A stretch of 62,350 bases of DNA, counting the filler, from Deltaproteobacteria bacterium (lineage in GTDB: Bacteria; JAUYMQ01), in the NCBI GenBank assembly GCA_030698575.1. It is 12 parts of 12 records of this genome, joined end to end, with 100 filler letters (N's around TTAATTAATTAA, not from the genome) between each part and the next. Parts side by side here need not be neighbours in the genome. Positions count along the whole stretch, not along the records: positions 43,436 to 47,765 come from JAUYMQ010000049.1; 11 more parts are not named here. One strand, written 5' to 3'. The notes beneath the pieces are model-generated. The model saw only the letters and a program-made list of their open reading frames with translations. It had not been told where the DNA came from and searched no databases. The translations under genes and the position numbers were made by a program. Shown here piece after piece: positions 1 through 62,350 of the stretch; within the stretch, counting starts at the first letter, position 1, and each line of letters opens with the position of its first letter.

Positions 1-1
1 G

Positions 2-994
2 GTGTCCGAGCGCCCCAATATGCCCTACCGATTCGCGCTCTATGAGAGCGAGGTTCCGAACGCGCTTTCTCTGCCCGACGGCAGCGTTTTCGTGTCACTC
101 GGAATGGCCTCCCAGTGTGAAGGGGATGATCAGATTGCGGCGATCCTCGCCCACGAGATCGCCCATGTGTCTTGCAAGCATTCACTCAAGGCCTATGATC
201 GCCTCTTGACGGTGCAGGCGCTCTCGACCATCACCCAGATCGCCCTGATCGCTTCCGGCCAGTCCCAGGCGAGCGTCGATTGGGCCGGCCTCGGCAGCTC
301 ACTCGCAGGGCAACTCATCGACAAGGGTTATACCCGGACGCAGGAGCACGAGGCGGATCAGGTAGGCGCCGTCTACCTTGCGAAGGCCGGATACGATCCC
401 CTGGCGATGGTGGACGTCTTCGCGCGGATCGAGGAACTTCAGGGAAATCGGGGAAGTGGATTCAACAAGACTCACCCTTTTCCGAAGGATCGCATTAAAC
501 AGGTAGGGCTGTTCGTTGACGCCGGGTTGCCGGACGAGCAGGGCAAATCCATTGTTGTCGCCGCCAAGGATCGCGAACCCCGGATGCATTCAGTCGCAAT
601 GCAGACAATGACTGTCGTGGAAGAAACATCCGTTGGACGGGACCCCGCTTCCTGGAAATCTCTCACTCCAGGAAAGAGCACCCTCGATGAGGCTATCCAG
701 GCGCTGGGGACTCCCGTCAGCCGCGACGAGAGTGGTCCCGGCCTTGCACGCGCGCGCTTCGGGGATGCGGGAAAAGAAGTGGTGATCTCCACCGATGAAA
801 ACGTCATCGAAATCATCGAGGTGATGCCGGATGTCATGATGTCCGCGTCGGACCTCGAGGCCGCATTCGGCAAGCCGGAACGAGAAAGCCGAAACGATGA
901 CTTCATCCGCCTTTGGCACTATGGCGACGGCAGGACCTTCGTTTTCCGCAAGGACATCCGGACCGTGGATCGGATCATCTACGCCGACCTCTGA
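2..994 (+). CDS. M48 family zinc metalloprotease, 5'-truncated
   Basis: PNALSLPDG, AAILAHEIAH (HExxH), EHEAD and THP motifs. Confidence 0.85.
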   Translation: MSERPNMPYRFALYESEVPNALSLPDGSVFVSLGMASQCEGDDQIAAILAHEIAHVSCKHSLKAYDRLLTVQALSTITQIALIASGQSQASVDWAGLGSSLAGQLIDKGYTRTQEHEADQVGAVYLAKAGYDPLAMVDVFARIEELQGNRGSGFNKTHPFPKDRIKQVGLFVDAGLPDEQGKSIVVAAKDREPRMHSVAMQTMTVVEETSVGRDPASWKSLTPGKSTLDEAIQALGTPVSRDESGPGLARARFGDAGKEVVISTDENVIEIIEVMPDVMMSASDLEAAFGKPERESRNDDFIRLWHYGDGRTFVFRKDIRTVDRIIYADL

Positions 995-1140
995 GTGATC
1001 TTCAAGCCTCTCCACGATTCCTTCGATCCAGCTCAAGGCTCGGGCGGCGCACGCACCGCGACTTGACGGCCGGCGCCGCGTTGATCAAGGCTTTCGGGGG
1101 TCGACTGTCACCGTTCGAGCCCTGTCGAAGGGACGCAATC

Positions 1141-1743
1141 GTGCTTCCATTCGCCCGGAAAATTCTACTCGTGTCGCTGCTCGCGCCGGGATTGTGGGCG
1201 CTTTCCGCCCCGTCCGTCCCTGCCGCCGAGCAGACCGCGAGAGTCACCTCTCAGGGAGATGCGACAATGACCATGGCGCTTTGCTCATCGAGCTTCGAGC
1301 ATCAGGGGGAGATCCCCATGAAGTACACCTGCGAGGGGGAGGACATCTCGCCCCCTCTCGCCTGGTCCGGCGCGCCGGAGGAGACCCGGAGCCTGATTCT
1401 CATCGTGGACGACCCCGACGTCCCCGATCCCGCCGCGCCGGTGAGGACCTGGGTTCACTGGGTCCTTTATAATATTCCGCCCTCGACCAAGGGTCTGCCC
1501 GAGGCCACTCAGAGCGGTGATCTTCCTCCCGGAACCCGCGAAGGGTTGAACGACTGGGAGCGAAAGGGCTACGGCGGCCCGTGCCCGCCCATCGGGCGGC
1601 ACCGCTACCTCCACAAACTTTACGCCCTCGACACCGAGTTGCCCGACCTCGGGAGCCCGACGAAAGTGGAGCTTGAGGAGGCGATGGAGGGGCATGTGCT
1701 TGCGAAGACCGAACTCATCGGCACCTACGAGAAGCAGCGCTGA
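1141..1743 (+). CDS. YbhB/YbcL (PEBP, Raf kinase inhibitor-like) protein; start may instead be ATG 1267
   Basis: SPPLAW, DDPD, WVHWVLYNIP, GYGGPCPP and HRY motifs. Confidence 0.9.
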   Translation: MLPFARKILLVSLLAPGLWALSAPSVPAAEQTARVTSQGDATMTMALCSSSFEHQGEIPMKYTCEGEDISPPLAWSGAPEETRSLILIVDDPDVPDPAAPVRTWVHWVLYNIPPSTKGLPEATQSGDLPPGTREGLNDWERKGYGGPCPPIGRHRYLHKLYALDTELPDLGSPTKVELEEAMEGHVLAKTELIGTYEKQR

Positions 1744-1817
1744 ACCGTAGTCGGCGCTCGGGCAAGCGCCGGGGCACAAACGTTTTTCGGCGCTGGTTAG
1801 CAGAAAGGGAAAGGTCC

Positions 1818-3215
1818 ATGTTCGATAGCAACGGAACTCGCCGCTTCGCCTGGGCGCTGCCCCTGGCGACCTTCGTGGCCATGGCACTCCCGGCCGGGCC
1901 CGCTGCGGGCCAGAGCCTGGCGCTTTCGCCCACACCGCCCAAGCTGCACTGCGTGCTCGCCGGGAAGTCCGACACGTGGATCACGAACGCGTCGCCGGGG
2001 TGCTATTCCTTCGAGCTGACGTCGAACGACCTGGATTCACACGCGAAGGCAAAGGCCGCCAACCCTCCCGCCTCGCACTTCTTCGTCATCTACCGGGTCA
2101 TCAACGTCTCCTGGGACACCCTCCCGCAGAACACGCCTTTCAGGCCGGAAACGGGCACGCTTGCCGAGGGGGACTTTCTGCACCACCGCAGTGCGGGCTC
2201 ACGCAGCTTCCACGCATCAGGCAACCTCTGTTGCACCAAGACGGACACCCCTTACCCCTGCTGCAACGACAACAGCAAGTGCACCGGCCCCGACACGCCC
2301 TTCCCCTGCTGCACGGGCGCCAAAACGGGCACCTGCACATTGGCCAAGGACAGCACCTGTAACACCCCCGAGGTCCTCTCCTGGGACGGCTGCACCGAGG
2401 CCAACCCGGCCGATTGCCCTGCCTCGTCGCGGTGGGACATGCGGCACACGATCGGCTCCGGCGGCGCCGGCTGCTTTACTGTCGGCCTCCCCTACGATCT
2501 GCGCGCCGAGGGCGAGCACGAGTTCCTGAATTTCGCCTCCACGAATCTCAGAAACATGATCGTTGCGGACGCAGACCGGCTGACGAACGGCGACGAGTGC
2601 TCGCCGGCCTGCTCGATCCAGGGGATCCGGATCGACGAGCCGCAGCTCGGTTACTCCGCTGCCGGCATGGATTTCACCGACGTCCTGGAGCTGCCGGTGG
2701 CGTCCTCGCCGACGGACGCTCAGAACTACGTGGACACCTACGCCGACTTCATCGCCCACCTCAAAACACAGCGCCCGTCCTTCAAAGTGTTTCCGTCGCT
2801 CCCGTTCTTCCTGCAGGATCGGGAGGGCGCCTGGGAGCGCCAGCTCATCAGCGCCGCGAAGGCTATGGCCACCGAACGGGTGGGGAGCGTGTCCTATAGC
2901 CGCATTTGCGTCGCCTACTCGGGGAACACCTGCATCGAAGGGTCACGGGCGGCGAAGATCCAGCCAGGCGAGTGGGACCACACGCTGGATTCGATCTCGA
3001 CCTTCGCGCGCATTCTCTACGGTGAGAACAGTCCGAACATCGAGGTGATCATCGAGCCGTTCCGCGCGGGACGCGGCATGACCTGGCTCCAGGAGCTATG
3101 CGCGGACGCGGGCGACGCGTGCTACTTCGGCCTCCACGACGCATGCGGCAGCGCACCTGGCGGGAACGGGTGCTACTCGAAGGACGGCGTTCTCTCGGGA
3201 ATATCCGTTCAGTAG
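1818..3215 (+). CDS. Secreted Cys-rich hypothetical protein
   Basis: Purine-rich RBS-like stretch, signal-peptide-like N-terminus, many Cys, duplicated DTP(Y/F)PCC motif. Confidence 0.7.
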   Translation: MFDSNGTRRFAWALPLATFVAMALPAGPAAGQSLALSPTPPKLHCVLAGKSDTWITNASPGCYSFELTSNDLDSHAKAKAANPPASHFFVIYRVINVSWDTLPQNTPFRPETGTLAEGDFLHHRSAGSRSFHASGNLCCTKTDTPYPCCNDNSKCTGPDTPFPCCTGAKTGTCTLAKDSTCNTPEVLSWDGCTEANPADCPASSRWDMRHTIGSGGAGCFTVGLPYDLRAEGEHEFLNFASTNLRNMIVADADRLTNGDECSPACSIQGIRIDEPQLGYSAAGMDFTDVLELPVASSPTDAQNYVDTYADFIAHLKTQRPSFKVFPSLPFFLQDREGAWERQLISAAKAMATERVGSVSYSRICVAYSGNTCIEGSRAAKIQPGEWDHTLDSISTFARILYGENSPNIEVIIEPFRAGRGMTWLQELCADAGDACYFGLHDACGSAPGGNGCYSKDGVLSGISVQ

Positions 3216-3273
3216 TTCCACGCGCCCGGGCCTGGCGCGCGTGTCAGGAACGCCCTGACGCGATCCCGGAGGC

Positions 3274-4515
3274 ATGTTGAGATCCCCCGATGAAATCGCC
3301 GCACGAACCGCAGGGGAGCGCCTTCGGGCCGCTCTTCTCGCCGTTCTGTGCCTGGCGGCTTTCGCATCTCCCGCGTCCGCCGCCACGCTGGCCCCCGGCG
3401 ACATCCTGATCGCCGACTTCAGCGCCCTCGACGACACCGGCGCGATCATCCGCGTCGACGCCGTCACGGGGAACCAGACACTCATCGCCATTTCCGGGAT
3501 CTTCGTCGACCCCTTCGGCATCGCACTCGAGTCGAGCGGCCAGATACTCGTGGCCGACCGGGTGACGGGAATCATCCGCATCAACCCGGCCACGGGCGCG
3601 CAGTCCCTCCTCTCGGCCGGCGGAAACCTCGACGACCCCATTGATCTGACCCTGGAGCCCGACGGCAACATCCTCGTCATCGATCGGACAAACGGCGTTA
3701 TCCGGATCGACCCGACGACCGGCGCGCAAGCCGTGGTGTCTTCGGGGGGCAGCCTTGCGAGCCCGGGGGCCATCGCCCTCGGAGAGACCGGTGACGCGCT
3801 GGTCGCCGACCGCGACGCCTTCGGCGGCGACGGAGGGATCCTGAGCATCGACAGGGTGAGCGGGGCCCAGAGCGTGGTGTCGTCGGGAGGCTCGTTTCTC
3901 GATCCGCTCGGCGTCACTCAGGGTAACTCCGGGCTCATCTTCGCGGCGGACGCGACGGCGGGCCTGATCCTGGAGATCAATCCAGGCACGGGCGGGCAGA
4001 CGACCCTGGCCTCCGGCGGAAACCTGGGTTCCCCCTTCGGCGTGACTCTCGACGGCAACGGCCGCGTGCTCGTTTTCGATCAGACGCTCGGGGGAACCGG
4101 CGGGAAGGTCATACGAATCGATCCCGGCACGGGGACGCAATACGTGGTGGCGTCGGGCGTCTATTTCGACGATCCCTACGGAATCCTGTCCGTTCCCGAG
4201 GACTTCACGCCGCCCTCGACCCCGCCCACGAGCCCCGGCGACATCCTCGTGAGCGACTTCAGCGCCTTTGGCGGAACCGGCGGGCTCCTTCGCGTCAGTT
4301 CCCAGACGGGGACCCAGACTGCCCTCTCCTCCGGAATTAATTTCGACGAGCCCTTCGGGAATCGCGGTCGAGAGCAGCGGCCAGCTCGTCGTTACCAACC
4401 CTGACACGGCGCAGGTGCTCCGCATCGGGCCGCTGACCGGGGTCCAGTCAGTCGTAAGCTCCGGCGGGCTGCTGCAGAACCCCATCGGCATCGCGATGGA
4501 AGCGAGCGGGTACCT
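3274..4515 (+). CDS. Secreted NHL-like beta-propeller repeat protein; frameshift near 4357-4360, runs off contig
   Basis: Repeats of DPFGIAL-x-G-x-ILVAD...IIRIDPxTGAQ; the pattern continues in a shifted frame (GIAVESSGQLVV). Confidence 0.75.
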
Positions 4516-4615
4516 NNNNNNNNNNNNNNNNNNNNNNNNNNNNNNNNNNNNNNNNNNNNTTAATTAATTAANNNNNNNNNNNNNNNNNNNNNNNNNNNNN
4601 NNNNNNNNNNNNNNN
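4516..4615. other. Artificial contig spacer; same spacer at 22770-22869, 26197-26296, 29548-29647, 32484-32583, 36891-36990, 40247-40346, 43336-43435, 47766-47865, 50513-50612, 57385-57484
   Basis: Identical 100-nt N-TTAATTAATTAA-N blocks giving stops in all six frames. Confidence 0.99.
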
Positions 4616-5357
4616 CGGCGGGCGGCGGCTCGGCGATGTGCTTCCCCACGATCTGCTGCGACGAGTCGCCGTCGAACGGCGGGGCGCCGGTCACCATCTG
4701 AAAGAGCACGGCGCCGAGTGAGTAGAGGTCCGAGCGGCGATCGAGGTTGGGGTCGCCGAGGGCCTGCTCGGGCGACATGTAGTGCGGCGTCCCGATCACC
4801 AGGCCCGTCTGCGTGAGGCCGGCGCCCGCCGCGCCGTCGAGCCGCCGCGCGATGCCAAAGTCCACGAGCAGCGGCCGGCCACGCGCGACGTCGAGCATGA
4901 TGTTGTCGGGCTTGATGTCGCGGTGCAGCAGCCCCGCCTTGTGCGCGTGATCGAGCGCGTCGAGGATCGGGATGATGATGGCGAGCGCACGCTCGGGCGG
5001 CAGCGCGCCCCCCCCTCCCCCGGAGCGCTTGAGCAGCTCGCCCAGCGACATCCCGTCCACGAACGGCATCGCGTAGTAGGCGAGCCCTTGGCCTTCGCCC
5101 ACGAAGTGGATCGGGAGGATGTTGGCGTGCTCGAGCCGGGCGGCGGCGCGCGTTTCGCGCTGAAAGCGCTCGATCATCCCGGCGGTCCAGGCGACGTCGG
5201 GCCGCAGGACTTTGACCGCCAGGCGGCGCTCCAGCTCCTTGTCCCAGACTTCGTAGACCTCGGCGAAGCCGCCCGAGCCGACGACGCGGCGGACTTCGTA
5301 CTTCTCGCCCAGGGCGGCGGCGAGGCGGGAGAGGGCGGGGGTATTGGGGTCGGACAT
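4616..5357 (-). CDS. Hanks-type Ser/Thr protein kinase, 3'-truncated
   Basis: [41 protein letters not shown]. Confidence 0.95.
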
Positions 5358-5413
5358 CGGCGCTACTATGGGGAGTTCACGCCGGCGAAGCAATCGGTCG
5401 TCGGGCCGCCCCT

Positions 5414-5929
5414 TCAGCGCGCCACCATCGCGATGGTCTCCCACGTGCGGGTCGTTTGCTCCTTGCCGAATGTCTTCTCGAGGAGTGTCATGAAGTCGGG
5501 GCCGTGCCGGGGGTTCGGGACGTAGACCGTGAACACCTCACTCCCTTTCATGGCGAGGATGCGAGCGTCCTCGAACGTGATCGGCAGCTTCAGCCGCGAT
5601 TTGTGGGGGTCGCGCAGGAACGTGACGATGCGCTTGGTGCCGGGCTTCAGGCGGAACCCACCGAACGGATCGGTGTCGAGGATTTTGCGCAGCGCGTCGA
5701 TGGAGCGCACGATCGTGAGGAACGTCTTGCCGAGGTGCTGCTGCATCGCGGCTTCGGCGGTGCGGGCGAGCGAGACGTCAGATCCTGGCTTGGCGCTGAA
5801 GACGACATTGCCGCTCGAGCGCACGGTCTTGACGTCGCCGAAGCCGGCCGATTCGAAGGCCTGTCGCAGCTCGGCCATCCTGGCGTTCATGGGCATCACG
5901 CCGCGGAGAAATGCCGCGTAACGTTTCAT
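5414..5929 (-). CDS. DUF1697 family protein
   Basis: N-terminal YAAFLRG, SGNVVF, C-terminal TTRTWET. Confidence 0.85.
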
Positions 5930-5988
5930 AGGTGCGGGAAAGGTACAGCAGCTAACGGATTCTTCGCGCCTGGCGCCCCCACTCCTCA

Positions 5989-6023
5989 GCAGATCCTTCG
6001 CGCCTGCGGGGCTCAGGATGACA
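5989..6023 (+). repeat. REP-like palindromic repeat, family A copy 1
   Basis: GCAGATCCTTCGCGCCTGCGGGGCTCAGGATGACA; 30/35 identical to 8698-8732; partial copy near 5957. Confidence 0.7.
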
Positions 6024-6044
6024 CGCTCGCTGCAGTGTATCCTC

Positions 6045-6644
6045 ATGAAAACTCTACTGCCATTCCTGGCATTCGTGCTCGCAGCGGGCTCGGGCGGCGC
6101 CCAGACGCCCGCTCGACGCAGCGGCGAACAGATCGATTCGTCGTTCAACGCGCACAAGGGCGAGTTCAACTACCTGCTCGGCGACTGGGAATTCAGGGCC
6201 ACGAGCATGCAGTGGGGTGAGTTCCGGGGGTACTGGAGCGCGGTGCAGCTCGACGAAGGGCAGATCCTGGATGAGTACCGGGTGGTAGGCGACAGCGGCG
6301 AGACCTACTACGTCACCACCACGCTGCGCAATTACAACGGCGCGGCGGACCGCTGGGAGCTGATCGGCGCCGACGCCGGACGGGGCCTCCTGGACTTCGG
6401 CACCGCCCGGAAGGTCGGGAGCGAGATGCACATCGAGCAGCGCTTCGGCGTGGCCGCCGGCGACTCGGCGCTGTCGCGGATACGCTATCACAACATCCAG
6501 CCGGACCGGTTCTCGTGGACTTTGGACCGCTCGGTGGACGGCGGCAAGACGTGGATCGTGGCCGCTCAGACCATCGAGGCTCGGCGCATCGGGCCCGCGC
6601 GGAGCATCGGCGCCCTGGCACCGGCGCGGAACAAGAAGCCATGA
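6045..6644 (+). CDS. Secreted hypothetical protein (DUF1579-like)
   Basis: Signal peptide; FNYLLGDW and SVDGGKTW motifs. Confidence 0.65.
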   Translation: MKTLLPFLAFVLAAGSGGAQTPARRSGEQIDSSFNAHKGEFNYLLGDWEFRATSMQWGEFRGYWSAVQLDEGQILDEYRVVGDSGETYYVTTTLRNYNGAADRWELIGADAGRGLLDFGTARKVGSEMHIEQRFGVAAGDSALSRIRYHNIQPDRFSWTLDRSVDGGKTWIVAAQTIEARRIGPARSIGALAPARNKKP

Positions 6645-6723
6645 GTTGCTCTCACGCTCGGGCCTAGGCTTTATCCGGGAGCAAGTCGACGGCACCCCCA
6701 AGCGCTTGCGCGGAATTCAATGG

Positions 6724-7755
6724 TTACGGACGACGGCCGCGCCCGCTCCCGCCCCCATCGCGCCGCCCGCCGCTCGACGGCCGCGCCGCCGGGCGCGATC
6801 CACCATTGCCGCCACGCGTCACACTCGGTCTGCCGCGCGGCGAACTGGGCCGCTCACGCGTTATGCTCGGCCGGTCGCGCGTGACGCGCGGCTTGCCGCG
6901 CGACGTGCCAGCGTCGCGCGTCCGAGGAGCGATGGTCGGGTTCGTCGTCGAGCCGCTGCGCTGACGGACTTCTGCCGGTGTATACCGCACGCGGTCGCGC
7001 GGAATCACGAAGCGCGAGCCACCGCCGCCCGTATGCCCGCCTCCCACAAACGTCGTGCCGAAGCGGCCGAAGCCGAACCCGAAGCGGGAGCGGTATCCGT
7101 AGTAGCAGCTCGCGCTCCAACCCCAGAAGGCATCGTAGCAGAACGGGTCATAGAACGGATCGTGGAAATACGACGATCGATACGGATAACCGAACGACAG
7201 GCCCAGACGGAACCGGTTGTGATAGCCATATCCGTATCCGTCGTGTCCGTAACGCCCGGCAATCTGGCGGCCGACCACGTAGCTGGCGGCGTCGTACTCG
7301 AAGCGCTGCTCGCCGCTCATCTGTCGCACGATGTCGAGCAGCCCCGCGAGCGGGTCCGCGCGCACCGTCCCGGCGCCGAGGGAGCGGTAGTCCCAGTGAT
7401 CGTTGCGGACGAAGCCATCGTAAGTGAAGGGATCGGCTGAGACGGCGGCGAGCACCGTACCCGCGCCGTCCGCGGCGTCCACGAAAATCGCGTCGCGATC
7501 CGAGCGGCCGCGCAGCTCCTGGCGCCGGCCGCCGCGCACGAAGGCATCGTCGGTGGGATCGAGCGGGAACAGGACGCGGACGCGGCCCTGAGGATCAGCG
7601 TGGAGAACGACGAGGAAGCCGTCCTGCGCGGTCTGGACGTAGACGCGGGCGCGATCGCCGCGAGAGAATTGCTCGTGATCGAGCCGGACCGTGATGGGGG
7701 CCGGGATGTCCTGAGCGACAGCGGGTGCAAGGGCGAGCAGCACAGCGAGCAGCAT
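6724..7755 (-). CDS. DUF4384-domain secreted protein with Tyr/Gly/Arg-rich tail
   Basis: GAGGAG RBS, signal peptide, GRVRVLFP motif. Confidence 0.7.
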   Translation of the reverse strand: MLLAVLLALAPAVAQDIPAPITVRLDHEQFSRGDRARVYVQTAQDGFLVVLHADPQGRVRVLFPLDPTDDAFVRGGRRQELRGRSDRDAIFVDAADGAGTVLAAVSADPFTYDGFVRNDHWDYRSLGAGTVRADPLAGLLDIVRQMSGEQRFEYDAASYVVGRQIAGRYGHDGYGYGYHNRFRLGLSFGYPYRSSYFHDPFYDPFCYDAFWGWSASCYYGYRSRFGFGFGRFGTTFVGGGHTGGGGSRFVIPRDRVRYTPAEVRQRSGSTTNPTIAPRTRDAGTSRGKPRVTRDRPSITRERPSSPRGRPSVTRGGNGGSRPAARPSSGGRRDGGGSGRGRRP

Positions 7756-7827
7756 GGGCGTCTCCTCGTGTCTTTCAATATACCCCAGGCTTGCGCCGAT
7801 GGATTTGCGTTCGCCGTCGCGGTGGAC

Positions 7828-8283
7828 CTAGCGCAACCGCCTGACCTCTTCGAGGGCTTCGATGTCCGCGGCGTCTTGCAGCCGTCCCGTGCGCTTGGTC
7901 TCGATGAGGTCGTCGATTCCAATCAGGGGAATCTTGACCCCGTCTACATCCACGGTACCTGCGTTGGGTGCCGCCTGCTCGTATTTGACCTTCCACGCGA
8001 CCGTGAACACGTCGACTCGCGGGTCGTCGCCGATGACCGTGATCGGACGCTTCAGGACCTCAGCTGCGGTCCACTCGCGGGCGAAGCCATAGCCAAGTGT
8101 CGTCAGTGCTTTAAGGACGCGCGCGGCGTTCGCTTCAGTGCGCTCGATCAGGATATCGATGTCTTCGGTCGCGCGCGCGTATCCATGCAGAATGCAGGCG
8201 ACACCTCCGATGACGAGGTATTTCGCCTTGCCGCGATTCAGCGCCGCGCAGACCGGTGTTATCCGCGATTGGCTCTTTTCCAT
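7828..8283 (-). CDS. Nucleotidyltransferase-fold protein (DUF6036-like), candidate TA component
   Basis: YLVIGGVA-x-HGYARATEDIDI; C-terminal K-x-TGR-x-D-x2-D. Confidence 0.8.
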   Translation of the reverse strand: MEKSQSRITPVCAALNRGKAKYLVIGGVACILHGYARATEDIDILIERTEANAARVLKALTTLGYGFAREWTAAEVLKRPITVIGDDPRVDVFTVAWKVKYEQAAPNAGTVDVDGVKIPLIGIDDLIETKRTGRLQDAADIEALEEVRRLR

Positions 8284-8624
8284 TCGTAGAAGTCCTCGTA
8301 GGAATCGAAGCCGATGATTTGCTGCACCGCGCCACGCCGCCGGCGCCGGCTCTGGGCGAGCCGCGACGTTGCCTCGGCCACTCGGAGCCGTTCGGCAGGC
8401 GAACGCGCGAGATCGCGCTCGAGCTGCTCGCGTCGAGCGACACCGACAGCGTCGGATCCGTAGGCGGGTTGTGGCGACTCGCGGACTGCGCTCGGACCTG
8501 TCAGGTATGCGCGCAGCGCATCGACAATCACCCGGCTGCGCGAGCGGTCGAGCTGCTTCGCGCGGCGGTCGGCAGCCGCGAGAACGCTTTTCGGCAGGGT
8601 AATGGCGATGCGAGCGTAGGCCAT
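8259..8624 (-). CDS. Ribbon-helix-helix (CopG-like) protein, candidate antitoxin
   Basis: RIAITLP...DRSRSRVIVDALRAYL; overlaps the downstream nucleotidyltransferase gene. Confidence 0.75.
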   Translation of the reverse strand: MAYARIAITLPKSVLAAADRRAKQLDRSRSRVIVDALRAYLTGPSAVRESPQPAYGSDAVGVARREQLERDLARSPAERLRVAEATSRLAQSRRRRRGAVQQIIGFDSYEDFYEWKRANRG

Positions 8625-8697
8625 GGGCGTACCTAGTATTACTGGGTATGAGTAAAATACTTCAGGGGAGGGAAAGAGAGAAGGGGGGTGGTCAAAA

Positions 8698-8732
8698 GCA
8701 GATCGGTCGCGCCTGTGGCGCTCGGGATGACA
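8698..8732 (+). repeat. REP-like palindromic repeat, family A copy 2
   Basis: GCAGATCGGTCGCGCCTGTGGCGCTCGGGATGACA. Confidence 0.65.
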
Positions 8733-8871
8733 GCCCGCTGGGCGCATGTAAAGCAAGAAGAAGCGTGGTTGGTTGGGTCCGTGCGCTGAAGCGCCGGCTC
8801 GGCTACTGCGCACGCCCTGAAGGGCGTCGATTGCCACCGCGCGCGTCCTCATTGTCAGCGCGCGTTGTCCT

Positions 8872-9270
8872 CGATCCAGCTCGAGTGTCCTCCGATCCCC
8901 CTAACGCACACTTCGATCAGTCGCGCGCGGACCGCGACCTGGCTGCAGCGCATCCCGATCGAACGTACGGGCGTGGCGATCGATTGTGCGCCCACCGCGA
9001 CCCGACTCGCGCCGACTCGGGCCGACCGAAGGCGGATCCCGACCGAGCTGCAGAGCCTGCCGATGAGACTTTCGTGGACCCCGATCGAGTGCGCGGGCGT
9101 GCCGAGCGGTTTTCACCGCATCCCGATCGATCGCGAGCGAACGTCGATCGCACTCGAGCGCACTGCGATCGGGCGAGCGCGGGCTCCGTGTCGAAATGCG
9201 TGGACAGCGATCGTGGCGCGGGGCTTTGCGTTTCAGCGAGCGCGCGTTGCGCGGCTCGCGCAGTGTCTCC
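8872..9270. repeat. Degenerate tandem array of 19 units with an exact 21-nt period
   Basis: CG at unit positions 1-2 in 18/19 units (mostly CGAT/CGAC), G at position 14 in 18/19, no indels. Confidence 0.85.
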
Positions 9271-9395
9271 GCCCGAGGACAACGGCGAGTGGACGTGAGC
9301 ACGAATCCGCGTGGCCCGATTTATCCAAAGCTGCACGTGGCGTCGGAGAGGATGGTCGTCACCTATGGCTCCTCTCTGTTCCGGAGAGGGTCGTC

Positions 9396-9437
9396 CTCAC
9401 CCCCGGGCCCCCTCTCCGTTCCGGAGAGGGGGAACTC
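9396..9437 (+). repeat. 42-nt palindromic repeat, family B copy 1 (partial copy at 9371-9390)
   Basis: CTCACCCCCGGGCCCCCTCTCCGTTCCGGAGAGGGGGAACTC; 38/42 identical to 13854-13895. Confidence 0.85.
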
Positions 9438-9448
9438 AAGGAGGGGTT

Positions 9449-10132
9449 ATGAACGCCCTATTACGCAGGCGGCTGGAGATGGCCGCGCGGGTCCGCGATT
9501 TTATGCGGGCCCACAAGACGGACGCCGTTGGTGAGGGACTCGGGCTCGCGAAGTTCGAGGAGCTGATCCAGCGCGCGGAGGTACTGGTGGCGCAGCAGCG
9601 CGGTGGCGTCGTGGTGACGCGAGCGGCCACCCAGCAGCGCGCCAAGCTTCGTCGAGCGCTGCAGAGCAAGCTGCTGCTCTATCTGCGCGCGGTTGGCGCG
9701 GTGGCGGCGAAGGAGAACGCGGAGTTGGCGGTGCAGTTCCAGCTGCCGCCCACGAACGCCAGCCACCAGGCGTTGCTCACCGTGGCGCGCGGGATGCTGG
9801 AGAAGGCGACCGCGCAGAAGGAGCTGCTGGTGAGCCGCGGCATGTCCCCGACGTTGCTCGATGCTCTCGCGGGCGCGTTGGGGGAGTTCGAGAAGACGCT
9901 GGAGGCTTCGCGCGAAGGCCGGCGCAATCATGTAGGTGCAAGCGCCGATCTCAAGGCCGTGGCGGCCGAGATCAAAGAGCAGGTCCGCGTGCTCGATGGG
10001 CTCGTGCGGTTCCGGTTTGGGGAGAACGCGGAGCTGATGGGGGCGTGGGCCAGTGCCCGCAACGTGCTGGGTCCGTTCAAATCCAAGGGCGGACCGGAGG
10101 CGGGCGGTGGTGAAGCGCCGAAGGCGGCGTGA
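9449..10132 (+). CDS. Hypothetical all-alpha-helical protein (227 aa)
   Basis: Strong AAGGAGG RBS before ATG 9449; GC3-biased codons; amphipathic helical pattern. Confidence 0.85.
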   Translation: MNALLRRRLEMAARVRDFMRAHKTDAVGEGLGLAKFEELIQRAEVLVAQQRGGVVVTRAATQQRAKLRRALQSKLLLYLRAVGAVAAKENAELAVQFQLPPTNASHQALLTVARGMLEKATAQKELLVSRGMSPTLLDALAGALGEFEKTLEASREGRRNHVGASADLKAVAAEIKEQVRVLDGLVRFRFGENAELMGAWASARNVLGPFKSKGGPEAGGGEAPKAA

Positions 10133-10277
10133 AGGCGGCGCCGAAGCCTGGGCCCAGGCGGCGAGGCGCGGTGGGTGGATGATCGCCTGCCGCGCGTTGT
10201 GCTTGTGCGGCTTAGACTTGGCTAACGCCCTCGTGGGCAATTCGATGCCCATTGAGGGTAACATTGTATTGACGCTG

Positions 10278-10862
10278 ATGATGAAAACCGAGACATTGCA
10301 GCCGATGCCCCTCCGCTATCGAGAGGACAGGGCGACCCAAGCCGCGGCCAGGTTGCTGCGCCTGCGGGGCGGTACCATGTCCTACCTTAAGTTGATGAAA
10401 CTCTTGTATTTCGCCGATCGGCGGGCCTTGGCAGAGCTAGGCAGGCCCATCAGCTACGACATGTACGTCTCCATGCCCCAAGGGCCGGTGCTCAGTCGCA
10501 CGCTGGACCTCATGACGGAAGAGCCAGAGCCCCATGCTGACCAGCTCTCGTATTGGCGCTCTTTTATTTCGGAGCCACACGACTGGGAAGTCAGTCTGCT
10601 GCGTGCCGAGATTCCAAACGACCAATTGTCGCGCGCCGAGGAAGAGATCCTGGATCGTGTCTTTGAGAAGTACGGGCGATTGTCGCGTTGGGAAATTCGC
10701 GATCTCTCGCACAAGCTTCCCGAGTGGCACGATCCGCACGGATCATGTGTGCCGATCAGCATTAAGGAAATTCTTCTGCACCAAGGCATGAGCGAGGAGG
10801 ATGCTCAAGCGGTCGTCGAGGCCCTGGGCGCGGAAAGCTATGCGGACCAGCTAGCGAGTTGA
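10278..10862 (+). CDS. Panacea (DUF4065, GepA/SocA-like) antitoxin
   Basis: LKLMKLLYFADR, MPQGPV and LSHKLPEW motifs. Confidence 0.85.
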   Translation: MMKTETLQPMPLRYREDRATQAAARLLRLRGGTMSYLKLMKLLYFADRRALAELGRPISYDMYVSMPQGPVLSRTLDLMTEEPEPHADQLSYWRSFISEPHDWEVSLLRAEIPNDQLSRAEEEILDRVFEKYGRLSRWEIRDLSHKLPEWHDPHGSCVPISIKEILLHQGMSEEDAQAVVEALGAESYADQLAS

Positions 10863-10878
10863 TCGGACTCTTTGTCCG

Positions 10879-11289
10879 ATGGAGTTCTTCAAGGCCGGAA
10901 GCGCCATTATCCTTTCAGGCTATCCGGTTGGCTCTCCTCACCTGTGGTTCGTTTTGACGGATCCTGATTCCGAATCCGATCAGGTTGTGGCCGTTATGGT
11001 CGTGACGGTACGCGGGCACACCGATAGAACAGTGACTCTATCCGCTGGCGACCATCCATTTATCAGGCATGATTCGTCGCTCGACTTCGGCGGTACGAAG
11101 CGCTTTCAGACGGCTCGACTCAACGCCGCCTTGCGCAGCGGTCGGTGTGAACTTTCCGAGAACATGACTGCGGCATTGTTGGGAAAGGTCCGGGCCGGGC
11201 TCTTAGCATCGCCCCGAACGCCCCATCACATTATCGATTACTGTCGCGACCGTTTTCCGAAGGACTTCACCCCTGAAGGACAGGCGTAG
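10879..11289 (+). CDS. Hypothetical protein, probable toxin partner of Panacea (possibly PemK/MazF-like)
   Basis: Starts 16 nt after the Panacea gene; HLWFVLT and GDHPFIRHDS motifs. Confidence 0.55.
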   Translation: MEFFKAGSAIILSGYPVGSPHLWFVLTDPDSESDQVVAVMVVTVRGHTDRTVTLSAGDHPFIRHDSSLDFGGTKRFQTARLNAALRSGRCELSENMTAALLGKVRAGLLASPRTPHHIIDYCRDRFPKDFTPEGQA

Positions 11290-14200
11290 TTTCGAGCTCC
11301 CGTGCGTAGTACCGCAGGCGACAGTACAGGTTGAACAGCTCCATCTCCTCCACGCTGTTCGGCCTCGTCCGGACCAGCTTCGACGACGCGACTACGATGG
11401 CCAAGCACCGCGCTCGCGACAACGTCACGTTCAGGCGGTTGGGATTGAGCAAGAACGCGGGACCCCGTGCTGTCTCCTCGAGCGATGAGGCGCACATGGA
11501 GACGATCACGACGGTGGCTTCCTGGCCCTGGAACTTGTCGACCGACGCGATACGGATCTTGGGATCGTTCATCCGTTCCTTAAGACAGCGCACCTGGGCG
11601 TTGTAGGGTGCCACAATCAGCAGATCTTTTGCGACATCGAAACCGTGCTCCTTCCCATCGTCCTCGCGCACGGTGGCCCGGCGCAGGTCCGCGACGTACT
11701 CGGCGATCCGATTGGCCTCCTCCGCGCTCGACTGGGTGTTTCCCTCGTGCTCGATCTCGTCGAGGATGATCCCGGTGCCGCGTGAAAGCACGTGCGCATC
11801 GGGTGGTAGCTTGATGCAACGCCTCGCGGTATTCGGACTGGGATGCAGCCGCCCTTCGTAGGCCGTATCCGAAATGAACCGGCAGATGTCGGGATGCAGG
11901 CGCCACGTGTCCGGCAGCAACACGCCCATGTCCGGCGGCACGGTGGCGTGCCCTTCCAGGAGATAGTGCAGGCATGACCAACCGCTGCGACCCGGATGCA
12001 CGGCCTGGGCAGGCTGGGAGAGCTGCATCTGGTCGCCGATCAGCACGATGTTCTTGGCCGACAGGCCCATCGCGACGGCGTTGGCGAGGCAGACCTGGCC
12101 TGCTTCATCGATGAAGAGATAATCGAAGCACTGATCCAGTTCCGGCCGAGCGAACAGCCACGCGGAGCCGCCCACGACGATACCGTCAGCGAGGAGACCA
12201 GAGACCTCCTTAGTGTCACACTGACTGATCCGCCGTTCGGGATCGTCGGCAGCGTCGTCTTCACCACCGGCTTTGTAGATCGCCAGCGGTTTCGCCAAGG
12301 TCCGCGATGCGTTGCTGACGTCGGTCAGGAGATTGTTGATCGCCTTGTGGCTGTTCGATGCGACGCCAATGCGCTTGCCGCCGCTCGCCAACGCCACGAT
12401 CACGGCCGCCGCGTTGTAGGTCTTGCCGGCACCGGGCGGCCCTTGAATGCAGAGCGTCGTGCGGTCGAGCCCGCGAATCAAGTCTATGAGATCGCCTGGG
12501 AATGTTGCCGCGTCCGGCAGCAACGCCCCGCCGGCTCTGTCGGTCAGCCTGGGCGTGCGGCGATGCAGGAGGTCGTCTACAGCGCGATACGCGTCGCGGT
12601 CACCGCTCGCCCAGTGTTCACCAAATCGGGTGACGGCCTCTCGCAGCGGGTCGGACGGGACGTGTTCGTTCGGAATGATGTGACAGAGATCGGGGATGGT
12701 GCGCTTGGGTCCGAACTTGATGGTGAGCCGTCCGGTATCGAGATCCAATGACTCGATCTTGTGCTTCTCGACCTCGCTCCCGAACAGCAGGTAGACGCGG
12801 TCGCCCGCCTCGACTTTGGTATCCTGATCGGGATTGAACGCGTACTCCACAAGCTGCGATTTCTTGACCGGGACGGGGGGCGTCTCCGTGCGCGTCACGT
12901 ACGCGATGCAATCGGCATCATCGTACAAATCCTCCGGCGGAGACTCGAGCCGATCGAAATACCGCCACCACATCGGCTTGTCCTCGCGCCGGTGGTAGCC
13001 GAGGAGCCACGCCACCAGGCGAGTGACGTCGTCCTGGGCATTCGAAAGCATCGCCTCGGCCAGCTCGTCCTCGGGCCGTGGCTCATCCGGTTGCTCCGCC
13101 TCCGGCGGAGGCTGCGGGATATAGACGATGCCCGCTTCGCGTTGCCGCTCGCGCAGCCACGTGGCGAGATGCCAGGTATTCTCGCAGTCCTCGCGGTTGT
13201 AATCGCGGATGGCCTTGAGGATCGGTGATGCACGCCAGTCGGGTGGCTCGCCGCTGGCAAGCCAGTTGTTGTATTCGACGACGGAGCTGGCCGCGCTGGT
13301 GACGAGGGCCGTGCGCGCGGGCGAGAAGAGCACCTCGATGTCCTTGAGCGAGTAGCCCCTCGTCCCGATCGCGACGCCGTTCTTGGTGACGGCGTAGAGA
13401 TCCACGAACACATCGCCGCGCAGCAGGTCATCCACCGCGTTCTCGCGGGTCGCGTACTTCCCCATGAGTCGCTGCAGCGCCGCCACTTCGTAATTGGCGT
13501 AGTGGTAGACGTGCATGTTCGGATCTGTGCGCAGCCGCTCGTGGATCCAGTCCACGGTCCGCTCGAAGGCCGCCTTTTCCTGCTCCGCGTCGTGCGCCCA
13601 TTCGTCCTTGAAGAGGGGCTTTCCGTCTTCGACCGTGATCGCGCCGAACAAATACTCGAGGCCGCTCTCGGCGAGGGGGTTGCCTTCGAGATCGAAGAAG
13701 ACATCGCCGGGGGAAGCGGGCGGCAGCATGGCGAGCCCGATGCGTTTGCCGGTCTCGTGGGGCAGGGGCTCGAACGTGGGCTTCGCTTTGCCGCGAGACT
13801 CCATTTGGAGCCGGGCCTGGCGTCGCAGCCGCGCGAGGACGTCGTCCGAGATTCTCACCCCCTGGCCCCCTCTCCCTTTGGGAGAGGGGGAACTCGAGGC
13901 GAGCGCCGTCATGGTCGCGATACCGGCGGCGCGCAGGCGTTTGATCTGGCTGCGGGTGATGCGGGCGACGAGACGCAGGTCGTCGCGCTCTTCTAGGGTC
14001 TTTTGAGCCGCGGTCTCCCATCGCCCCCAGCTCCGCTCGAGGGCGGGGTCGGGCTGCGCGCCGGGATCGAAGGCTTCCTGGATTTCGAGGAAGGTGTCCC
14101 GCAGGTGGCGATAGAAGTAAAAGGAGCGGTCGGTCTCGAACCAGCGTTCTTCACCCGTGCCGAGGACGAAGCCAAGCTGCGGCGGGCGAGTGTCCTGGAG

Positions 14201-14677
14201 TGCTTCGAGGTACTCGGCGTAGGCGCAGAGCTGGATCAGGAAGTAGGGCTTGGCCGAGCGGGCGAGCTTTGAGTCGAGCGGCCGGTAGGACCAGGGGCCG
14301 AGGCGGCTCGGCGTTTCGGTGCGGACCAGGAAGTCGGGGTAGCCGTGCCAGACGCCGTGGTCGAGGCGGCCCTGGTAGATGAGCCTCTTCCCGGTCTGGA
14401 GCGCGGCGAGCGTGTTGGCGCCATCCTTCTCGTGCTCGAAGCGGACCGCGGGGCCGTGCTGGAGTTCGAGCTTGGCGAGGACGGCGGCCTCGTGCTGCAT
14501 TCCCTTATCTCGGACCAGGGCCATCTCGGGGTCGGCGTCGTCAGGGGAAGGGAAGCTCGGGTCTTTGCGTCCGCGCTCGGCGTAGGCGCGTTCCATCCAG
14601 GCGGCGAACTCACCGGAGAGGAAGGTGATGAGGTCGGAGGGGGAGAATTGGAGCGAGTGGCCAGCCGAATGTCTCAT
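11267..14677 (-). CDS. TM0106-family RecB-like nuclease with RNase H-like and SF1 (Upf1/DNA2-like) helicase domains
   Basis: GYPDFL/DSKLA (PD-D/ExK), FFDLEG, QGPPGAGKT, IDEAGQ, IGDQMQL, SVDKFQGQE, NRLNVTLSRA. Confidence 0.92.
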   Translation of the reverse strand: MRHSAGHSLQFSPSDLITFLSGEFAAWMERAYAERGRKDPSFPSPDDADPEMALVRDKGMQHEAAVLAKLELQHGPAVRFEHEKDGANTLAALQTGKRLIYQGRLDHGVWHGYPDFLVRTETPSRLGPWSYRPLDSKLARSAKPYFLIQLCAYAEYLEALQDTRPPQLGFVLGTGEERWFETDRSFYFYRHLRDTFLEIQEAFDPGAQPDPALERSWGRWETAAQKTLEERDDLRLVARITRSQIKRLRAAGIATMTALASSSPSPKGRGGQGVRISDDVLARLRRQARLQMESRGKAKPTFEPLPHETGKRIGLAMLPPASPGDVFFDLEGNPLAESGLEYLFGAITVEDGKPLFKDEWAHDAEQEKAAFERTVDWIHERLRTDPNMHVYHYANYEVAALQRLMGKYATRENAVDDLLRGDVFVDLYAVTKNGVAIGTRGYSLKDIEVLFSPARTALVTSAASSVVEYNNWLASGEPPDWRASPILKAIRDYNREDCENTWHLATWLRERQREAGIVYIPQPPPEAEQPDEPRPEDELAEAMLSNAQDDVTRLVAWLLGYHRREDKPMWWRYFDRLESPPEDLYDDADCIAYVTRTETPPVPVKKSQLVEYAFNPDQDTKVEAGDRVYLLFGSEVEKHKIESLDLDTGRLTIKFGPKRTIPDLCHIIPNEHVPSDPLREAVTRFGEHWASGDRDAYRAVDDLLHRRTPRLTDRAGGALLPDAATFPGDLIDLIRGLDRTTLCIQGPPGAGKTYNAAAVIVALASGGKRIGVASNSHKAINNLLTDVSNASRTLAKPLAIYKAGGEDDAADDPERRISQCDTKEVSGLLADGIVVGGSAWLFARPELDQCFDYLFIDEAGQVCLANAVAMGLSAKNIVLIGDQMQLSQPAQAVHPGRSGWSCLHYLLEGHATVPPDMGVLLPDTWRLHPDICRFISDTAYEGRLHPSPNTARRCIKLPPDAHVLSRGTGIILDEIEHEGNTQSSAEEANRIAEYVADLRRATVREDDGKEHGFDVAKDLLIVAPYNAQVRCLKERMNDPKIRIASVDKFQGQEATVVIVSMCASSLEETARGPAFLLNPNRLNVTLSRARCLAIVVASSKLVRTRPNSVEEMELFNLYCRLRYYARELETTPVLQG
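13854..13895 (+). repeat. 42-nt palindromic repeat, family B copy 2, in frame inside the TM0106 gene
   Basis: Read on the minus strand as part of SSSPSPKGRGGQGVR. Confidence 0.85.
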
Positions 14678-14742
14678 GGATCAGGCAACGTATGGCGGGG
14701 GTGGGACAGGGTATAGGAGGCCAGCGGCAGAGCAGCAACGTG

Positions 14743-15285
14743 TCACATCGGCGACCACCCCAGTGCTTCTTCAATCTTCCGACGATATTGCGTGTCGATC
14801 TGGCGCGGGGCTCGTCGAATGTAGCGCTCGGCGACGTATCGCCGCTGGCCGGTAAGGGGCGTCAAATATTCAATGATCTGACCCACGGATGGTGAGGCTA
14901 TTTCGTCTAGTTTGGGTCCGAGGGCCGTCCAAATCACGGCATCAACGCTGTGAGCCTTCGTCCACGTTGGCAGATCAGGAATTTCACCTGGCCCCTCGTC
15001 CCCGGTCTGCCAAACCCCAACGTCCTTCTCCCAGTTCTTGCTCGTGAGCCGCTCGCGACGGCGGAGCGCCTCCTTCGCTGGCTGAATCGTGCTTGGCAGC
15101 ATGAGAGCCCAGAGGACACGAACTTGCGCGGCTGACGTATCGATTACGAGAGTGATACTGCCGTCCGATGACTTGCGCTTGAACTCAATGGGCGCTAGTG
15201 GCCCGACAGGGAACCACTCACTTCGCAGGGGGAGGTCGCGTGGATCCCACACAAGCGAGCCCCAACCGAGACAGGCGATGTCCAT
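14743..15285 (-). CDS. Hypothetical protein with GGCT/ChaC-like N-terminal motif
   Basis: IACLGWGSLVWD resembles the FGYGSLIW motif of gamma-glutamylcyclotransferase-fold proteins. Confidence 0.55.
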   Translation of the reverse strand: MDIACLGWGSLVWDPRDLPLRSEWFPVGPLAPIEFKRKSSDGSITLVIDTSAAQVRVLWALMLPSTIQPAKEALRRRERLTSKNWEKDVGVWQTGDEGPGEIPDLPTWTKAHSVDAVIWTALGPKLDEIASPSVGQIIEYLTPLTGQRRYVAERYIRRAPRQIDTQYRRKIEEALGWSPM

Positions 15286-15314
15286 TTCGTGCTAGCGAAC
15301 GGTTTCTGCACGGG

Positions 15315-16181
15315 TCAGCACTGAGACGCTCGGAATTCGGACCACGTCAGAACCCGTGTCATGGCATAGCGACCGTCCAGGACTGCTCGCGCTGCCCGAC
15401 GAAGGGGGCGGTCCTCAGTCACAAGGAGGGCCTTGCGACCACTAGACAGATACAACAGTTGGAGAAGATCTGCATGCTGAACGCGTTTGGGTTGTTCAGC
15501 TACAACCGTTCGCTCAAATACGGCGATTCCTTCAAGCTCTATGAGAAGACGCCACACCGGATGTACGAGAAGTGCTTCGACAGGGGCATCTCCCTGAAGT
15601 CCTAGCTTCGTCCAAATGCCGCGAAGAAAGTCATCTTGCTGTAGCGCCTTGGTCCATTGACCATCCAAGAATTCTGCTGCCGAACCCCATCTGTCCGCTC
15701 CTGATTGCCTCTTCAAGAACCCTCGAATAACGGGCCGTGCTCTCCGGTGCATTGCGTCGAACCGCTCTTCGAGGTCTTGGCGAAACTTCGCGGCCGCGCG
15801 TCGAACCTCTTCGCTCACGTTGCCTGGGTGTTCGAGCATCGGTTCGAGCCCAGAGCGACCACTCCAGAAGCCGGGTTGGCCTTGAACAATTGCCTGTCCA
15901 GCCTTCCTCAGTATGTGCTCAGGGAGCGGTAATAAGCCCTTTTCGCCGGCAAGGGCTGAGAGGATGGTTAGGGCGCGGCGTCGGATGTCAGGATTTTGGT
16001 TACTCGCTATCTCGATTGCGTTGATAGCAGTCGGCCATATCTCAAAGTCCACGGCGGCGAGGCTCCGCGTGATCATCGCCCGTTCGGATCGATCCTCTAG
16101 GAACTTCAGGCAGTTTGTATCGAATACAACGATGCCAGAGGGTTGGTTCGATGCGCGCACGTGCCACGGGCTCTTCATCAC
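15315..16181 (-). CDS. PIN-like domain protein with large internal insertion
   Basis: VVFDTN, AIEI, HADLL and LLVTEDR: four PIN-type acidic positions spread over 288 aa. Confidence 0.65.
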   Translation of the reverse strand: MMKSPWHVRASNQPSGIVVFDTNCLKFLEDRSERAMITRSLAAVDFEIWPTAINAIEIASNQNPDIRRRALTILSALAGEKGLLPLPEHILRKAGQAIVQGQPGFWSGRSGLEPMLEHPGNVSEEVRRAAAKFRQDLEERFDAMHRRARPVIRGFLKRQSGADRWGSAAEFLDGQWTKALQQDDFLRGIWTKLGLQGDAPVEALLVHPVWRLLIELEGIAVFERTVVAEQPKRVQHADLLQLLYLSSGRKALLVTEDRPLRRAARAVLDGRYAMTRVLTWSEFRASQC

Positions 16182-16185
16182 GCCG

Positions 16186-16620
16186 CTACGCTTTTTGCTT
16201 TCTTCGAGTCCCAGTCTGCGCCTTGAGATTGAATGGGCTGAGCCACACGGGACCGAATCGCCCCCGACCAGTGATGTTGGCGATCGCCTCTCGAATGAAT
16301 GGAAAGACCAGAGTCCAGCCGGCCAATGAGACGTAGTTATCGAGGGGCATGTTCGGAGCGGTCTGCTCGCGCTCCAGGAGCGCAGTCATCGTCACGTCGA
16401 ACTCGTAGACAGCCTCCGTTTTTGGCTTTGTTCGTACTCTAGTCCGAATCAATGCAGCGGAGCCGTCGCTCGTGAGTCCAGTTTCGAGAGCTACAAGGAG
16501 CTCTCGAACATCCGCAGGCTTTTCGGCGGGAAGGTCTAAGAACCCTGGTCGGTGCTTGAACGTCGCTTTCTCCAAGAAAACTTGGACTAGGCGAATCCCA
16601 GGCTGTTTCGTCTCATCCAT
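16186..16620 (-). CDS. SecB-like chaperone of a TAC system
   Basis: LVFPFIREAIANITGRGRFGPVWLSPFN SecB signature; TGATG overlap with the antitoxin stop. Confidence 0.85.
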   Translation of the reverse strand: MDETKQPGIRLVQVFLEKATFKHRPGFLDLPAEKPADVRELLVALETGLTSDGSAALIRTRVRTKPKTEAVYEFDVTMTALLEREQTAPNMPLDNYVSLAGWTLVFPFIREAIANITGRGRFGPVWLSPFNLKAQTGTRRKQKA

Positions 16621-17285
16621 CAAGCCACCTCAATTGCACAATCATCAGGCGCAGAACCTGTGCTCCGTTTGGTTCCGGAGTGCGCGGTTGATGTCGTCTT
16701 GCCAGATGTCGACTTAGCAATCAAACGAAACCGTCCATACTGCTTGCGTCGCACCGAGGCACCAACGTGCACAACCATCGTAAAAATCTTTGACGACGAT
16801 TTCGAAAAATCGTGAATCAAAGACTGCCGGACTTCAGTGCCGGCGCCTTCCGAACGATGAACGGCCTCCACGCCGTTCCGCCGCGCGACGGCTTCAAAGA
16901 CTCCCGGGAAGTCCCGTGCGATGAGCAGCAGATTGTCAACAGCTTTGCTCTGGCACACACTTCCGCGTTCCCACCGCACGACTGTCTTCGCTCCAAGCCC
17001 CAATGCCTTCTCAAGCTGCGCTTGCGAAAGACCGTACGCTGCCCGGATTTCTCTGATCTCCAGGGGCGACAGGAGACCGGCATGAGTGCGAAGGACCGCT
17101 GCTCGCGCCCGGCTCGAGGCAAGGGACTGTTCGGGGGTGTAGAATGCCTCGCCACACGTCGAGCACGTGGTAAGCTCGTCTTCGTAGTTCAGGACACCAC
17201 CGTCAGGCGCGCGGACACTTTGAGCAGTCCGCGTCGGCACGAGCGTCGCTTGTTTACAGCTAGGGCACACAGGGAAACCAGTCAT
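16620..17285 (-). CDS. mqsA: MqsA-family antitoxin (Zn finger + XRE HTH) with ~80-aa ChAD-like C-terminal extension
   Basis: CPSC...CSTCGE; EIRAAYGLSQAQLEKALGLGAKTVVRWERG; polar low-complexity tail. Confidence 0.88.
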   Translation of the reverse strand: MTGFPVCPSCKQATLVPTRTAQSVRAPDGGVLNYEDELTTCSTCGEAFYTPEQSLASSRARAAVLRTHAGLLSPLEIREIRAAYGLSQAQLEKALGLGAKTVVRWERGSVCQSKAVDNLLLIARDFPGVFEAVARRNGVEAVHRSEGAGTEVRQSLIHDFSKSSSKIFTMVVHVGASVRRKQYGRFRLIAKSTSGKTTSTAHSGTKRSTGSAPDDCAIEVA

Positions 17286-17298
17286 GGGATCGCTCTGA

Positions 17299-17622
17299 TC
17301 ACTTCGAACTCTTGAATGACAGCACCTTGAGATCGTGGTCCTTGGGCAGGCGGATTGACACTTTCACGTAGAGTAACCTCTCCTGATAGCGTTTTCGGAA
17401 TACGTAAACCTCCTTACCTGGAATAGTCTCGTCCGGTTCTTCCTCACGAATCTCACCCACCGTGAGACTGCACAAACACTCGAGAACATCCTCAGCATCC
17501 AGGTCCAAATCGCCTAACGACGACTGCACTCTCGCTTCGATTCTCACCTGCCGCGCGTGTGCCAACATCCGAATCAGACGGACAGCTTCCACCCGGCGCG
17601 CATCCGCCCCGGCGTCACTCAT
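17299..17622 (-). CDS. mqsR: MqsR/RelE-superfamily mRNA interferase toxin
   Basis: 107 aa directly upstream of mqsA; LYVKV and VLSFK motifs. Confidence 0.75.
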   Translation of the reverse strand: MSDAGADARRVEAVRLIRMLAHARQVRIEARVQSSLGDLDLDAEDVLECLCSLTVGEIREEEPDETIPGKEVYVFRKRYQERLLYVKVSIRLPKDHDLKVLSFKSSK

Positions 17623-17645
17623 CGGACGCGCAGTGTAACGGGAAC

Positions 17646-17662
17646 GGTATCAGGGTGCTACC
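17646..17662. promoter_or_regulatory. Candidate antitoxin operator (7-3-7 imperfect palindrome)
   Basis: GGTATCA-GGG-TGCTACC about 24 nt upstream of the toxin start. Confidence 0.5.
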
Positions 17663-17810
17663 ATAGCCGCAAGACTTAAACCACGGTACAAACACGGCTG
17701 TCGCTCCTTACCTGCTCTGGCCAGCTGCGCTTAGATGGCTCGGACGCTCAAGGTGTAGCACCATCATAGCGTATTGTCAACTGTACGCCGGCAAGTTTGC
17801 CGGCGGGGAC

Positions 17811-17838
17811 TTGACATACCTGCGACACCGGATAGCAT
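17811..17838 (+). promoter_or_regulatory. Candidate sigma70 promoter for the BREX operon
   Basis: TTGACA-N16-TAGCAT; an opposite-strand TTGACA at 17780-17775 may drive the TAC operon. Confidence 0.45.
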
Positions 17839-17902
17839 TCCAGCGCGACCGGGACATGCCCTTGACCGTCGGACGGAAACGCCGAGCCGGAGACTTGGAA
17901 CG

Positions 17903-18709
17903 GTGACCAGCTACCAGTTCGCTTGGCCTGGACCTAGCCCTCATTGGCGGGAGGAAGACGCCCAACAGGTGGGGCTCAAGTTCGGCGACAAGGGCACGCA
18001 CACGAGCCGTACGATGATGCTCGAGGAGCTCGCGACGGTATTGTCCGCGGTCCCCGAGCTCGGCACACGAGAGGATTACGAACATGCGATCGTTTCCGAC
18101 AACTGCCTCGGCAAACCCACCGGCTCCACACGTCGGCTGAGCCGCCAACGTCTCGCCGAGCTTTACGCCCTCGATCCGACGGTTCCTCTCTTTAGGGTGC
18201 TGCGGCGACTCTGGCGGGTCGAGGATTCAGGACGACCCCTGCTTGCCCTCTTGTCCGCCATGGCGCGCGATCCATTACTCCGCGCCACAGCGCCCTCGGT
18301 GCTGTCCCTCACGGAGGGTGAGGAGTTCCGGCGAGTCGGAGTACGAGACACTCTCCGTGAGGCGGTGGGAGATCGACTCAATGACAGCACCCTCGACAAG
18401 GTCGTCCGCAACGCCGCGAGTTCATGGAGTCAAGCGGGGCACCTGAGCGGGCGCACGTTCAAGGTCCGTCGGCGTGTGCACCCAACACCTGCGACCGTCG
18501 CATACGCGCTCTATCTTGGCGTCAAGACCGGATTCAGCGGAATCGACTTGTTCACGAGCGGTTGGATAGCATCGCTTGACGCGGACCCATCGACGGCGCG
18601 CGAGGTCGCGTTGACTGCCAAACGACTCGGACTCATCGACCTTCGCTTGTCCGATGACATTTTCCAATTGAACGTCGACCGCCTGGACCCTTGGGCGGGG
18701 AAGGCTTGA
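17903..18709 (+). CDS. brxA: BrxA-like protein (start uncertain)
   Basis: First gene before brxB/brxC; GTHTSRTMMLEEL and SSWSQAGHL motifs. Confidence 0.6.
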   Translation: MTSYQFAWPGPSPHWREEDAQQVGLKFGDKGTHTSRTMMLEELATVLSAVPELGTREDYEHAIVSDNCLGKPTGSTRRLSRQRLAELYALDPTVPLFRVLRRLWRVEDSGRPLLALLSAMARDPLLRATAPSVLSLTEGEEFRRVGVRDTLREAVGDRLNDSTLDKVVRNAASSWSQAGHLSGRTFKVRRRVHPTPATVAYALYLGVKTGFSGIDLFTSGWIASLDADPSTAREVALTAKRLGLIDLRLSDDIFQLNVDRLDPWAGKA

Positions 18710-18712
18710 ATA

Positions 18713-19276
18713 ATGGGCCGCATTGAGGATCTCGCAGAGCGATACGGGCGGGATATCGCGACGCCCTGGCAACGCACCGTCGCCGGTGCGCAGCGGGTCG
18801 TCATGGTGGTATACGACAAGGATCTGGAGCGCACGCTCCGCGCCCGGCGGCAAGCGTTCGAGCTTGAGACGCAAAAGGCCTTGCACGACTGGTTCGAGGT
18901 GGACGTTACAGATGCATTCGGCCGCTGGATGGCGTCCAGCGAATACCGCGAGGCGTACTTCGAGTCTCCGGAAGATCTCGAGCTCAAACTCGAGGCCGAG
19001 TTCGCCGAAGTCGTTGCCGAACGGATTCGAGCCACGCTCGCTCGTCCCGACGTCACGGCGAATTCTGTGGTCGCGGTGCTCGGCGTTGGATCGCTATACG
19101 GGCTAACGCGCGTGTCGAAAGTGCTGAAGCTGGTGGAGGGAGATATCAAGGGACGGCTGGTCGTCTTTTTTCCCGGCCAGTACGAGCAGAACAACTATCG
19201 CCTGCTGGATGCGCGGGATGGATGGAACTACATGGCAGTGCCGATCAGTCTGCACGGCACAGGAGAAACGCAATGA
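18713..19276 (+). CDS. brxB: BREX protein BrxB (DUF1788)
   Basis: GVGSLYG, GRLVVFFPG and YRLLDARDGWNY; ATGA overlap with brxC. Confidence 0.85.
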   Translation: MGRIEDLAERYGRDIATPWQRTVAGAQRVVMVVYDKDLERTLRARRQAFELETQKALHDWFEVDVTDAFGRWMASSEYREAYFESPEDLELKLEAEFAEVVAERIRATLARPDVTANSVVAVLGVGSLYGLTRVSKVLKLVEGDIKGRLVVFFPGQYEQNNYRLLDARDGWNYMAVPISLHGTGETQ

Positions 19277-22200
19277 AGATTACCGAGATCCTACAGCGCG
19301 ATCCGAAGACGAACCCTCTCGTCAACCAGGGGCAGGCGCGCATCGTGGATCGTACCACGGCGCGAGAGGTGGCAGAACTGAAGGCGGAACTGGGCACATT
19401 CGTGTGTGAGGGTGAGTACTCCGAAGCGATCCAGCGGATTCTGTCGTCGTACCTCGCGAACCTGCAACACACCAGCCAAAAGGCCGCCTGGGTGAGTGGG
19501 TTCTTCGGCAGTGGCAAGTCGCATCTCCTCAAGATGCTCTGCCACCTGTGGCAGGATACCGCCTTTGATGACGGGTCCACCGCCCGGAGCCTGGTGCCGG
19601 CACTGCCGCAAGAGATTCGCGCGCTATTGCGCGAACTGGACACGGCTGGCAAGCGGGCCGGGGGCCTGCTAGCAGCGGCGGGGTCGTTGCCGGGCGGTAC
19701 CACCGATAACGTGCGGCTGACCGTGCTGGGCGTCCTTCTGCGCGGCGCGGATCTTCCGGAGCAATACGCCCAGGCGCGTTTTTGCCTGTGGCTACACGAG
19801 CGTGGGTTCTACGACCGCGTGCGTGAGGCCGTAACCTCAGCGGGCAAGTCTTGGGACTCAGAGCTCAACAACTTGTACGTGAGCGATGTGCTCGCGAAAT
19901 CTCTGCTCGGTTGTGATCCCGCGTTTGCTCCCAACGAGGTCGAAGCCCGCAAGACGATCCGGGCCCAGTTCGATCAACCGAAGACGGACATTCCGACAAA
20001 CGAGTTCCTACGAATCGCCAAACAAGCCCTCGCACTCCGGGGGCGCGACGGGCGCCTGCCATGCACGCTGCTCGTTCTGGACGAGGTACAGCAGTATATC
20101 GGCGGGTCCGTCGAGCGTTCCACGCTCGTCACGGAAGTCGTCGAAGCGATCTCGAAACAACTCGATGGCCACGTGATGGTGGTCGGCGCCGGCCAGAGCG
20201 CACTATCTGAGCAGCAACTGTTTCACAAGATGCTCGACCGGTTCACGATTCGCGCCCAGCTCTCCGACACGGACGTCGAGGCGGTGACGCGCAAGGTGCT
20301 CCTCCAAAAGAAGCCGGCAGCAGTCGCAAAGATCCGAGAGTTCCTCAAGCAGCACGACGGGGAGATCTCCCGCCAGCTCCACGGGTCGCGTGTCGGCGCG
20401 TCGATGGAAGACGACGCCGTAATCGTCGATGACTACCCTTTGCTTCCGGTGCGGCGCCGCTTTTGGGAGCACGTCTTCCGGGCCGTGGACTTAGCAGGAA
20501 CGCACAGTCAGTTACGTTCGCAGCTGCGCATCATCCACGATGCGGTGAGCAAGCTGTCGGATCGCGAGCTGGGAGCAGTTGTGGCCGCCGACGAGCTCTA
20601 TGAGGCGCTGGCTCCCGAAATGGTCAACACCGGCGCCCTCCTCAGGGAGATCAATGAGCGGATCATCAAGCTCTCGGAAAGCGGGACGAAGGAAGCCAAA
20701 CTTGCGCGCCGTATCGCGGGGCTCGTTTTCCTGATCGGCAGGTTGCCGCGCGAGGGGGGCGCCGACATCGGGGTCCGCGCCACCAAGGACCACTTGGCGG
20801 ACCTATTGGTCGATGACCTGCGCGGGGACAACGGGAAGCTGAGAAGCGAAGTGGAGGCGACCCTGGCCAGTCTCGCCCAGGACGGTGTGCTCATGCAGGT
20901 CGGCGACGAGTACCGACTGCAAACCCGCGAGGGAAGTGAGTGGGATCGCGAGTACCGTAACCGCCTTACTCGTGTCACAGGTGACGAAGTCGCAATCACA
21001 ACCGAGCGCGAGCGTCTGCTCTACGGGGAGATCGGCCGTGTGCTGGGCAGTATCCGCCTCCAGCACGGCAAGGCAAAGGAGACGCGACAGCTGGCGGTCC
21101 ACCGAGATCAGACGCCACCGCCGCCCGCCACCGATGCGATCCCCGTTTGGATTCGCGACGGGTGGTCAGGGCAGGAAAAGGACATGGTGGACGCCGCGCG
21201 TCGCGCCGGAGCCGATGGCGCCGTCGTGTATACGTTTCTGGCGCGGCAAGCCCCGGAGGACTTCCGCGAGGCCATCGTTGAATCACTCGCCGCGCAGCAA
21301 GCCCTTGATGCGAGGGGCCACCCGACTACGCCGGAAGGGCAGGAAGCCCGCCGCAGCATGGAGAGTCGCGTAGCGCTCGCTACGAAGCGCCGAGACGATT
21401 TGGTGCGTCAAATCGTCGCCAATGCCAAGGTCTTCCAGGGTGGAGGTAGCGAGGTACTCGATAACGTCCTCGACGAGCGACTGCGCTCGGCGGCTAGCGC
21501 TTCCATTACCCGACTATACCCGCAGTTCGACGAGGCTGATGCACTGGCCACTGCGTGGGACAGTGCTATCAAACGCGCCCGCGACGGCGCTGACCACCCG
21601 CTCCAACCGGTGGGGCACACGGGACCGATCGAGGATCATCCTGTATGCCGGCAGGTGCGGCAGACGATCGGGGCCGGCGCGACAGGAACGACGGTGCGGA
21701 AGGCTCTCCGGGCGGCTCCCTATGGTTGGCCGCAGGATGCGATTGACGCGGCGCTCATCGCCCTCCACCGCACGCAGCACGTGACCGTCGTCCTGAACGG
21801 CGTGCCGGTGCAGCTTGGTCAGCTCGACCAGAACAAAATTGCGAAAGCGGAGTTCAAGGCCGAGAAAATCACGCTAAACGCGACCGACCGTATTGCGATT
21901 CGGTCAGTCTTCAGCTCGGCCGGCGTGAATTGCAAGTCCAACGAAGAAGGCCTGCGTGCCGGCGAGTTCCTCGCGGCACTCGGGCGGTTGGCCGACGCAG
22001 CCGGCGGTGACGCGCCCCTGCCGCAACCGCCGTCCCAGGCCGTCATCCAAGAGCTGCGAGCGCTGGTGGGCAACGAGCAACTGGTGGCGATTCGGAATCG
22101 TGCGGAGGATCTAAAGAAGGAGATCGAGAGCTGGAAGAAGACCGCGGATCTCGCCGCGCAGCGTCGTCCCACCTGGGCGCTCGTGGAGCACCTTACGCGC

Positions 22201-22737
22201 CACGCGGCGAGCATTCCCGCCGCGCGCGAGGCGATCTCGCAGGCCGAGGCTATCTGGGCTGGCCGCATGCTCTTGGAGCCGAATGACCCGGCGACGCCGG
22301 TTCGGGCGGCGCTGGCTGGGATGCTGCGTCAGGCAGTGACCGAGGCAAACTCCGAACGACAACGCGCGTATACCGCTGGCACGGCGCGTCTCGAGAGCAG
22401 CAGTGTTTGGAAGCGGCTTCCGGGCCCCGATCAGACGAAGATTCTGTCGGACGTCGCGCTCGTGAAGCCCGGGACAGAAGATGTTCGGACCGATGAGGCG
22501 CTGCTCGCTGCTCTCGACCGCCACACTCTTGAGGCACGCCGCTCGGAGGCCGACGCCGTGGCGGGAAGGGTCGAGCGGGCGCTCGAGCTGGCCGCCCGGG
22601 CTCTCGAACCCAAGGTGCAGATGGTGAGCCTCGAGCGTGCGACGCTCCGGACAGAGGCCGAGGTTGGTGAATGGCTCGATCGGCAGAAAGTAAGGCTGAC
22701 CGAGGCGCTGAAGCATGGCCCGGTGTTCGTAAGCTGA
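19273..22737 (+). CDS. brxC: BREX P-loop ATPase BrxC
   Basis: FVCEGEY, WVSGFFGSGKSH Walker A, LLVLDE Walker B, PYGWPQDA. Confidence 0.9.
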   Translation: MKITEILQRDPKTNPLVNQGQARIVDRTTAREVAELKAELGTFVCEGEYSEAIQRILSSYLANLQHTSQKAAWVSGFFGSGKSHLLKMLCHLWQDTAFDDGSTARSLVPALPQEIRALLRELDTAGKRAGGLLAAAGSLPGGTTDNVRLTVLGVLLRGADLPEQYAQARFCLWLHERGFYDRVREAVTSAGKSWDSELNNLYVSDVLAKSLLGCDPAFAPNEVEARKTIRAQFDQPKTDIPTNEFLRIAKQALALRGRDGRLPCTLLVLDEVQQYIGGSVERSTLVTEVVEAISKQLDGHVMVVGAGQSALSEQQLFHKMLDRFTIRAQLSDTDVEAVTRKVLLQKKPAAVAKIREFLKQHDGEISRQLHGSRVGASMEDDAVIVDDYPLLPVRRRFWEHVFRAVDLAGTHSQLRSQLRIIHDAVSKLSDRELGAVVAADELYEALAPEMVNTGALLREINERIIKLSESGTKEAKLARRIAGLVFLIGRLPREGGADIGVRATKDHLADLLVDDLRGDNGKLRSEVEATLASLAQDGVLMQVGDEYRLQTREGSEWDREYRNRLTRVTGDEVAITTERERLLYGEIGRVLGSIRLQHGKAKETRQLAVHRDQTPPPPATDAIPVWIRDGWSGQEKDMVDAARRAGADGAVVYTFLARQAPEDFREAIVESLAAQQALDARGHPTTPEGQEARRSMESRVALATKRRDDLVRQIVANAKVFQGGGSEVLDNVLDERLRSAASASITRLYPQFDEADALATAWDSAIKRARDGADHPLQPVGHTGPIEDHPVCRQVRQTIGAGATGTTVRKALRAAPYGWPQDAIDAALIALHRTQHVTVVLNGVPVQLGQLDQNKIAKAEFKAEKITLNATDRIAIRSVFSSAGVNCKSNEEGLRAGEFLAALGRLADAAGGDAPLPQPPSQAVIQELRALVGNEQLVAIRNRAEDLKKEIESWKKTADLAAQRRPTWALVEHLTRHAASIPAAREAISQAEAIWAGRMLLEPNDPATPVRAALAGMLRQAVTEANSERQRAYTAGTARLESSSVWKRLPGPDQTKILSDVALVKPGTEDVRTDEALLAALDRHTLEARRSEADAVAGRVERALELAARALEPKVQMVSLERATLRTEAEVGEWLDRQKVRLTEALKHGPVFVS

Positions 22738-22749
22738 GGTAAGCGACGG

Positions 22750-22769
22750 ATGCCCACATTAGCGAAGGA
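22750..22769 (+). CDS. Start of next BREX gene (probably pglX), cut by contig end
   Basis: GAGGT RBS then MPTLAK; identity inferred from position only. Confidence 0.35.
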
Positions 22770-22869
22770 NNNNNNNNNNNNNNNNNNNNNNNNNNNNNNN
22801 NNNNNNNNNNNNNTTAATTAATTAANNNNNNNNNNNNNNNNNNNNNNNNNNNNNNNNNNNNNNNNNNNN

Positions 22870-23924
22870 ATGAGCTTGGCGCTCACGTAGGCCACAAAGG
22901 GGTCCTTCGGCCGCTGCTGGTGGTAGGTGCGATAGTGTTCGAGAGCGAGGGAGATCTCGCCCTTGGTGAAGTAGAGATCGCCCAGATTCTTTTGTACCGG
23001 AATGTTGCCGGGTTCAAGCTCAAGCGCCTTCTGGTACTCGGCGAGCGATTCGTCAATCTTTCCCTTGGCGTTAAAGATGGCGCCGAGGTTGACGTGGGGG
23101 GCCGTGAGCTTGGGGTCGAGCAAAATGGCCTTCTTGAAATGCTTCTCCGCTTCATCGATATCGCGGTGGGCGAATGCGACGGCGCCGAGGATGTTGTATG
23201 CGCCGGCAGATTCGGGATTGAGTTCCAGCGCGCGCTTGGCCATCTTCTCGGCCGAATCGTTGAACTTCTGGTAGTGGTAGGCCAGCGCCAGATTCTCGAT
23301 GATGCGGGCGTCATCCGGCGTTTCGACGATCGCCTGCTCGTAGCTCTGCATGGCCTTGTCGTAGGCCCCGGTATAGAAGTAGAGATCCCCAATCCCCGCG
23401 TTCACCCCGGGATAGTCGGGTTTCATGCCCTGCACTTTCAGAAGTGCGTAGATTGCTTTTTCCTGCTCGCCGAGCTTGGCAAGCGCCGCAGCGAAGTAGA
23501 ACTGCACATCCGGATCAAAAAGATTCTCCCGGGCGGCAATTTCGAGCGTCTCTCCTGCCTGGAGCCAGAGCTTTTGCGCAAGGAGAAAGCGCCCGTGGAC
23601 GTAGAAGGTGTCCGGATCCTCGGGTGCGAGCGCGACGGCTTCCGTCACGTGCTCACGGGCCTCCTCGATCTTATCCTGGTCGATGTAGATCTCGGCGACG
23701 CGCCGGTGAGCCTCGGCCTGGTGCGGGTCATCCACCAGGATCTTCTTGTAGGCCTCCAGGGCCTGTTCGGTCTCTCCGACAGCGAGCAGTTGCCTGGCCT
23801 CGTGAAGATCCTCATTCGACGATTTGCCGCAAGCGGCAATCCCGAACACGATGAGGGCGAGGATCAGGATGCGAGCGAAACTGACTTGATGCAAGGCTCT
23901 CCTCCGATGAATACGGGGGGTCAA
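22870..23924 (-). CDS. TPR-repeat lipoprotein, 3'-truncated
   Basis: IAAC lipobox; many 34-aa TPR repeats. Confidence 0.9.
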
Positions 23925-24049
23925 TCTAGAGCGAACCGGCGATGGGTGTCAATGCGCCATTGTCATCCCTCGCCCCCGCTGGCAGGATAGGCGATGGTGC
24001 TTCTGACGGCATCACCTCGTGGGGCTGATGGGGCCGGGAGAGAAGCGAC

Positions 24050-24973
24050 ATGAAAGACATTCTGGCGCTTGACGTGGGCGGCACGCACATCCGGTCCGCG
24101 TGGGTGACCGACAGCGGGATGCGGGACGACGAGCGCGTTCACGCCGATCTGCGCGGCCTGACGACGGCCGCCGGCGCCGGGGCGCAAGAGGCGCTTCTCG
24201 CCGCGCTCGTCCAGCATATTGAGCTGCGACTCGAGGAAGGGAACGCCCATGCCGTGGCCCTTGGAATGCCCGGTTTCATCGACCGGCACGGCGTGATAGC
24301 GGCGTCGCCCAATTTGCCTGGAATCTCCGATTTTCCTCTGAAGCGCCTTCTCGGCGAAAGGCTCACGCTTCCCGTCACTGTGGCCAACGACGCCCTTTGC
24401 GCGGCGCGGGGGGCCTGGCTGCTCGAGGACCCACGGCCGCCGAGCCTGGCCATGCTGACCCTCGGGACGGGTGTTGGGGGAGGGCTTGTTCTCGACGGGC
24501 GGCCGGTAATCGGCGACGGTGGAACGGCCATGGAGATCGGCCACATCCCGATGGTCCCGAAGGGCCATCCTTGTGGGTGCGGTAAGCGGGGCTGCCTCGA
24601 GCAGTACGCCTCGGCGACGGCGCTGACGCGCATCGATGCAGAGGCCGGCGGCCCAGGCCGCGACGCGCGAGAGCTGGCCGAGGCCGCCAATTCCGGCGAG
24701 GCGCGAGCACGGGAAATCTACCAGGATGCCGGGCGCTATCTGGGCCTGGGGGTGGCCACGCTCGTTCAGCTCGTCGACGTGCGCACGGTGCGCATTGGGG
24801 GAGGGCTCACGCGCTCCTGGAACCTCCTCGAACCGGGCCTCCGATCCAGCCTCGACGAGAATCTCATCCCGCCGCTTCGCGGCAAGATCGATGTGGCCCC
24901 TGTCGCGCCGGAACGGATCGACCAGATAGCGCTTCTCGGCGCCGCGGATCTCGCCTGCCTCGATCTCATTTGA
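24050..24973 (+). CDS. ROK family sugar kinase
   Basis: LDVGGT, ANDA, LTLGTGVGGG, EIGH, CGCGKRGCLE. Confidence 0.92.
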   Translation: MKDILALDVGGTHIRSAWVTDSGMRDDERVHADLRGLTTAAGAGAQEALLAALVQHIELRLEEGNAHAVALGMPGFIDRHGVIAASPNLPGISDFPLKRLLGERLTLPVTVANDALCAARGAWLLEDPRPPSLAMLTLGTGVGGGLVLDGRPVIGDGGTAMEIGHIPMVPKGHPCGCGKRGCLEQYASATALTRIDAEAGGPGRDARELAEAANSGEARAREIYQDAGRYLGLGVATLVQLVDVRTVRIGGGLTRSWNLLEPGLRSSLDENLIPPLRGKIDVAPVAPERIDQIALLGAADLACLDLI

Positions 24974-25211
24974 CCCCAATATACGTTCGCCTCTGCACAC
25001 CGAAATAACCTTCCGTAGCACGAAATTTCATCTGTCCCTGGTTCCAGCAACGGGCTGACTGTGTGGATTTCCTAACACTTCGCGTGTCGGAACACCACTA
25101 CGGGCTAAAGGGCTCCATGCATCCGGTGGCCGACGCGGGCTTTGATCGCGCCGTCCGGGGCAGGGCAGTGTCCGACGCCTGAGTCCGCCGCCACGGAAGG
25201 ATGACAGTCCA

Positions 25212-25946
25212 ATGAAATCTAAATTTTCAGGAATTTTGGTTCTTCTCTTAGCCGTCGCCACGTTCAGCGTCATGGGCGCTCGCAGCGCCGCGGCCGATAC
25301 CATCGTCATCCAGACCGGAAGCGAGGTCTTCACGTCCGCGGGCGGGGATGCGACGGGTGATTTCCTTTCCATCTCCGGCAACGTGACCGAATCGTCACCG
25401 GGGCAGGTCGAAGAGGTGCTGGGCACGCAGACCACGGCGTCACTCCAGGACAACGGTAGCGAGTCGAACAGCTACATGCTCGAAATGGGAACGCTGCGGC
25501 TGCTCCTCGACACCGCGGGGATCACGACGACCAACACGCTGGTCTTCGGCTTCGGCCTCAACGAGACAGGGGCCGTCGGCACCAACTCGGTCACCATCAC
25601 GTCGCTGACCATGTCTTTCGAGCGCGCGGGCGGCGGGACCGATGTCTTCTCGCTGAACGGCGATCAGGTGCAGGTCTACAACTACATTCAGGGGCAGGTC
25701 ACCGCCGAGGCGAAGTTCGAGGTGGGGCTGGGCTTCGACTTCATGAGCGAGTATTCGAACAGTTCGACCGAGAAGTTCATGATCAGCGCCGATATCGACA
25801 ACACGAGCGACGGCTTCGAGATCTTCTTCCTGAGCAGCGGTTTCACGAGCCCGCCGGGCGCGATTCCTGAGCCGGCGAGTCTCTTCCTGCTGGGCACCGG
25901 CCTGGCCGGCATGGCGTCTCGAATCCGCAGGCGCAGCGCTGCCTGA
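25212..25946 (+). CDS. PEP-CTERM surface protein
   Basis: Signal peptide; C-terminal IPEPASLFLLGTGLAG...RRR. Confidence 0.92.
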   Translation: MKSKFSGILVLLLAVATFSVMGARSAAADTIVIQTGSEVFTSAGGDATGDFLSISGNVTESSPGQVEEVLGTQTTASLQDNGSESNSYMLEMGTLRLLLDTAGITTTNTLVFGFGLNETGAVGTNSVTITSLTMSFERAGGGTDVFSLNGDQVQVYNYIQGQVTAEAKFEVGLGFDFMSEYSNSSTEKFMISADIDNTSDGFEIFFLSSGFTSPPGAIPEPASLFLLGTGLAGMASRIRRRSAA

Positions 25947-25967
25947 CAACTCTGCCTCCCCGGCATC

Positions 25968-26002
25968 ACGGCGCCCCGGCTTCGGCCGGGGCGTTGTTAT
26001 TT
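25968..26002 (+). terminator. Rho-independent terminator
   Basis: GC stem, TTCG loop, T-rich tail. Confidence 0.75.
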
Positions 26003-26086
26003 CGAGGCCTCGGCCTTGCGCAATTTCGGATGGTCAGCGCTCCGGTTTGTGTTAAAGTCCCTCCCTGCCATCCAAAAAACCCTTTA

Positions 26087-26125
26087 GCCCTCGTAGCTCA
26101 GCCGGATAGAACACCGGTTTCCTAA
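26087..26125 (+). tRNA. 5' half of tRNA-Arg(CCT), interrupted at the anticodon loop
   Basis: GCCCTCG-TA-GCTC-AGCCGGATA-GAAC-A-CCGGT-TT-CCT-AA; no T-arm or 3' acceptor strand before the contig end. Confidence 0.75.
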
Positions 26126-26296
26126 ATAGGGGCAACGCTTTTCGCGATTCCTAGTCCACTCGCGCACTTGCCGGTTTTCCCTACCATATTTTGCCTNNNN
26201 NNNNNNNNNNNNNNNNNNNNNNNNNNNNNNNNNNNNNNNNTTAATTAATTAANNNNNNNNNNNNNNNNNNNNNNNNNNNNNNNNNNNNNNNNNNNN

Positions 26297-27180
26297 AGCG
26301 GCACGAAGACGTAATCCTGGAACCAGCGGGCCATGGTCATGTGCCAGGAGCCGCGAAGCAGGACGGGATTCCACCGGAGGAGCGGGTAGTCGAAGTTCTT
26401 CGGGAACTGAAAACCGAAGAACGAGGCCAGGCCGCGGGCCATGGTCGAGTAGCCCGAGAAGTCGCAGTAGATCTGGATGGCGAACCCGATCGCGCCAAGC
26501 GCGATGGCGGGTCCGGCATAGGCCCCGGGGTTGTCGAAGACCCGGTCGGCCAGGTAGGCGAAATTGTCCGCGATGACGACCTTCTTGAAGAGCCCGAGGA
26601 GGAACAGCTCGACTCCCCGGATCTTCTCCTCCTCGCGAACGGGATCAGTGCGATAGAGCTGCGGGATGAAGTCGGAGGCCCGGAGGATGGGCCCGGCGAT
26701 GAGCTGCGGAAAGAACGCGACGTAGAGGGCGAAGTCGATGAAATCGCGGCAGGGCTCCGTCGTTCGCCGGTAGACGTCGATCGTGTAGGACATCGACTGG
26801 AAGGTGTAGAAGGAGATCCCCAGCGGGATCAGGACGTCGAGATAGAAAGGCTCCGGATCGACGCCGGAGATGAACGCGATGTTGTCGAGAAAGAAGTTGC
26901 CGTACTTGAAGTAGAAGAGGATGCCGAGGTTCCCGACGAGGCTGGCGGCCAGGTAGGCCCGCCGGGCACCCACCCGCTCGGTACTCCCGATCTGGAGCCC
27001 GAGAACGTAGTCGAAAAAGGTGGTGAACCAGAGGAGCAGGACGAACGGCGCGTTCCAGCTGCCGTAGAAGATGTAGCTGGCGACCAGAAACAGGATGTTG
27101 CGCTTGCGGTCGGTGAGAACGGAGGTCAGCGCGATCACGATCGCGATGAACACCCCGAACTCGAGGCTGTTGAATAGCAC
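26297..27180 (-). CDS. MBOAT O-acyltransferase (AlgI/PatA-like), 3'-truncated
   Basis: MLFNS, PLGISFYTFQ, FFPQLIAGPI, QIYCDFSGYS. Confidence 0.93.
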
Positions 27181-27228
27181 CCGCCGCCCCGCCCGCCGGC
27201 CTGCCGCCCCGCCGGCCCGCCTGAAATC

Positions 27229-28179
27229 CTAGTGCACCATCCGGGGGAAGATCCTGATGGCCGCCTCGGTAAAGCGTTTTTTCCCGGTCGCGTTCAGATG
27301 GGTGTGGTCCCTGAAATCATCCACGTCGAGCGCCAGCATGTCCTCAGCCCGGAGGTACTCGATGTTTTCTTCGCGGACGAGGCGCGCGATCTCAGCCCGG
27401 AGCGCCTGCAACCGGGGCTCCCCCACGAGCAGCTTCATGTGCGGATGAAAGGGCGCTTCGATCAGCACCAACCGGATGCCGTTCTCATGCGCCTTGCGCG
27501 CAAGGAGCGCAATCGCGCGGGTGTTAGGGTTCGGGTAGGTGTCCCCTTGACGATTGCGGACCCACCGGCGGAGGGGTCCCAGCGCCTGGGAGATCTCGAG
27601 CTGGAGCCGCGTTTGCTCGAGCCTCACCCGGTCCCAGGAGGAAAGACCCAGACGCACCGCGAGGGCGCGCTGCAGGGCGTAGCGCTGGCGGAACACGATG
27701 TTCGCCTGGTCGGCGAGCCCCGCAAGATGGAAGCCGGGATCGGCCAGGATCTCCCTCCAGGTGAACAGGTCCCGCACGACGCGCACGTCGTAGTTGTAGA
27801 CTTGACCGGTGAAAGCCTGGGACCTGAGCGCGGCGCCGTTCACCACGAGCAGGATGGCCGCGGGTTTCACAGCAACGAGCTGGTTGGCGAGAAAGCCGAA
27901 GGTGGCGGTAGCGGAGCCGCCGATTCTCAGGATCGTGTACCGCCGCCCCTCGTCCTCGAGCGCCTCATTGAGACTGGACACATCCAGCGCCGAGTCTATG
28001 ACGCTGTCCCCGAGGATGAAGACGTTCTGCGGCCCGGGCGTCGCGGACCGGAGCAGCGCCTCGACGCGGTACGGATCGAGGAGCCCCTCTGGAACTTCCC
28101 GGGCCGCCCAGCTCCAGTGGGCGCTCGAAAGCGTGACGGCCCGATCCAGGGCCACGAGGCCGAGAATCGGGCCGATCAC
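27229..28179 (-). CDS. SGNH/AlgJ/DltD-like periplasmic protein
   Basis: ILGDS and DHTHLN motifs; adjacent to the MBOAT gene. Confidence 0.7.
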   Translation of the reverse strand: MIGPILGLVALDRAVTLSSAHWSWAAREVPEGLLDPYRVEALLRSATPGPQNVFILGDSVIDSALDVSSLNEALEDEGRRYTILRIGGSATATFGFLANQLVAVKPAAILLVVNGAALRSQAFTGQVYNYDVRVVRDLFTWREILADPGFHLAGLADQANIVFRQRYALQRALAVRLGLSSWDRVRLEQTRLQLEISQALGPLRRWVRNRQGDTYPNPNTRAIALLARKAHENGIRLVLIEAPFHPHMKLLVGEPRLQALRAEIARLVREENIEYLRAEDMLALDVDDFRDHTHLNATGKKRFTEAAIRIFPRMVH

Positions 28180-28278
28180 GAGTAGAAACAGGAACCCCGT
28201 CTTGGGTGCGAAGCGAGCGATGGGAGAACGCTCCCGGGCCGGGGCCGTCAGCGCAACTTGCGGTCACGCAAGCGCGGC

Positions 28279-28743
28279 TCAGTCATTCTCGCAGAAGTTG
28301 ACGCAGTCATCGAAGCAGTCGAAGCAGGTCTCCTTCGCCTCGCGGTAGTTGCTGTCGAGAAACGACCGAAGCTGTTGCAGGCCATTCGAGGCCTCCTGCG
28401 CGCACGCCTTGCTGTCGCTCTTGTCCTCATCGGTGTCGCACTCGCTCCCCTTGAAGAGATCGGTGAACTCCCGCCCCGAGGTGTACTGACACTGGTGAGC
28501 GATCCGCGCGATGTCGTTGCACGTCCGGGTCCAGTTCTCGCAGGCCTCCTCGCAGGTCTCCTGGTCATGGCAGCAGGGGTAGAGGAACTTCCAGTCCTGG
28601 ATGGCGTCGGTCGCCAGGCCCAGGCACTCGGAGCTCGAACTGCCACTGCCATTGGTGCCGGCCTGGGCGACCGTCGCGAAGCCGAAGCCAAGCGCAATTG
28701 CCAGCGCTACGAGCACGCTCGCAAGCAATCCGTGGTTCTTCAT
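28279..28743 (-). CDS. Small secreted Cys-rich acidic protein
   Basis: GGAGG RBS, signal peptide, about 13 Cys. Confidence 0.75.
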   Translation of the reverse strand: MKNHGLLASVLVALAIALGFGFATVAQAGTNGSGSSSSECLGLATDAIQDWKFLYPCCHDQETCEEACENWTRTCNDIARIAHQCQYTSGREFTDLFKGSECDTDEDKSDSKACAQEASNGLQQLRSFLDSNYREAKETCFDCFDDCVNFCEND

Positions 28744-29007
28744 GATGGGTTCCCTCCGTTAGGTTGCCCCCGGCCTCCTGGATGCGCCGCAGATATTTCA
28801 GGAAGATTTTCTGATAGCAAGAACCGGGAACTCGATACGACTCCCTATATATGCGAAGCTCGGAAGTCTTGTCAACGTCCTTATCGTCAGGCGGGGCTTC
28901 TGTTTTTTTTGCCTCTCGCGTTGGACATATTGAAGAGCCGTGGTAACTTGTGCCCGGCCATTATCTTCGATCCTCCTTCCCACCCGCTCCCGGGCGTGCC
29001 CGATTCG

Positions 29008-29547
29008 ATGCTGACTGCATTCATTCCCAGAGAAACCACCCCCGGCGAGACGCGCGCCTCGGCCACCCCCGACAGCGTCAAGCGCCTCGTCAAGGCCGGG
29101 CTCGCCATACAGGTCGAGCGTGGGGCCGGGCTCGGCGCGTCCATATCGGACGCCGCCTTCGAGCAGGCCGGCGCCGGCATCATCGCCGATGCGGGCGCGG
29201 GCTACGCGAGCGCCGACCTCGTCCTGAAGCTGCATCCTCCGGCGCCGGAGGAAGTCGCCCGGATGCGCGCCGGAGCCGCCCTCGTCAGCTTCATCCATGC
29301 CTACCGGAACCTTCCCCTCATAGAGCGGCTCCGCGACGGGCGCATCACGGCCTTCGCGATGGACGCCATCCCACGGCTCAGCCGCGCGCAGAAGATGGAC
29401 GCCCTCAGCAGCCAGGCCAACATCGCCGGCTACAAGGCCATTGTCATGGCCGCCGATGCGCTCGGTAAGCTCTTCCCGATGCTCATGACCGCCTCCGGCA
29501 CCATCAGACCCGCGCACGTGGTCGTGCTCGGGGCCGGTGTCGCCGGA
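29008..29547 (+). CDS. pntA: NAD(P) transhydrogenase subunit alpha, 3'-truncated
   Basis: GETRASATP, RAQKMDALSSQANIAGYKA, VLGAGVAG. Confidence 0.93.
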
Positions 29548-29647
29548 NNNNNNNNNNNNNNNNNNNNNNNNNNNNNNNNNNNNNNNNNNNNTTAATTAAT
29601 TAANNNNNNNNNNNNNNNNNNNNNNNNNNNNNNNNNNNNNNNNNNNN

Positions 29648-29848
29648 ACCGAGAAGAAGTGACCAGAAGCCGAACAGAAGGCGGTCGAGGGCGGAGAAGT
29701 TTGGAGCCCGATGACGAGACCGGCCGACGACCAGAAGCTGCTGCTTCAGGAGCACGCTCTCGGCAACGATGGCTCGCGCGCCGCCAGGGCGGAGGAGCCT
29801 GGCGATCGTGGTCAGCAGGTGCCCGAGGAGGATGAACAGGTGCTTCAT
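29648..29848 (-). mobile_element. N-terminus of integrase-core (rve) transposase-like protein, truncated
   Basis: PGGARAIVAESVLLKQQL...RAPN...DR resembles the leader of rve-type transposases. Confidence 0.55.
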
Positions 29849-29971
29849 GGCGGCGGAGACTAGGGCAGAATGACCTGGGGATCAAGCCGAACTGATTCGC
29901 TGATTTTCAGCCACAAATTGGAATTCGCCATGCACACCCACACCGTGTGTTGCACAAGCAGGATCGTCGGG

Positions 29972-30538
29972 CTATTCGGCGACAGCCGCCTCCCTGCAGG
30001 CTGCCTCCCATTCCGCTTCAAGGTTCAGCTCACGAACCCAGTGCTCGATGTAGTCTCGGTCGAGTTCACCCTTTCGTATCTTGAGAATTCCGGCGGAATC
30101 ATCGATCTGTCGCTGAGACCGCGCGGTCTTCGCCCATTCGAGCTTTGCGAGAAGGACGTCCTCCGCAGTCGCTACGTATAGACGGAGCCCGTGAAGATCC
30201 ACGGCTGCGCGCCGATCGAACTCCAACCGACTGAAGGGCCTCGATTTCCGCATGATGAGATCCACTTTCCAGCCCGTCGTCAGATCGACGACGTTGAACT
30301 GTGATTCCCGTGCGAGCGCCTCGAGCGCTGCATTCAGGTCAACGTAGTATTCGGCTTCTGGAAGAGAGCAAGTAAACGATCGTAATTGATCCGGCGAGGG
30401 CGCAATGACGATGTCGATGTCTTGCGTCGCGCGCGGAACGCCATGGTACGAACTCGCGAACGACCCCGTCAGCATGTACGGGATTCCCGCCCGATCGAGT
30501 GCATCGACAATCCGCCGGAAGATGTCCTGAGCGGTCAC
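29972..30538 (-). CDS. Nucleotidyltransferase-fold putative toxin (MenT1-like)
   Basis: YMLTGSFA-x-HGVPRATQDIDI and EDVLLAKLEW; GTGA overlap with the upstream gene. Confidence 0.7.
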   Translation of the reverse strand: MTAQDIFRRIVDALDRAGIPYMLTGSFASSYHGVPRATQDIDIVIAPSPDQLRSFTCSLPEAEYYVDLNAALEALARESQFNVVDLTTGWKVDLIMRKSRPFSRLEFDRRAAVDLHGLRLYVATAEDVLLAKLEWAKTARSQRQIDDSAGILKIRKGELDRDYIEHWVRELNLEAEWEAACREAAVAE

Positions 30539-30759
30539 TTCAACCCCGGGGGCAACGAGTCGGGCAAGAATGAATACCGCAGCAACTCTCGTCTGAACTG
30601 CGCCTCTGACCATTCGGGATGTGCGCTGCGAAGGCGCGCAAGCGACATCTCGCGAGCAGCGAGGCTAATCTCGAAGGCCAAATGCAGACGCTCGGCGCTC
30701 GACAGACTTCGATGGATTCCGGTCTGGAGTTCCTCAGCCTTGGAGCTTGTATCGCGCAC
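30535..30759 (-). CDS. Small helical putative antitoxin (Rv0078B/MenA1-like)
   Basis: 74 aa, DTS...AERL...HPEWS pattern; coupled to the nucleotidyltransferase gene. Confidence 0.6.
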   Translation of the reverse strand: MRDTSSKAEELQTGIHRSLSSAERLHLAFEISLAAREMSLARLRSAHPEWSEAQFRRELLRYSFLPDSLPPGLK

Positions 30760-30899
30760 GTCACCCCCTCTGAGGAGCGAGAGGCAAACAACGAATCGGC
30801 GGCAAGCTGTGCGTGGGAACGAGAGCCGCTTCGGATCCGAATTCAGGGAAAGACATGTCCGCAGTTCGCGCGATGGAGCCGTTCATCGCAGGGGCAACC

Positions 30900-31409
30900 C
30901 TACTCCCAGGGCATGCTCTCCCACGTGGCGAACTCCTGAATCGCGCTGTCGATGACGCTGTATCGCTCACGCCGTGCATTGACGCGCTCGGCATGCACCT
31001 TGGCGTCACGTAGAAGCCGCCTGAGGACATCGCCAAGCTCATCTCCGATCTCCTCCGGATCAGAAGTCTCCGAAGCCAAGAGGAGGGACTCGTCGACCGA
31101 GCCTTGTAACGGCTTGCCCCGGGCGGCTCGGAAGGCCACGCTGGCCGCATGCTGCAGCATACCCGCGATGACAACCGAGAGTCTATGTGTCCTACCATGC
31201 GGGACCAGCACCCTGAGCATGTCCACCCAGGTGGCGTACACCTGCGGGCCGACAACGGCGGCGAGGCTCCGCGCCGGCCGGACACGCGCGCTGCCGACTG
31301 GAGAACGCCGTCGGGCCGTGCTTCCGCAGGACCAAGAGGCAGGGCTTCTATCGAAGGCCTGATGCGCAACTTCCTTCAAGCTGGCGCTATTAACGCGACT
31401 CGTTACCAT
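30900..31409 (-). CDS. Hypothetical protein (start uncertain)
   Basis: Protein-like C-terminal two thirds. Confidence 0.45.
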   Translation of the reverse strand: MVTSRVNSASLKEVAHQAFDRSPASWSCGSTARRRSPVGSARVRPARSLAAVVGPQVYATWVDMLRVLVPHGRTHRLSVVIAGMLQHAASVAFRAARGKPLQGSVDESLLLASETSDPEEIGDELGDVLRRLLRDAKVHAERVNARRERYSVIDSAIQEFATWESMPWE

Positions 31410-31417
31410 CAGGCAAG

Positions 31418-31642
31418 ATGCGAACCTTCCGCTGCAAGGATACGGAGAAGGTTTGCCGCCGCGAGTTCTCCAAGAAGTTTCACACCCCGGCGTTAAGCGC
31501 GTCGCGGTACGAAAGCTCGTGATGATCGACGCGGCGGAGACGCTTCAGGACCTTCGGATCCCTCCCTCGAATCGTCTGGAAAAGCTCTCGGGGGATAGAA
31601 GAGGGCAACACAGCCTCCGTGTCAACAATGGGCGTCGGATAT
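31418..31642 (+). pseudogene. higB: HigB-type (plasmid maintenance killer) toxin, frameshifted and truncated
   Basis: MRTFRCKDTEK shifts frame near 31481-31485 into DLRIPPSNRLEKLSGDRRGQHSLRVN; C-terminus and higA absent. Confidence 0.8.
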
Positions 31643-31877
31643 CCTCGCCTTCCTCCAGCCCGCTCGCCACCGCAAGTCGCGCCACGCGTCGATCCCGCGG
31701 CCCGGCCATCGCGATTGCGCGGCGACCTCCGGTCTGGTATGCGAAAACGAAAAGCGGGGGATCGGTCAAAACGTCGCTTCAACCGATGCTCGCCGCGCGC
31801 CCACCAAACCACCCTGAGAGCAATCCTCCGCCACGGCGCCCACGGTTCTCGCTCCGGCCGGGGTCTGAAGGAAACCG

Positions 31878-32483
31878 ATGATCGTGCTTCACGCGGGCTA
31901 CCTCGCGGAACGCCTTCTCCTCTGGGGCGAAATGCCCCGGGAGGCGGACCCTCGTCCCGCGAGGCGCGGGGGACGACGGGCCTCCTTGCCGCCGCTGCCC
32001 TATGACGCCGACCTGGATGCGTTGTCGGCGGCCATGAAGAAAGCAGGGCTCGGCTTCAGCGCGACCGGGCGGAACGCTTCGGGGGCCGTCGCCTGGTTGC
32101 CCACCGCGGGCAACGAGGCCGTGGCTTCCAGCCCGCTCGTGGCGGAACCACCCAAAGCCCGGTCCACCATCACGATCGCTCCCTGGAAGATCACGGCGTG
32201 CCGGCTCTCGCCCGAACGGACCGTCGATCTTCTCTGCGCCTGCGTGGAAAAGGAAACGCTGGCGCCCGGCGTGGTCGTGGGAGCGGACCTGGCGTTCTGG
32301 GCCACCGCCATGCGCCTGGCGGGTGCGACGGTCGCGCGGCAGAAGTTCCTTCCCGACGTGGTCCTGGAGAACGGCACCTGGTACGCCCGCTGGAAGCCCG
32401 TTCTCGCCGGCCCCGACGCTCAGGCGTTGGGAAAGCTCGCCGCAGCCATGCCGGCCGTCGCGCGGGCGCTCACGCTCGAAGGG
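31878..32483 (+). CDS. N-terminus of SNF2-family helicase, truncated
   Basis: MIVLHA...LLLWGE and DLAFW...ARWKP typical of SNF2-associated N-domains; no ATPase motifs in view. Confidence 0.65.
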
Positions 32484-32583
32484 NNNNNNNNNNNNNNNNN
32501 NNNNNNNNNNNNNNNNNNNNNNNNNNNTTAATTAATTAANNNNNNNNNNNNNNNNNNNNNNNNNNNNNNNNNNNNNNNNNNNN

Positions 32584-33883
32584 GGCGGATGTCGACGCCA
32601 TCGAGGAAGATCTGCCCGGACTGCGGCTCGTAAAACCGCGCCAGAAGCTTGATGATGCTCGTCTTCCCCGCGCCCGTATGCCCCACCAGCGCGATCTTCT
32701 CCCCCGGCTTCACAATGAAAGAGACGTCGTGAAGGATGACGTCGCCCGGGTTGTAGGCGAACGTCACGTTGCGGAACTCGATCTCCCCGCGGACGCGATC
32801 GAGCCGGACGGGATCGGACGGTTCATCGATCTCGACGGGTGTGTCGAGGAGCTGGAAGATGCGCTCGGAAGCCGCCATCGCCGCCTGCATGACGGTGTAC
32901 TTGGCCGAAAGATCCCGGATCGGCTCGAAGAACTTGCCGATCCAGTCGATGAAAGCGTAGAGCGTGCCGATGGTGATCCCGGCCTCCAGCATGCCCGGGG
33001 TCCGCTCGCCCAGGATGCGCGTGTAGACCAGCCCTGCCCCGTACCAGATCACAAGCGCGATCGTGAGCCGCCCGGCGGCCTCGACCACGGCGAAGAGCAA
33101 CGCGTCGTACTTGATCGAGAGGAAGTTCGCGTCCCGGTGCTCCGCGTTGACTTCCTCGAATTCCGCGAGATTGTGCTTCTCCCTCACGTAGAGCTGGACG
33201 ATCTGCATTCCGCTCAGCGATTCCTGGAGATAGGAGTTGATGCGCGCGATCTTCACCCGGATGGCCCTGTAGGCGTCGCGCATCCGCATGCGGAAGAACC
33301 ACGCCACCAGGAAGAGCACGGGCACGATCGAGAAGGTCACCAGAGAAAGGCGCGCATTGACGCTCAGCATGACGACGACGATGCCGGTCATCTTCACGAA
33401 GTCGCCGACGAGCGAGACGAGCCCGCTCGTGAACATCTCGTTCAGCGCCTCGACGTCGTTGGTCAGCCGCGTCATGATGCGCCCGATCGGATTCCGGTCG
33501 AGATAGCGGTTCGGCAGGCGCTGGAGGTGCTCGAACATGGCGCTGCGGAGACCGCGCATCGCGCGCTGGCCGGTGATGCTGAGTATGTAGAGGTAGAGGT
33601 ACTGCAACAGCGTGTGCGCGACCAGGGCGACGGCGAAGGCCAGCGCCACCCAGGCGAGGCCGTCGAGCTTCCGTTGTGACAGGTTCTGGTCGATCCCGTA
33701 CTTCACGATCAGCGGCTGGATGATCTCTACACCGGCAAGCAGTGGAAGGATGGCCAGAGATATCCAGATCAGCCGGCTGTGGGGCGAGATGTAGATCCAC
33801 AGCCGCCGGAGCAAACGCCCGTCGTAGGCCTTGCCAAGGGCCTGCTCATCATGGATGCTTTCTTTTTGCGCAACAGCCGCCAC
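32584..33883 (-). CDS. ABC exporter subunit (MdlB/YheH-like), 3'-truncated
   Basis: TM domain and GHTGAGKT Walker A. Confidence 0.92.
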
Positions 33884-33888
33884 GGCGC

Positions 33889-35688
33889 CTACTCCTCCTC
33901 CAGCGATCTTTCCACGAGCTGCTCCTGGTACATCGAAGCGTATACGCCCGATTGCACGAGCAACTCCGCGTGCGAGCCCCGTTCCAGGATCTCCCCCTCC
34001 TCGAGCACGACGATCTGGTCGGCGTCCTTCACGGTCGACACCCTGTGGGAGATCAAGATGAGTGTCCGCCCTCGCTTGAATTCGCGCAGGTGCCCCAGGA
34101 TTCGCTCTTCCGTCTGGGTGTCAACGCTCGAGAGCGAGTCGTCGAGAATCAGGACTTTCGGGTCGAGCAGCAGAGCCCGGGCCAGGGCGACACGCTGGCG
34201 CTGGCCGCCCGAGAGCGTGAACCCCCTCTCTCCCACCACGGTGTCGAGTCCGTTTGGAAATTCACGAATGTCATCGATGACCCCCGCGAGGGTCGCCGCT
34301 TCCTCCACCTCTGCCTCGGTGGCGGCGGGCTTCCCGAAGCGGATGTTGTCCCGCACGCTCATTGAGAAGAGGAACGCTTCCTGCGGCGCGAAGGCGATCT
34401 GGCGGCGCAGGGTCGCGATGGGGATCTCGTGGAGGTCGTGCCCGTCGAGCAGGATCTTCCCCTCCTCCACCTCGTAGAGATGGGGGACGAGCGAGGCCAG
34501 CGTCGACTTCCCCGACCCCGTGTGCCCCACGATCGCAAGGCTGCTTCCCGCCGGAACGTCCAGGCTGATCCGCCGCAGCACGGGCCGGCCTGCGCCGTCC
34601 CGCCCGTCTGCAGCGCCGTTGGTGGCGGGATAGGAGAAATCGAGATCACGGAAAGTGATGGAGCCGGCAAGCGTTTCGATGGGCCGGGTCCGATCGTCGT
34701 CGCGAATGGAGGGAACGGTCTCGAAGATCTCGTTCAGGCGGTTCATCCCCGACAGGCCGCGCTGCACCATGGAAAGGACCCAGCCGAGAATGAAGGTAGG
34801 CCAGGTGAGCTGGAAGACATAGAGAGAGAACGCGATGAAGCCGCCCAGGCTCAGCTCCCCCCCCACCACGTGGCGCCCCCCGGCGAAGAGCACGATGAGG
34901 AGCCCCAGCCCCGGCACCGTCGACACCACGGGCATCATGAGGCTCGATACGCGGGCGAGACCGAGATTCGCCCAGTACAGCCGCTCGTTGGCGCCTTCGA
35001 ACTTCTTGGCCTCGGTGTCCTCGCGGGCATAGGCGCGCACGACGCTCTGCCCCGAGAGGTTCTCCTGGATGAGCGACGAAAAGCTCGATAGCTCCACCTG
35101 GGTGCGAAGGCTGGTGTCGTGCAGGCTCCGGCCGAACCTGCGCGCGATCAGCAACAGAAGCGGGAATGGAATGAGGCTCCAGAGGGTGAGCTTCGGATCG
35201 ATGAGCGCCATGGCGAAGAGCGTCATCCCGTAGGAGATCGGCGTGTTCACCACGTTCAGCACGCCCGGCCCGGTGAGCAGCCGGACGCCCGTCAGGTCGT
35301 TGGTGAGCCGTGACATCACGTCGCCGGTGCGGATGCGGGCGTAGAAGCTCTGTGGGAGCTTCTGGAGATGGGCGAAGAGATGGTTGCGCATGTCGTATTC
35401 GATGTCGCGCCCGGCGTTGAAGACCACGATGCGCGACACCGTGCGGAAGATCATGGCGCCGATGGCGGCCAGGATCATGCCGATGACGAAGGGGAGGATG
35501 CGGCTCGGTTCGGCGCCTCCGCGCAGCAGATCGATGGCGTACTTCGACAGCCATGGATAGGTGATGTTGAGGCCGTTCGTCGCGATGAGGAGAAGGAGGC
35601 CGAGGAGATACTTGCCGCGATTGGCGAACCCGTAGGTAAGCAGGCGCTTGCGAGCCCGCACGCGGCTTTCGGGAGTGTAGTAGCTCAT
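33889..35688 (-). CDS. ABC exporter subunit (MdlA/YheI-like)
   Basis: GHTGSGKS, LSGGQRQR, ILDD (degenerate Walker B of heterodimeric exporters). Confidence 0.93.
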   Translation of the reverse strand: MSYYTPESRVRARKRLLTYGFANRGKYLLGLLLLIATNGLNITYPWLSKYAIDLLRGGAEPSRILPFVIGMILAAIGAMIFRTVSRIVVFNAGRDIEYDMRNHLFAHLQKLPQSFYARIRTGDVMSRLTNDLTGVRLLTGPGVLNVVNTPISYGMTLFAMALIDPKLTLWSLIPFPLLLLIARRFGRSLHDTSLRTQVELSSFSSLIQENLSGQSVVRAYAREDTEAKKFEGANERLYWANLGLARVSSLMMPVVSTVPGLGLLIVLFAGGRHVVGGELSLGGFIAFSLYVFQLTWPTFILGWVLSMVQRGLSGMNRLNEIFETVPSIRDDDRTRPIETLAGSITFRDLDFSYPATNGAADGRDGAGRPVLRRISLDVPAGSSLAIVGHTGSGKSTLASLVPHLYEVEEGKILLDGHDLHEIPIATLRRQIAFAPQEAFLFSMSVRDNIRFGKPAATEAEVEEAATLAGVIDDIREFPNGLDTVVGERGFTLSGGQRQRVALARALLLDPKVLILDDSLSSVDTQTEERILGHLREFKRGRTLILISHRVSTVKDADQIVVLEEGEILERGSHAELLVQSGVYASMYQEQLVERSLEEE

Positions 35689-35874
35689 GAGGCGGCGAAT
35701 TCCCGTGGAACCTGCACGATGCGAGGGCGGCGCGAAAGGCGCCTCGTCCCTCATGAAAATGGGCGCTGCCGGCCGCCCAGCAGGCCAGACACCCGATCGC
35801 GAAGGTCTGAACGGGCTTCACTATACCCTGCGCGGCCCCCGAACGTCCACGGCATGCCCGCGCGGGGCCTTCGC

Positions 35875-35905
35875 TTGACAATCCGTCGGCCGGAGACCTA
35901 TAGAT
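35875..35905 (+). promoter_or_regulatory. Candidate sigma70 promoter
   Basis: TTGACA at 35875 and TATAGAT at 35899. Confidence 0.45.
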
Positions 35906-35955
35906 AGGACGCTCAAGAGAGCCAGACCCTTCCAGAAATCAAGGAGACCCCTGCG

Positions 35956-36579
35956 ATGAAAACAGTGATGACCGCCCTGCTGATCGTGCTTGCCGTTTCG
36001 GCGGCGGGCTGCTTCGGGGCCAGCGTGGACACCGACTACAACGCGGATGCCTCAAAACTTCTTGCCGGACACCCCAAGATTCCCGCTACCGCGGCCCTGA
36101 TCATCGCGCCGGATCAGCGCGAGCGCAAAGACTCCGCCTCGAAGCTCGGCATCAAGGTGACCGTGAAGAGCGGTGATTCGCTCGTCGGTGTCAACAAGGC
36201 GGCCGTCTCGCAGATGTTCGACAGCGTGGTCGAGGGTGAAACTGTCGGCGCCAGGACTGATGCCGACATCCAGCTCGAGCCGAAGGTGACCGACGTGATC
36301 ACGCAGGTTCACGGCATCGGCATCATCGTGCACGTGACCGCCATCGGGAAGTTCCAGCTCACGGCCTATGACAAGGACGCCAATCAGATCTGGATGAAGG
36401 AGACGAGTTCGAAGTTCGAGTCGCCCAGCATGTTCGGGCTGAAGGCGCTCGTCAACCGGAATCAGATCGCCAAGGACACCTACGACACGTTCCTCCCGGG
36501 CTGGAAGGAGCTGTTCGATGACTTCTACGGTTCCCAGGAAGTCATGAGCTACCTCGGGAGCATCGGCAAAGCGCCCTGA
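35956..36579 (+). CDS. Hypothetical lipoprotein
   Basis: AAGGAG RBS; AAGC lipobox. Confidence 0.8.
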   Translation: MKTVMTALLIVLAVSAAGCFGASVDTDYNADASKLLAGHPKIPATAALIIAPDQRERKDSASKLGIKVTVKSGDSLVGVNKAAVSQMFDSVVEGETVGARTDADIQLEPKVTDVITQVHGIGIIVHVTAIGKFQLTAYDKDANQIWMKETSSKFESPSMFGLKALVNRNQIAKDTYDTFLPGWKELFDDFYGSQEVMSYLGSIGKAP

Positions 36580-36613
36580 CCTCGGGCCTTCCCTGAATTA
36601 CGCTTTGAAACAA

Positions 36614-36642
36614 CAAAGACCCGGGCGCCGCCCGGGTCTTTG
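36614..36642. terminator. Bidirectional terminator hairpin
   Basis: 13-bp perfect stem CAAAGACCCGGGC/GCCCGGGTCTTTG between convergent genes. Confidence 0.75.
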
Positions 36643-36672
36643 CGTTGGCCAGGCTGCGGGGCCGGCGAGAGA

Positions 36673-36888
36673 TCACTGCCGCGCGAGGACCTTTTCGAGC
36701 TCCTCCACGCGGCGCTTCGCCGTGCGCGCCCCGGGGGCGTCGGGAAAGCGCTGGAGGAAAATGCGGTAGGAGGCGAGGGCATCGTTCGGATGATTGGTGT
36801 CCAGGAGAAGCCGTGAAAGCAACAGCCGGGCGCGAGCGTTTGCCGGATCCCGGGCCACGGCTGCGCGCAGCGCCGCAAGCGCCTGCTC
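36673..36888 (-). CDS. C-terminus of TPR-like protein
   Basis: ALASYRIFLQRFPDAP TPR-like helix pair. Confidence 0.55.
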   Translation of the reverse strand, partial: EQALAALRAAVARDPANARARLLLSRLLLDTNHPNDALASYRIFLQRFPDAPGARTAKRRVEELEKVLARQ

Positions 36889-36990
36889 ATNNNNNNNNNN
36901 NNNNNNNNNNNNNNNNNNNNNNNNNNNNNNNNNNTTAATTAATTAANNNNNNNNNNNNNNNNNNNNNNNNNNNNNNNNNNNNNNNNNNNN

Positions 36991-38228
36991 AGGACGGCTC
37001 CACGTTCCCCGTGGAGTGCATTTGCACGCCTATCATCGAGGAAGGGCGAATGGTCGGGGTGGTCGCCACCTTCAACGACATCACGCCACGAAAGCGCGCC
37101 GAGGAATTGCGCTACCACGCGCAGATCCTCAGTCAGGTGCCCGATGCGGTCCTCGTGATCGACGAGGCCGGGAGTATCAGGTTCTGGAGCAAGGGGGCAG
37201 AAAGTCTCGCCGGCTATTCCTCGCAGGAGGTGCTGGGTAAGAGCCTCGGTCTCCTTCTCGCCGAGGGAGATCCCGGGGGGGGACTCCCCGCGATCCTGTA
37301 TCGAATTTCGGGGGAGGGCCCTCTGGAGGATTATCAGGGAGAGCATCTCGTTCACCGCAAGGATGGACAGAACAGGCTCATCGCGATCCATCTCTCCCCC
37401 TCACCCGACCCTGATGGAACAGGCCGCAACTGGATCGGCGTGGCCCAGGATGTCACCGAGGCGCGCAGCCTCCAGGAAGAGATCGTCCAGACGCAGCGGA
37501 TGGCCGAGGTGGGGACCCTGGCGGCAGGCGTGGCCCACGAGATCAACAATCCGCTCACCGTGCTATCGGGAAACATCCAGTGGTTGCTGGAACGGGCAGG
37601 CCCCGACGACCCGGATCGCGCGCGATACGAGCAGATGAAGCGGGTAAGCGATCGAATCGGCGAGGTGGTCAAAGGCCTGGGGCGGATCTCCGCGCCCCGC
37701 GGCGAGCAGTGGGCACTCGCGAACCCGAACGAGGTCGTGGAAGAGATGCTCATGCTGGTGGAACAGTTGCATTCGCGGGAGGGTGTGCAACTCGTCCGGC
37801 GCTATACGAAGGATCTTCCCAAGCTCAGGCTACTCCAGAACGGGCTTCAGCAGCTCCTGCTGAACATCGTCATGAATGCGCTCGACGCCATCGAGGGCGA
37901 CGGCAAGGTCATCATCGAGACCAGCCACGGGGCGGATTCCTTCGCCCCCCGCCTGAATGTCCTCTCGGCGCCCGATGCCTCTCAGGAGAACGGGACTTCA
38001 GGGTTGCCGAGCGTGGCCATCCGAATCTCGGACACGGGATGCGGGATTCCGAAGGAAAATCTGTCGCGCATCTTCCTCCCCTTCTTCACTACCAAAGAGC
38101 CGGGCAAGGGCACAGGGCTGGGACTGGCGGTGGCCCGCTCGATTGTTTCGATTCATCAGGGAAGCATCGAGGTAGAGAGCGAGGTGGGGCGGGGAACCGC
38201 TTTCACCGTGACGCTCCCCGCGTCCTGA
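36991..38228 (+). CDS. PAS-domain histidine kinase, 5'-truncated
   Basis: AHEINNPL, NALDA, DTGCG, PFFTTK, GTGLGL. Confidence 0.93.
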
Positions 38229-38235
38229 CGGCCTT

Positions 38236-40020
38236 TCAGATCGGGTCGGCCTTGCCGAGGAACTGCCGCCGGGGATCGAACAGGCGGAGCAGCGCCGTTT
38301 CCTCCGGCGTGGCGGGAGGGACGAGGGCGACGTCCGCGGCCACCCGCAACGGCCAGCCGCAACGCGCCGCGGCCCGCCGGGCAAGCTCATCCACCGTTGA
38401 ACTCCCGTCCGGAAAAACCCCTGTCAGAACCAGCTCGCTCCCGGCTTCGAGAGGCCAGGGGCGCTCCATCACGCCCAGATCGGTCACCACCGTGCTCACA
38501 TTCCTGCCGGGGCTCGTGATGTAGGGCACGTGTTCGGGAAATCGCGCCACGTCCTGCCGCGCGCACACCACCACCTCCCGGGCCGCGCTCGCGATGTCGT
38601 TCGCACCGCCGCTGCCCACGAGATAGGTTTCTCCCGGTATCTTCGTCGAGTTCAGGTTGCCCCGGCGATCCACCTGCCCCGCCCCCAGCGCCCCGATGCA
38701 CCGATTGTTCCTTCCACCCATGAAGATGCCCATGGTCGTCTCGATCCCCGTCAGCAGCTTGCAGGTGGGAAGATTGCGGAAGTTGAAGATGAAAGGGTCT
38801 GCGGGGCGCGGGGAGTAGCCGTAGAAGCCGAGCTCGGCCATCAGCTCGCTGTCCACACCTTGCTCCTGCAACTTCACGTTCGCGAGCCAGGCGGCCAGAT
38901 TGGAGGCGCCGACGCCGGCCAGGATTGTCTGGTAAGCAGCCTCCCGCGACCGCTCGACTATGCGCCGGCCGGCCGCCGCGATCATCGTTTCGACGGCGGT
39001 CGGAGGCGCGTCGAGATCAATCTGCGCCGAAAGCTCCTCCAGCTCGGGCCGCCAGGAATCCCCATCGGCCTTCCCCTTGAGGAAGTGAATTCGGTCGGGG
39101 CCGAGCTTTCTGAGGTAGGCGTCGTGATCGGGGAGGTCGAGGACCCAGTCCTTCACCCACCGATCGAGATCCCGTTCCGATCGCGAGGCCATCCGGATCT
39201 CGTTCAGGAACGTGTAGTCCTCGGCGTAGGCCTCCAGTTCCGGAATTCCCCGGTTCGACATGCCGGCGGGATGGGCGCCGAAGGGCGCGAGACAGACGGC
39301 GCGCACGGCGTAGGAGGGAATTCGCACGAGGTGATTGTTGCGCCGCAGAAAGTCCGCCGACACCACCCGCTCGACGCTCAGGATCGCGCCTTCCTTCGCC
39401 GCCAGAGCACCGTAGATGTCCTCGCCATAGGGGGGCGCGATAATGGCGTTGCCCGCCGGATCGGCGGCCCAGGCGTGCACGAAACTCACGTCGGGCTCGA
39501 GGGCGCGGACCATGCCCACCGAGGCATCCTCGTCCAGCACCTGAAAAAAATCGCGATTTTCCTCCGCCATGCTGCTGCCCACCAGCGACCGCGTCGGGTG
39601 CCAGGGAACGCCCATCGCGCCGGCCTTGAGTCGGAGCGGGAGCGTTAGCATCGACCAGTTCTCGATCTCGAGCGTTTTCTCGCGGTAGGCCTTCAGGTAG
39701 ACCGGGTTCGGCCCCGGTGTGGGATAGGAGTCCCCGCAAAAAGTGGTGATGACCCGCTTCAAGAGGCCGGCATGCACGAGGGCGACGGAGATCCCGGTCG
39801 CGCTGATGGTCACGAGGGTGAACCCCGGATCCCGCCCTGCAAACTGCCGCACCAGTTCCAGCATCGATGCGTGAGGGCGGCTGGTCGTCGAGAGGATGTG
39901 CACCATCATCCCCGGGCGAACGAACCGCCGAACCGCTTCGGCAAGCGGCATGACCTTGTCTGAGCCCCCGCCCGGCCGGACGGCCAGGGGCCCGTCGATG
40001 AACTTTTCGAATCGGCGCAA
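38236..40020 (-). CDS. Fused alpha/beta family I CoA-transferase (glutaconate CoA-transferase-like); start uncertain
   Basis: LKAGAMGVP, HAWAADPAGN, GAGQVDRRGNLNST, LVGSGGANDI, VVTDLG. Confidence 0.85.
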   Translation of the reverse strand: MRRFEKFIDGPLAVRPGGGSDKVMPLAEAVRRFVRPGMMVHILSTTSRPHASMLELVRQFAGRDPGFTLVTISATGISVALVHAGLLKRVITTFCGDSYPTPGPNPVYLKAYREKTLEIENWSMLTLPLRLKAGAMGVPWHPTRSLVGSSMAEENRDFFQVLDEDASVGMVRALEPDVSFVHAWAADPAGNAIIAPPYGEDIYGALAAKEGAILSVERVVSADFLRRNNHLVRIPSYAVRAVCLAPFGAHPAGMSNRGIPELEAYAEDYTFLNEIRMASRSERDLDRWVKDWVLDLPDHDAYLRKLGPDRIHFLKGKADGDSWRPELEELSAQIDLDAPPTAVETMIAAAGRRIVERSREAAYQTILAGVGASNLAAWLANVKLQEQGVDSELMAELGFYGYSPRPADPFIFNFRNLPTCKLLTGIETTMGIFMGGRNNRCIGALGAGQVDRRGNLNSTKIPGETYLVGSGGANDIASAAREVVVCARQDVARFPEHVPYITSPGRNVSTVVTDLGVMERPWPLEAGSELVLTGVFPDGSSTVDELARRAAARCGWPLRVAADVALVPPATPEETALLRLFDPRRQFLGKADPI

Positions 40021-40346
40021 AAGAGGCCCTCCCTGGGCAGGCTGCCGCCTGACGCGCCGCACTGCCCCCAAGTTCCTGGAAATCCTATTACTTCAGCCCT
40101 TCTCGCGCAACGCACGCTTCCCGCCACATTCCGCTCCACCCGGGCAGGCCGCCTGCCGATAGGAGAAGTGGGGACGCGGGTCGGGCTGCGCCCCGTCGTG
40201 ACCCAAACAATCGTGACCTGGACAGTCGTGACCTTTCAAGGAAGGCNNNNNNNNNNNNNNNNNNNNNNNNNNNNNNNNNNNNNNNNNNNNTTAATTAATT
40301 AANNNNNNNNNNNNNNNNNNNNNNNNNNNNNNNNNNNNNNNNNNNN

Positions 40347-40840
40347 TCGCTGTCGGCGACGGCGCGGATCTGGTCGAGCACCGCGCGGAGCTGCGGCGAC
40401 TGGCCCAGCAGCCGCCCGATGCCCTGCTCCTGCTCCACGTGGGCGCGCAGCCGCTGGTTCTCCCGGCGGAGCCGGCTGTCCTCGAGGGCGCGGTGCACCG
40501 TGAGCGTGACCTCGGCGAGCTTGAACGGCTTGGTGAGGTAGTCGTAGGCCCCGTGGCGCATGGCCTCGATGGCCGTCTCGAGACTGCCGAAGGCGGTCAT
40601 GAGGATCACGCGCGCGTTCGGGCGCTGGCGCTGGGCGGCGGCGAGGATCTCCATGCCCCCGCTGTCGTCCATGACGAGATCCGTGAAGATCACGTCGCAC
40701 TCCTCGCGCTCGAGCACAGCCACGCCCTCGCGCCCGCCGGCCGCAGTGAGGACGGTGAAGCCCTCGCCCTCGAGGTGCCCGCGCAGCATGGAAAGCATCT
40801 CGGGATCGTCGTCCACGATGAGGACGCGGGCCGTGCTCAT
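40347..40840 (-). CDS. NtrC-family response regulator, 3'-truncated
   Basis: VLIVDDD, TDLVM, MTAFG, YLTKPF; ATGA overlap with the kinase. Confidence 0.9.
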
Positions 40841-42288
40841 GCGCTCGCCTCCGCCACCGGCAGCCACACCTCGAAGGTCGCGCCCCGGCCCTCCTCGCTC
40901 TGCACGTCGATGGTGCCGCCATGCTCGCGGACGATGTCGCGGCAGATGGCGAGCCCGAGCCCCGTGCCCTGGCCCACGGGCTTTGTCGTGAAGAAGGGTT
41001 CGAAGATGCGCCCCTGGATCTCCGCCGGAATGCCCGCGCCGCTGTCCGACACCGTCACGGCGACACCGGCCCGCCCGTCCGCCTGCCGGCTGGCCCGGGC
41101 CTCGATCCTCACCCGGCCGCCTGCCGGGGTCGCATCGAGGGCGTTGGAGAGGAGATTCAGGAGCACCTGCTGGAGCTGGCCCGGGTCCGCGAGCAGGGGC
41201 GGCAGGCCCCGGGGTACCGGCGCCTCCAGGACGATGCTCCGCCGTCTGGCCTCGTGGCCCATCAGGCCGCCGAGCTGCGGGAGCAGGCGTGGCAGCTCCA
41301 CGCGCTGCATCTCCGGCTTGTGGCCGCGCACGGTGTCGAGCACGGAGCGAATGGTGTTCGAGATGCGCTCGGCCTGGGCGGCGATCACCGTGAGCTCTCC
41401 GCGGGCGGGGTGGTCCGGGGGCAGCGCCCGCAGCGCCATCTCGGCCCGCCCCGAGATGATGTTGAGCGGCGTGCCGACCTCGTGGGCCAGCGCCGAGGTG
41501 AGCTTGCCGGCCACGGCCAGGGTCTCCACTCGGCGCAGCTGCTTCTCCAGCTCCAGGGCGCGCTCCGTCTCGTCCACGAGCCCGGAGCGCGCGGCCTGCA
41601 GCTGCTCGACCATCCGGTTGAACGACCGCGCCACCATCCCCAGCTCGTCGCGTCGCGATGCCGGCAGGGGCGGTCCGGGACGTCCCTCGCCCACGGCCTG
41701 GATCGAGGCCGTCAGTCGGCCCAGGGGCCGGATCAGATGCAGGTGGATTGCCAGGAGCGTCAGGGCCGTCACGAAGAGCACGATCACCGCGATGCGGGGG
41801 CCCACGTCCCAGATCGTGCGGATGAGGCTCTCCTCGGGCAAGGAGGTCGTGAAGGCGATCTCCACCGCCCCGAGGACGCCACCCCGCGGCGCCCGCAGCG
41901 GTAGCGCGTACCGGGTGATGTTGGGCTGCTCGACGTCGTGGCGGACCTGGCCGGTGGCGAGAACCTCCCGGAGGCGGTCCAGCCGCGGAGCGGTCTGCGG
42001 CGGCTGGGCGGCCAGCGGCCTCAGCGCGCGGTCCACGACCAGGATGCGCTCGATCTGCGCGTGGCTCATCACCAGCTCGGAGACGAGGCTCTGGATGTCG
42101 GCGATCTGGCGGTCTCGCAGGTCGTGCTCGATGGCGATCTGCACGGCCCGGGCGGTCACGGCGCTCTGGCGGCGCTCGGCCTCGGCCGCCTGCCGGGTCT
42201 CCACGCGAATGCGCATGACGCCGTAGCTCCCAAGGACCAGGGCCGTCGGGAGGATGACGAGCAGGAAGAGCCGGAAGCGCAGACCCAT
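40837..42288 (-). CDS. HAMP-domain sensor histidine kinase
   Basis: Two TM segments, DELG, AHEVGTPL, GTGLGL. Confidence 0.92.
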   Translation of the reverse strand: MGLRFRLFLLVILPTALVLGSYGVMRIRVETRQAAEAERRQSAVTARAVQIAIEHDLRDRQIADIQSLVSELVMSHAQIERILVVDRALRPLAAQPPQTAPRLDRLREVLATGQVRHDVEQPNITRYALPLRAPRGGVLGAVEIAFTTSLPEESLIRTIWDVGPRIAVIVLFVTALTLLAIHLHLIRPLGRLTASIQAVGEGRPGPPLPASRRDELGMVARSFNRMVEQLQAARSGLVDETERALELEKQLRRVETLAVAGKLTSALAHEVGTPLNIISGRAEMALRALPPDHPARGELTVIAAQAERISNTIRSVLDTVRGHKPEMQRVELPRLLPQLGGLMGHEARRRSIVLEAPVPRGLPPLLADPGQLQQVLLNLLSNALDATPAGGRVRIEARASRQADGRAGVAVTVSDSGAGIPAEIQGRIFEPFFTTKPVGQGTGLGLAICRDIVREHGGTIDVQSEEGRGATFEVWLPVAEASA

Positions 42289-42419
42289 GGGGAAGCCTCT
42301 GACGCGCCCATGGTAGTCGGTGCCGGACCCGTGGGCAAGGGCCCGCATCGACTCAAAATATCCGTTACCGAAGGGGGGCGTCCATCTCGTGGAGGTAGGG
42401 CTCTCGGGACGACACCACG

Positions 42420-42580
42420 AAGGATAACCGCCGGGTGCGGCGACTCGAGCGCGACGACGAGGCCTTCGCCTCCTGCCTCCTCGTGTACGTCAAAGCCCTC
42501 CCGTGCAAGGAAGTCTCGGAGCACCGCGCGCATCTCTCCGTCATCGTCGATGACCATGACGACGGGCGCAGGCTTGGGGA
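42420..42580 (-). pseudogene. Truncated receiver-domain remnant
   Basis: VMVIDDD...LAREGFDV...PAVIL ends just before the phosphoacceptor Asp. Confidence 0.5.
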
Positions 42581-43079
42581 TCCCGGCGCTCTTCGCGCGG
42601 ACAACCTTCGTGTGACATCGTGTAATGCATGGGCAAGCGCCGGCCACGTATGCGACCAGTTCGGATGGGCGCGCAGGTGTGGAAAGTGGAGCTGTTGGGA
42701 GGTTTGCCGTGAGGAATAGGCGCTCTCCGGCGAAGGTGGCGCACGACAACATGTCGTTCGCGCGACACTCTGTCGGCGGACCCCGCGACCCTGGGCCGGG
42801 AAGGAAGGCCGGCGGCGAATTACTGCATGAGCTGAATCAGGAGAGAGGTAGTCCCGGAGGCGCTGGGTAATGAGCGCGTTGTGCCGGAATGGTGTGGCGG
42901 GCCTCGCCCTTCCTCCGATCGAGCTGCGGACTCGGCACGACTACGCGCCCCAGGCGCAGGGACGAGATCGGAGGGCGCCACACATGGTCTTTTTCTTGCA
43001 GCTCGCCTGGTCTCGGAGAGTGAACTGAAGACGGACAGACCACCCACGCCGCGCGGCTAGCCACGGCTGGCCAGGGAGG

Positions 43080-43335
43080 ATGACCATGTCAGCCTATGAC
43101 CCGGAGAACCCCGGCGGGACCCGCTGGCCACCGCCCGATCTCGAACGCACGCTCCGGGAGTTGCGGGATCGCTTCCGCGGGTTCCGGGGTGGGCAGATTA
43201 CCGTAGGCGTGGGTATCGTGCTCGTGATGATCCTGCTCTGGTCGAGCTGGTTCACGGTGCAGCCCGAGGAGACGGGCGTGGTGCAGCGGTTCGGGGCGGT
43301 GGTCCGGACGGTAGGGCCCGGCCTGCACTTCAAGG
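43080..43335 (+). CDS. hflK: FtsH protease modulator HflK, 3'-truncated
   Basis: PPDLE motif, TM segment, TVQPEETGVVQRFG...PGLHFK. Confidence 0.85.
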
Positions 43336-43435
43336 NNNNNNNNNNNNNNNNNNNNNNNNNNNNNNNNNNNNNNNNNNNNTTAATTAATTAANNNNNNNNN
43401 NNNNNNNNNNNNNNNNNNNNNNNNNNNNNNNNNNN

Positions 43436-43854
43436 GCTTGAACGATCTCGAACTTGCGCTCACCAGGCTCATACCAAACCGTCTCACAATAGCTCGGCGG
43501 CGTATTCGGAATGTACTGTTTCGTATGGGTGGCCTGAATTCCCTCCTGGCCCGTCCAGACGATCCCTTCATTGCAGCGCCGCCTCTGGCGCTCGACCGAA
43601 CGGGTCCCGAGTATGATCCCGACACCGAGTTCGTGGAGCGCACTGATGCCGGCTTCGTGGTCAGCAACCGATTGCTTCCAGGCGACGGGATCAAATGACG
43701 ACCTGGCTGCCAGCCAGGGCCCGAACGGAAGTTCGTTCAACACGAAGATGTCCGGTTGAGCGCGGTCGAGGTCGGCGATCAGCTTCACCCAACTCTCCGT
43801 TCCCGGCAACAGCTTCGCGTCCATCTCTCCCACCGCGACGCGAATGGTGCTCAC
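43436..43854 (-). CDS. Carbon-nitrogen hydrolase family protein, 3'-truncated
   Basis: FVLNEL (catalytic Glu) and HTKQYIP (catalytic Lys). Confidence 0.75.
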
Positions 43855-43884
43855 AGGTTCCCTCCAATGAGATGTTCGTCCCGC

Positions 43885-44349
43885 CTAGAGGAACGGCAAC
43901 CACCGATGAACCCGGGCGCAGTAGTTTTCGTAGGCGGCCCCGAAGGTGCGCTTTAGATGGGGCTCTTCATAGAGCCGCACGAACAGATTAAAGGTTGCTG
44001 CCACGCAGATGCCGTAAATAAAAATGTTGAAGGAACGAAACAACAGGGCCCAGCCGCCAATGACAGAAAGCACCCCGACATACATGGGATTACGCGTGTA
44101 CTTGTAGAGCCCGCGCACTACCAGAGTTTTCGGGGGATCAATGGGCGCCGGGGTTCCACGGCCGGTAACCGCGAAGTCCCACAGGCACCATGCGTAAATC
44201 GAGCCGCCGACCAGCAATAGTGCCCCGGCTCCGACCGATTGTAGCGAGAAGGTCGGGGCTGAATGGGTGAAGGCCCGGAGCGGGACAAGTACCGCAACCG
44301 TCCCTGGTACGAGGAGCGTGAAGAGCAGGTTCTTCATGAACAGCGCCAC
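43885..44349 (-). CDS. Isoprenylcysteine carboxylmethyltransferase / PEMT family membrane protein
   Basis: GTPAPIDPP, GLYKYTRNPMY, EEPHL, YCARVHRW. Confidence 0.9.
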   Translation of the reverse strand: MALFMKNLLFTLLVPGTVAVLVPLRAFTHSAPTFSLQSVGAGALLLVGGSIYAWCLWDFAVTGRGTPAPIDPPKTLVVRGLYKYTRNPMYVGVLSVIGGWALLFRSFNIFIYGICVAATFNLFVRLYEEPHLKRTFGAAYENYCARVHRWLPFL

Positions 44350-44363
44350 GGACTTCTCCCGGC

Positions 44364-44419
44364 TACCCAAGGGATCGCTGATAAGCTGGGTACGATGCCC
44401 CGCCCACGCGACGGTTACA
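44364..44419 (-). other. Degenerate attC site
   Basis: Minus strand TGTAAC...CAGCTTATCAGCGATCC-CTTGGGT; core GTT changed to CTT. Confidence 0.45.
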
Positions 44420-44906
44420 TCCTCTTATCGAAAATTAGCTTCTCCGTGAAGACAAGGACGGTTTCGCCCCGTTGATTCTTGAGCACATGCTTCAGGTCGA
44501 CGAGTGTCCGTCCACGTTCAGTCTCCCGATCAACCCGTCCCTCGAGGTCCACACACAGTGTGTCCCCCGGAAAGGCAGGGCGCTGGACCCTGGCCTCGAG
44601 CCCGACCATCCCGTGGAAAGGGCCAAGACCTTCATTCCTGGAGATCGTAGCAACGAGATCCGTGATCGAGGTGGCCACGAGGCCCATTCCAAGGGAAATC
44701 AAGAAGGGTGCTGGTGCAAAGCGCTTGTTGTGCTCGCCCGGCATGTTCTCCTTGACCCACTCCATGTCGATGAACGGTGGTTCGTGAAGACCTGTCAGAT
44801 TCACGAAGTTCACGATGTCGGTTTCAGTGATCGTCCGCCGATGAGAGGACAGGCAATACACCGGCGCAGCGTCGCTACCCTCTTCGATTCGAACGAGTCC
44901 AGACAT
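44415..44906 (-). CDS. MaoC/PaaZ hot-dog dehydratase family protein
   Basis: RTITETDIVNFVNLTG, PAFPGDT, NQRGE. Confidence 0.85.
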   Translation of the reverse strand: MSGLVRIEEGSDAAPVYCLSSHRRTITETDIVNFVNLTGLHEPPFIDMEWVKENMPGEHNKRFAPAPFLISLGMGLVATSITDLVATISRNEGLGPFHGMVGLEARVQRPAFPGDTLCVDLEGRVDRETERGRTLVDLKHVLKNQRGETVLVFTEKLIFDKRM

Positions 44907-44921
44907 CAGTCCGCTCCCTCC

Positions 44922-44981
44922 GCCTAACGATTGAGCACAGTGGCGCCGCAAAGCGGCCCCCGCTGAAGCGAATAGTTGGGA
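44922..44981 (-). other. attC integron recombination site
   Basis: Minus strand TCCCAAC...GCCGCTTTGCGGC...GTTAGGC followed by GGAGG and ATG. Confidence 0.75.
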
Positions 44982-45020
44982 GGCGCTCCATAAGGCAACG
45001 CCTTCAGCAGCCTAGCGATC

Positions 45021-45383
45021 TCACCCCGCCTCGAGCACCATCGTGAGATTGACACCAGAGTCACCGTGTCGGCCCCCAGCCCAGCGAAGCGCATAAACGC
45101 GGACTGAGAGGCTGCAACCCGGACACTCCCAGTCGAGGAAGGGATTGCCTGCCTCACCGTTTTGCGCGGCCCACTCATTAAACGCGCGCTGAACTTCCAG
45201 CGAGAGATTTGAAATCTGTCTTGGGGCGCGCTGCTCAAAGTTTTCCTTCAGGAATCCCACCTGCCGGGCGCAACGGGGACATGTGTAGCCCGCCGTCAGT
45301 GAGAGAGCTCGGCCGTTGATAATCTCGTTCGAGAATGCCGTCTGGTCGAATCGGAGCCCAGCTCTAACGGCTTCCAGCTTCAT
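45021..45383 (-). CDS. Cassette hypothetical protein with two CxxC motifs
   Basis: CPRC and CPGC; ATG just after the attC GTTGGGC core. Confidence 0.7.
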   Translation of the reverse strand: MKLEAVRAGLRFDQTAFSNEIINGRALSLTAGYTCPRCARQVGFLKENFEQRAPRQISNLSLEVQRAFNEWAAQNGEAGNPFLDWECPGCSLSVRVYALRWAGGRHGDSGVNLTMVLEAG

Positions 45384-45389
45384 TGCGCC

Positions 45390-45449
45390 GCCCAACGGAT
45401 GGGCGGCAAGCTGCGAGCCGCGAAGCGGACCGCCACCTTCGCCGGCTTG
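45390..45449 (-). other. attC site split by the IS (remainder at 47080-47085)
   Basis: Removing the IS rebuilds GCCTAACAAGCCGGCGAAGGTGGCGGTCCGCTTCGCGGCTCGCAGCTTGCCGCCCATCCGTTGGGC. Confidence 0.8.
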
Positions 45450-45539
45450 ATACTGATCAAGGCCTCCCCCTGCGCCTACCCCACTTGGGGTAGGCTGGGT
45501 GCGAGTCACCAACGCGCATCCCGCGCAGGAGGAGAACCG

Positions 45540-46586
45540 ATGCGATTTTACACCAAGCAGCACCGCTACTACTGCGGAATCGATCTGCACGCCCGAACCA
45601 TGTACCTCTGCATCCTCGACCAGGCCGGCGAGGTCCTCCTGCACCGCAACGTGAAATCCACGCCGGAAGCCTTCCTCCAGGCGGTCGCTCCCTACCGGGA
45701 GGACCTCGCCGTGGCCGTCGAGTGCATCTTCACCTGGTACTGGCTCGCCGACCTGTGCGCCCGGGAGGGCATCACCTTCGTCCTCGGCCACGCCCTCTAC
45801 ATGAAGGCCATCCACGGCGGCAAGGCCAAGAACGACCGGATCGACGCCCTCAAGATCGCATCGATGCTTCGAGGAGGCATGCTTCCCCAGGCCTACGTCT
45901 ACCCCGCCGGCATGCGCGCCACGCGCGATCTCCTCCGGCGCCGCCTCCATCTCGTACGCAAGCGCGGACAGCTCCTGGCCCACATCCAGAACACGAACCA
46001 CCAGTACAACCTGCCGGACTTCGGTAAGCGGATCGCTTACCCCGCCAACCGCGAAGGGGTCGCCGAGCACTTCGAGGAGGTCGCCGTCCGAAAGAGCATC
46101 GAGGTCGATCTCGCCCTGATCGAGCGCTACGACGCGCTCATTCAGGAGCTCGAACTCTACCTCGTCCGCCAGGCCAAGCAGCACGCGCCCCAGGGCTTCC
46201 AGCTCCTGCGCTCTATCCCCGGCGTGGGCAAGGTCCTGGCCCTGACTATCCTCTATGAGATCCATGACATCCGCCGCTTCGCCCACGTCCAGGAGTTCGC
46301 CTCCTACGCCCGGCTGGTCCGATGCACCAAAGAGTCGGGCGGGAAGAAGCTCGGGAGCGGCGGCAAGAAGATCGGCAACGTCCACCTGAAATGGGCCTTC
46401 TCCGAGGCCGCCATCCTGTTCCTCCGCCACCGCGCCGAGGGGAAAAAGCTCTTGGCTCGCCTCCAAAAGCGGCACGGAAAGGGCAAGGCCCTCTCCATCC
46501 TGGCCCACAAGCTCGGACGGGCCGCCTACCACATGCTGGCCCGCGGCCGGGCCTTCGACTTGGAGAAGTTCTTGGCACACGCCTGA
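45540..46586 (+). CDS. IS110-family DEDD recombinase
   Basis: GIDLHA, AVEC, KNDRIDA, SIPGVG, ESGG; AGGAGGAG RBS. Confidence 0.95.
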   Translation: MRFYTKQHRYYCGIDLHARTMYLCILDQAGEVLLHRNVKSTPEAFLQAVAPYREDLAVAVECIFTWYWLADLCAREGITFVLGHALYMKAIHGGKAKNDRIDALKIASMLRGGMLPQAYVYPAGMRATRDLLRRRLHLVRKRGQLLAHIQNTNHQYNLPDFGKRIAYPANREGVAEHFEEVAVRKSIEVDLALIERYDALIQELELYLVRQAKQHAPQGFQLLRSIPGVGKVLALTILYEIHDIRRFAHVQEFASYARLVRCTKESGGKKLGSGGKKIGNVHLKWAFSEAAILFLRHRAEGKKLLARLQKRHGKGKALSILAHKLGRAAYHMLARGRAFDLEKFLAHA

Positions 46587-46590
46587 GGGA

Positions 46591-46990
46591 GGAGAGCGGG
46601 TGAGCCCATTGTCTAACTCGAGCCTGAGGGACCTGAGCTCGTTCCGATCGCTTCGTTCCCATGCGTCTTCAATCGCGGGAGGCGTCGATCATGAGCCCCA
46701 AGGTCCGGCAGCCCCGGCGTTTGATTGGACGCCCGCTCTCCTTCCGCACCCATCGCGAGCGGCGCACGCGGCTTCACGATGCTTCGCCCCTCCCCCGAGC
46801 CTGCAGACAACGGACCTTCGAGGTCGCTCGTCTTGAATAGGCCGGTACGAGGGCACGGATGAGTTTCTAGGCCGCAGGAGCCTAGCTTCTGCTCTCCGCC
46901 CTGGCGGAGATCGAGCCTCGATAGGTGTTGGGTGCGGAGCTTCAGCTCCCCGCCAGCATAGAGAAACGAAGTCGGAGCACAGTGTCGCTG
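46591..46990 (+). ncRNA. Candidate bridge/seek RNA of the IS
   Basis: Nested stems with internal loops resembling the attC target and the element's own end junction. Confidence 0.55.
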
Positions 46991-47161
46991 CCAAGCCGCC
47001 CGTTCAAGACTCAACGCGGCCGATCGAGTCGGCCGATGAGGAGACTCTTACCCCTTGACGGGGGGAGGCCTTATAGGTGTTAGGCGCCCACATGATGTGG
47101 CCGCCCATTCCTGCGAGAGCACCGCAGCCTGCTCTAGCACCATGCGGAGTCATGCGACACG

Positions 47162-47765
47162 CTATTTGCGTATACCACTCAGGAACTCGTCCACGTACGG
47201 GAAGCTCCTCTCCAAGACTTCCAGCAACGTCGTGCCGACCTGCGTGGTCAGCCTTTTGAGATCAAAGCACTCCAAGACCGCACGCAGATGCTCGTCACTA
47301 CCAGATGGAAACCTGTGCCGCTCCAACAGATACCTGGCGACAACTTGCAGCTCGCTCGGTGGAATCTCCTCGAATGATCGCGGCCCCCTGGTTCGCAACT
47401 TGATCGGTGGGCTTCCGTTCATTCTGACGACGGAGAATAGCAGGCCCCTTTCACTCACCTCATTCTCGGAAACAAGACGCTGTTCTCGAATGGCGTTCGC
47501 AAGCGCCTTGTTCATAGTGCTCTTGAGTTCATGGCCCATTCGCTTGATGCCGCAGCCCCTCAGGTAAATGTCGTAGGCTCGCTTCGCAACCACCGGGCCT
47601 TCGACCTCGACGATCCGGACAATGCCTTCCGAAACCCTATGCGCGTTGACGCTGCGAGGATCATTCCCAGGAAGGCCGGCATACTCCACATAATCGCTGA
47701 ATGGCAGATTGGCGTCTCGCGAGTTGACCGGAGGAACGATCAATTGCGCACGGCCAAAGAGATTC
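47162..47765 (-). CDS. C-terminus of a large protein (DUF3320-like winged-helix region), 5'-truncated
   Basis: IVEVEGPV and RSFEEIPPSEL motifs; followed by the split attC. Confidence 0.5.
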
Positions 47766-47865
47766 NNNNNNNNNNNNNNNNNNNNNNNNNNNNNNNNNNN
47801 NNNNNNNNNTTAATTAATTAANNNNNNNNNNNNNNNNNNNNNNNNNNNNNNNNNNNNNNNNNNNN

Positions 47866-48246
47866 GGGTTCGGCGTGCTCCACCATGTCGATCTGCCGGG
47901 GTCGCGTGACGCGCTCTACCGCGTGCTGAAGCCAGGCGGCGTCGCAATTTTCAACGAGCCGCTGGGGCACAACTACCCCCTCGAGTTCGCGCGCAAGTAC
48001 CTTCCCTATCCGAACAAGGAAGGACACGCCACCGACATCCCGCTCAAGATGAAGGACATCGAGCTGTTCGGAGAACCGTTCTCGCGGCACACGGTTACCC
48101 CCTACTACCTGTTCAGCATGATCGAGCAGGCGATGGGGCGGCAGATGCCCAACTCCCCCCTGCGCCGCCTCGACACGGCCATCGCCACGCACATGCCGTG
48201 GCTCGGCCGTTACTATCGCATGGCGATGCTGGCTTACTACAAGTAG
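47866..48246 (+). CDS. Class I SAM methyltransferase, C-terminal part
   Basis: VLHHVD...RVLKPGG. Confidence 0.8.
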   Translation, partial: GFGVLHHVDLPGSRDALYRVLKPGGVAIFNEPLGHNYPLEFARKYLPYPNKEGHATDIPLKMKDIELFGEPFSRHTVTPYYLFSMIEQAMGRQMPNSPLRRLDTAIATHMPWLGRYYRMAMLAYYK

Positions 48247-49256
48247 AGGCGCGGAGCAGGACTTTGTGGGAGGCGACCTTCGAGGAACTTTGCAGCTTCG
48301 CGGACGGTGCGGGGCTCGACGCGCGCAGCTTCCTGCAGCGCCGCGCCGAGTTCGAGGTTCTGTTCCACCACGTCCCGGTGCCCGCGGGCAGCACCCTCGA
48401 GGTCGGCTGCGGCGGCGGGTTTCTCACAGCGCTGCTTGCGCGCGAGGGGAAGCTGGCCGTGGGGATCGACATGGCGGCGCCGGACGATCTCACGCACTCC
48501 CGTGGTCTCGAGGCGCCGGGCAGGCTGGCCCGGACCCTCCGCGCCCCGAACCTGCGCTTCCTCGGCTGCAGCGGCGAGTCGCTTTGCTTCAATGACGGGA
48601 GCTTCGATCTGGTGCTTTCGAGCTACGTGCTCGAGCACGTCCCGGATCGCCCGCGCGCCGTCCGGGAGATGAAGCGCGTGACGCGCCCCGACGGCCTCAT
48701 CATCGCGCTCGTGCCCGGCTGGATGGAGCGGGTGTACGCGCCCTTCAACTACTACTTCATCCTGATCTGGGGAACCCTGCGCAGCGCCTACCGTTTTCTT
48801 GCGCAAAGAATCGGCCGCGCGCCGGCCCGGGACGCGGCCCCGCGGCCCGGGGCAGAGGCCGCCGGGTCCGCCGCCGCACCCGCCCCGGAAGAGGGGGTCG
48901 GAGACAAGATCCGGAAGTTTTTCCGGGTCTACCATCCCACCTTCCCCTTCCCGCGGCCGCACGGTTACTACCGCTCGTCCTCCGAGGAGCTCCGGGCCCA
49001 CCGGTACCGGCGCTGGCGGAGGCTGTTCGAGGCGGAAGGGCTCGTGGTGGAACGCGCCTTTGTCACGCGCATTGCCCCCACCTGCCTTCTCGAAATGATC
49101 TCCGACGGCGCGGACCGGGCTGCCCAGGGGGCGCTGGCGGGCACGCTCCGGCGCCACGGCGAGTCGCGGTGGGCCCGGGCGGTGGCCTACTCCTGGTGCT
49201 TCGTTCTCCGCAAGGGCGATGACGCCCCGGCGGCGGGCGAGGCGGGCAAGGACTGA
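48198..49256 (+). CDS. Class I SAM methyltransferase (start uncertain)
   Basis: LEVGCGGG, FDLVLSSYVLEHV, RVTRPDG. Confidence 0.85.
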   Translation: MARPLLSHGDAGLLQVEARSRTLWEATFEELCSFADGAGLDARSFLQRRAEFEVLFHHVPVPAGSTLEVGCGGGFLTALLAREGKLAVGIDMAAPDDLTHSRGLEAPGRLARTLRAPNLRFLGCSGESLCFNDGSFDLVLSSYVLEHVPDRPRAVREMKRVTRPDGLIIALVPGWMERVYAPFNYYFILIWGTLRSAYRFLAQRIGRAPARDAAPRPGAEAAGSAAAPAPEEGVGDKIRKFFRVYHPTFPFPRPHGYYRSSSEELRAHRYRRWRRLFEAEGLVVERAFVTRIAPTCLLEMISDGADRAAQGALAGTLRRHGESRWARAVAYSWCFVLRKGDDAPAAGEAGKD

Positions 49257-49258
49257 CG

Positions 49259-50512
49259 ATGTGTGGAATAGCCGGAATCTATGATCCTCGTCACAGCGTC
49301 GGTCTGTCAACAGACGTCCTCCGCCGCATGGCGGGCGTGATCCGCCACCGGGGGCCGGACGATGACGGGTTCTTCGAGGATTCCGTCGTGGCGCTCGGAA
49401 TGCGGCGACTCTCGATCATCGATCTCAGTACGGGCCGGCAGCCGGTTTCGAATGAGGACGGCACGATCCACGCGGTCTACAACGGGGAGATCTACAATTT
49501 CCGGGAGCTGCGCCGCGATCTCGAAAGCCGCGGGCACACCTTCAGGACCAAGTCCGACTCGGAAGTGATCGTGCACGCCTACGAGGAGGACGGCTCGGAG
49601 TGCGTTCAGCGTTTCCGCGGCATGTTCGCTTTCGCGCTGTGGGACAGCCGCGCCCGCACGCTTCTGCTCGCGCGCGATCGGCTCGGCATCAAGCCGCTCC
49701 ACTACACCTTCCAGGGGGGCGCGCTCGTCTTCGGATCAGAGATCAAGTCGATCCTCTGCCACCCCAAGGTGTCGCGCGAGATGGATCTGGAGGCCCTCGA
49801 TTACTTCTTCACCTATCGCTACATCCCGGATCCGCTGACGATCTTCCGGGACATCCGGAAGCTGCCGGCCGGACACATCCTCGAGGCGACTGACGGGCAG
49901 ATTTCGGTGCGAGCCTACTGGGACGTGCCAGAGCCCGACGAGGCGGCGGCGGAGGATCCGGCCCTCGCGGAGCGACTTCTCGAGCGACTGGATGATGCGG
50001 TGCGTGTCCGGCTGGTTTCCGACGTGCCGCTGGGCGCGTTCCTGTCGGGCGGCATCGATTCCAGCAGCGTCGTGGCCGCCATGGCGGGCGCGATGGCGGA
50101 GCCGGTCAAGACTTTTTCGATTGGGTTCGAGGAAGAAGCCTTCGACGAACTGCGCTATGCGCGGCTGACGTCGAAGCGCCACGCCACCGATCATCGCGAG
50201 CGGGTCGTCCGGTCGGGAGATCTGAGCCTGCTTGACGACGTCGTGGGATTCTTCGACGAGCCTTTCGGCGACATTTCGAGCGTGCCGACCTTTCTCCTGT
50301 CGAAGCTGGCGCGTGAGCGTGTCACCGTGGCGCTTTCCGGCGACGGCGGCGACGAGCTGTTCGCGGGGTATGAGCGCTACCGGGTGGACCGGGATTTCGC
50401 GCGATTCGACTTCCTGCCGCTTTCCCTCCGCCGGACTGTCTTTGGGGCGCTTTCCGCGATGTGGCCCGCCAATCTGCGGGGCGGGGAGCGACTGGCGCGT
50501 TTCGGACACGCC
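49259..50512 (+). CDS. asnB: Asparagine synthase (glutamine-hydrolysing) family amidotransferase, 3'-truncated
   Basis: MCGIAG, HRGPD, NGEIYN, LSGGIDSS, LSGDGGDELFAGY. Confidence 0.95.
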
Positions 50513-50612
50513 NNNNNNNNNNNNNNNNNNNNNNNNNNNNNNNNNNNNNNNNNNNNTTAATTAATTAANNNNNNNNNNNNNNNNNNNNNNNNNNNNNNNN
50601 NNNNNNNNNNNN

Positions 50613-51536
50613 GGCGGATCCCACGGTGGGGGGTTCGGCGGAGGGGGCGGCGGATTCGGCGGCGGCGGATTCGGGGGAGGCGGATTCGGGGGTGGTGGAT
50701 CCCACGGCGGCGGATTCGGCGGAGGCGGGGGCGGATTCGGCGGCGGGGGCGGGGGCGGCAGCCACGCCCAGGGAGCCGCCGCCTCGCAGCACGCGCAGGG
50801 GGGCGGATCGGGAAGCTTTGGCCAGAACGCCGGTTCCCAGCAGGGAAGCATGTCGGAAAACCAGCAGAACCGGCAGAGCTCCGTTTCGCAGAATCAGCAG
50901 AACCGGCAGGGCACCTCTTCGCAGAACCAGCAGAACCGGCAGCAGAGCGCCAACCAGGCCGCGAAGGACTGGGACAACGACGGGAACACCGATTACGGGA
51001 ACACTTACCACAACACCTACAACAACTACGGGAACTATAACGACTGGGACAATCACTGGGGCGGTGCCTACGGGAACGCCGCGGCTGCGGGGGTGGCTGG
51101 TTTCGTCCTCGGAGCGGCGGTGGCATCGATTCCCAACAACTCGACCACCGTGGTGGTAGCAGGCACCAACTACTACTACGCGAACGGGATCTACTACGCC
51201 TCATCGGGCAATGGGTACACGGTCGTGGCCGCGCCGGCGGGCGCGGTCGTCCAGGCCCTCCCGCCGACGGTCAGCACGGTGTATTCCGGGTCATCGCCCT
51301 ACTACTACGGGGACGGCGCGTACTACACCCCCGCCTCGAGCGGGGGGTACCAGGTCGTGGCGCCCCCTGTCGGCGCCACGGTGAAGGTGCTTCCCCAGGG
51401 CGAGACGCAGCAGACGATCAACGGCACCCAGTATTACGTGTACGGAAACACCTGGTATCAGCCGTTCCACAGCGGAAGCAGCGTCGTTTACATGGTGGTG
51501 CAAAATCCGACTCCCGGCGCGTCGCCCCCGTCCTGA
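50613..51536 (+). CDS. Gly-rich / Gln-Asn repeat protein with Tyr-rich DUF6515-like C-terminus, 5'-truncated
   Basis: Frame open from contig start: GGGF repeats, three S(E/Q)NQQNRQ units at 33-nt spacing, YxVVxxPxGA motifs. Confidence 0.75.
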   Translation, partial: GGSHGGGFGGGGGGFGGGGFGGGGFGGGGSHGGGFGGGGGGFGGGGGGGSHAQGAAASQHAQGGGSGSFGQNAGSQQGSMSENQQNRQSSVSQNQQNRQGTSSQNQQNRQQSANQAAKDWDNDGNTDYGNTYHNTYNNYGNYNDWDNHWGGAYGNAAAAGVAGFVLGAAVASIPNNSTTVVVAGTNYYYANGIYYASSGNGYTVVAAPAGAVVQALPPTVSTVYSGSSPYYYGDGAYYTPASSGGYQVVAPPVGATVKVLPQGETQQTINGTQYYVYGNTWYQPFHSGSSVVYMVVQNPTPGASPPS

Positions 51537-51584
51537 GGCGAGCGGGGGGGGCTGGACGAGGCTGCAACGCGGGGCGGGCAATCC

Positions 51585-52355
51585 TCAGGGCGCCGCAGGT
51601 GAAGGTGGCGCAGAAGGCGGCGGCGGGGGCGCGCGCTTCAAACTCGCTGACAGGAAAACACCCGCCAGTATCGCGGCCGTGAGGAACCAGGTCCAGGCGT
51701 ACTCCAGGTGGTTCACGCGCGGCCGCGGCACCGCCCACTCGCCTTCCGGATAGTCCCCATCGTCGACGTCTCCCCGTTTGAGCACCACCGGCGCCACGGG
51801 GCGCCCGATCTGCGCCTCGAGCCCCGGCACGTCGAACTTGAGCCAGCGGCGATGCTTCTCGGGTGCGGCCGCTTGCGACGGCGCATCTCCCCCCCGCCCG
51901 CGCGCTCTAGCCGGCACGAGCGAGCCGATTACATCGAGCGGCCCGCGATCCCCGCGCTCGGCCAGCGCCTTCTCCTCGTCGCGAAAGCTGATCCAGCCCC
52001 GGTCGACCAGGATCGCCACCGGCGCGCCGTCCTGCCGCGGAATGTCCTCGACAACGAGGGGACTCACGACCAGTGAGCCGCTGGCGTTGGGGCGGCGGGC
52101 CAGCACGAGGACGGTGTCGTCGAGGCGATAGGTGCCGCGGGCGCGCACGCGCCGCCACGCGTTGGCCTCGGGATCGGCCAGGGCTTCGGCGAGGGCAATC
52201 GGCGGCGCTGCGAGGCGCGCCTGGGCCAGCGTCATGAGATCCTGCGTCTCGTGGTGGCGCGAGAGCTGCCAGAAGCCCAGCGTGAGAAGAAGCGCGAAAC
52301 CCGCCGCGGAGGCGAGTGCCGGCACCAGGGCGGGACGGAAGCTGAGAGAAGGCAT
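51585..52355 (-). CDS. SURF1 family protein
   Basis: LGFWQLSR, LVDRGW, NHLEYAWTWF. Confidence 0.9.
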   Translation of the reverse strand: MPSLSFRPALVPALASAAGFALLLTLGFWQLSRHHETQDLMTLAQARLAAPPIALAEALADPEANAWRRVRARGTYRLDDTVLVLARRPNASGSLVVSPLVVEDIPRQDGAPVAILVDRGWISFRDEEKALAERGDRGPLDVIGSLVPARARGRGGDAPSQAAAPEKHRRWLKFDVPGLEAQIGRPVAPVVLKRGDVDDGDYPEGEWAVPRPRVNHLEYAWTWFLTAAILAGVFLSASLKRAPPPPPSAPPSPAAP

Positions 52356-52471
52356 GGGCGCTCCTGGCGCTCCGCCGGGCGGGGGTGTTCCGCGGCGCGC
52401 GCATACGCTATGATGCCGCGCAATCGGCGCCCGCGCCAGCAGGCGTCGGACAGCAAAGAGGGAGGATTGAT

Positions 52472-52603
52472 ATGGTTCACGCGGAAAAGGGCGGCGGGAA
52501 CTGGGCCGCCACGTTCATCCTGAGCTTGCTCCTGTGGGGCGGCATCCTCGCCGTCGTCGTCACCCTCGGCCACCAGCTCGCGCTCTACGTGCACGCGCAC
52601 TGA
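52472..52603 (+). CDS. Small membrane peptide
   Basis: GGAGG RBS before ATG; one hydrophobic segment. Confidence 0.45.
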   Translation: MVHAEKGGGNWAATFILSLLLWGGILAVVVTLGHQLALYVHAH

Positions 52604-52606
52604 AAA

Positions 52607-53578
52607 GTGGTGGCGCCCGCGCGATCCCCGGAAGCCATCCGCATCGGCATCTCGAGTTGCCTTCTGGGCGCCGAGGTGCGCCACGACGGCGGTCACAGGC
52701 GCGACCGTCTCATCACCGACGTCCTCGGCGATTACTTCGAATACACGCCGGTCTGCCCGGAACTGGAGTCCGGCATGGGGGTCCCCCGGGAACCGGTGCG
52801 CCTGGTCGGAGACGTGGACCGGCCCCTGATGGTGGGCGTCCGGTCCGGCGAGGATCACACCCGGAGGATGGAGCGCTACTCGCAGGCGCGGGTAAAGGCG
52901 CTCGCGCGGCTTGATCTGTCGGGCTACCTGCTCAAGGCCAAATCCCCCTCCTGCGGCATGGAGCGCGTGAAGACTTACAACCGCTCGGGCAGCTTCGTCG
53001 GCAAGAACGCACGCGGCATCTTCGCGCGCCATTTGATCGAGGGGTTGCCGCACCTGCCCGTCGAGGAGGAAGGGCGGCTGAAGGATGCGAAGCTTCGGGA
53101 AAACTTCGTCGAGCGCGTCTTCTGCTACCACCGCTGGCGGGCGCTGCTCGCGGCGGGCATCACGGCGGGGCGGCTTGTGGCCTTTCATACGGCCCACAAG
53201 CTCCTCCTCATGGCGCACAGCCCCGATCACTACCGCCGGCTCGGCCGTCTGGTCGCCTCGGCGAAGAAGCAACGGCCGGCGGCGCTGGCCGAGAGTTACG
53301 CCGCCCTTTTCTTCGAGGGGCTGGCCCATCAGGCCACCACAAAGCGCAACACCAACGTGCTGCAACACGTTGCGGGATATTTCAGGAAGCAGATCACGCG
53401 TGACGAAAGAACCGAACTCGCCGCGCTCATCGAGGAGTATCACCGGGGTCTGCTTCCGCTCATCGTGCCCATCACGCTCATCAATCACTACGTCCGCAAG
53501 TACGACGAGCCCTATCTCGCCGGGCAGCTCTACCTGAACCCGCATCCCAGGGAACTCATGCTCCGGAATCACGTATGA
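52607..53578 (+). CDS. DUF523 + DUF1722 (YbgA-like) protein
   Basis: ISSCLLG, PVCPE, KSPSCG, NVLQHVAGYF, YLNPHP. Confidence 0.92.
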   Translation: MVAPARSPEAIRIGISSCLLGAEVRHDGGHRRDRLITDVLGDYFEYTPVCPELESGMGVPREPVRLVGDVDRPLMVGVRSGEDHTRRMERYSQARVKALARLDLSGYLLKAKSPSCGMERVKTYNRSGSFVGKNARGIFARHLIEGLPHLPVEEEGRLKDAKLRENFVERVFCYHRWRALLAAGITAGRLVAFHTAHKLLLMAHSPDHYRRLGRLVASAKKQRPAALAESYAALFFEGLAHQATTKRNTNVLQHVAGYFRKQITRDERTELAALIEEYHRGLLPLIVPITLINHYVRKYDEPYLAGQLYLNPHPRELMLRNHV

Positions 53579-54453
53579 ACGGGCCCGGCCCGGCGCCACC
53601 GGATCGCCCTGCGCGCGGCGGGCCCGAGATTCCCGCCTGGACCGCGTTCGTCGTCTTCATGTTCGCCGTGACGATGGGCTACGCGGCATCGGGACTGGCG
53701 CTCTACGCGGTGGCCTGGCTCCAGGCCGGGAAGGTGCCGCCCGGATCGACGGCGGTGCTCCTCGCAACGGCCGCCACGATCCCCGGGCTCCTGGCGGTCG
53801 TGGGCGCGATCGCAGTCACCGAGATCCTCGTCGTCCTGTCGGCGCTGCGCTCGCTGCGGGCGCCGGCGCGGGAAGCGCTCCGGCTCGCGCCCAGCGCGGC
53901 CGGCCCGGGCGTTCTCGCGCTGGCCGCCGTCGCCATGCTGCTCCTCAGCCACGCGCTCGACACCTCGGTCCATATCGCAGGGCTGGCCGACGATGGCACG
54001 CTGGGGCGCCTGAGAGAGGTCTTCGCCAACGCCCCGCCGGCGGCCCTCCTGGCATCCGTCGCCGTGGTCGGCCTCCTCGCGGCCACGGCGGAGGAGTTGC
54101 TGTTCCGCGGTTTCATGCAGACACGGCTCACGGCGCGCCTGGGCCCGGCGGCGGGCGTGACCGTGACGTCGATCTTCTTCGGCCTGGCCCACTTCGACCC
54201 CGTTCAGGGGGGTGCGGCCGTGCTGCTCGGGATCTACCTCGGCGCAATCACCGAATGGTCGGGGAGCCTCCGGCCGGCCATACTGTGCCACATTTTGAAC
54301 AACACTCTCGGCACGCTGGCGCCGGCCATGATTGATGGCGGGGGCGAAACGTCCTTTCAGTACGCAAGCCTCGCCGTTTCGACGGGCGGACTCGCGGTGC
54401 TGCTGCCATGGCTGCGCCGGCGCCTTCGCCCGGTTCCGCTGCGAGCCGGCTAG
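53575..54453 (+). CDS. CPBP intramembrane glutamic endopeptidase
   Basis: EELLFRG, FGLAH, HILNN. Confidence 0.9.
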   Translation: MNGPGPAPPDRPARGGPEIPAWTAFVVFMFAVTMGYAASGLALYAVAWLQAGKVPPGSTAVLLATAATIPGLLAVVGAIAVTEILVVLSALRSLRAPAREALRLAPSAAGPGVLALAAVAMLLLSHALDTSVHIAGLADDGTLGRLREVFANAPPAALLASVAVVGLLAATAEELLFRGFMQTRLTARLGPAAGVTVTSIFFGLAHFDPVQGGAAVLLGIYLGAITEWSGSLRPAILCHILNNTLGTLAPAMIDGGGETSFQYASLAVSTGGLAVLLPWLRRRLRPVPLRAG

Positions 54454-54576
54454 CATGCAGTTGCCCGCCCGGGCTTTCGACTTGACCGGCCGGAGCGGTT
54501 CGCGGATAGTTGTCGCTTTGCCGCGCACCCGAGCCCGCCGATCTGATCTCTTGACGCCAACGACGAGTGTGATTCC

Positions 54577-56265
54577 TTGAGTTGCGTTGCTTACTTTTCG
54601 ATGGAAATCGCCCTGGCCTCGGGCATGCCGACCTATAGCGGCGGGCTCGGGGTGCTTGCCGGCGACACGCTCCGCGCCGCGGCCGACATGCGCGTGGAGA
54701 TGATCGGTGTCACGCTGCTCCACCGCCGGGGATACTTCTTCCAGAGTATCGACGAGACCGGCTGGCAGCAGGAGAAACCGGACGCCTGGGTCGTCGAGGA
54801 TTTCCTCCAGGAGCTCCCGCAGCGCGCGACGGTCACGATCGAGGGGCGCCCGGTCAGGCTGCGCGCCTGGCGCTACTTCATCCAGGGACCCGGCGGCTTC
54901 GTGGTCCCGGTTTATCTGCTCGACACCGATCTGCCGGAAAACTCAGCCCCGGACCGCGAGCTGACGCACTACCTCTACGGCGGCGATGACCGCTACCGGC
55001 TCTGCCAGGAGGTCGTGCTGGGGATCGGGGGCATTCGCATGCTGCGGGCGCTCGGGCACGACGACATCGTCCGGTTCCACATGAACGAGGGGCACGCCAG
55101 CCTGCTCACCCTGGCGCTTCTGGACGAGCAGGCCGAGAAGGCGAACCGCAAGACCTTCAGCAAGGAAGACATCGACGAGGTCCGGGAGCTATGCGTCTTC
55201 ACGACGCACACCCCGGTTCCCGCAGGCCACGATCAGTTCACGCTTGATCTGGTGAACAGCGTGCTGGAACGCCCCGAGATCGGCGCCATGCCGGAGACGT
55301 TCTGCTTCGACGGCATGCTCAACATGACCCACCTCGGGCTCAACCTCGCGCACTACATCAACGGCGTGGCCAAGAAGCACGCCGAAGTTTCGCAGAACAT
55401 GTTCAGGACGCACGTGATCGAGTCGATCACGAATGGAATCCACGTCGGCACCTTCGCCTCGCCCCCCATTCAAGCCCTTTTTAATCGCTACCTTCCCGGC
55501 TGGCGTGCCGACAACTTCGTGCTGCGCGGGGCCATGAAGATTCCGAAACAGGAGATCTGGGACGCCCACCAGGAAGCCAAGCGCTTGCTCATCGAACACG
55601 TGAACGCGGAGACCGGCGCCGGGATGGACCTCGATCATCTTACCCTCGGCTTCGCCCGCCGTGCGGCGACTTACAAGCGCGCCGACCTTCTCTTTCACGA
55701 TTTGAAACGCCTGCGCTCGATCGCGAAGAACATCGGCCCCATCCAGGTAGTCTACGCCGGCAAGGCCCACCCGCGGGACGACGCGGGGAAGGCGATCATC
55801 AGGCACATCCTGCAGGCGAAGAAAGAGCTGCGTTACGAGATCAAGATCGCCTACCTGGAAAACTACCGCCTGGAACTGGGCAAGCTGCTGACGGCGGGCG
55901 TCGACGTCTGGCTCAACACGCCTCTGCCGCCGCTGGAGGCCTCCGGCACGAGCGGCATGAAGGCGGCGCTGAACGGCGTGCCGAGCCTCAGCATCCTCGA
56001 CGGCTGGTGGATCGAGGGGCACATCGAAGGGATCACCGGCTGGGCCATCGCCGACCACGGCAGCGAGCCGGCCTCGCCGGCGGACGAATCCGAGCGCGAC
56101 GCGGAGTATCTCTACAGGAAGCTCGAGAACCTCGTGGTGCCGCTCTACTACCAGGATCGCGAAGCGTTCGTCGACGTCATGCGCCACGCCATGGCGATCA
56201 ACGGCTCCTTCTTCCACACGCAGCGCATGGTCGCGGAGTACGTCCTCAAGGCCTACTTCCGCTGA
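54577..56265 (+). CDS. glgP: Alpha-glucan phosphorylase (short type)
   Basis: [34 protein letters not shown]. Confidence 0.95.
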
Positions 56266-56288
56266 GCGGCCCGGCGGCGGATTGAACC

Positions 56289-57384
56289 ATGCGGCCACAC
56301 CCTGTTCTCTACGAAGCCAGCGCCCGCCTTCTTCTCAACCGTCTCTCGGCCGGGACAGGCCGCCCGCTCTCGCTCGCGCGCATTCCGGTGGAGTTCTGGC
56401 GGCGCCTTGAGGCGCGGGGATTCGATCTTCTCTGGCTCATGGGCGTGTGGCGCCGGAGCGCGGAGGCGCGCGGGCGCGCGCTCGCCCACGCGGACCTGCG
56501 CGAGGCTTACGGCCGGGCGCTGCCGGACTGGAAGGATTCCGACGTCGAAGGCTCGCCCTATGCCGTGGCAGCCTACACGCTTGATCCCGCCCTCGGCGCC
56601 GAGGGCGATCTCGCCCTCCTTCGCGACAATCTCCACCGCGCAGGCCTCGGACTCATCCTCGACTTCGTTCCAAACCACATTGCCCGCGACCACGCCTGGA
56701 CTCGCGATCATCCCGATCGCTTCGTGCGAGCGCTGAGCGAGAAGGTTCTGCACGCCCACCCGGGTTGGTTCTTCGAAACCGCCGGCGGCGTCCGGCTCGC
56801 GCACGGCCGCGATCCCAACTTCCCGTCCTGGGACGACACAGCGCAGGTGAACTTCTTCTCGGCCGAGGCGCGAGAGGCTCTCGTGGGCGAACTTCTGCGG
56901 ATCGCCGGCGTGGCCGACGGCGTGCGCTGCGACATGGCGATGCTCGCCCTGACCGACATCTTCGGGCACGTCTGGGGGCGGTTTCTTCCGGGCGCAGCCC
57001 GGCCGCCCGCGGAGTTCTGGAGCGAGGCCATCGCGCGCGTCCGCGCGCAGCATCCCGGATTTATTTTCATCGCCGAAGCCTACTGGGGTTCGGAGCCCCG
57101 TCTTCTCGATCTCGGTTTCGACTACACCTACGACAAGACACTCTACGACCGCCTCCTCCACGGCGGCGCTGAGGGGGCGCGTCATCACCTCGAGTCCCAG
57201 GGGGGCCGGGCCGCGCGCTGGGTCCGCTTCATCGAAAACCACGATGAGGCCCGCGCCACGGCCGCCTTCGGGCGCGAGCGGTCGCTCGCGGCGGCGACGG
57301 CCGCGCTGACGCTGCCCGGCCTGCGGCTCATCCACGACGGGCAGATGGAAGGAAGGCGGGCGCGGTTGCCGGTTCAGCTTCTGC
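56289..57384 (+). CDS. GH13 alpha-amylase family protein, 3'-truncated
   Basis: LDFVPNH, DGVRCDMA, AEAY, ENHD. Confidence 0.9.
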
Positions 57385-57484
57385 NNNNNNNNNNNNNNNN
57401 NNNNNNNNNNNNNNNNNNNNNNNNNNNNTTAATTAATTAANNNNNNNNNNNNNNNNNNNNNNNNNNNNNNNNNNNNNNNNNNNN

Positions 57485-57714
57485 AGCGGATCATCGCCCA
57501 CCTCGATCTCCATGGAGTAAATCGGCGCGAACTGGCCCGTTTTTTCAAAGAAGTCGCGGCCGATGATCTCTTTTTCCCAGAGCGCGTAATGAAATTGGCC
57601 GGTGTAACGGAGGGTGCTGTGAAGCTTGAACGACCACCGCTCGGTGAGGTCTTCCCAGGCAAGGCTGGTCGTCGATACATCCTGCCAGGTGAAGTCGGAG
57701 TTCCTAGAGCTCAA
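57485..57714 (-). CDS. Hypothetical protein, 3'-truncated
   Basis: Start overlaps the HEAT gene stop; protein-like composition. Confidence 0.45.
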
Positions 57715-58601
57715 CGAGACCTTGCCCGCGCCTTGCGGCGGCTGGCCGCGGCGGCTCGGGTGGTCCGCGCCCGACGGCGCGGCACCGCGGGCGCCAGGCG
57801 CGCCAGCGCGTGGCGGGCGGCGCGGCGAAGATCGGGATCTTCGGCCTCCATCGTCTCTTCGAGCGACGTCCTGACGTCGCGACGGCTCGGGGCAATCTGC
57901 CCGAGCGCGACGGCTGCCACGCGGCGGATGAGAATGGAAGGGTCCTGCTTGAGCGCGCGTAAGAGGGCGTCGAGCACCAGGCGGGAGCGTTGGCCGAGGC
58001 GGCCCAGCGATGAGGCGGCCGTTGAGCGGACAATCGGATCGGGGTCAGTGAGCGCGCGGAGGAAGGGATCGGCCCCCACCGAGGCGCTGCGCGGCAGATC
58101 CCTCAGGCAGTAGAGCGCCATGCGCCGCTCGACCGGCGTCCCTCGCCGCGCGAGGGTTCGGAGCCGGGCGGCCAGCCGGGCTTGGGAATGGGCCAGCCTC
58201 GTGAGCGTCTCGGCGGCGGCCCGGCGCTCCTCCTCTTCGTCGAGGGAAAAGCCCCGGAGCAGCGGCTCGATGAGCTGACTCCTGGAGCCGCCGTCGCGGG
58301 CGAGTATCTGCGCGGCGCTCGACGCCACGTTCGGGTTCCGGTGGCCGAGCGCCTCCTTCAGGCGGCCGCGGATCGCCCGCCGGGTCGGGCCGTTTCCCTC
58401 GGCAAGCCAGGCCGCCAGGGAGTCCCGCGCGAAACGCCGGACGGCGCGCTCTTCGTCGCCCAGCCGGCAGACGCAGGCCCGCATCAGGGCGGCAGGCGGG
58501 CACCCGCCCTCGGCGTCGCGAACCAGGTTCCCCAGGGCGCGGCGGCGCAAGATGGCGTCGCCGGACCGGAGATCCTGGGAATGGCTGTTCTCTGCCTCCA
58601 A
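57711..58601 (-). CDS. HEAT-repeat protein
   Basis: Repeated D-x-VR-x2-AA-x2-LG units. Confidence 0.8.
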   Translation of the reverse strand: MEAENSHSQDLRSGDAILRRRALGNLVRDAEGGCPPAALMRACVCRLGDEERAVRRFARDSLAAWLAEGNGPTRRAIRGRLKEALGHRNPNVASSAAQILARDGGSRSQLIEPLLRGFSLDEEEERRAAAETLTRLAHSQARLAARLRTLARRGTPVERRMALYCLRDLPRSASVGADPFLRALTDPDPIVRSTAASSLGRLGQRSRLVLDALLRALKQDPSILIRRVAAVALGQIAPSRRDVRTSLEETMEAEDPDLRRAARHALARLAPAVPRRRARTTRAAAASRRKARARSR

Positions 58602-58638
58602 GACCGCCCCCCTTCGAGGCCCCTCCGGCGTCAGGAGG

Positions 58639-58983
58639 TTATCCCGGCTGCCCGCGATTCCCCGCGGTTTCCGCGGGGCCGGCGATGTCCACGAACAGCT
58701 GCTCGCCGTCGATTTTCACCGGGAAGGTTTGAACCGCGATCTCCTTCGCTCCCGGCATGCAGCCGGTGGAGAGATCAAAAGTCCATCCGTGCTCAGGACA
58801 GGAGACACGGCGGTTCTTCACGCGTCCCAGACCCAGGTCCGCGCCCGTGTGAGGGCAGACAGCGTCAATCGCGTAGAGTTCGTCAGCGTAACGGAAGATT
58901 GCGATGCGCCGTCCCTGGAGCCGTAGCGTTCGCCCCTTGCCTTCCGCAAAGTCGCTCGCGGCGCCGATCCGAGTCCACTTCAT
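58639..58983 (-). CDS. Rieske [2Fe-2S] ferredoxin (NirD-like)
   Basis: CPH...CPEH. Confidence 0.92.
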   Translation of the reverse strand: MKWTRIGAASDFAEGKGRTLRLQGRRIAIFRYADELYAIDAVCPHTGADLGLGRVKNRRVSCPEHGWTFDLSTGCMPGAKEIAVQTFPVKIDGEQLFVDIAGPAETAGNRGQPG

Positions 58984-59143
58984 GACAGGAGCATATCTGA
59001 TCGATCAAGGCAAGTCACGCGAGCAAGGTTCGGTTTCGCTCGCACAGCGCGCCCCTGCAGTGAGAGGAAGGAGTGGAGGTTTGACGGCGCTCCAAACCTG
59101 TGAGAATCTTGCGGTTGAGAAAAAGGTTACGGGAGACTCATCG

Positions 59144-59740
59144 ATGCCCCCGACCTCACCCGGCGCCGGCTTCCGGCCGGCTGCCCTGACTCGCCGCGGA
59201 TTCCTGAAGCGCACAGCTGCGACGAGCGCATTTCTCCTTGCAGTTCGCCTGGGTGCAGCGCCCTCACCGGCACGAGCCGCCGTCCACCCCCGTGCGAAGC
59301 ACCTCGATGTGGACAGCCACGCGACGCTCGAGGCCCTCTGCGATCAATTGATCACCCCGGCGCCCGGGGCACCCACGGCATCCGGGGCGCGGACGGCTCT
59401 GCGAATTGATCACGAGGTGGGATTGCAGGGGCCGCTCTTCGCCCGGGACATTCGCGACGCGCTTACGGTCGTTGCCTACAGCGGAATCCTGGAAGGAAAG
59501 CTGGGCGCCTTCACGAAGCTCGGCCCCGAGGCGCAGGAGGCGGTGCTGCGGGGAATGATGGGAAGCCGTTTCAGCTGGCGCCGCACTTCCTTCCAGGGGC
59601 TCAAGCAGATCATCCTGTTCTACTATTACGCCGACGACCGCACCTGGCCCTCGACCGGTTACAACGGTCCCTGGGAGCCGCGCAAGATTGCCGAGACGGA
59701 GAGCGATTTTCCGTTCCCGCCGGCGGAACGGAAAGCATGA
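59144..59740 (+). CDS. Tat-signal small subunit (gluconate 2-dehydrogenase subunit 3-like)
   Basis: TRRGFLK Tat motif; W-x3-GY-x-GP; ATGA overlap with the GMC gene. Confidence 0.7.
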   Translation: MPPTSPGAGFRPAALTRRGFLKRTAATSAFLLAVRLGAAPSPARAAVHPRAKHLDVDSHATLEALCDQLITPAPGAPTASGARTALRIDHEVGLQGPLFARDIRDALTVVAYSGILEGKLGAFTKLGPEAQEAVLRGMMGSRFSWRRTSFQGLKQIILFYYYADDRTWPSTGYNGPWEPRKIAETESDFPFPPAERKA

Positions 59741-61302
59741 GCGCGCCCGAGGGGGTGTTCACCTGCCGGGAGCTCACCCGCGACCGCCGCGAGACAGTGG
59801 ACGTGTGCGTGATCGGCTCCGGCGCGGGAGGCGCCACCGTTGCGAAAGAGCTGGCAGCCGCCGGGCGCTCGGTGCTCATCCTCGAGCGGGGCGGCTACTA
59901 CGTGCCGGTGGACGATTTCGATCAGCGCGAGGACGACATGCTCGCGAAGATCGACGGCGGCCGGGGCGCGACGACGAGCGCCGACTACACGCTGAACCTC
60001 CAGTACGGCAACTGCGTGGGGGGCGCGACGGTTCACTACTGGGCCGACACCTACCGGACCCCCGGGGATCGGCTCGACCACTGGGCCAACGCCTATGGCG
60101 TCGCGGGGCATTCACTATCCGACCTGGCGGCTTACTTCGAGACAATCGAGCGGGATCTTCATGTCGAGCCCGCCCCGCCGCATCTGCGCAACGGAAACAA
60201 CCGGCTCTTCAAGAAGGGGCTCGAGGGCGCCGGCTGGCACGGACACGCCGTTCCACAGGCGCGGAAAAGCTGTGCGTCGAGTGGATACTGCATGCAGGGG
60301 TGCACCTACAACGCGAAGCAGTCGATGCTCATCACCTATGTGCCCGCCGCGCTCTCGCACGGCGCGCGGGTCTTCGCCGACTGCGAGGCGGTTCGGGTCG
60401 TCACCGAAAACGGTCGCGCCACCGGCGTCGAGGCGCGGGTGATCGACCGTTCAACGCTCCATCCCACCGGCGTCGACATCAGTGTGCGGGCGAAGGCGGT
60501 CGTCGTGGCCGCGGGGGGCTACGGCTCCGCCGTGCTGCTCATGCAGAGCAAGGTGACGAATCGCAGCGGACAGCTGGGCAAAAACCTCTACGCGAACCCC
60601 TGCAGTTTCGTCCACGCCCTGTTCGACGAGGACGTCGTCATGTGGCGTAACATCCCCGCGGCCTGGGGCTGCCTGGAGTTCCGGCTGCCGGCGCGCGACG
60701 GCATCCGGTACGTCGAGGGGGGCTATCTGCTGATGCCCAACCAGCTGGGACCCTCGGCGATGGCCGCGCTTCTGCCCGGTTTCGGCAAGGGTCACCGGAC
60801 GCTCATGGATCAATATCACCGCATCGGCGGGACCATCGCCTGGATCGACGACGAGTGGCCGGGCGAGATCCGGCTCGACGCTGAGGGAAACCCGGAATAT
60901 CACTACACGGTGCGCAACGACGATCGCGACAAGCTCATCGATTCGATGAAGAAGGGGTGCCTCGTCATGTTCGCGGCGGGAGCGAAAAATTGCCTGCTGC
61001 CCGACGGCACGCTGGTGCGCGACGAGGGCGAGGTGTCGAAGCTCGATCAGCTTTCGCTCGCGCCGGGCCGGATGAGCTTCCCGGCGCCGCATCCGGCAGG
61101 GACGTGCCGCATGGGCGAGAATCCCGAGACTTCAGTGGTGAACAGCCACAACGAGTTCCATGCGGTGCGCAACCTGTTCGTCTGTGATCCGAGCGTATTT
61201 CCGACGGCCGTCAGCGTCGATCCGTCGGAGACGATCATCGCCTTCTCCTACGTGGCCGCTCGCTGGATGAACGACAACTGGGATCGCATCTCGGGGGCCT
61301 GA
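59737..61302 (+). CDS. GMC family oxidoreductase
   Basis: IGSGAGG, C-x4-C-x2-GC, HPAGTCRMG, LFVCDPSVFPT. Confidence 0.93.
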   Translation: MSAPEGVFTCRELTRDRRETVDVCVIGSGAGGATVAKELAAAGRSVLILERGGYYVPVDDFDQREDDMLAKIDGGRGATTSADYTLNLQYGNCVGGATVHYWADTYRTPGDRLDHWANAYGVAGHSLSDLAAYFETIERDLHVEPAPPHLRNGNNRLFKKGLEGAGWHGHAVPQARKSCASSGYCMQGCTYNAKQSMLITYVPAALSHGARVFADCEAVRVVTENGRATGVEARVIDRSTLHPTGVDISVRAKAVVVAAGGYGSAVLLMQSKVTNRSGQLGKNLYANPCSFVHALFDEDVVMWRNIPAAWGCLEFRLPARDGIRYVEGGYLLMPNQLGPSAMAALLPGFGKGHRTLMDQYHRIGGTIAWIDDEWPGEIRLDAEGNPEYHYTVRNDDRDKLIDSMKKGCLVMFAAGAKNCLLPDGTLVRDEGEVSKLDQLSLAPGRMSFPAPHPAGTCRMGENPETSVVNSHNEFHAVRNLFVCDPSVFPTAVSVDPSETIIAFSYVAARWMNDNWDRISGA

Positions 61303-61919
61303 TGGAAAATTCGTCACAAGGGATCGGCGTCGTGGAGTTCTTTTTCGATCTGGGGAGTCCCTGGAGCTACGTCGCCTCGACGCAGCTCGACGGGCTTTGC
61401 GAGCGCACGGGTGTCGAGATCCGCTGGCGCCCCTTCCTGCTGGGAGGCGTTTTCAAGGCCACCAACAACAAGTCGCCCTTCCTCGAGCCGGTCTGGAACA
61501 AGCTCAACCACCAGCGGGAGGACATGAGGGCCTGGATCGCTCACTACGGTATTCCCTTCAACTTCCCGTCGAACTTTCCGCCCAACACCCTGCTCGCGAT
61601 GCGCGGCGCCGTCATCGCCGATACTGTTGGCCGCGTCGTTCCCTATGCGCGGGCCTGCTACCGGGCCTTCTTCGTGGACGACGAGGATCTCTCCGATCCC
61701 GAGACGGTCATGAAGATTGCGGAGCGCTCCGGGCTCGACCGGGCAGATTTCGAGAAGCGTCTGGCCGCCACGGAAGTAAAGGAGGCGCTGAAACGCAACA
61801 CCGACGAGGCGGTCGAGCGCGGCGCCTTCGGCTCGCCCACGTTCTTCTGGAACGGCCGCATGTTCTTCGGCAACGACCGCCTCGCGCTCCTCGAGGCCTT
61901 TATTGGCCGCGCGAAGTGA
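61302..61919 (+). CDS. 2-hydroxychromene-2-carboxylate isomerase / DsbA family protein
   Basis: FFFDLGSPWSY, GAFGSPTF, FGNDRL. Confidence 0.92.
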   Translation: MENSSQGIGVVEFFFDLGSPWSYVASTQLDGLCERTGVEIRWRPFLLGGVFKATNNKSPFLEPVWNKLNHQREDMRAWIAHYGIPFNFPSNFPPNTLLAMRGAVIADTVGRVVPYARACYRAFFVDDEDLSDPETVMKIAERSGLDRADFEKRLAATEVKEALKRNTDEAVERGAFGSPTFFWNGRMFFGNDRLALLEAFIGRAK

Positions 61920-61959
61920 TCTTCGGGGGCCCCGCGCCCCGGCCACCAGGGAGGCCCTA

Positions 61960-62262
61960 TTGAAGCAGACGCTGATCATCCTCATCACCGCCGCGCTCTT
62001 CGCCGGCTTTCTCTACTACACGTCACAGCTGGCGGCGCGCGTCACCTGTGAATCCTGCATCGTGTACGAAGGGCGGCGCGCATGCGCCAAGGGGGCCGCG
62101 GCGACCAAAGAGGAGGCCATGCGGCAGGCCGCCACCGTGGCCTGCGCGGGGCTCACGAGCGGGATGACCGCGGTGATTGCCTGCCAGAATACCGTGCCCG
62201 AGAGCGAGAGCTGCGACGGCGCGGAGCCGGGCGCCGCTCCCGCGCCGGCAAAAAGGTACTGA
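61960..62262 (+). CDS. Small membrane-anchored Cys-containing hypothetical protein
   Basis: GGGAGG RBS, TTG start, N-terminal TM segment, six Cys. Confidence 0.6.
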   Translation: MKQTLIILITAALFAGFLYYTSQLAARVTCESCIVYEGRRACAKGAAATKEEAMRQAATVACAGLTSGMTAVIACQNTVPESESCDGAEPGAAPAPAKRY

Positions 62263-62350
62263 GGGCATGGGACCGCGCGCCTGGCCGGCCGTACTTCTGG
62301 CGCTCGTGCTGGTCATCGCCTGCGAGCCGCCCTCCGGCGCCGTCGCCGGC

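Follow-up and report, generated by a model that had tools for sequence, protein, structure and literature searches.

A phase-locked 21-nt array in the sigma-54-type control region of a helical-protein gene family, possibly an extension of the enhancer

An array of contiguous 21-nt units was found to be tied, both physically and evolutionarily, to the sigma-54-type control region of a gene family for uncharacterised helical proteins, and to lie in register with the dyad site of that family. The array was found in the window, i.e., the whole stretch of 62,350 nucleotides that was analysed. The reading favoured here, with slightly less than even confidence, is that the array is a distal noncoding extension of a sigma-54 enhancer region, which arose by tandem duplication of an activator-site unit and is probably curved. 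No description of such arrays was found in a full-text literature search, nor was any described bacterial control region found that resembles the array.

Laid out in rows of 21 nt, positions 8872-9270 form 19 units without the need for a single indel. A sequence-only reading of the same DNA had described the array in this way, and the description held: the trinucleotide CGA opens 15 of the 19 units (at 8872, 8893, 8914, 8935, 8956, 8977, 8998, 9040, 9061, 9082, 9103, 9124, 9145, 9166, and 9208), column 1 is C in 18 rows, column 2 is G in all 19, column 3 is A in 15, and column 14 is G in 18. Four CGA trinucleotides in succession at 21-nt spacing occur nine times in the 62-kb window, eight of them within the array, while the mean in 100 dinucleotide-preserving shuffles was 0.07 and none of these reached nine. 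The lag-21 identity over 378 nt of the array is 0.49, as compared to 0.32 ± 0.03 for the local lag-21 maxima of the entire genome (4.13 Mb, 65 % GC). The array ranks third among the lag-21 regions of this genome; the other strong ones, stronger or comparable, are all coding heptad repeats and of other kinds. Neither a second CGATC-phased array nor, by BLASTN, any other copy of the array was found in the same genome. The setting is GC-rich (57-74 % GC across the arrays, the boundaries of which were defined by a threshold).

The array had been said to be neither a CRISPR nor a simple VNTR, which proved correct on both counts. Hallmarks of a CRISPR array are conserved repeats of 24-48 nt, unique spacers between them, and cas genes nearby. 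Here, the 21-nt units are contiguous, repeats and spacers do not alternate, and no cas family was present among the neighbours scanned. TRF returned only short pieces across the array, which argues against a simple VNTR.

The periodicity that had been claimed for 8872-9270 stands while the boundaries do not. The register begins before 8872, with half-sites at 8844, 8866, and 8886, and the left limit of similarity among orthologues lies at about 8837. On the other side, the last four "units" (9187-9270) are part of a more conserved leader with two dyad sites; the mean pairwise difference among orthologues is 0.12 in this segment versus 0.25 in 8872-9186. The features of the locus are collected in Table 1. 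The palindromes that had been seen to bracket the array are real but are dispersed REP-like elements that are unrelated to it and not part of it. BLASTN revealed copies of the upstream element also in L015, L021, L051, and L054, and the palindrome at 9392-9435 likewise has several other dispersed copies in the genome. The downstream insert stands where relatives carry the CGTCGGG / GGCACGG...CCGTGCC motif. In relatives, the purine-rich tract is located 15-25 nt ahead of the distal half-sites, upstream of the distal TGTCCTC pair; here the distance between the two is about 155 nt, a REP-like element included.

Table 1 Features of the array and its surroundings (positions in the window)
Feature	Position	Strand	Basis or remark
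Purine-rich tract, GGGGAGGGAAAGAGAGAAGGGGGG-like	8664..8688		Sequence; comparable tracts in L014, L075, L076, L079, L081
Dispersed REP-like palindromic element, outside the array	8778..8827		BLASTN copies on C176, C288, C376 of this genome
Distal half-sites CGTCCTC (8844-8850), TGTCCTC (8866-8872), TGTCCTC (8886-8892)	8844..8892	+	Sequence
Core of the 21-nt phase-locked array, noncoding, fast-evolving	8872..9186		15 units, CGATC(G) at each unit start
Second dyad-like site, TGTCG-N8-GGACA	9189..9206		At -260; conserved in L014, L164, and orthologues
Promoter-proximal dyad TGTCT-N8-GGACA, candidate activator (UAS) site	9264..9281		In register with the array
Conserved box GAGCACGAATCC, directly 5' of the -24 element	9297..9308	+	30-leader alignment, pattern matches
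Sigma-54-type -24/-12 element TGGCCCGATTTATCC	9312..9326	+	-24 GG present; -12 TCC instead of TGC
REP-like palindromes inserted in the 5'UTR	9366..9435		Dispersed copies of 9392-9435; relatives with and without the insert
Shine-Dalgarno sequence AAGGAGG	9438..9444	+	Sequence; GGAGG before ATG conserved in the alignment
Gene for 227-aa all-helical protein, uncharacterised family found in Gemmatimonadota	9449..10132	+	Homologues, AF2

The link between the array and the gene downstream was revealed by autocorrelation of the flanks of homologues, a check that had been suggested together with the first description. Over lags 1-70, 26 of 30 loci had their strongest lag at 21, 42, or 63 in the region from -800 to -100 before the gene. 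Among control regions of equal size, this was so in 5 of 25, 3 of 26, 2 of 26, and 7 of 29 cases. A second set of loci, taken from whole genomes and partly overlapping the first, yielded 28 of 31, including 16 of 17 distant homologues (E 1e-45 to 1e-57); many of the loci are related, so that these counts overstate their independence. The difference between homologue flanks and controls indicates that the array and the gene travel together. As the genes around them vary (Uma2, aspartyl protease, hybrid kinases, integrase, RHS), the co-moving unit consists of array, leader, and gene. The two-part system of array plus gene that had been proposed thus stands as far as the link is concerned, but not as far as the array is seen as a separate partner; it is better described as a promoter upstream region. 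The unit sequences themselves are unrelated from locus to locus: BLASTN of the loci against the window matched nothing beyond the gene, pieces of REP-like elements, and portions of the leader. Even among seven paralogues of one genome, six of which have the promoter-proximal dyad, the units are unrelated.

An alignment of 30 leaders showed the order of elements between array and gene. The array is directly followed by an inverted repeat, TGTCCTC-N4-GAGGACA, after which come a box (GAGCACGAATC), a -24/-12 element, a 5'UTR with the motifs CGTCGGGAG and GGCACGG..CCCGACG..CCGTGCC, the sequence GGAGG, and the ATG. The inverted repeat is the family consensus of the promoter-proximal dyad (18 bp, TGTCC-N8-GGACA), and the dyad is present with at most two mismatches in 37 of 52 loci. 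Examples of the -24/-12 element are TGGCCCGATTATCGCA in L027 and TGGCACGACCGTCGCA in L173. A strict sigma-54 pattern, TGGNN[CA][GA]N4[TA]NGC, was found at -89 to -170 in 31 of the 52 loci (e.g., TGGCACGACCGTCGC in L173 and TGGCACACCGGTCGC in L184), where 0.054 per locus would be expected from its density elsewhere in the same loci. The sigma-54 consensus quoted in PMC12316311 is TGGCAC-N5-7-TTGCT. The element at 9312..9326 fits a loose pattern only, and its TCC at -12 is shared by the whole subfamily.

The genome contains one match to PF04552 (rpoN, 212 bits) and 24 matches to the sigma-54 activator AAA+ family PF00158, 16 of which exceed 160 bits, so that at least 16 full-length domains are present, although contig C85 may stem from another organism than the rest of the bin. 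The GTDB phylum of the source genome comprises only three genomes, and the two relatives lack the gene. All 48 genome loci of the family that were found are in Gemmatimonadota or Gemmatimonadales MAGs, or in MAGs that are unclassified or labelled differently. Contig C85 may therefore have been mis-binned or transferred, in which case the rpoN and activator counts may belong to another organism. No activator gene adjoining the module was found in the flanks of 161 loci (562 kb).

In three genomes, 12, 5, and 5 perfect dyads were counted, versus 2, 0, and 2 for a reversed control. Six of the 12 in genome G163 lie directly upstream of family members. Another one is located 49 nt before a TGGCAC-N5-TTGC element of an unrelated gene, for a protein of 224 aa with a signal-peptide-like start, the promoter of which has no array. 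Dyad and sigma-54 element together look like the signature of a regulon, and this second promoter suggests that the array is an addition specific to the gene family. Judged from anatomy only, it also suggests that the basic mechanism can work without the array. A looser pattern, GTCCTC...GAGGAC, gave 294 mostly coding matches in the own genome of the array and was uninformative. As far as can be read from sequence, the promoter region of the gene family has the makings of a sigma-54 promoter, with its -24/-12 element, rpoN and activator genes, and a dyad-symmetric site at which a protein would bind.

The array is in register with the dyad. Half-site 8886 is located 378 nt, i.e., 18 × 21 nt, upstream of the proximal dyad at 9264. 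Of the exact TGTCC sequences upstream, 33 of 68 fall in phase classes 0 (16) or 20 (17) of the 21, as measured relative to the proximal dyad. A distal pair, TGTCCTC-N13-TGTCCTC, the proximal member of which is 357, 378, 399, or 420 nt (17-20 units) away from the dyad, occurs in about 16 of the 57 dyad-bearing loci (72 examined), several of them close relatives, so that the counts are not independent. In the window, the two members are the half-sites at 8866 and 8886. The pair is conserved where the inner arrays cannot be aligned (L014, L024, L031, L038, and L039). Copies of the dyad duplicated 21-22 nt apart were seen in L040, L173, L177, and L178.

If the array indeed extends the enhancer region, it would make up the distal portion of the upstream DNA that controls the promoter of the gene for the 227-aa helical protein. 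Its 21-bp unit corresponds to two helical turns and to the size of the 18-bp dyad of the regulator plus 3 bp, and the array would have originated by tandem duplication of such a site-bearing unit. In the subfamily of the 8872-9270 array, it would span the DNA from the distal half-sites (8844-8892) to the proximal dyads (9189 and 9264), located about 30-45 bp ahead of the -24/-12 element. Inner units would mostly have lost the half-site and would change fast while retaining the register, by which distal and proximal sites would be placed on one face of the helix and small bends would add up in phase. The most likely effect would be on the assembly or looping of an enhancer-binding activator at the distal and proximal sites, setting the output of each paralogue. 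We infer binding, looping, and an effect on transcription from sequence features, and likewise that the array is maintained because its register, and perhaps its curvature, aligns activator sites on one helix face. Of the three roles first suggested for the array, a phased protein-binding track comes closest, but the distal part of a sigma-54-type control region describes it better. Against the enhancer reading speak the -12 sequence of the element at 9312..9326, TCC and not TGC, the small share of dyad-bearing loci that have the distal pair, the array-free promoter with the same dyad, the poor likeness of most units to the half-site (see below), the lack of a nearby activator gene, and the conservation of the CGA core, which is marginal: columns 1-3 of the unit are the most conserved ones (0.08-0.14), with p=0.044 by phase.

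Predicted DNA shape agrees with a curved tract to a modest extent. With a wedge model that used approximate dinucleotide parameters, the most curved 147-bp stretch of a locus fell in the array zone in 19 of 32 loci (rough chance expectation about 0.13), and in 26 of 32 (about 0.2) the array zone contained a stretch that ranked under the 5th percentile of the remaining locus. The end-to-end ratio of 0.75-0.95 is modest, and a 21-bp period leads to predicted curvature almost by construction.

No universal unit motif emerged; circular alignment of the unit profiles produced a weak meta-consensus, and 4-mer enrichment was modest, at most 1.85-fold. In 8-10 of 36 arrays, the consensus unit shows an excess of GATC or CGATC; TGTCC is enriched in none of the 36 at p<0.05. 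Likeness of the units to the dyad half-site exceeded that of shuffles in 9 of 35 arrays, where about 1.75 would be expected; for the units of the 8872-9270 array, p was 0.92. These results fit units that were born as copies of a half-site-bearing unit and then decayed. They do not show binding by the inner units.

The main rival explanation, which we regard as doubtful but serious, holds that the array is a selectively neutral minisatellite. A promoter-adjacent 21-bp unit prone to tandem duplication or unequal exchange would have left a functionless, decaying by-product, the period of which was inherited from the unit and not selected. The way in which arrays differ is in keeping with this. 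Unit numbers differ by whole units: orthologues L072, L074, and L075 deviate in length by one 21-nt unit and L077 by 210 nt, i.e., 10 units. In L071, a further 21 nt are missing from the leader (about 9280-9300). In the orthologue alignment, the only unit-sized indel within the core 8872-9186 is one of 21 nt. Some arrays are nearly homogeneous, such as that of L043, with a lag-21 identity of 0.72, or those of L026 and L027, with 63-nt superunits, which suggests recent amplification. The arrays also change about twice as fast as the third codon positions of the gene (0.25 for the array as a whole versus 0.13) and have no motif in common, and the same-dyad promoter of G163 does without an array.

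What argues against neutrality is the persistence of the tract and of its phase. It is kept across the family, including 16 of the 17 distant homologues, and has a similar length (17-20 units) in diverged loci, and the distal half-sites are kept while the inner units decay. The 8872-9270 array, the units of which are degenerate and only about 45-50 % alike, is still in phase and belongs to the old, degenerate type. From the indel-to-substitution ratios commonly quoted, many indels are expected in unconstrained DNA that has diverged this far. Unit likeness of about 45-50 % without net indels would thus point either to selection on the register or to frequent re-homogenisation. As judged by eye from the alignment, two shifts of ±1 nt are each offset again within about 20 nt, whereas a single-base shift in L071 is not.

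A more far-reaching version of the enhancer reading, which we consider unlikely, treats the array as a phase-locked scaffold that is indifferent to sequence. The activator or the helical protein would nucleate at the distal TGTCCTC and assemble along one face of a curved 21-bp lattice up to the proximal dyad. The number of units and their decay would then give each paralogue, of which a genome may have up to nine or more, an expression level of its own, and rapid turnover of units would act as an evolutionary tuning knob.

The gene next to the array raises another alternative, namely that the helical protein itself binds along the array. It would spread or polymerise at two-turn intervals on a single face of the DNA, in autoregulation or in a structural nucleoprotein complex. 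That the gene is uncharacterised and encodes a helical protein was confirmed. The 227-aa product has no family in Pfam, NCBIfam, or PADLOC. Its AlphaFold2 model is an all-helical bundle (pLDDT 82) with two helices of about 55 residues. No match to the PDB was obtained with Foldseek at E<=0.001, and the best hit of an exhaustive VIA-align search was the McpS sensor domain at Z 10.5, in a range common for helical bundles. As to PspA/IM30, considered as a model for a helical protein controlled by sigma-54, there was no PF04012 match, and PspA (4whe_A) scored Z 7.8 with an rmsd of 7.6, among many generic helical bundles. Matches in the ESM Atlas were confined to unnamed Gemmatimonadota clusters, and no added Pfam domain was found in the longer family members that resemble fusions. 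Homologues at 70-93 % identity number 902, most of which lie on short contigs, and the family comprises 1875 cluster representatives at E<=0.001. It is present in 53 of 301 sampled Gemmatimonadota genomes, a tally that includes the unpublished genome G119 (52 of 300 when this is excluded), with at least nine matches listed for some genomes.

A role of the helical protein as the occupant of the array would agree with the period of two turns of B-DNA, with the elongated shape and Arg-rich N-terminal helix predicted for the bundle, and with the gene being the sole constant companion of the array while other neighbours vary. The co-occurrence is equally well explained by the position of the array in the promoter region of the gene. 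Moreover, no DNA-binding domain or fold relative of the protein was found in the searches above, and proteins that are 60-90 % identical go with arrays that are unrelated, even among the paralogues of one genome, which argues against sequence-specific recognition. A track for this protein is in our view quite unlikely.

The array could also act as RNA, if it were transcribed, either within a long leader or on its own, and its repeats bound a protein or paired with each other. CGAUCG is self-complementary, and the over-representation of GATC or CGATC in the arrays mentioned above would suit such a function, as would two contigs of one metatranscriptome library, which align to the first units of the array (8819-8939) and cover those of a close relative. 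However, contigs from RNA libraries, among them those that match the gene sequence of relatives, may be carried-over DNA and reveal neither transcription nor strand nor transcript ends. Since the array is situated upstream of the conserved -24/-12 element, it should be absent from the transcript of the gene. Folding energy was ordinary relative to shuffles on both strands (z -1.09 and -0.77), and a scan of 8500-9600 against Rfam 15 gave at best 23.3 bits, on a REP-like element, the gathering score being 45. The purine/pyrimidine bias of the units varies by locus, as seen by inspection without a formal count, and we know of no meaning of 21 nt for RNA helices. The RNA array envisaged in the sequence-only reading is thus very unlikely.

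As 21 nt equal seven codons, a hypervariable heptad-repeat peptide had been envisaged as well. All or most of the array is open in four frames, as had been reported, two on the plus strand (8648..9298 and 8865..9452) and two on the minus strand (8901..9302 and 8917..9336). The plus-strand frame 8865..9452 ends in an ATGA that overlaps the start of the 9449-10132 gene, the frame 8648..9298 is in that of the gene with one TGA between them, and the other strong lag-21 regions of the genome are, as stated, coding heptad repeats. A per-frame comparison of conservation, proposed earlier as a check, nevertheless turned out against a peptide. In seven of 20 related arrays (L016, L018, L020, L026, L027, L033, and L041), each of the six frames is interrupted by stops, and none stays open consistently across the 20. 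In seven orthologous arrays with 77-85 % identity to that at 8872-9270, pairwise differences average 0.236/0.257/0.235 for the three classes of coordinate mod 3 (p=0.75 by permutation), i.e., without an excess at third positions, whereas the adjacent gene gives 0.053/0.036/0.132 in the same sequences. The most conserved bases of the array are at mixed codon positions in each frame, single-base shifts occur and are compensated, and no Pfam family was found for any of the four translations. The array is noncoding, and a heptad peptide is contradicted by the six-frame stops and the lack of 3-periodic substitution. We give it hardly any credence.

With its unit of about 21-22 bp and same-face spacing, the array could be taken for the iterons of a replication origin, or else for a plasmid centromere to which the ribbon-helix-helix protein encoded next to it (8259-8624, minus strand) would bind, but this most improbable reading is contradicted by the context, as the ribbon-helix-helix neighbour is not kept in other loci, no Rep, ParA, or ParB family is adjacent, the modules lie within contigs of 0.3-1.8 Mb, with up to nine or more matches per genome, and the 227-aa protein has no relatives in 72,556 plasmid and 50,697 phage records.

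The array can be compared to several known systems. Upstream activator sites of sigma-54 promoters are exemplified by those of NtrC at glnAp2, NifA (TGT-N10-ACA), and PspF at pspA. The leaders described here resemble such promoters in their -24/-12 element, which matches TGGCAC-N5-TTGC, in a dyad located tens to about 130 bp upstream, and in the presence in the genome of rpoN and many activator genes (with the reservation about the binning of C85). Action at a distance depends on helical phase in the known systems and would do so here. While known sigma-54 enhancers consist of 1-5 sites within about 50-150 bp, the arrays extend for 200-500 bp, with 10-25 phase-locked units beyond the dyad; their sequence is not conserved, and the activator is not encoded nearby. 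Distal operators that form loops, such as AraC O2-I1, OmpR F4 at ompF, and those of DeoR and GalR, share with the array the distal copy of a regulator site hundreds of base pairs upstream, at integral helical turns. Ordinary unique DNA lies between the sites in those cases, whereas here a tandem array of the site-sized unit lies between them, and looping is only proposed.

Plasmid iterons are direct repeats of 17-22 bp on one helical face and thus resemble the array in unit length, phasing, and orientation. They number three to nine, are well conserved, and are found on plasmids next to a Rep gene, unlike the arrays, which have up to about 25 degenerate units, are located in chromosome-size contigs, number several to many matches in a genome, and are not accompanied by Rep. 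Contingency-locus tracts, such as the TAAA repeats of nadA or the 7-bp repeats of hmw, are also tandem repeats upstream of genes that vary in copy number, and the arrays could similarly tune the expression of a multigene family. The units of those tracts are identical and 1-7 bp long, a form that lends itself to slippage; those of the arrays are 21 bp long, often about 50 % alike, and constrained in register. Curved upstream DNA is known to modulate transcription or to substitute for IHF, and classical A-tracts are AT-rich and spaced at about 10.5 bp. The arrays are likewise upstream of a promoter, and their helical-repeat periodicity gives in-phase bends, but they are GC-rich, with a 21-bp period and a modest predicted curvature.

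In conclusion, a tract of 200-500 bp has retained its strict two-turn register between distantly related loci, although its sequence is replaced more rapidly than synonymous sites are. Dyad and -24/-12 element together provide a candidate regulon motif, and the 5'UTR a candidate pseudoknot, for a poorly studied phylum. If the array is a neutral minisatellite, it would be a useful marker and would account for assemblies breaking at such loci. Sigma-54 promoters are the bacterial model of enhancer-dependent transcription, and their known enhancers consist of a few discrete sites. If the array is functional, it would show that selection on a long bacterial cis-element can act on nothing but helical phase and DNA shape, and the family would offer a natural system in which the rules of helix-face placement and looping can be tested.

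The 'PDR' open frame that spans the array (8648..9298) shares its reading frame with the downstream helical gene (8648-10132 together), with a single TGA (9296-9298) between them. This was judged to be coincidence because the N-terminus of the helical protein is conserved from M1, a strong Shine-Dalgarno sequence is present, and a REP insert lies between the two. Other 21-nt periodic regions of the window's genome (G000) are coding heptad repeats, of TPEQVQS-like perfect tandem, Gly-rich repeat protein, and PGYGNPP-like tail kinds.

A candidate H-type pseudoknot, CGUCGGG ... GGCACGG-N2-CCCGACG-CCGUGCC, is conserved in the 5'UTR of most members of the helical-gene family. Paired cells amounted to 91 %, versus 27-42 % when the partners were slid. 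Covariation support for this structure is thin, as double changes occur in only six cells, distributed over three pairs. The window does not carry the motif; a REP-like insert is present at 9366-9435 instead.

REP-like palindromic elements of two kinds are dispersed: they are located in the window at 8778-8827 and 9392-9435 and also on contigs C288, C176, C376, C308, and C231. The second kind begins with GGTCCTCACCCC, a sequence that includes the core (GTCCTC) of the half-site of the regulator, and often directly follows C-terminal fragments of the helical gene. Three paralogue fragments of this gene (62-68 % identity; TAG inside two of them) were found on C288, where their neighbors are a chemoreceptor, an HEPN/MNT-like pair, a DUF5131-like gene, an S8 peptidase, and an IS110 transposase.

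The window consists of several contigs chained by N runs, of which C85 occupies 4616-22769. The GTDB phylum of its genome has only three members, and the helical gene is missing from both relatives. All homologues of the gene, as well as the REP-like elements, were found in Gemmatimonadota or otherwise labelled MAGs. REP-like elements are common to C85, C288, C176, and C376, and these four contigs may be mis-binned or horizontally acquired.

The ribbon-helix-helix protein (RHH_1, E 2.7e-4) and the nucleotidyltransferase-like protein (a weak DUF6036/AbiEii-like match) form a toxin-antitoxin-like pair, divergent from the array. On the other side, the nuclease-helicase adjoins the SocA/Panacea antitoxin pair, and these surroundings (10275-14677) look like a defence island.

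Features in the window, in its genome (G000), and in the compared loci (L)
Feature	Position	Strand	Remark
Helical-gene paralogue fragments	G000:C288:6800-6925, 8842-9063, 11860-12024 (L013)		
Conserved box GAGCACGAATC	window 9297-9308; corresponding alignment positions in some 20 loci		4-5 nt upstream of -24 element
Candidate H-type pseudoknot	L014-L106 leaders, e.g. L027:2920-3003		5'UTR
Coding heptad repeats	G000:C71:9536-9720, C69:1-800, C179:10100-11200, C154:21870-22000		
Ribbon-helix-helix protein, then small nucleotidyltransferase-like protein	window 7828-8624	-	
SocA/Panacea-domain antitoxin and unassigned 136-aa partner	window 10275-11289	+	E 3.8e-24 (antitoxin)
1136-aa nuclease-helicase	window 11267-14677	-	PADLOC MkoA/MkoC-like matches, E 4e-42

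The conserved box GAGCACGAATC may act as an extended promoter contact or as the site of a second factor. The dyad TGTCC-N8-GGACA is also present in another genome (L189:2217-2280, on G163:C106), where 49 nt separate it from a downstream consensus TGGCAC-N5-TTGC element. The latter lies upstream of an unrelated 224-aa gene, the product of which has a signal-peptide-like N-terminus. The combination of dyad and TGGCAC-N5-TTGC at an unrelated gene hints at a wider regulon that would be under the control of one activator.

Follow-up and report, generated by a model that had tools for sequence, protein, structure and literature searches.

Six minus-strand genes, g1 to g6 (11267-17622; Table 1), lie head to tail in a groundwater MAG (91.6% complete), which raises the question of whether they make up one extended toxin-antitoxin-chaperone (TAC) system or a succession of independent modules. 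The window, i.e. the whole 62,350-nt stretch of DNA analysed, is composed of contigs joined by runs of N, and the locus lies on a single one of these (JAUYMQ010000645.1, 18154 bp, positions 4616-22769 only); flanking genes are thus meaningful only within these limits.

Layout, composition and surroundings of the locus

Coordinates from the ORF listing agree with the initial annotation in giving six co-directional genes with intergenic gaps of, in order, 13, -1, 4, 29 and 65 nt, and none of them is a chance reading frame, because each has homologues or a family match. The g2/g3 junction, read directly in the sequence, is a TGATG overlap, or -4 nt with the TTG start of g3. For g4, starting at a GTG in the same frame eight codons further on (16160) gives a better match to the N-termini of its homologues in the alignment, and would leave a gap of 25 nt after g3 instead of 4. 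A site scan of the junctions between g3 and g5 detected no promoters or terminators above chance; since the gaps of 4 or 25 nt and 29 nt are also too short to hold either, a single transcript probably carries g4 and g5 along with the TAC genes here, as predicted from spacing.

Table 1. Genes and regions of the locus, with positions counted along the window.
Feature	Position	Strand	Details
Panacea (SocA-like) antitoxin-domain gene	10254-10862	+	PF13274 4.1e-24
136-aa partner of the Panacea gene	10879-11289	+	phrog_19071 3e-9
g6	11267-14677	-	1136 aa
g5	14743-15285	-	180 aa
g4	15315-16181	-	288 aa; probable alternative start 16160
g3	16186-16623	-	145 aa from TTG; ATG one codon later, 16620
g2	16620-17285	-	221 aa
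g1	17299-17622	-	107 aa
Divergent intergenic region g1/BrxA	17623-17953	.	BrxA PADLOC match starts at residue 61 of the 17774 ORF
BrxA	to 18709 (ORF from 17774)	+	PADLOC 2.7e-92
BrxB	18713-19276	+	PADLOC 5.4e-77
BrxC	19222-22737	+	PADLOC 1419.5 bits

The first five genes had been described as less GC-rich than their flanks, and so they are. Their GC content is 0.546-0.599 versus 0.647 in g6, and their GC3 is 0.57-0.66 (0.66 in g5) versus 0.82 in g6, with 0.72-0.76 in brxA-C and 0.73-0.91 in the left flank. As a block of 2880 bp, g1-g5 has a GC of 0.575, whereas 2.9-kb windows across the genome average 0.654 (sd 0.026), and equally low values occur in only 0.3% of 4804 genome windows of matched size. 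The low GC3 of g1-g5, not extending to g6, fits the joint acquisition of a five-gene block and counts against a reading as independent modules. Together with the operon-like spacing (4 and 29 nt) and with terminator-like sites between g3 and g5 that do not exceed chance, this common outlying composition argues for an extended TAC, in which g4, and perhaps g5, would be lineage-specific extra effectors of the operon. This arrangement recurs on contigs that the same study obtained in a second run, and these do not lend independent support.

Upstream of g1, the start of a BREX operon (17774-22737, +) diverges from it and is truncated where the contig stops, at 22769. This divergence of BREX from the whole locus was absent from the first reading of the sequence. 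The sole promoter-like site in the g1/BrxA intergenic region (17811-17838, +) compares with 1.4 expected by chance. At the other end, the Panacea pair (10254-11289) is convergent with g6, overlapping it by 23 nt, and the contig holds a second pair resembling a toxin-antitoxin system, nucleotidyltransferase/RHH.

The toxin-antitoxin-chaperone genes g1-g3

Searches of a set of 5.8 billion proteins retrieved five homologues of g1 with 64-71% identity. The family PF15723 (MqsR_toxin) was matched by five of the six aligned family members (best E 3.6e-6), and the copy in the window gave no match to it at E ≤ 1. With the family profile, the top PDB match was MqsR (3hi2_B), over its full length (E 0.0031); the same chain was the sole PDB match at E ≤ 10 in a single-sequence search (E 0.42). 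The predicted product of g1 is thus an MqsR-family toxin. That of g2 is a predicted MqsA-family antitoxin, with residues 7-131 (zinc finger and HTH) matching TIGR03830 with 90.7 bits (cut-off 61.8) and a match to PF15731 of 37 bits (cut-off 30). Beyond this domain, the C-terminal extension of 90 aa (residues 132-221; nt 16623-16892) is covered by no family in the libraries searched and contains, as read from the translation, F159, F167, Y182 and F185; it is a candidate ChAD element. The product of g3 matched PF02556 (SecB) with 34.7 bits (cut-off 26), and is a predicted SecB-like chaperone. The initial annotation had named these genes MqsR-like, MqsA with a C-terminal extension and SecB-like, and the three names hold. 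In the 91.6%-complete MAG, only g3 matched PF02556; similarly, in Mycobacterium tuberculosis the SecB-like TAC chaperone is the sole SecB known in the genome.

In their available parts, PMC5105189 and bioRxiv 10.1101/2024.02.24.581848 describe an MqsRA-SecB TAC in Vibrio cholerae RC385 and long ChAD tails bearing aromatic residues, report the MqsRAC of Escherichia coli C496_10 as anti-phage and present TACs as three-gene systems, in line with the premise of the initial annotation that such systems exist and that some act against phages. From what these sources give, g1-g3 resemble MqsRAC in the order toxin-antitoxin-chaperone, in the families of toxin and antitoxin, in an antitoxin tail beyond the fold, in the overlap of the SecB-like gene with the end of the antitoxin gene and in their position among defence genes. 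HigBAC (M. tuberculosis Rv1955-57 and E. coli NT1F31) and CmdTAC share with them, as described there, the three-part logic of a SecB-like chaperone that stabilizes a ChAD antitoxin, although their toxins are HigB or an ADP-ribosyltransferase instead of MqsR. The 90-aa tail of g2 is nearer in length to the 96-aa ChAD of E. coli NT1F31 HigA than to the tail of about 40 aa given for V. cholerae MqsA. The sequences are very distant from those of the known MqsRACs, with the single g1 below Pfam detection and g3 giving no tblastn match against 72,556 plasmids; moreover, three more co-directional genes follow the chaperone gene here, and chaperone dependence is predicted. The best reading of g1-g3 is, by gene content, a complete and new MqsRAC-type toxin-antitoxin-chaperone system.

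The downstream genes g4, g5 and g6

The product of g4 matched no family at E ≤ 0.01 in four libraries, and scored 14.4 bits against Pfam PIN, under the threshold of 23.6. Its AF2 model (pLDDT 92.9), compared with 48161 chains using VIA-align, gave PIN domains in about 36 of the best 50 matches (Z up to 9.6), in alignments of 104-144 residues spanning positions 13-288; Z values of 8-9.6 corresponded to archaeal PIN proteins, the SMG6/EST1A PIN domain and VapC. Among 47 family sequences, D21 and D238 never vary and E57 and D257 are conserved in at least 90%, so that, as in VapC and SMG6, four conserved acidic residues occupy the place expected for a PIN active site. In contrast to these proteins, a helical insert of about 130 aa interrupts the PIN core, and the sequence falls below the Pfam threshold; also, there was no conserved adjacent antitoxin gene in the loci of g4 relatives examined. 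The model thus points to a PIN-fold protein, with a predicted nuclease activity.

Likewise, g5 showed no family match at E ≤ 0.01 in four libraries, including Pfam ChaC and GGACT. The best Foldseek match of its AF2 model (pLDDT 81.7) was human ChaC2 (6ky1; E 5e-4, probability 1.0, TM 0.52), with yeast glutathione-specific GGCT (5hwi) and human GGCT (2rbh) among the other leading ones. Invariant in the family are E34, E78 and W8-G9-S10-L11, and this N-terminal WGSL presumably corresponds to the YGSL-type motif of the ChaC/GGCT family, which it resembles. Fold and invariant glutamates thus liken g5 to ChaC/GGCT gamma-glutamyl cyclotransferases, from which it differs in having no Pfam match and in its mobile settings (plasmids, defence islands and a phage head-tail module). 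It is modelled as a GGCT/ChaC-fold protein, and may be enzymatically active.

The third gene, g6, matched TIGR03491 over its full length with 227.7 bits (cut-off 97.45), as well as PF13482, PF13086 and PF13087, which predicts a TM0106-family fusion of a RecB-like nuclease, an RNase-H-like domain and an SF1 helicase. It differs in nothing notable from the TM0106-family RecB-like nuclease-SF1 helicase fusions of the same architecture carried by plasmids of many phyla, and for this family our literature search found no experimental function among the papers listed, none of which uses the name TM0106. Hence, the names PIN-like, GGCT-like and TM0106 in the initial annotation were all borne out. Its suggestion that g6 is host-like and may only mark the insertion site was right as to composition, given the GC3 of 0.82, but not as to role: at least 59 plasmid records carry g6 copies with about 40% identity over at least 80% of the length, and their neighbourhoods include BREX and McrBC genes, so that g6 is island cargo itself. 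In the four neighbourhoods examined, relatives were located after BrxL and after McrBC (two), with a WYL regulator and SOS/repair genes (one) and with Fic, recombinase and helicase genes (one).

One extended system or independent modules

The neighbourhoods of g4 and g5 relatives bear directly on an extended TAC, and for g4 their analysis had been proposed by the initial annotation together with a PADLOC check. In tblastn searches with all six proteins (E ≤ 0.01), none of the other five proteins of the locus was found near relatives of g4 (0/7 loci), g5 (0/19, made up of 0/9 plasmid or genome and 0/10 viral-contig loci) or g6 (0/4 plasmid loci). The proposed multi-effector system, in which g4 and perhaps g5 would be added to the TAC, therefore finds no backing, as MqsR, MqsA and SecB relatives are missing from all g4 and g5 loci examined, a lack of co-occurrence that the initial annotation had itself named as counting against its claim. 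PADLOC matched BrxA-C and, as MkoA, only the helicase part of g6 (residues 850-1113); g4, g5 and g6 were not matched as wholes.

Homologues of g4 numbered seven in the 5.8-billion-protein set, and 279 cluster representatives by profile search. The nearest (43-50% identity) are on contigs of 0.9-7.7 kb, from which three short loci were examined, and the full-flank sample is small, at four loci from one phylum (32-41% identity), with about 7 kb or more per side except for 2.8 kb on one side of L013. No SecB-like ORF occurs upstream in the six loci with any upstream sequence. Most relatives of g4 are solitary genes that share no conserved neighbour: they lie downstream of AbiEi/AbiEii, adjoin Mrr-like and Schlafen/AlbA_2 genes or, called from translations alone, occur in a region together with one integrase-like and one tape-measure-like ORF. 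At L002, the closest relative whose upstream sequence reaches 0.8 kb, the ORF preceding it has an MqsA-N-terminal-type zinc finger (PF15731, 29.5 bits; cut-off 30), a hint that this PIN family is somehow linked to MqsA-like proteins, which favours an extended TAC. Against it, the one further SecB-like three-ORF module found, at L017, called from ORF layout only and with its first two ORFs untyped, is followed 4 nt on by a convergent gene and by no co-directional fourth, and TACs have three genes in the available parts of the literature cited above. An extended TAC might have an MqsA-repressed promoter, so that antitoxin loss after chaperone titration would free MqsR and induce g4 and g5; alternatively, g2 or g3 might restrain g4 directly. 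On balance, we consider it unlikely.

Relatives of g5 are far more numerous (1171, the best 120 of which show 54-69% identity), and the sizes of the families of g1 (5), g4 (7, or 279 by profile) and g5 do not match those expected from one shared system. Three of the seven annotated plasmid neighbourhoods contain DpnII restriction-modification, PIN-like/DUF262 pair, Qat, HEPN and PLD genes, and a viral-contig relative lies inside a phage head-tail module. The other four are without annotated defence genes: Pantoea (transporters and the UvsE repair gene), Comamonadaceae (oxoprolinase, ATP-grasp), Caballeronia (amidotransferase, MOSC) and Robbsia (DUF5677, multiubiquitin-domain and copper-resistance genes). 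These four, and fold matches that are glutathione-specific cyclotransferases, would suit g5 as metabolic cargo degrading gamma-glutamyl compounds, and possibly g4 as an RNA-processing PIN protein, neither having a defence role. The settings of the remaining plasmid and viral-contig copies, and the position of g4 and g5 between a TAC and a nuclease-helicase with BREX adjoining, make this quite improbable.

On the Robbsia plasmid, the g5 relative comes directly after a gene for a 1140-aa helicase, which we ruled out as a relative of g6 (best BLASTP E 0.51). Its position, the co-directional layout of g4-g6 with gaps of 29 and 65 nt and their lack of whole-protein PADLOC matches could suggest a separate new multi-gene system abutting the TAC, for example one that pairs PIN-like with GGCT-like, or GGCT-like with TM0106. 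This is very improbable, because that helicase is unrelated to g6, relatives of g4, g5 and g6 do not occur together in any of the loci examined, and GC3 differs sharply between g5 and g6.

We thus favour, as reasonably probable, a defence-island stretch of independent modules placed head to tail, with g1-g3 as the TAC and g4, g5 and g6 as separate mobile cargo. The relatives of these last three are solitary genes, mostly near restriction, Abi, Qat, McrBC or BREX genes or in prophages, and we infer for them a role in defence. By analogy with known TACs, for which the available part of bioRxiv 10.1101/2024.02.24.581848 gives the chaperone as phage sensor, the MqsR-family RNase toxin would be kept inactive by the antitoxin, whose disordered 90-aa tail would render it unstable unless bound by the dedicated SecB-like protein. 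A phage protein occupying this chaperone would then lead to degradation of the antitoxin, whereupon the toxin, once released, would cut mRNA and abort the infection. The genes g4, g5 and g6 would be single-gene cargo that moves separately and lies downstream in the same orientation by happenstance; transcription from the TAC promoter may run on into them, and they would be conserved partners neither of the TAC nor of each other.

Locus structure and base composition

Six minus-strand ORFs occupy exactly the positions assigned to them in the initial annotation, with the intergenic gaps from g1 to g6 that it had reported (13, -1, 4, 29 and 65 nt). The -1 gap between g2 and g3 is a TGATG overlap of the g2 stop codon with an ATG that lies one codon past the TTG listed as the g3 start. 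In g4, an alternative in-frame start (GTG), eight codons inward, matches the N-termini of the homologues better, and its use would give a g3-g4 gap of 25 nt. A promoter and terminator scan of positions 11000-18000 detected nothing beyond shuffle expectation.

Features of contig C85 (JAUYMQ010000645.1), in window positions
Feature	Position	Strand	Product	Remarks
g1, MqsR-like	17299-17622	-	107 aa	
g2, MqsA-like	16620-17285	-	221 aa	
g3, SecB-like	16186-16623	-	145 aa	
g4, PIN-like	15315-16181	-	288 aa	
g5, GGCT-like	14743-15285	-	180 aa	
g6, TM0106 family	11267-14677	-	1136 aa	
BREX operon start, BrxA-BrxB-BrxC	17774-22737	+		contig end 32 nt after BrxC
Panacea/SocA-domain antitoxin gene and 136-aa partner	10254-11289	+		partner matches phrog_19071, function unknown
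Nucleotidyltransferase-like ORF overlapping upstream RHH-like ORF	7828-8852	-		weak DUF6036 and aminoglycoside-NTase matches
Ser/Thr protein kinase domain gene	4616-5444	-		cut by contig start

The source MAG comprises 653 contigs and 4.13 Mb (91.6% complete, 4.6% contamination), and the contiguous span carrying these genes is limited to contig C85 (18154 bp; window 4616-22769). MAG contigs are joined in the window by paired 44-N runs (4516-4615, 22770-22869 and nine further pairs), and comparisons across these joints are meaningless. The stretch is contained in two DNA sequencing runs from one groundwater study, which are not independent of the source, and in no RNA run among those listed; the contigs of the DNA runs show the same gene arrangement, with the second run bridging the g6/g5 and g4/g3 junctions, and contain no alternative joined form of the locus. 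Logan contigs of one run (X1) break at or near the g6/g5, g5/g4 and g4/g3 borders (14553/14670, 15281/15293, 16176 and 17130/17175), which may reflect assembly-graph branching at module borders, or chance; those of the other (X2) bridge two of these three borders.

The lower GC content of g1-g5 relative to their flanks, already pointed out in the initial annotation, can now be quantified: GC3 is 0.57-0.66 in g1-g5, 0.82 in g6, 0.72-0.76 in BrxA-C and 0.73-0.91 in the genes left of the locus. The g1-g5 block (2880 bp) has a GC of 0.575, versus a genome mean of 0.654 (sd 0.026), and only 0.3% of 4804 genome windows of equal size reach so low a value. The Panacea-type pair beyond g6 is likewise low (GC 0.57-0.58); low GC thus marks mobile cargo generally at this locus, and does not by itself define one cassette.

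The MqsR-, MqsA- and SecB-like genes

As expected of a toxin-antitoxin-chaperone (TAC) module, the first gene, g1, encodes a toxin of a type II toxin-antitoxin (TA) family, MqsR. On its own, the protein has no match in the Pfam, NCBIfam, PADLOC or PHROG libraries, and we retrieved five homologues with 64-71% identity. The MqsR_toxin model, PF15723, is matched by five of the six aligned family sequences (best E 3.6e-6), with the window copy alone below detection. The best PDB match of the family profile is E. coli MqsR (3hi2_B; full length, E 0.0031), which is also the sole PDB match of the single sequence at E<=10.

Directly downstream, g2 encodes an antitoxin of the matching family, MqsA (TIGR03830, 90.7 bits for a cut-off of 61.8; PF15731, 37 bits for a cut-off of 30). 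The family models stop at residue 131 of 221, and residues 132-221, without any match, make up a C-terminal extension with four aromatics. This tail of 90 residues is a candidate ChAD, the antitoxin extension on which chaperone dependence rests, and compares with a described ChAD of 96 residues with spaced aromatics (bioRxiv 10.1101/2024.02.24.581848). The third gene, g3, whose start overlaps the g2 stop codon, has the MAG's sole match to the SecB family (PF02556, 34.7 bits for a cut-off of 26). Its relatives are scarce: we found none on plasmids by tblastn, none in viral contigs and a single weak one among 400 other genomes.

The order of toxin, tailed antitoxin and SecB-like chaperone, together with the tight junctions, points to a TAC of the MqsRA kind. 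The best-supported interpretation of g1-g3 is thus a very divergent MqsRAC-type TAC, whose mechanism would be that expected from family membership and published TACs. In the MqsRA TAC of Vibrio cholerae, the antitoxin tail is reported to make it chaperone-dependent (PMC5105189). MqsRAC from E. coli is reported to be anti-phage, and the trigger described for TACs is competition for the chaperone by a phage protein (bioRxiv 10.1101/2024.02.24.581848). The one other SecB-like three-ORF module that we met, in a fetched locus (L017), was judged by layout only; its SecB-like product shows 27% identity to g3, and the module is followed by a convergent gene four nucleotides on.

The PIN-fold, GGCT-fold and TM0106 proteins

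The g4 product is unnamed by the Pfam, NCBIfam, PADLOC and PHROG libraries and has only 7 close homologues in a clustered set of 5.8 billion proteins; searching 1.84 billion representatives with a profile retrieved 279 at E<=1e-3, mostly of ca. 275 aa. Alignment of 47 family members shows no variation at D21 or D238 and conservation of 90% or more at E57 and D257; these four positions would provide the acidic active-site residues of the PIN superfamily. A confident AF2 model (pLDDT 92.9) gave no Foldseek match in the PDB at E<=1e-3. An exhaustive VIA-align comparison with 48161 chains places mostly PIN domains at the top (about 36 of the best 50 rows), including archaeal PIN proteins, SMG6/EST1A, VapC toxins, Utp24, Rrp44 and Nob1, with Z up to 9.6, rmsd of ca. 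3-4 Å and 104-144 aligned residues within 13-288. Such a spread of the aligned residues agrees with a PIN core that is interrupted by ca. 130 residues of helical insert. Model PF01850 is matched by 5 of the 47 family members (best E 4.6e-4) and g4 itself scores 14.4 bits versus a cut-off of 23.6 (E 0.058), so we file it as PIN-like by fold and not as a member of PF01850. The PIN-like label of the initial annotation thus holds, on the basis of the modelled fold and the conserved acidic residues. A protein atlas places g4 in unnamed clusters only, with PIN (0.87) as a sub-threshold lead. The complex predicted for g2 and g4 scored 0.00, under the 0.32 mark, which is no evidence either way.

By tblastn, g4 has no match on plasmids, and a scan of viral contigs yielded none. 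Among 41 diverse genomes, the gene occurs in its own only, and it occurs in 4 of 401 genomes from the phylum of G041, the genome holding one of the g4 loci (L001). One protein of the g4 family, P0252 (389 aa), carries a ca. 115-aa N-terminal extension with an R-x4-H (HEPN-like) motif, recognized by eye.

For g5, no Pfam, NCBIfam, PADLOC or PHROG model, and hence no ChaC/GGACT family model, was matched at E<=0.01. It has 1171 homologues, of which the 120 listed show 54-69% identity and span several phyla; relatives occur in 3 of 401 sampled genomes. The best ten Foldseek matches of its AF2 model (pLDDT 81.7) are all human ChaC2, yeast glutathione-specific gamma-glutamyl cyclotransferase or human GGCT (best match: E 5e-4, probability 1.0, TM 0.52), and across 28 sequences W8-G9-S10-L11, E34 and E78 do not vary. 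The designation of g5 as GGCT-like is upheld by the predicted fold. The protein atlas again returns only unnamed clusters, with ChaC/GGACT (0.82) as a sub-threshold lead.

The product of g6 is a full-length RecB-like nuclease of the TM0106 family (TIGR03491, 227.7 bits versus a cut-off of 97.45), with additional RNase-H-like and SF1 helicase domains. Full-length relatives are present on at least 59 plasmids. The PADLOC model of Mokosh MkoA has no full-length match in g6, the match being confined to the helicase (850-1113, versus 791-1088 of the 1112 positions of the model). The same MAG contains a second, distant nuclease-helicase of the TM0106 type (G000:C478:654-3754), with 27-31% identity to g6 in two segments. 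Among the papers listed by our literature searches, none was relevant to GGCT-like or TM0106 genes in phage defence.

Neighbourhoods of relatives and organization of the island

The initial annotation proposed that g4, and perhaps g5, extend the TAC into a multi-effector defence system, and named a lack of co-occurrence of their homologues with TAC loci as part of what would refute it. We compared the six window proteins with the fetched loci by tblastn (E<=0.01), and relatives of g1, g2 or g3 were present in none of the 7 g4 loci, 19 g5 loci or 4 g6 loci; in the loci covered, the extra genes do not recur with TAC genes. Relatives of the remaining window genes were also absent in these comparisons: g5 and g6 from the seven g4 loci; g4 and g6 from the nine plasmid or genome loci and the ten viral-contig loci of g5; and g4 and g5 from the four g6 neighbourhoods. 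Additionally, family sizes are very unequal (5 homologues for g1; 7, or 279 by profile, for g4; 1171 for g5), which is not as expected of obligate partners. The gathered evidence thus argues against the five-gene reading as a conserved system.

Of the seven g4 loci, one comes from a Gemmatimonadales MAG, three are short metagenome contigs and three belong to genomes of the same phylum as that MAG. Four of the seven have multi-kilobase flanks (at least ca. 7 kb on either side, apart from one side of 2.8 kb in L013); these four belong to one phylum and their relatives are only 32-41% identical to g4. No SecB-like ORF precedes the g4 relative in any of the six loci having upstream sequence, and neighbours vary from locus to locus. 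For instance, one relative is accompanied by integrase-like and tape-measure-like ORFs (from translations alone) and a small zinc-ribbon ORF, another by an adjoining Mrr-like nuclease, and a third by an AbiEi/AbiEii-like pair (from translations only) and then a truncated copy of the g4 relative. A further locus (L014) contains a Schlafen/AlbA_2 gene and, directly upstream of the g4 relative, a 296-aa ORF (L014:6227-7117, +) with no Pfam match and with an R-x4-H motif, seen by eye, similar to that of P0252. In L013, the intergenic DNA surrounding the g4 relative (ca. 375-7350) contains at least five copies of a repeat, seen as a motif shared by the translations of spurious ORFs ('...GLQRAAG...GVAAAPPCWLEDGAA...LPLKPKVVRP'); the repeat looks REP- or MITE-like.

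The annotated plasmid neighbourhoods of g5 relatives contain defence genes in three of seven cases (a DpnII restriction-modification system with a PIN-like/DUF262 pair; Qat with HEPN; and a methylase with PLD and helicase genes), and three of the other four look metabolic. On a Robbsia plasmid, the neighbours are helicase, DUF5677, multiubiquitin-domain and copper-resistance genes; this helicase was tested as a g6 homologue and rejected. In one proviral lineage, g5 relatives lie within a siphovirus-type morphogenesis module, flanked by its head-closure and tail-terminator genes. Three such copies (L044:6001-6534, L049:6001-6540 and L043:3991-4524), with ca. 50% identity, look like one phage lineage; the order in L044, according to PHROGs, is portal, protease, major head protein, g5 relative, tail terminator, tail protein and tape measure. 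Relatives of g6 are found after BrxL, after McrBC, beside a WYL regulator and SOS genes, and beside Fic, recombinase and helicase genes.

A narrower possibility is that g4 and g5 are read through here from a promoter controlled by MqsA, so that triggering of the TAC could induce them although their order is not a conserved one. Still in favour of the multi-effector proposal, which we rate as improbable, are the spacing typical of an operon, where terminator and promoter signals do not exceed chance, and the low GC3 common to g1-g5. Also in its favour, an 81-aa ORF (L002:335-580, +) lies 250 bp before the g4 relative L002:832-1659, which at 49% identity is the closest one with upstream sequence; the match of this ORF, a single case, is confined to the zinc-finger half of MqsA, at the N-terminus (PF15731, E 8.9e-7, 29.5 bits, just short of the cut-off of 30). 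We consider induction of g4 and g5 by triggering of the TAC improbable. Similarly unlikely, in our view, is that in this lineage the TAC acts as a sensor-switch, with g4 and g5 transcribed from its MqsA-repressed promoter, in which capture of the SecB-like chaperone by a phage would free the MqsR RNase and switch on the g4 nuclease and g5 as a small-molecule- or peptide-modifying enzyme. If true, this would be a five-gene, three-effector abortive-infection operon, so far undescribed; had it held, the five-gene reading would have represented a new way to couple effectors to a TAC sensor.

The contig context is that of an island, with a run of TA and defence genes from ca. 7.8 kb onward. Divergent from g1 are BrxA, BrxB and BrxC (PADLOC, 2.7e-92, 5.4e-77 and 1419.5 bits, respectively); they form the start of a BREX operon, and PglX, PglZ and BrxL, the other genes expected of a type 1 system, would lie beyond the contig end. 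At the other side, the Panacea/SocA gene and its partner, probably a TA module, are convergent with g6 and overlap its 3' end by 23 nt, and the nucleotidyltransferase-like and RHH-like ORFs are possibly another TA pair. The kinase gene at the contig start is followed on the same strand by DUF1697 and DUF4384 genes, and the GC3 of the three (0.80-0.91) is host-like. In all, the reading best supported by our results is a defence island of independent modules, with a divergent MqsRAC-type TAC (g1-g3), three solitary cargo genes and an adjoining BREX system; the mechanisms of g1-g6 would be those suggested by their families and by published TACs.

The families of g4 and g5 have no Pfam model (279 cluster representatives and over 1100 homologues, respectively) and recur solitary in defence islands, plasmids and prophages, which makes a single-gene role in defence or counter-defence plausible for both. 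The long tail of g2, as a candidate ChAD, can be compared with its E. coli and mycobacterial counterparts. The putative TAC itself is set in a MAG without a housekeeping SecB match, and a divergent MqsRAC-type TAC in an uncultured groundwater bacterium would widen the known range of chaperone-gated TA defence.

Follow-up and report, generated by a model that had tools for sequence, protein, structure and literature searches.

A predicted long bridge RNA with a second target-like loop in an attC-inserted IS1111-type element

Results

An IS1111-type element interrupts an integron attC core

The stretch of DNA analysed here (62,350 nt in full, hereafter the window) carries an IS1111-type element that is inserted in an attC site (Table 1). 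The element measures 1630 bp when one copy of the TG core is counted, and positions 46591-46990 lie in its 3′ non-coding part. Its layout is IS1111-like, since it combines a short left end (90 nt), a long downstream non-coding region (right end ~490 nt) and a perfect 12-bp subterminal inverted repeat, whose copies stand 9 nt inside the left terminus and 5 nt inside the right one. The encoded transposase matches the Pfam families DEDD_Tnp_IS110 (E 1.6e-16) and Transposase_20 (E 5.7e-20), its 348 aa agree with the lengths of its homologues, and in the window the gene is oriented against the cassette genes. One full copy of the element is present in its own genome, which also encodes an integron integrase.

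Table 1. Features of the element, its insertion site and its predicted RNA (positions in the window)
Feature	Position	Strand	Details
Interrupted attC-like site, left part	45390-45449	-	Far-end core GCCCAAC 45390-45396, left target flank, left core TG 45448-45449
IS1111-type insertion sequence	45450-47079	+	Ends set by comparison with ~100 relatives
Left subterminal inverted repeat AAGGCCTCCCCC	45459-45470	+	12 nt, 100% complementary to 47061-47072
DEDD recombinase/transposase gene	45540-46586	+	348 aa; ATG 45540 behind GGAGGA, start picked by eye
Domain A	46588-46745	+	P1 46588-46602/46730-46745; P1a 46605-46606/46727-46728; P2 46619-46633/46703-46713 with hairpin 46663-46666/46673-46676
Right-target guide GUCUAAC, loop 1 5′ side	46611-46617	+	Complementary to top strand, core G to right flank +6
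Left-target guide, 3′ side of loop 1	46717-46725	+	46717-46723 in the sense of left flank -5 to -1 and core TG
Domain B	46781-46978	+	P3 46781-46787/46971-46978; P4 46788-46792/46849-46853; P5 46795-46797/46843-46845 plus 46800-46802/46839-46841; P6 46813-46815/46823-46825; P7 46863-46867/46963-46967; P8 46869-46874/46912-46918; P9 46931-46935/46950-46954
Loop 2, second target-like internal loop	46803-46838	+	5′ strand 46803-46812; 3′ strand 46826-46838
Right-donor guide	46858-46864	+	Complementary to IS left end +3 to +9; shares 2 nt with helix P7
Left-donor guide AUAGGUG	46921-46929	+	In the sense of IS right end -5 to -1 and core TG, then UU
Candidate -35 box TTGACG	47055-47060	+	GATACT 45449-45454 would be 18 nt downstream in the circle; spacing by eye
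Right subterminal inverted repeat GGGGGAGGCCTT	47061-47072	+	Partner of 45459-45470
Right core TG and right target flank TTAGGC	47078-47085	-	Together the GTTAGGC attC core

The insertion point is the integron attC core, TTG^TTAGGC (junctions marked ^). The left part of the interrupted site shares 91% identity over 53 nt with an uninterrupted attC-like site on a contig (C210) of the same genome, GTCTAAC...GTTAGGC, which folds into an imperfect hairpin (z -4.05). Across ~100 relatives the left end reads nnTTG^ATACTCAT... and the right end ...TTATA(A/G/C)G^TG^TTAGGC. The right flanks in the family are GTTRRRY-like, mostly TGTTAGGC, TGTTGGGC or TGTTATGC, with a canonical far-end RYYYAAC within 35-135 nt in only 23 of 88 elements. 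A contig of sequencing run X2 has the identical right end followed by a different flank past 47084, and neither a circle junction nor an empty site was seen among the contigs of four DNA runs.

Two collections yielded over 900 relatives, from groundwater and sediment genomes to Vibrio and Alteromonas plasmids. We fetched 160 of the more than 970 detected in all and compared 104 (transposase identity 53-100%), and 88 elements with distinct flanks were used for counting covariation with flanks and ends. The downstream non-coding region of the relatives spans 410-550 nt (median ~500). Plasmid members from Vibrio campbellii and Catenovulum, at ~54-55% transposase identity, retain the motifs of loop 1, loop 2 and the right-end guide described below and differ in the left-end guide region. 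The transposase was found at E <= 1e-40 in none of 60 other genomes of host relatives, tblastn against 72,556 plasmids returned no relative above 67% identity, no Klebsiella appeared among the 75 of 241 plasmid records listed by tblastn, and a DNA search of plasmids with 46780-46990 gave no match.

The 3′ non-coding region probably encodes a conserved structured RNA

We found that a structured RNA of ~390 nt (46588-46978) with strong compensatory base-pair changes is common to the 104 relatives. In domain A, helices P1 and P1a enclose loop 1 and the long arm P2; its 30 pairs are paired in 84.1% of cases across the relatives, compared with 36-48% when the pairing was slid, and its covariation score of 0.463 stands against 0.10-0.14 in slid registers, with none of 500 shuffles reaching the observed value. 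Domain B, with 37 pairs, is paired in 92.2% (30-48% slid) and scores 0.267 (0.05-0.075 slid; again 0/500 shuffles). Changes on both sides were recorded in 53 of the 67 pairs of the two domains. P1 is also seen in the window alone, as inverted repeat I4, and the stem that a preliminary description of this locus had drawn around loop 1 (46591-46602/46730-46741) is part of P1 and carries compensatory changes in the 104 relatives.

In domain B, GUUUC (46863-46867) pairs with GAAAC (46963-46967), and the resulting helix P7 encloses a three-way junction made up of the P8 arm and the P9 hairpin, with AUAGGUGUU single-stranded between both. An Rfam scan of 44800-47770 on both strands returned nothing relevant; a malK-III match was at chance level (E 0.24), on the other strand and inside the coding region.

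The preliminary description had proposed a candidate bridge RNA in this region on the basis of stem-enclosed loops with short motifs, all of which are placed as it gave them: GTCTAAC (46611-46617), CGTTTG (46718-46723), AGACAAC (46805-46811), CGTCTTG (46829-46835), GAGTTTC (46861-46867), ATAGGTG (46921-46927) and CAGTGTCG (46980-46987). The compensatory changes and the guide covariation support a bridge/seek RNA of an IS110-family (IS1111-type) element. Among the 104 relatives, the motif segments are among the most conserved non-coding columns, and four segments covary with flanks or ends.

Loop 1 covaries with the target flanks

Loop 1 had been proposed to read the attC target, and both of its strands bear this out. 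The left-target guide agrees with its own left flank at 271 of 440 positions, against 167±9 with shuffled flanks (z 11.2, 0/5000), while slid registers gave no signal; identity by position is 0.56, 0.62, 0.56, 0.51, 0.84, 0.98 and 1.00, and 0.20 at -6. The right-target guide shows complementarity of 0.99, 0.99, 0.98, 0.88, 0.74, 0.72 and 0.77 along its length, and its permutation result (269/352 versus 248±4, z 5.3, 0/5000) is register-specific: a C meets G at +3 in 7/9 and a G meets C there in 3/3, and an A meets T at +4 in 6/7. The bases that follow the left-target guide, 46724-46725 (AU), are identical to the two bases that begin the IS left end, a handshake-like arrangement. Because the left-flank guide varies among relatives in step with their own attC sequence, loop 1 is, judging from these co-changes, a working and programmable target-binding loop.

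The relatives L017 and L020 have the right flank TAGGTG in place of TTAGGC. Their loop 1 guide reads CACCUA (by eye) and fits the altered flank, and the loop 2 base 46809 and the post-core base 46929 are also changed to fit it. This pair is a case of natural retargeting, and the co-change is a single evolutionary event.

Donor guides are arranged around a three-way junction

ATAGGTG at 46921-46927 is identical to 47073-47079 (right end plus core) and belongs to a 15-nt match at 87% (46921-46935 versus 47073-47087). Its proposed role as the right-end donor guide was borne out at the one variable right-end position, -2, where base 46924 is identical in 79/88 elements (A 47, G 23, C 8, T 1; z 10.1). 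The UU that follows equals right flank +1 and +2, with 46929 and +2 being T/T in 86 and A/A in 2. On the other side, base 46861 and left end +6 form G-C 43, A-T 10, T-A 10 and C-G 1 times, with a T/C mismatch in 19 of the 88 elements, and A at 46860 pairs with T at +7 in 5/5. The permutation z of 4.9 for this right-donor guide is overstated, as ends and guide are inherited together; shared descent inflates the guide/IS-end covariation statistics in general. Same-sense guides contain UG (0.86-1.00). In the complementary guides, pairing takes in the core G (0.99-1.00) and leaves out the core T, which is faced by U in 64-78 of 88. The comparison confirms 46921-46927 and 46858-46864 as the predicted donor-binding guides in domain B.

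The preliminary description had placed GAGTTTC in a third internal loop. The region around this motif does hold the left-end guide, with 46858-46864 as its covarying part, but the fold is a three-way junction with most of GAGTTTC in a helix. The right-donor guide overlaps P7, and the covariation of P7 argues that 46863-46867 are paired in the free RNA. An alternative left-end guide suggested at 46980 did not hold: a 7-nt run occurs in 77/2000 shuffles of the region and 88/300 shuffles of the whole non-coding sequence, and in 88 relatives the mean best run against their own left end is 4.9 (5.0 when shuffled).

Since the motifs are only 6-7 nt long and the one at 46980 is at chance level, we also considered that the matches arose by chance in a GC-rich untranslated tail with no guide RNA; the conservation and compensatory changes in the 104 relatives and the register-specific covariation with 88 flanks make this exceedingly improbable.

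The guides of the window itself fit their own site imperfectly, which speaks against a bridge RNA reading: the left-target guide agrees with its flank at only 4/7 positions, and its left-end guide is mismatched (G-G) at +6.

Loop 2 is conserved and target-like but does not follow the variable flanks

Loop 2 is closed by 46800-46802/46839-46841 and by the hairpin 46813-46815/46823-46825. Its 5′ strand reads AGACAAC here (consensus GCUAAC) and its 3′ strand CGUCUUGAAU (consensus CUUUUGAAU). AAC and UUG(A) are 97-100% conserved and placed as in loop 1. AAC (46809-46811) is complementary to the core G and right flank +1 and +2 in 99-100%, and UUG(A) (46833-46836) has identities of 0.69, 0.97 and 0.97 to left flank -1 and the core. 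Complementarity to the far-end core RYYYAAC, a candidate for which occurs in only 23/88, was not above shuffled (z 1.3). In reciprocal profile scans of loops 1 and 2 (with both strands of loop 1 and the 5′ strand of loop 2), the other loop was the best outside match in 29-37 of 104, with low scores, and the likeness of the two loops may reflect common constraints rather than duplication. The segment UGAGUA of the 3′ strand is complementary to the left end TACTCA at 416/528 positions (z 4.4), with supporting changes from essentially one clade; we did not adopt it as a left-end guide, as G46835 never follows the variable left-end base +6.

Loop 2 had been proposed as a second target loop that might widen the recognition of variable attC sites. 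The loop itself, its conservation and its target-like make-up are confirmed by the alignment of relatives, but its role as a variable target guide is not, as no target covariation was found beyond the invariant core, except in the L017/L020 pair. Loop 2 could still be a true second target-binding loop, whose short guides would read T-TG-TTA(G) of attC cores, with the 3′ strand sometimes reading the left flank, so that the element could accept attC sites that fit loop 1 poorly. This agrees with the near-invariant AAC/UUG at exactly the loop 1 positions and with base 46809, which changes from A to U in L017/L020 and there fits right flank +2. The 3′ segment also agrees with left flank -5 to -1 to a small, though more than zero, extent (166/440 versus 146±8, z 2.6, 26/5000 permutations as high); at least 3/4 positions match in 12/88 elements (6.8% expected), and in the window loop 2 matches the left flank at 6/7 positions and loop 1 at 4/7. 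However, these signals are small beside those of loop 1, and the 5′ segment lacks covariation with right flank +3 to +6 (145/352, z -0.6), with C at 46808 going with G in only 4/16. Moreover, among elements that loop 1 fits poorly (<=1/4), loop 2 fits well in only 4/28. The L017/L020 change, being one event, is also explained by RNA-RNA pairing of 46807-46811 with 46927-46931. Weighing these points, we regard a true second target-binding loop as possible but rather doubtful.

Such a pairing is part of another explanation, by which loop 2 would be a scaffold for recombinase binding, in the form of a degenerate duplicate of loop 1, or CUAAC would pair with GUU(U/G)G at 46927-46931 and mask the guide. 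The constant sequence, which does not track the flanks, is consistent with either form. The two segments are complementary at 4/5 positions (by eye), and 46809/46929 changes from A-U to U-A in L017/L020, as 46808/46930 does from U-U to C-G in the clade of the window. But most elements have a U-U mismatch at 46808/46930, an outcome that selection for a helix would not predict, and guides for opposite strands of the same DNA bases are necessarily complementary, so their pairing is not independent evidence; we hold a scaffold or masking role to be unlikely, though worth keeping in mind. Alternatively, loop 2 may serve the integrated element, either by recognising, with the donor guides, both junctions of IS and flank for excision, or by keeping hold of the old flank during the engagement of a new site by loop 1. 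Both donor guides are its neighbours in domain B, and it matches only the flank parts that are constant at every insertion (T-TG, G-TTA). Published work is in line with this: IS1111 excision needs target-derived flanks (PMC11187229), the geometry of the two-loop IS621 RNA disfavours excision (PMC13626964), and direct transfer is reported to proceed via a second target loop in trans (bioRxiv 10.1101/2025.10.25.684509), of which loop 2 would be a built-in form, equivalent to a "TBL-only RNA plus bridge RNA". Against this, the idea is drawn from the layout, the bases read are invariant, so that covariation is uninformative, and the cited mechanisms come from IS110-type rather than IS1111-type elements; we consider it improbable. 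Overall, loop 2 is most likely a second, non-programmable, target-like module predicted to bind the recombinase, and it reads at most the invariant T-TG-TTA centre by a putative DNA contact.

Discussion

Bridge and seek RNAs are under development as programmable recombination tools. To our knowledge, the descriptions of all characterised members give each a single target loop and a single donor loop. The region 46588-46978 probably encodes a long bridge/seek RNA that, as predicted from comparative sequence analysis, guides the DEDD recombinase through a programmable loop 1, donor guides and a conserved loop 2. Because it has three guide-bearing regions, with loop 2 additional to target and donor, the RNA is a bridge RNA variant with an extra target-like loop rather than a standard bridge RNA, and it belongs to a large attC-targeting family.

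The IS1111 seekRNAs of ISEc11, ISPa11, ISKpn4 and ISPst6, as described in PMC11187229 and PMC11208160, likewise lie downstream of a 330-350-aa DEDD transposase in elements with subterminal inverted repeats (7-17 bp in the group, 12 bp here). The guide order is also shared, as the top-strand target match stands 5′ of the bottom-strand match and the matches overlap at the insertion point, and a junction promoter is described for ISEc11 (PMC11187229), to which the -35-like TTGACG box in the right end here is a candidate counterpart. In contrast, a review table lists IS1111 seekRNAs of 82-96 nt, with long forms of 148-172 nt, whereas the structured RNA here is ~390 nt, in a non-coding region of ~490 nt, and has an added domain with donor guides and the second target-like loop. 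With the IS621 bridge RNA (Durrant 2024; Hiraizumi 2024, PMC11208158) it shares stem-flanked internal loops, one guide per DNA strand of target and donor, the core in the same-sense guides and a 2-nt extension to the non-cognate partner, like handshake guides. The IS621 RNA, however, lies upstream of the gene, has two loops only and has the reverse guide order. Its handshake bases stand beside the top-strand guides and not, as here, beside the bottom-strand guides; in our family the top-strand guides pair with a single core base, the G of TG, and the donor guides are arranged around a three-way junction instead of a simple internal loop.

Targeting of one attC end is shared with the IS1111-attC group (ISKpn4, ISPst6, ISPa25; Post & Hall 2009 and Tetu & Holmes 2008, cited via PMC11187229). 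The review table gives the ISKpn4 and ISPst6 targets as CGGCTTGAA^CGAATTGTTAG and CGATTTGAA^CGCATTGTTAG (AA^CG), ~10 nt from GTTAG, whereas the insertion here, TTG^TTAGGC, is inside the core site. Going by the listed target sites, the family is set apart from ISKpn4 and ISPst6 and inserts at another position. In the literature covered, neither a three-loop bridge RNA nor the present family is described, and PMC12288879 and PMC13604230 mention no third or additional loop. This scope stops short of the supplements of PMC11187229, PMC11208160 and the preprint 10.64898/2026.10.21.760802, whose long seekRNA folds and predicted IS1111 bridge RNAs might show such an architecture.

We propose that the DEDD recombinase would be guided by the long RNA from the 3′ non-coding region (about 46588-46978). 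The RNA would be made from a junction promoter after circularisation, with TTGACG from the right end and GATACT from the left end, and would arise by processing of the transposase transcript. Nearly all of the listed right ends keep TTGAC, and the interior of the linear element contains no sigma-70-like promoter. Each same-sense guide would extend beyond the core by 2 nt that belong to the non-cognate partner (AU, the left end; UU, the right flank); as these extensions match the recombinant junctions, they may resemble the IS621 handshake guides. Loop 2, built like loop 1, would be hard-wired to the invariant target centre (T-TG-TTA).

Taken further, the RNA might be a three-module guide, with a programmable loop 1, a donor module and a hard-wired loop 2 on the attC core centre or the current flanks, an arrangement to which we give only a small chance. 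If true, a single RNA would bind three DNA sites or both junctions of the IS, it would have excision or direct transfer from donor to target built in without a second RNA or an unfavourable geometry, and a synaptic complex larger than the IS621 tetramer would be implied.

The third loop is kept under strong conservation in a large family of more than 900 relatives. If it reads DNA or recruits a further recombinase dimer, it would bear on excision and on how these elements cope with variable attC targets; if it is only a scaffold, it would reveal the portions of a target loop that protein binding requires. The family represents a second way for IS1111 elements to attack integron cassettes, by a cut at G^TT inside the core site, and provides a clean natural set of guide-flank pairs that includes the retargeted lineage.

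Organization of the element and its attC insertion site

The ORF with its 3′ end at 46586 encodes both IS110-family recombinase domains (DEDD_Tnp_IS110 and Transposase_20) and, if it starts at ATG 45540 behind GGAGGA, a 348-aa protein, a length seen in many homologues. The short left end, long 3′ non-coding region and subterminal repeat match the IS1111 layout as outlined in passages of PMC11187229 and PMC11208160. No sigma-70-like promoter was found inside the linear element; in a circle, the conserved TTGAC of the right end and GATACT of the left terminus would lie 18 nt apart, counted by eye. The 4.3-kb contig carrying the bridge RNA region (about 43392-47766, contig C93) holds the sole full copy in this 91.6%-complete genome. 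The window joins several contigs by N runs around TTAATTAATTAA linkers (43355-43395, 47767-47866, 50540-50600 and elsewhere), and ORFs running into these linkers are artefacts. A 519-aa ORF antisense to the transposase gene (45021-46580, minus strand), gene-like only in its last 120 codons, is most likely a high-G+C artefact.

In the window, the target sequence is ...CGGCT-TG-TTAGGC. Another contig of the genome (C210) has an uninterrupted site, GTCTAAC...GTTAGGC, whose fold is an imperfect hairpin; over the 53 nt left of the element, identity to this site is 91%. An integron integrase is likewise encoded in the genome (450.8 bits; cut-off 265), and the genes adjoining the element lie on the minus strand. 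Because of these observations, we conclude that the element is inserted within the GCCTAA|C core that begins an attC, with its recombinase gene opposed to the cassettes. The integrase gene is on another short contig (G000:C206:1016-1957, locus L166), the integron platform and cassette array being fragmented in this assembly. The targets listed for ISKpn4 and ISPst6 in a review table (PMC13604230) put insertion about 10 nt from GTTAG and therefore, by listed targets, the present family inserts at another position of attC. A canonical RYYYAAC 35-135 nt upstream was present in only 23/88 insertion sites (left flanks of related loci); the shortfall reflects either widespread degeneration of far-end cores or a target range of the family that goes beyond full attC sites.

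Features of the element, its RNA and its neighbours
Feature	Position	Strand	Details
Element	45450-47079		
Core TG copies	45448-49 and 47078-79		
Left end of element			90 nt
Subterminal inverted repeat	45459-70 / 47061-72		12 bp, perfect
Non-coding region 3′ of recombinase gene			roughly 490 nt
Flanking cassette-like gene	45021-45383	-	120 aa, two CxxC pairs, no family assigned
Flanking cassette-like gene	47162-47743	-	193 aa, sub-threshold DUF3320 match (23.8 bits, cut-off 25)
Domain A	46588-46745		30 pairs counted, both-side changes in 29/30; 84.1% of cells paired (36-48% with partner slid); covariation score 0.463 (0.10-0.14 slid; 0/500 shuffles as high)
Domain B	46781-46978		37 pairs counted, both-side changes in 24/37; 92.2% of cells paired (30-48% with partner slid); covariation score 0.267 (0.05-0.075 slid; 0/500 shuffles as high)
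Right-target guide	46611-17		loop 1, 5′ side; complementary to top strand, core G to right flank +6
Left-target guide	46717-23		loop 1, 3′ side; sense of left flank -5 to -1 plus TG
Left-end (right-donor) guide	46858-64		four complementary base combinations between 46861 and left end +6 (inflated by shared descent)
Right-end (left-donor) guide	46921-27		46924 identical in 79/88 to the single variable base close to the right terminus (inflated by shared descent)
5′ side consensus			loop 1 GAGCC-N4-GUCUAACUGG; loop 2 GAGCC-N4-GCUAACUGG
3′ side consensus			loop 1 UUUGAUUGGAC; loop 2 UUUGAAUAGGAC

Related elements

Scans of a genome and a metagenome collection confirmed 434 and 537 relatives, and the best 80 of 434 and best 80 of 537 were taken, giving 160 fetched loci with transposase identity of 53-82%. 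A plus-strand protein match occurred in 150 sequences, 112 of these with a recognisable right end. Eight rows with a non-coding length outside 400-570 nt were left out (46, 315, 315, 624, 656, 658, 658 and 678), and 104 sequences were aligned: 95 with at least 140 nt upstream, 92 with a standard left terminus, and 88 with the two ends and full flanks, no two of the 88 flank pairs being identical. Right ends read ...TTGAC...GGAGGCCTTATA(A/G/C)G, then TG and mostly TTAGGC, TTGGGC or TTATGC, while left ends read nnTTG, then ATACTCAT TAAGGCC. Close homologues were abundant in metagenomes, and a sediment run of another study contained identical pieces of the element's non-coding region. Vibrio campbellii and Catenovulum plasmid members (about 54-55% transposase identity) retain the motifs of loop 1, loop 2 and the right-end guide and differ in the left-end guide region.

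In several genomes, copies of the same element lie a few kb apart on one contig (L004/L005, about 2.9 kb; L010/L011; L055/L056/L062; L129/L130; L091/L096), a pattern that insertion into consecutive attC sites of a cassette array would produce. The Catenovulum adriaticum plasmid carries a tandem duplication of the last ~24 nt of the right end (L165:3061-3112, GACCTCGGGGAGGCTCATATGT). Two loci, L030 and L036, have a second right-end match 245-335 nt past the first, which may represent solo right ends or partial nested copies.

Loop 1 covaries with the insertion site

A consensus structure was obtained with RNAalifold on the 104 sequences, and base pairs were then counted on two alignments. Loop 1 is an internal loop bounded by P1/P1a and the long arm P2. 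When flanks were shuffled among elements (5000 permutations), identity of the left-target guide to the left flank (271/440) far exceeded the shuffled value (167±9, z 11.2, 0/5000 as high), as did complementarity of the right-target guide to the right flank (269/352 versus 248±4, z 5.3, 0/5000 as high). No flank signal appeared for loop 1 guides in registers slid by 1-3 nt. Per position, right-target complementarity fell from 0.99 to 0.72, and the flank changed with the guide at +3 (C-G pairing 7/9, G-C 3/3) and +4 (A-T 6/7); left-target identity was 0.51-0.62 at highly variable positions and fell to 0.20 at -6. Because inheritance of the element does not include its flanks, the sequence covariation is good evidence for site selection by loop 1, in agreement with the preliminary description, which had read this loop as an attC target reader and whose observation proved real. 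A naturally retargeted lineage was also observed in two Syntrophales/delta-proteobacterial MAGs (L017/L020), with TAGGTG in place of TTAGGC as the right flank; to fit it, changes have occurred in the loop 1 guide, in one base of loop 2 and in the right-end-guide base after the core.

Donor guides and the junction

The proposed donor guides likewise held up, each covarying with its IS end, with counts inflated by shared descent: 46861 against left end +6 gave G-C 43, A-T 10, T-A 10 and C-G 1, with a T opposite C mismatch in 19, and 46860 tracked +7 in 5/5. The third internal loop in which they had been drawn gave way to a different fold, in which the GUUUC/GAAAC helix P7 closes off a three-way junction; the left-end guide sits immediately 5′ of this helix and overlaps it in part, and the right-end guide is a single-stranded stretch between P8 and P9. 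An alternative left-end guide proposed at 46980 was noise.

Beyond the core, the left-target guide goes on with AU and the right-end guide with UU; AU equals bases 1-2 of the IS left end and UU bases 1-2 of the right flank, and the UU becomes UA in the two elements whose flank starts TA. Thus, each same-sense guide matches a recombinant junction. The handshake guides of IS621, as covered in part of PMC11208158, would by our inference follow the same logic, whereas the extensions of the present family sit beside the other guide. In the window copy, the left-end guide and the left end form a G-G mismatch at +6, and the loop 1 left guide matches its own flank poorly; poor fit and single copy are compatible with off-optimal insertion or decay.

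A conserved second target-like loop

Loop 2, an internal loop bounded by P5 and hairpin P6, mirrors the layout of loop 1 in the consensus strings read from the alignment of relatives. Its AAC (46809-11) is opposite the core G and right flank +1,+2 in 99-100% of elements, and its UUG (46833-35) equals left flank -1 plus core in 69-97%. In the permutation test, the remaining positions of the 5′ strand did not track the right flank (145/352, z -0.6), and the 3′ strand gave 166/440 against the left flank (shuffled 146±8, z 2.6, 26/5000 as high). At least 3 of 4 loop 2 positions matched the left flank in 12/88 elements versus 6.8% expected; the window is among them (6/7 for loop 2 versus 4/7 for loop 1), and a good match occurred in only 4/28 elements with a poor loop 1 fit. 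The 3′ strand (46830-46842) is also 85% complementary over 13 nt to 46998-47010; relatives have mainly gaps in this poorly conserved tail, so the complementarity is probably peculiar to the window copy.

The idea of a second target loop was upheld as regards conservation and target-like layout, but its variable positions do not follow the flanks. In L017/L020, 46809 changes from A to U, as expected of a target guide; this is one event, and it would also keep a possible pairing with 46929. With AAC and UUG conserved and the other positions not following the flanks, loop 2 is target-like but hard-wired, fitted to the central part of the site that does not vary. It may serve in DNA reading, IS-junction reading or protein binding alone, and is a genuine, conserved addition.

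IS1111 seekRNAs are tabulated at 82-96 nt (148-172 nt for the long forms) in a review (PMC13604230) that, among others, describes bridge RNAs with two loops. Departures from the IS621 structure are noted for many predicted bridge RNAs in passages of the 2026 preprint 10.64898/2026.10.21.760802, and those passages contain no description of a third loop. Parts of two further reports describe excision as geometrically disfavoured with the two-loop IS621 RNA (PMC13626964) and propose a direct-transfer route that requires a separate target-loop RNA (10.1101/2025.10.25.684509). Given these, a built-in second target-like loop would be mechanistically interesting, a link that we offer as speculation.
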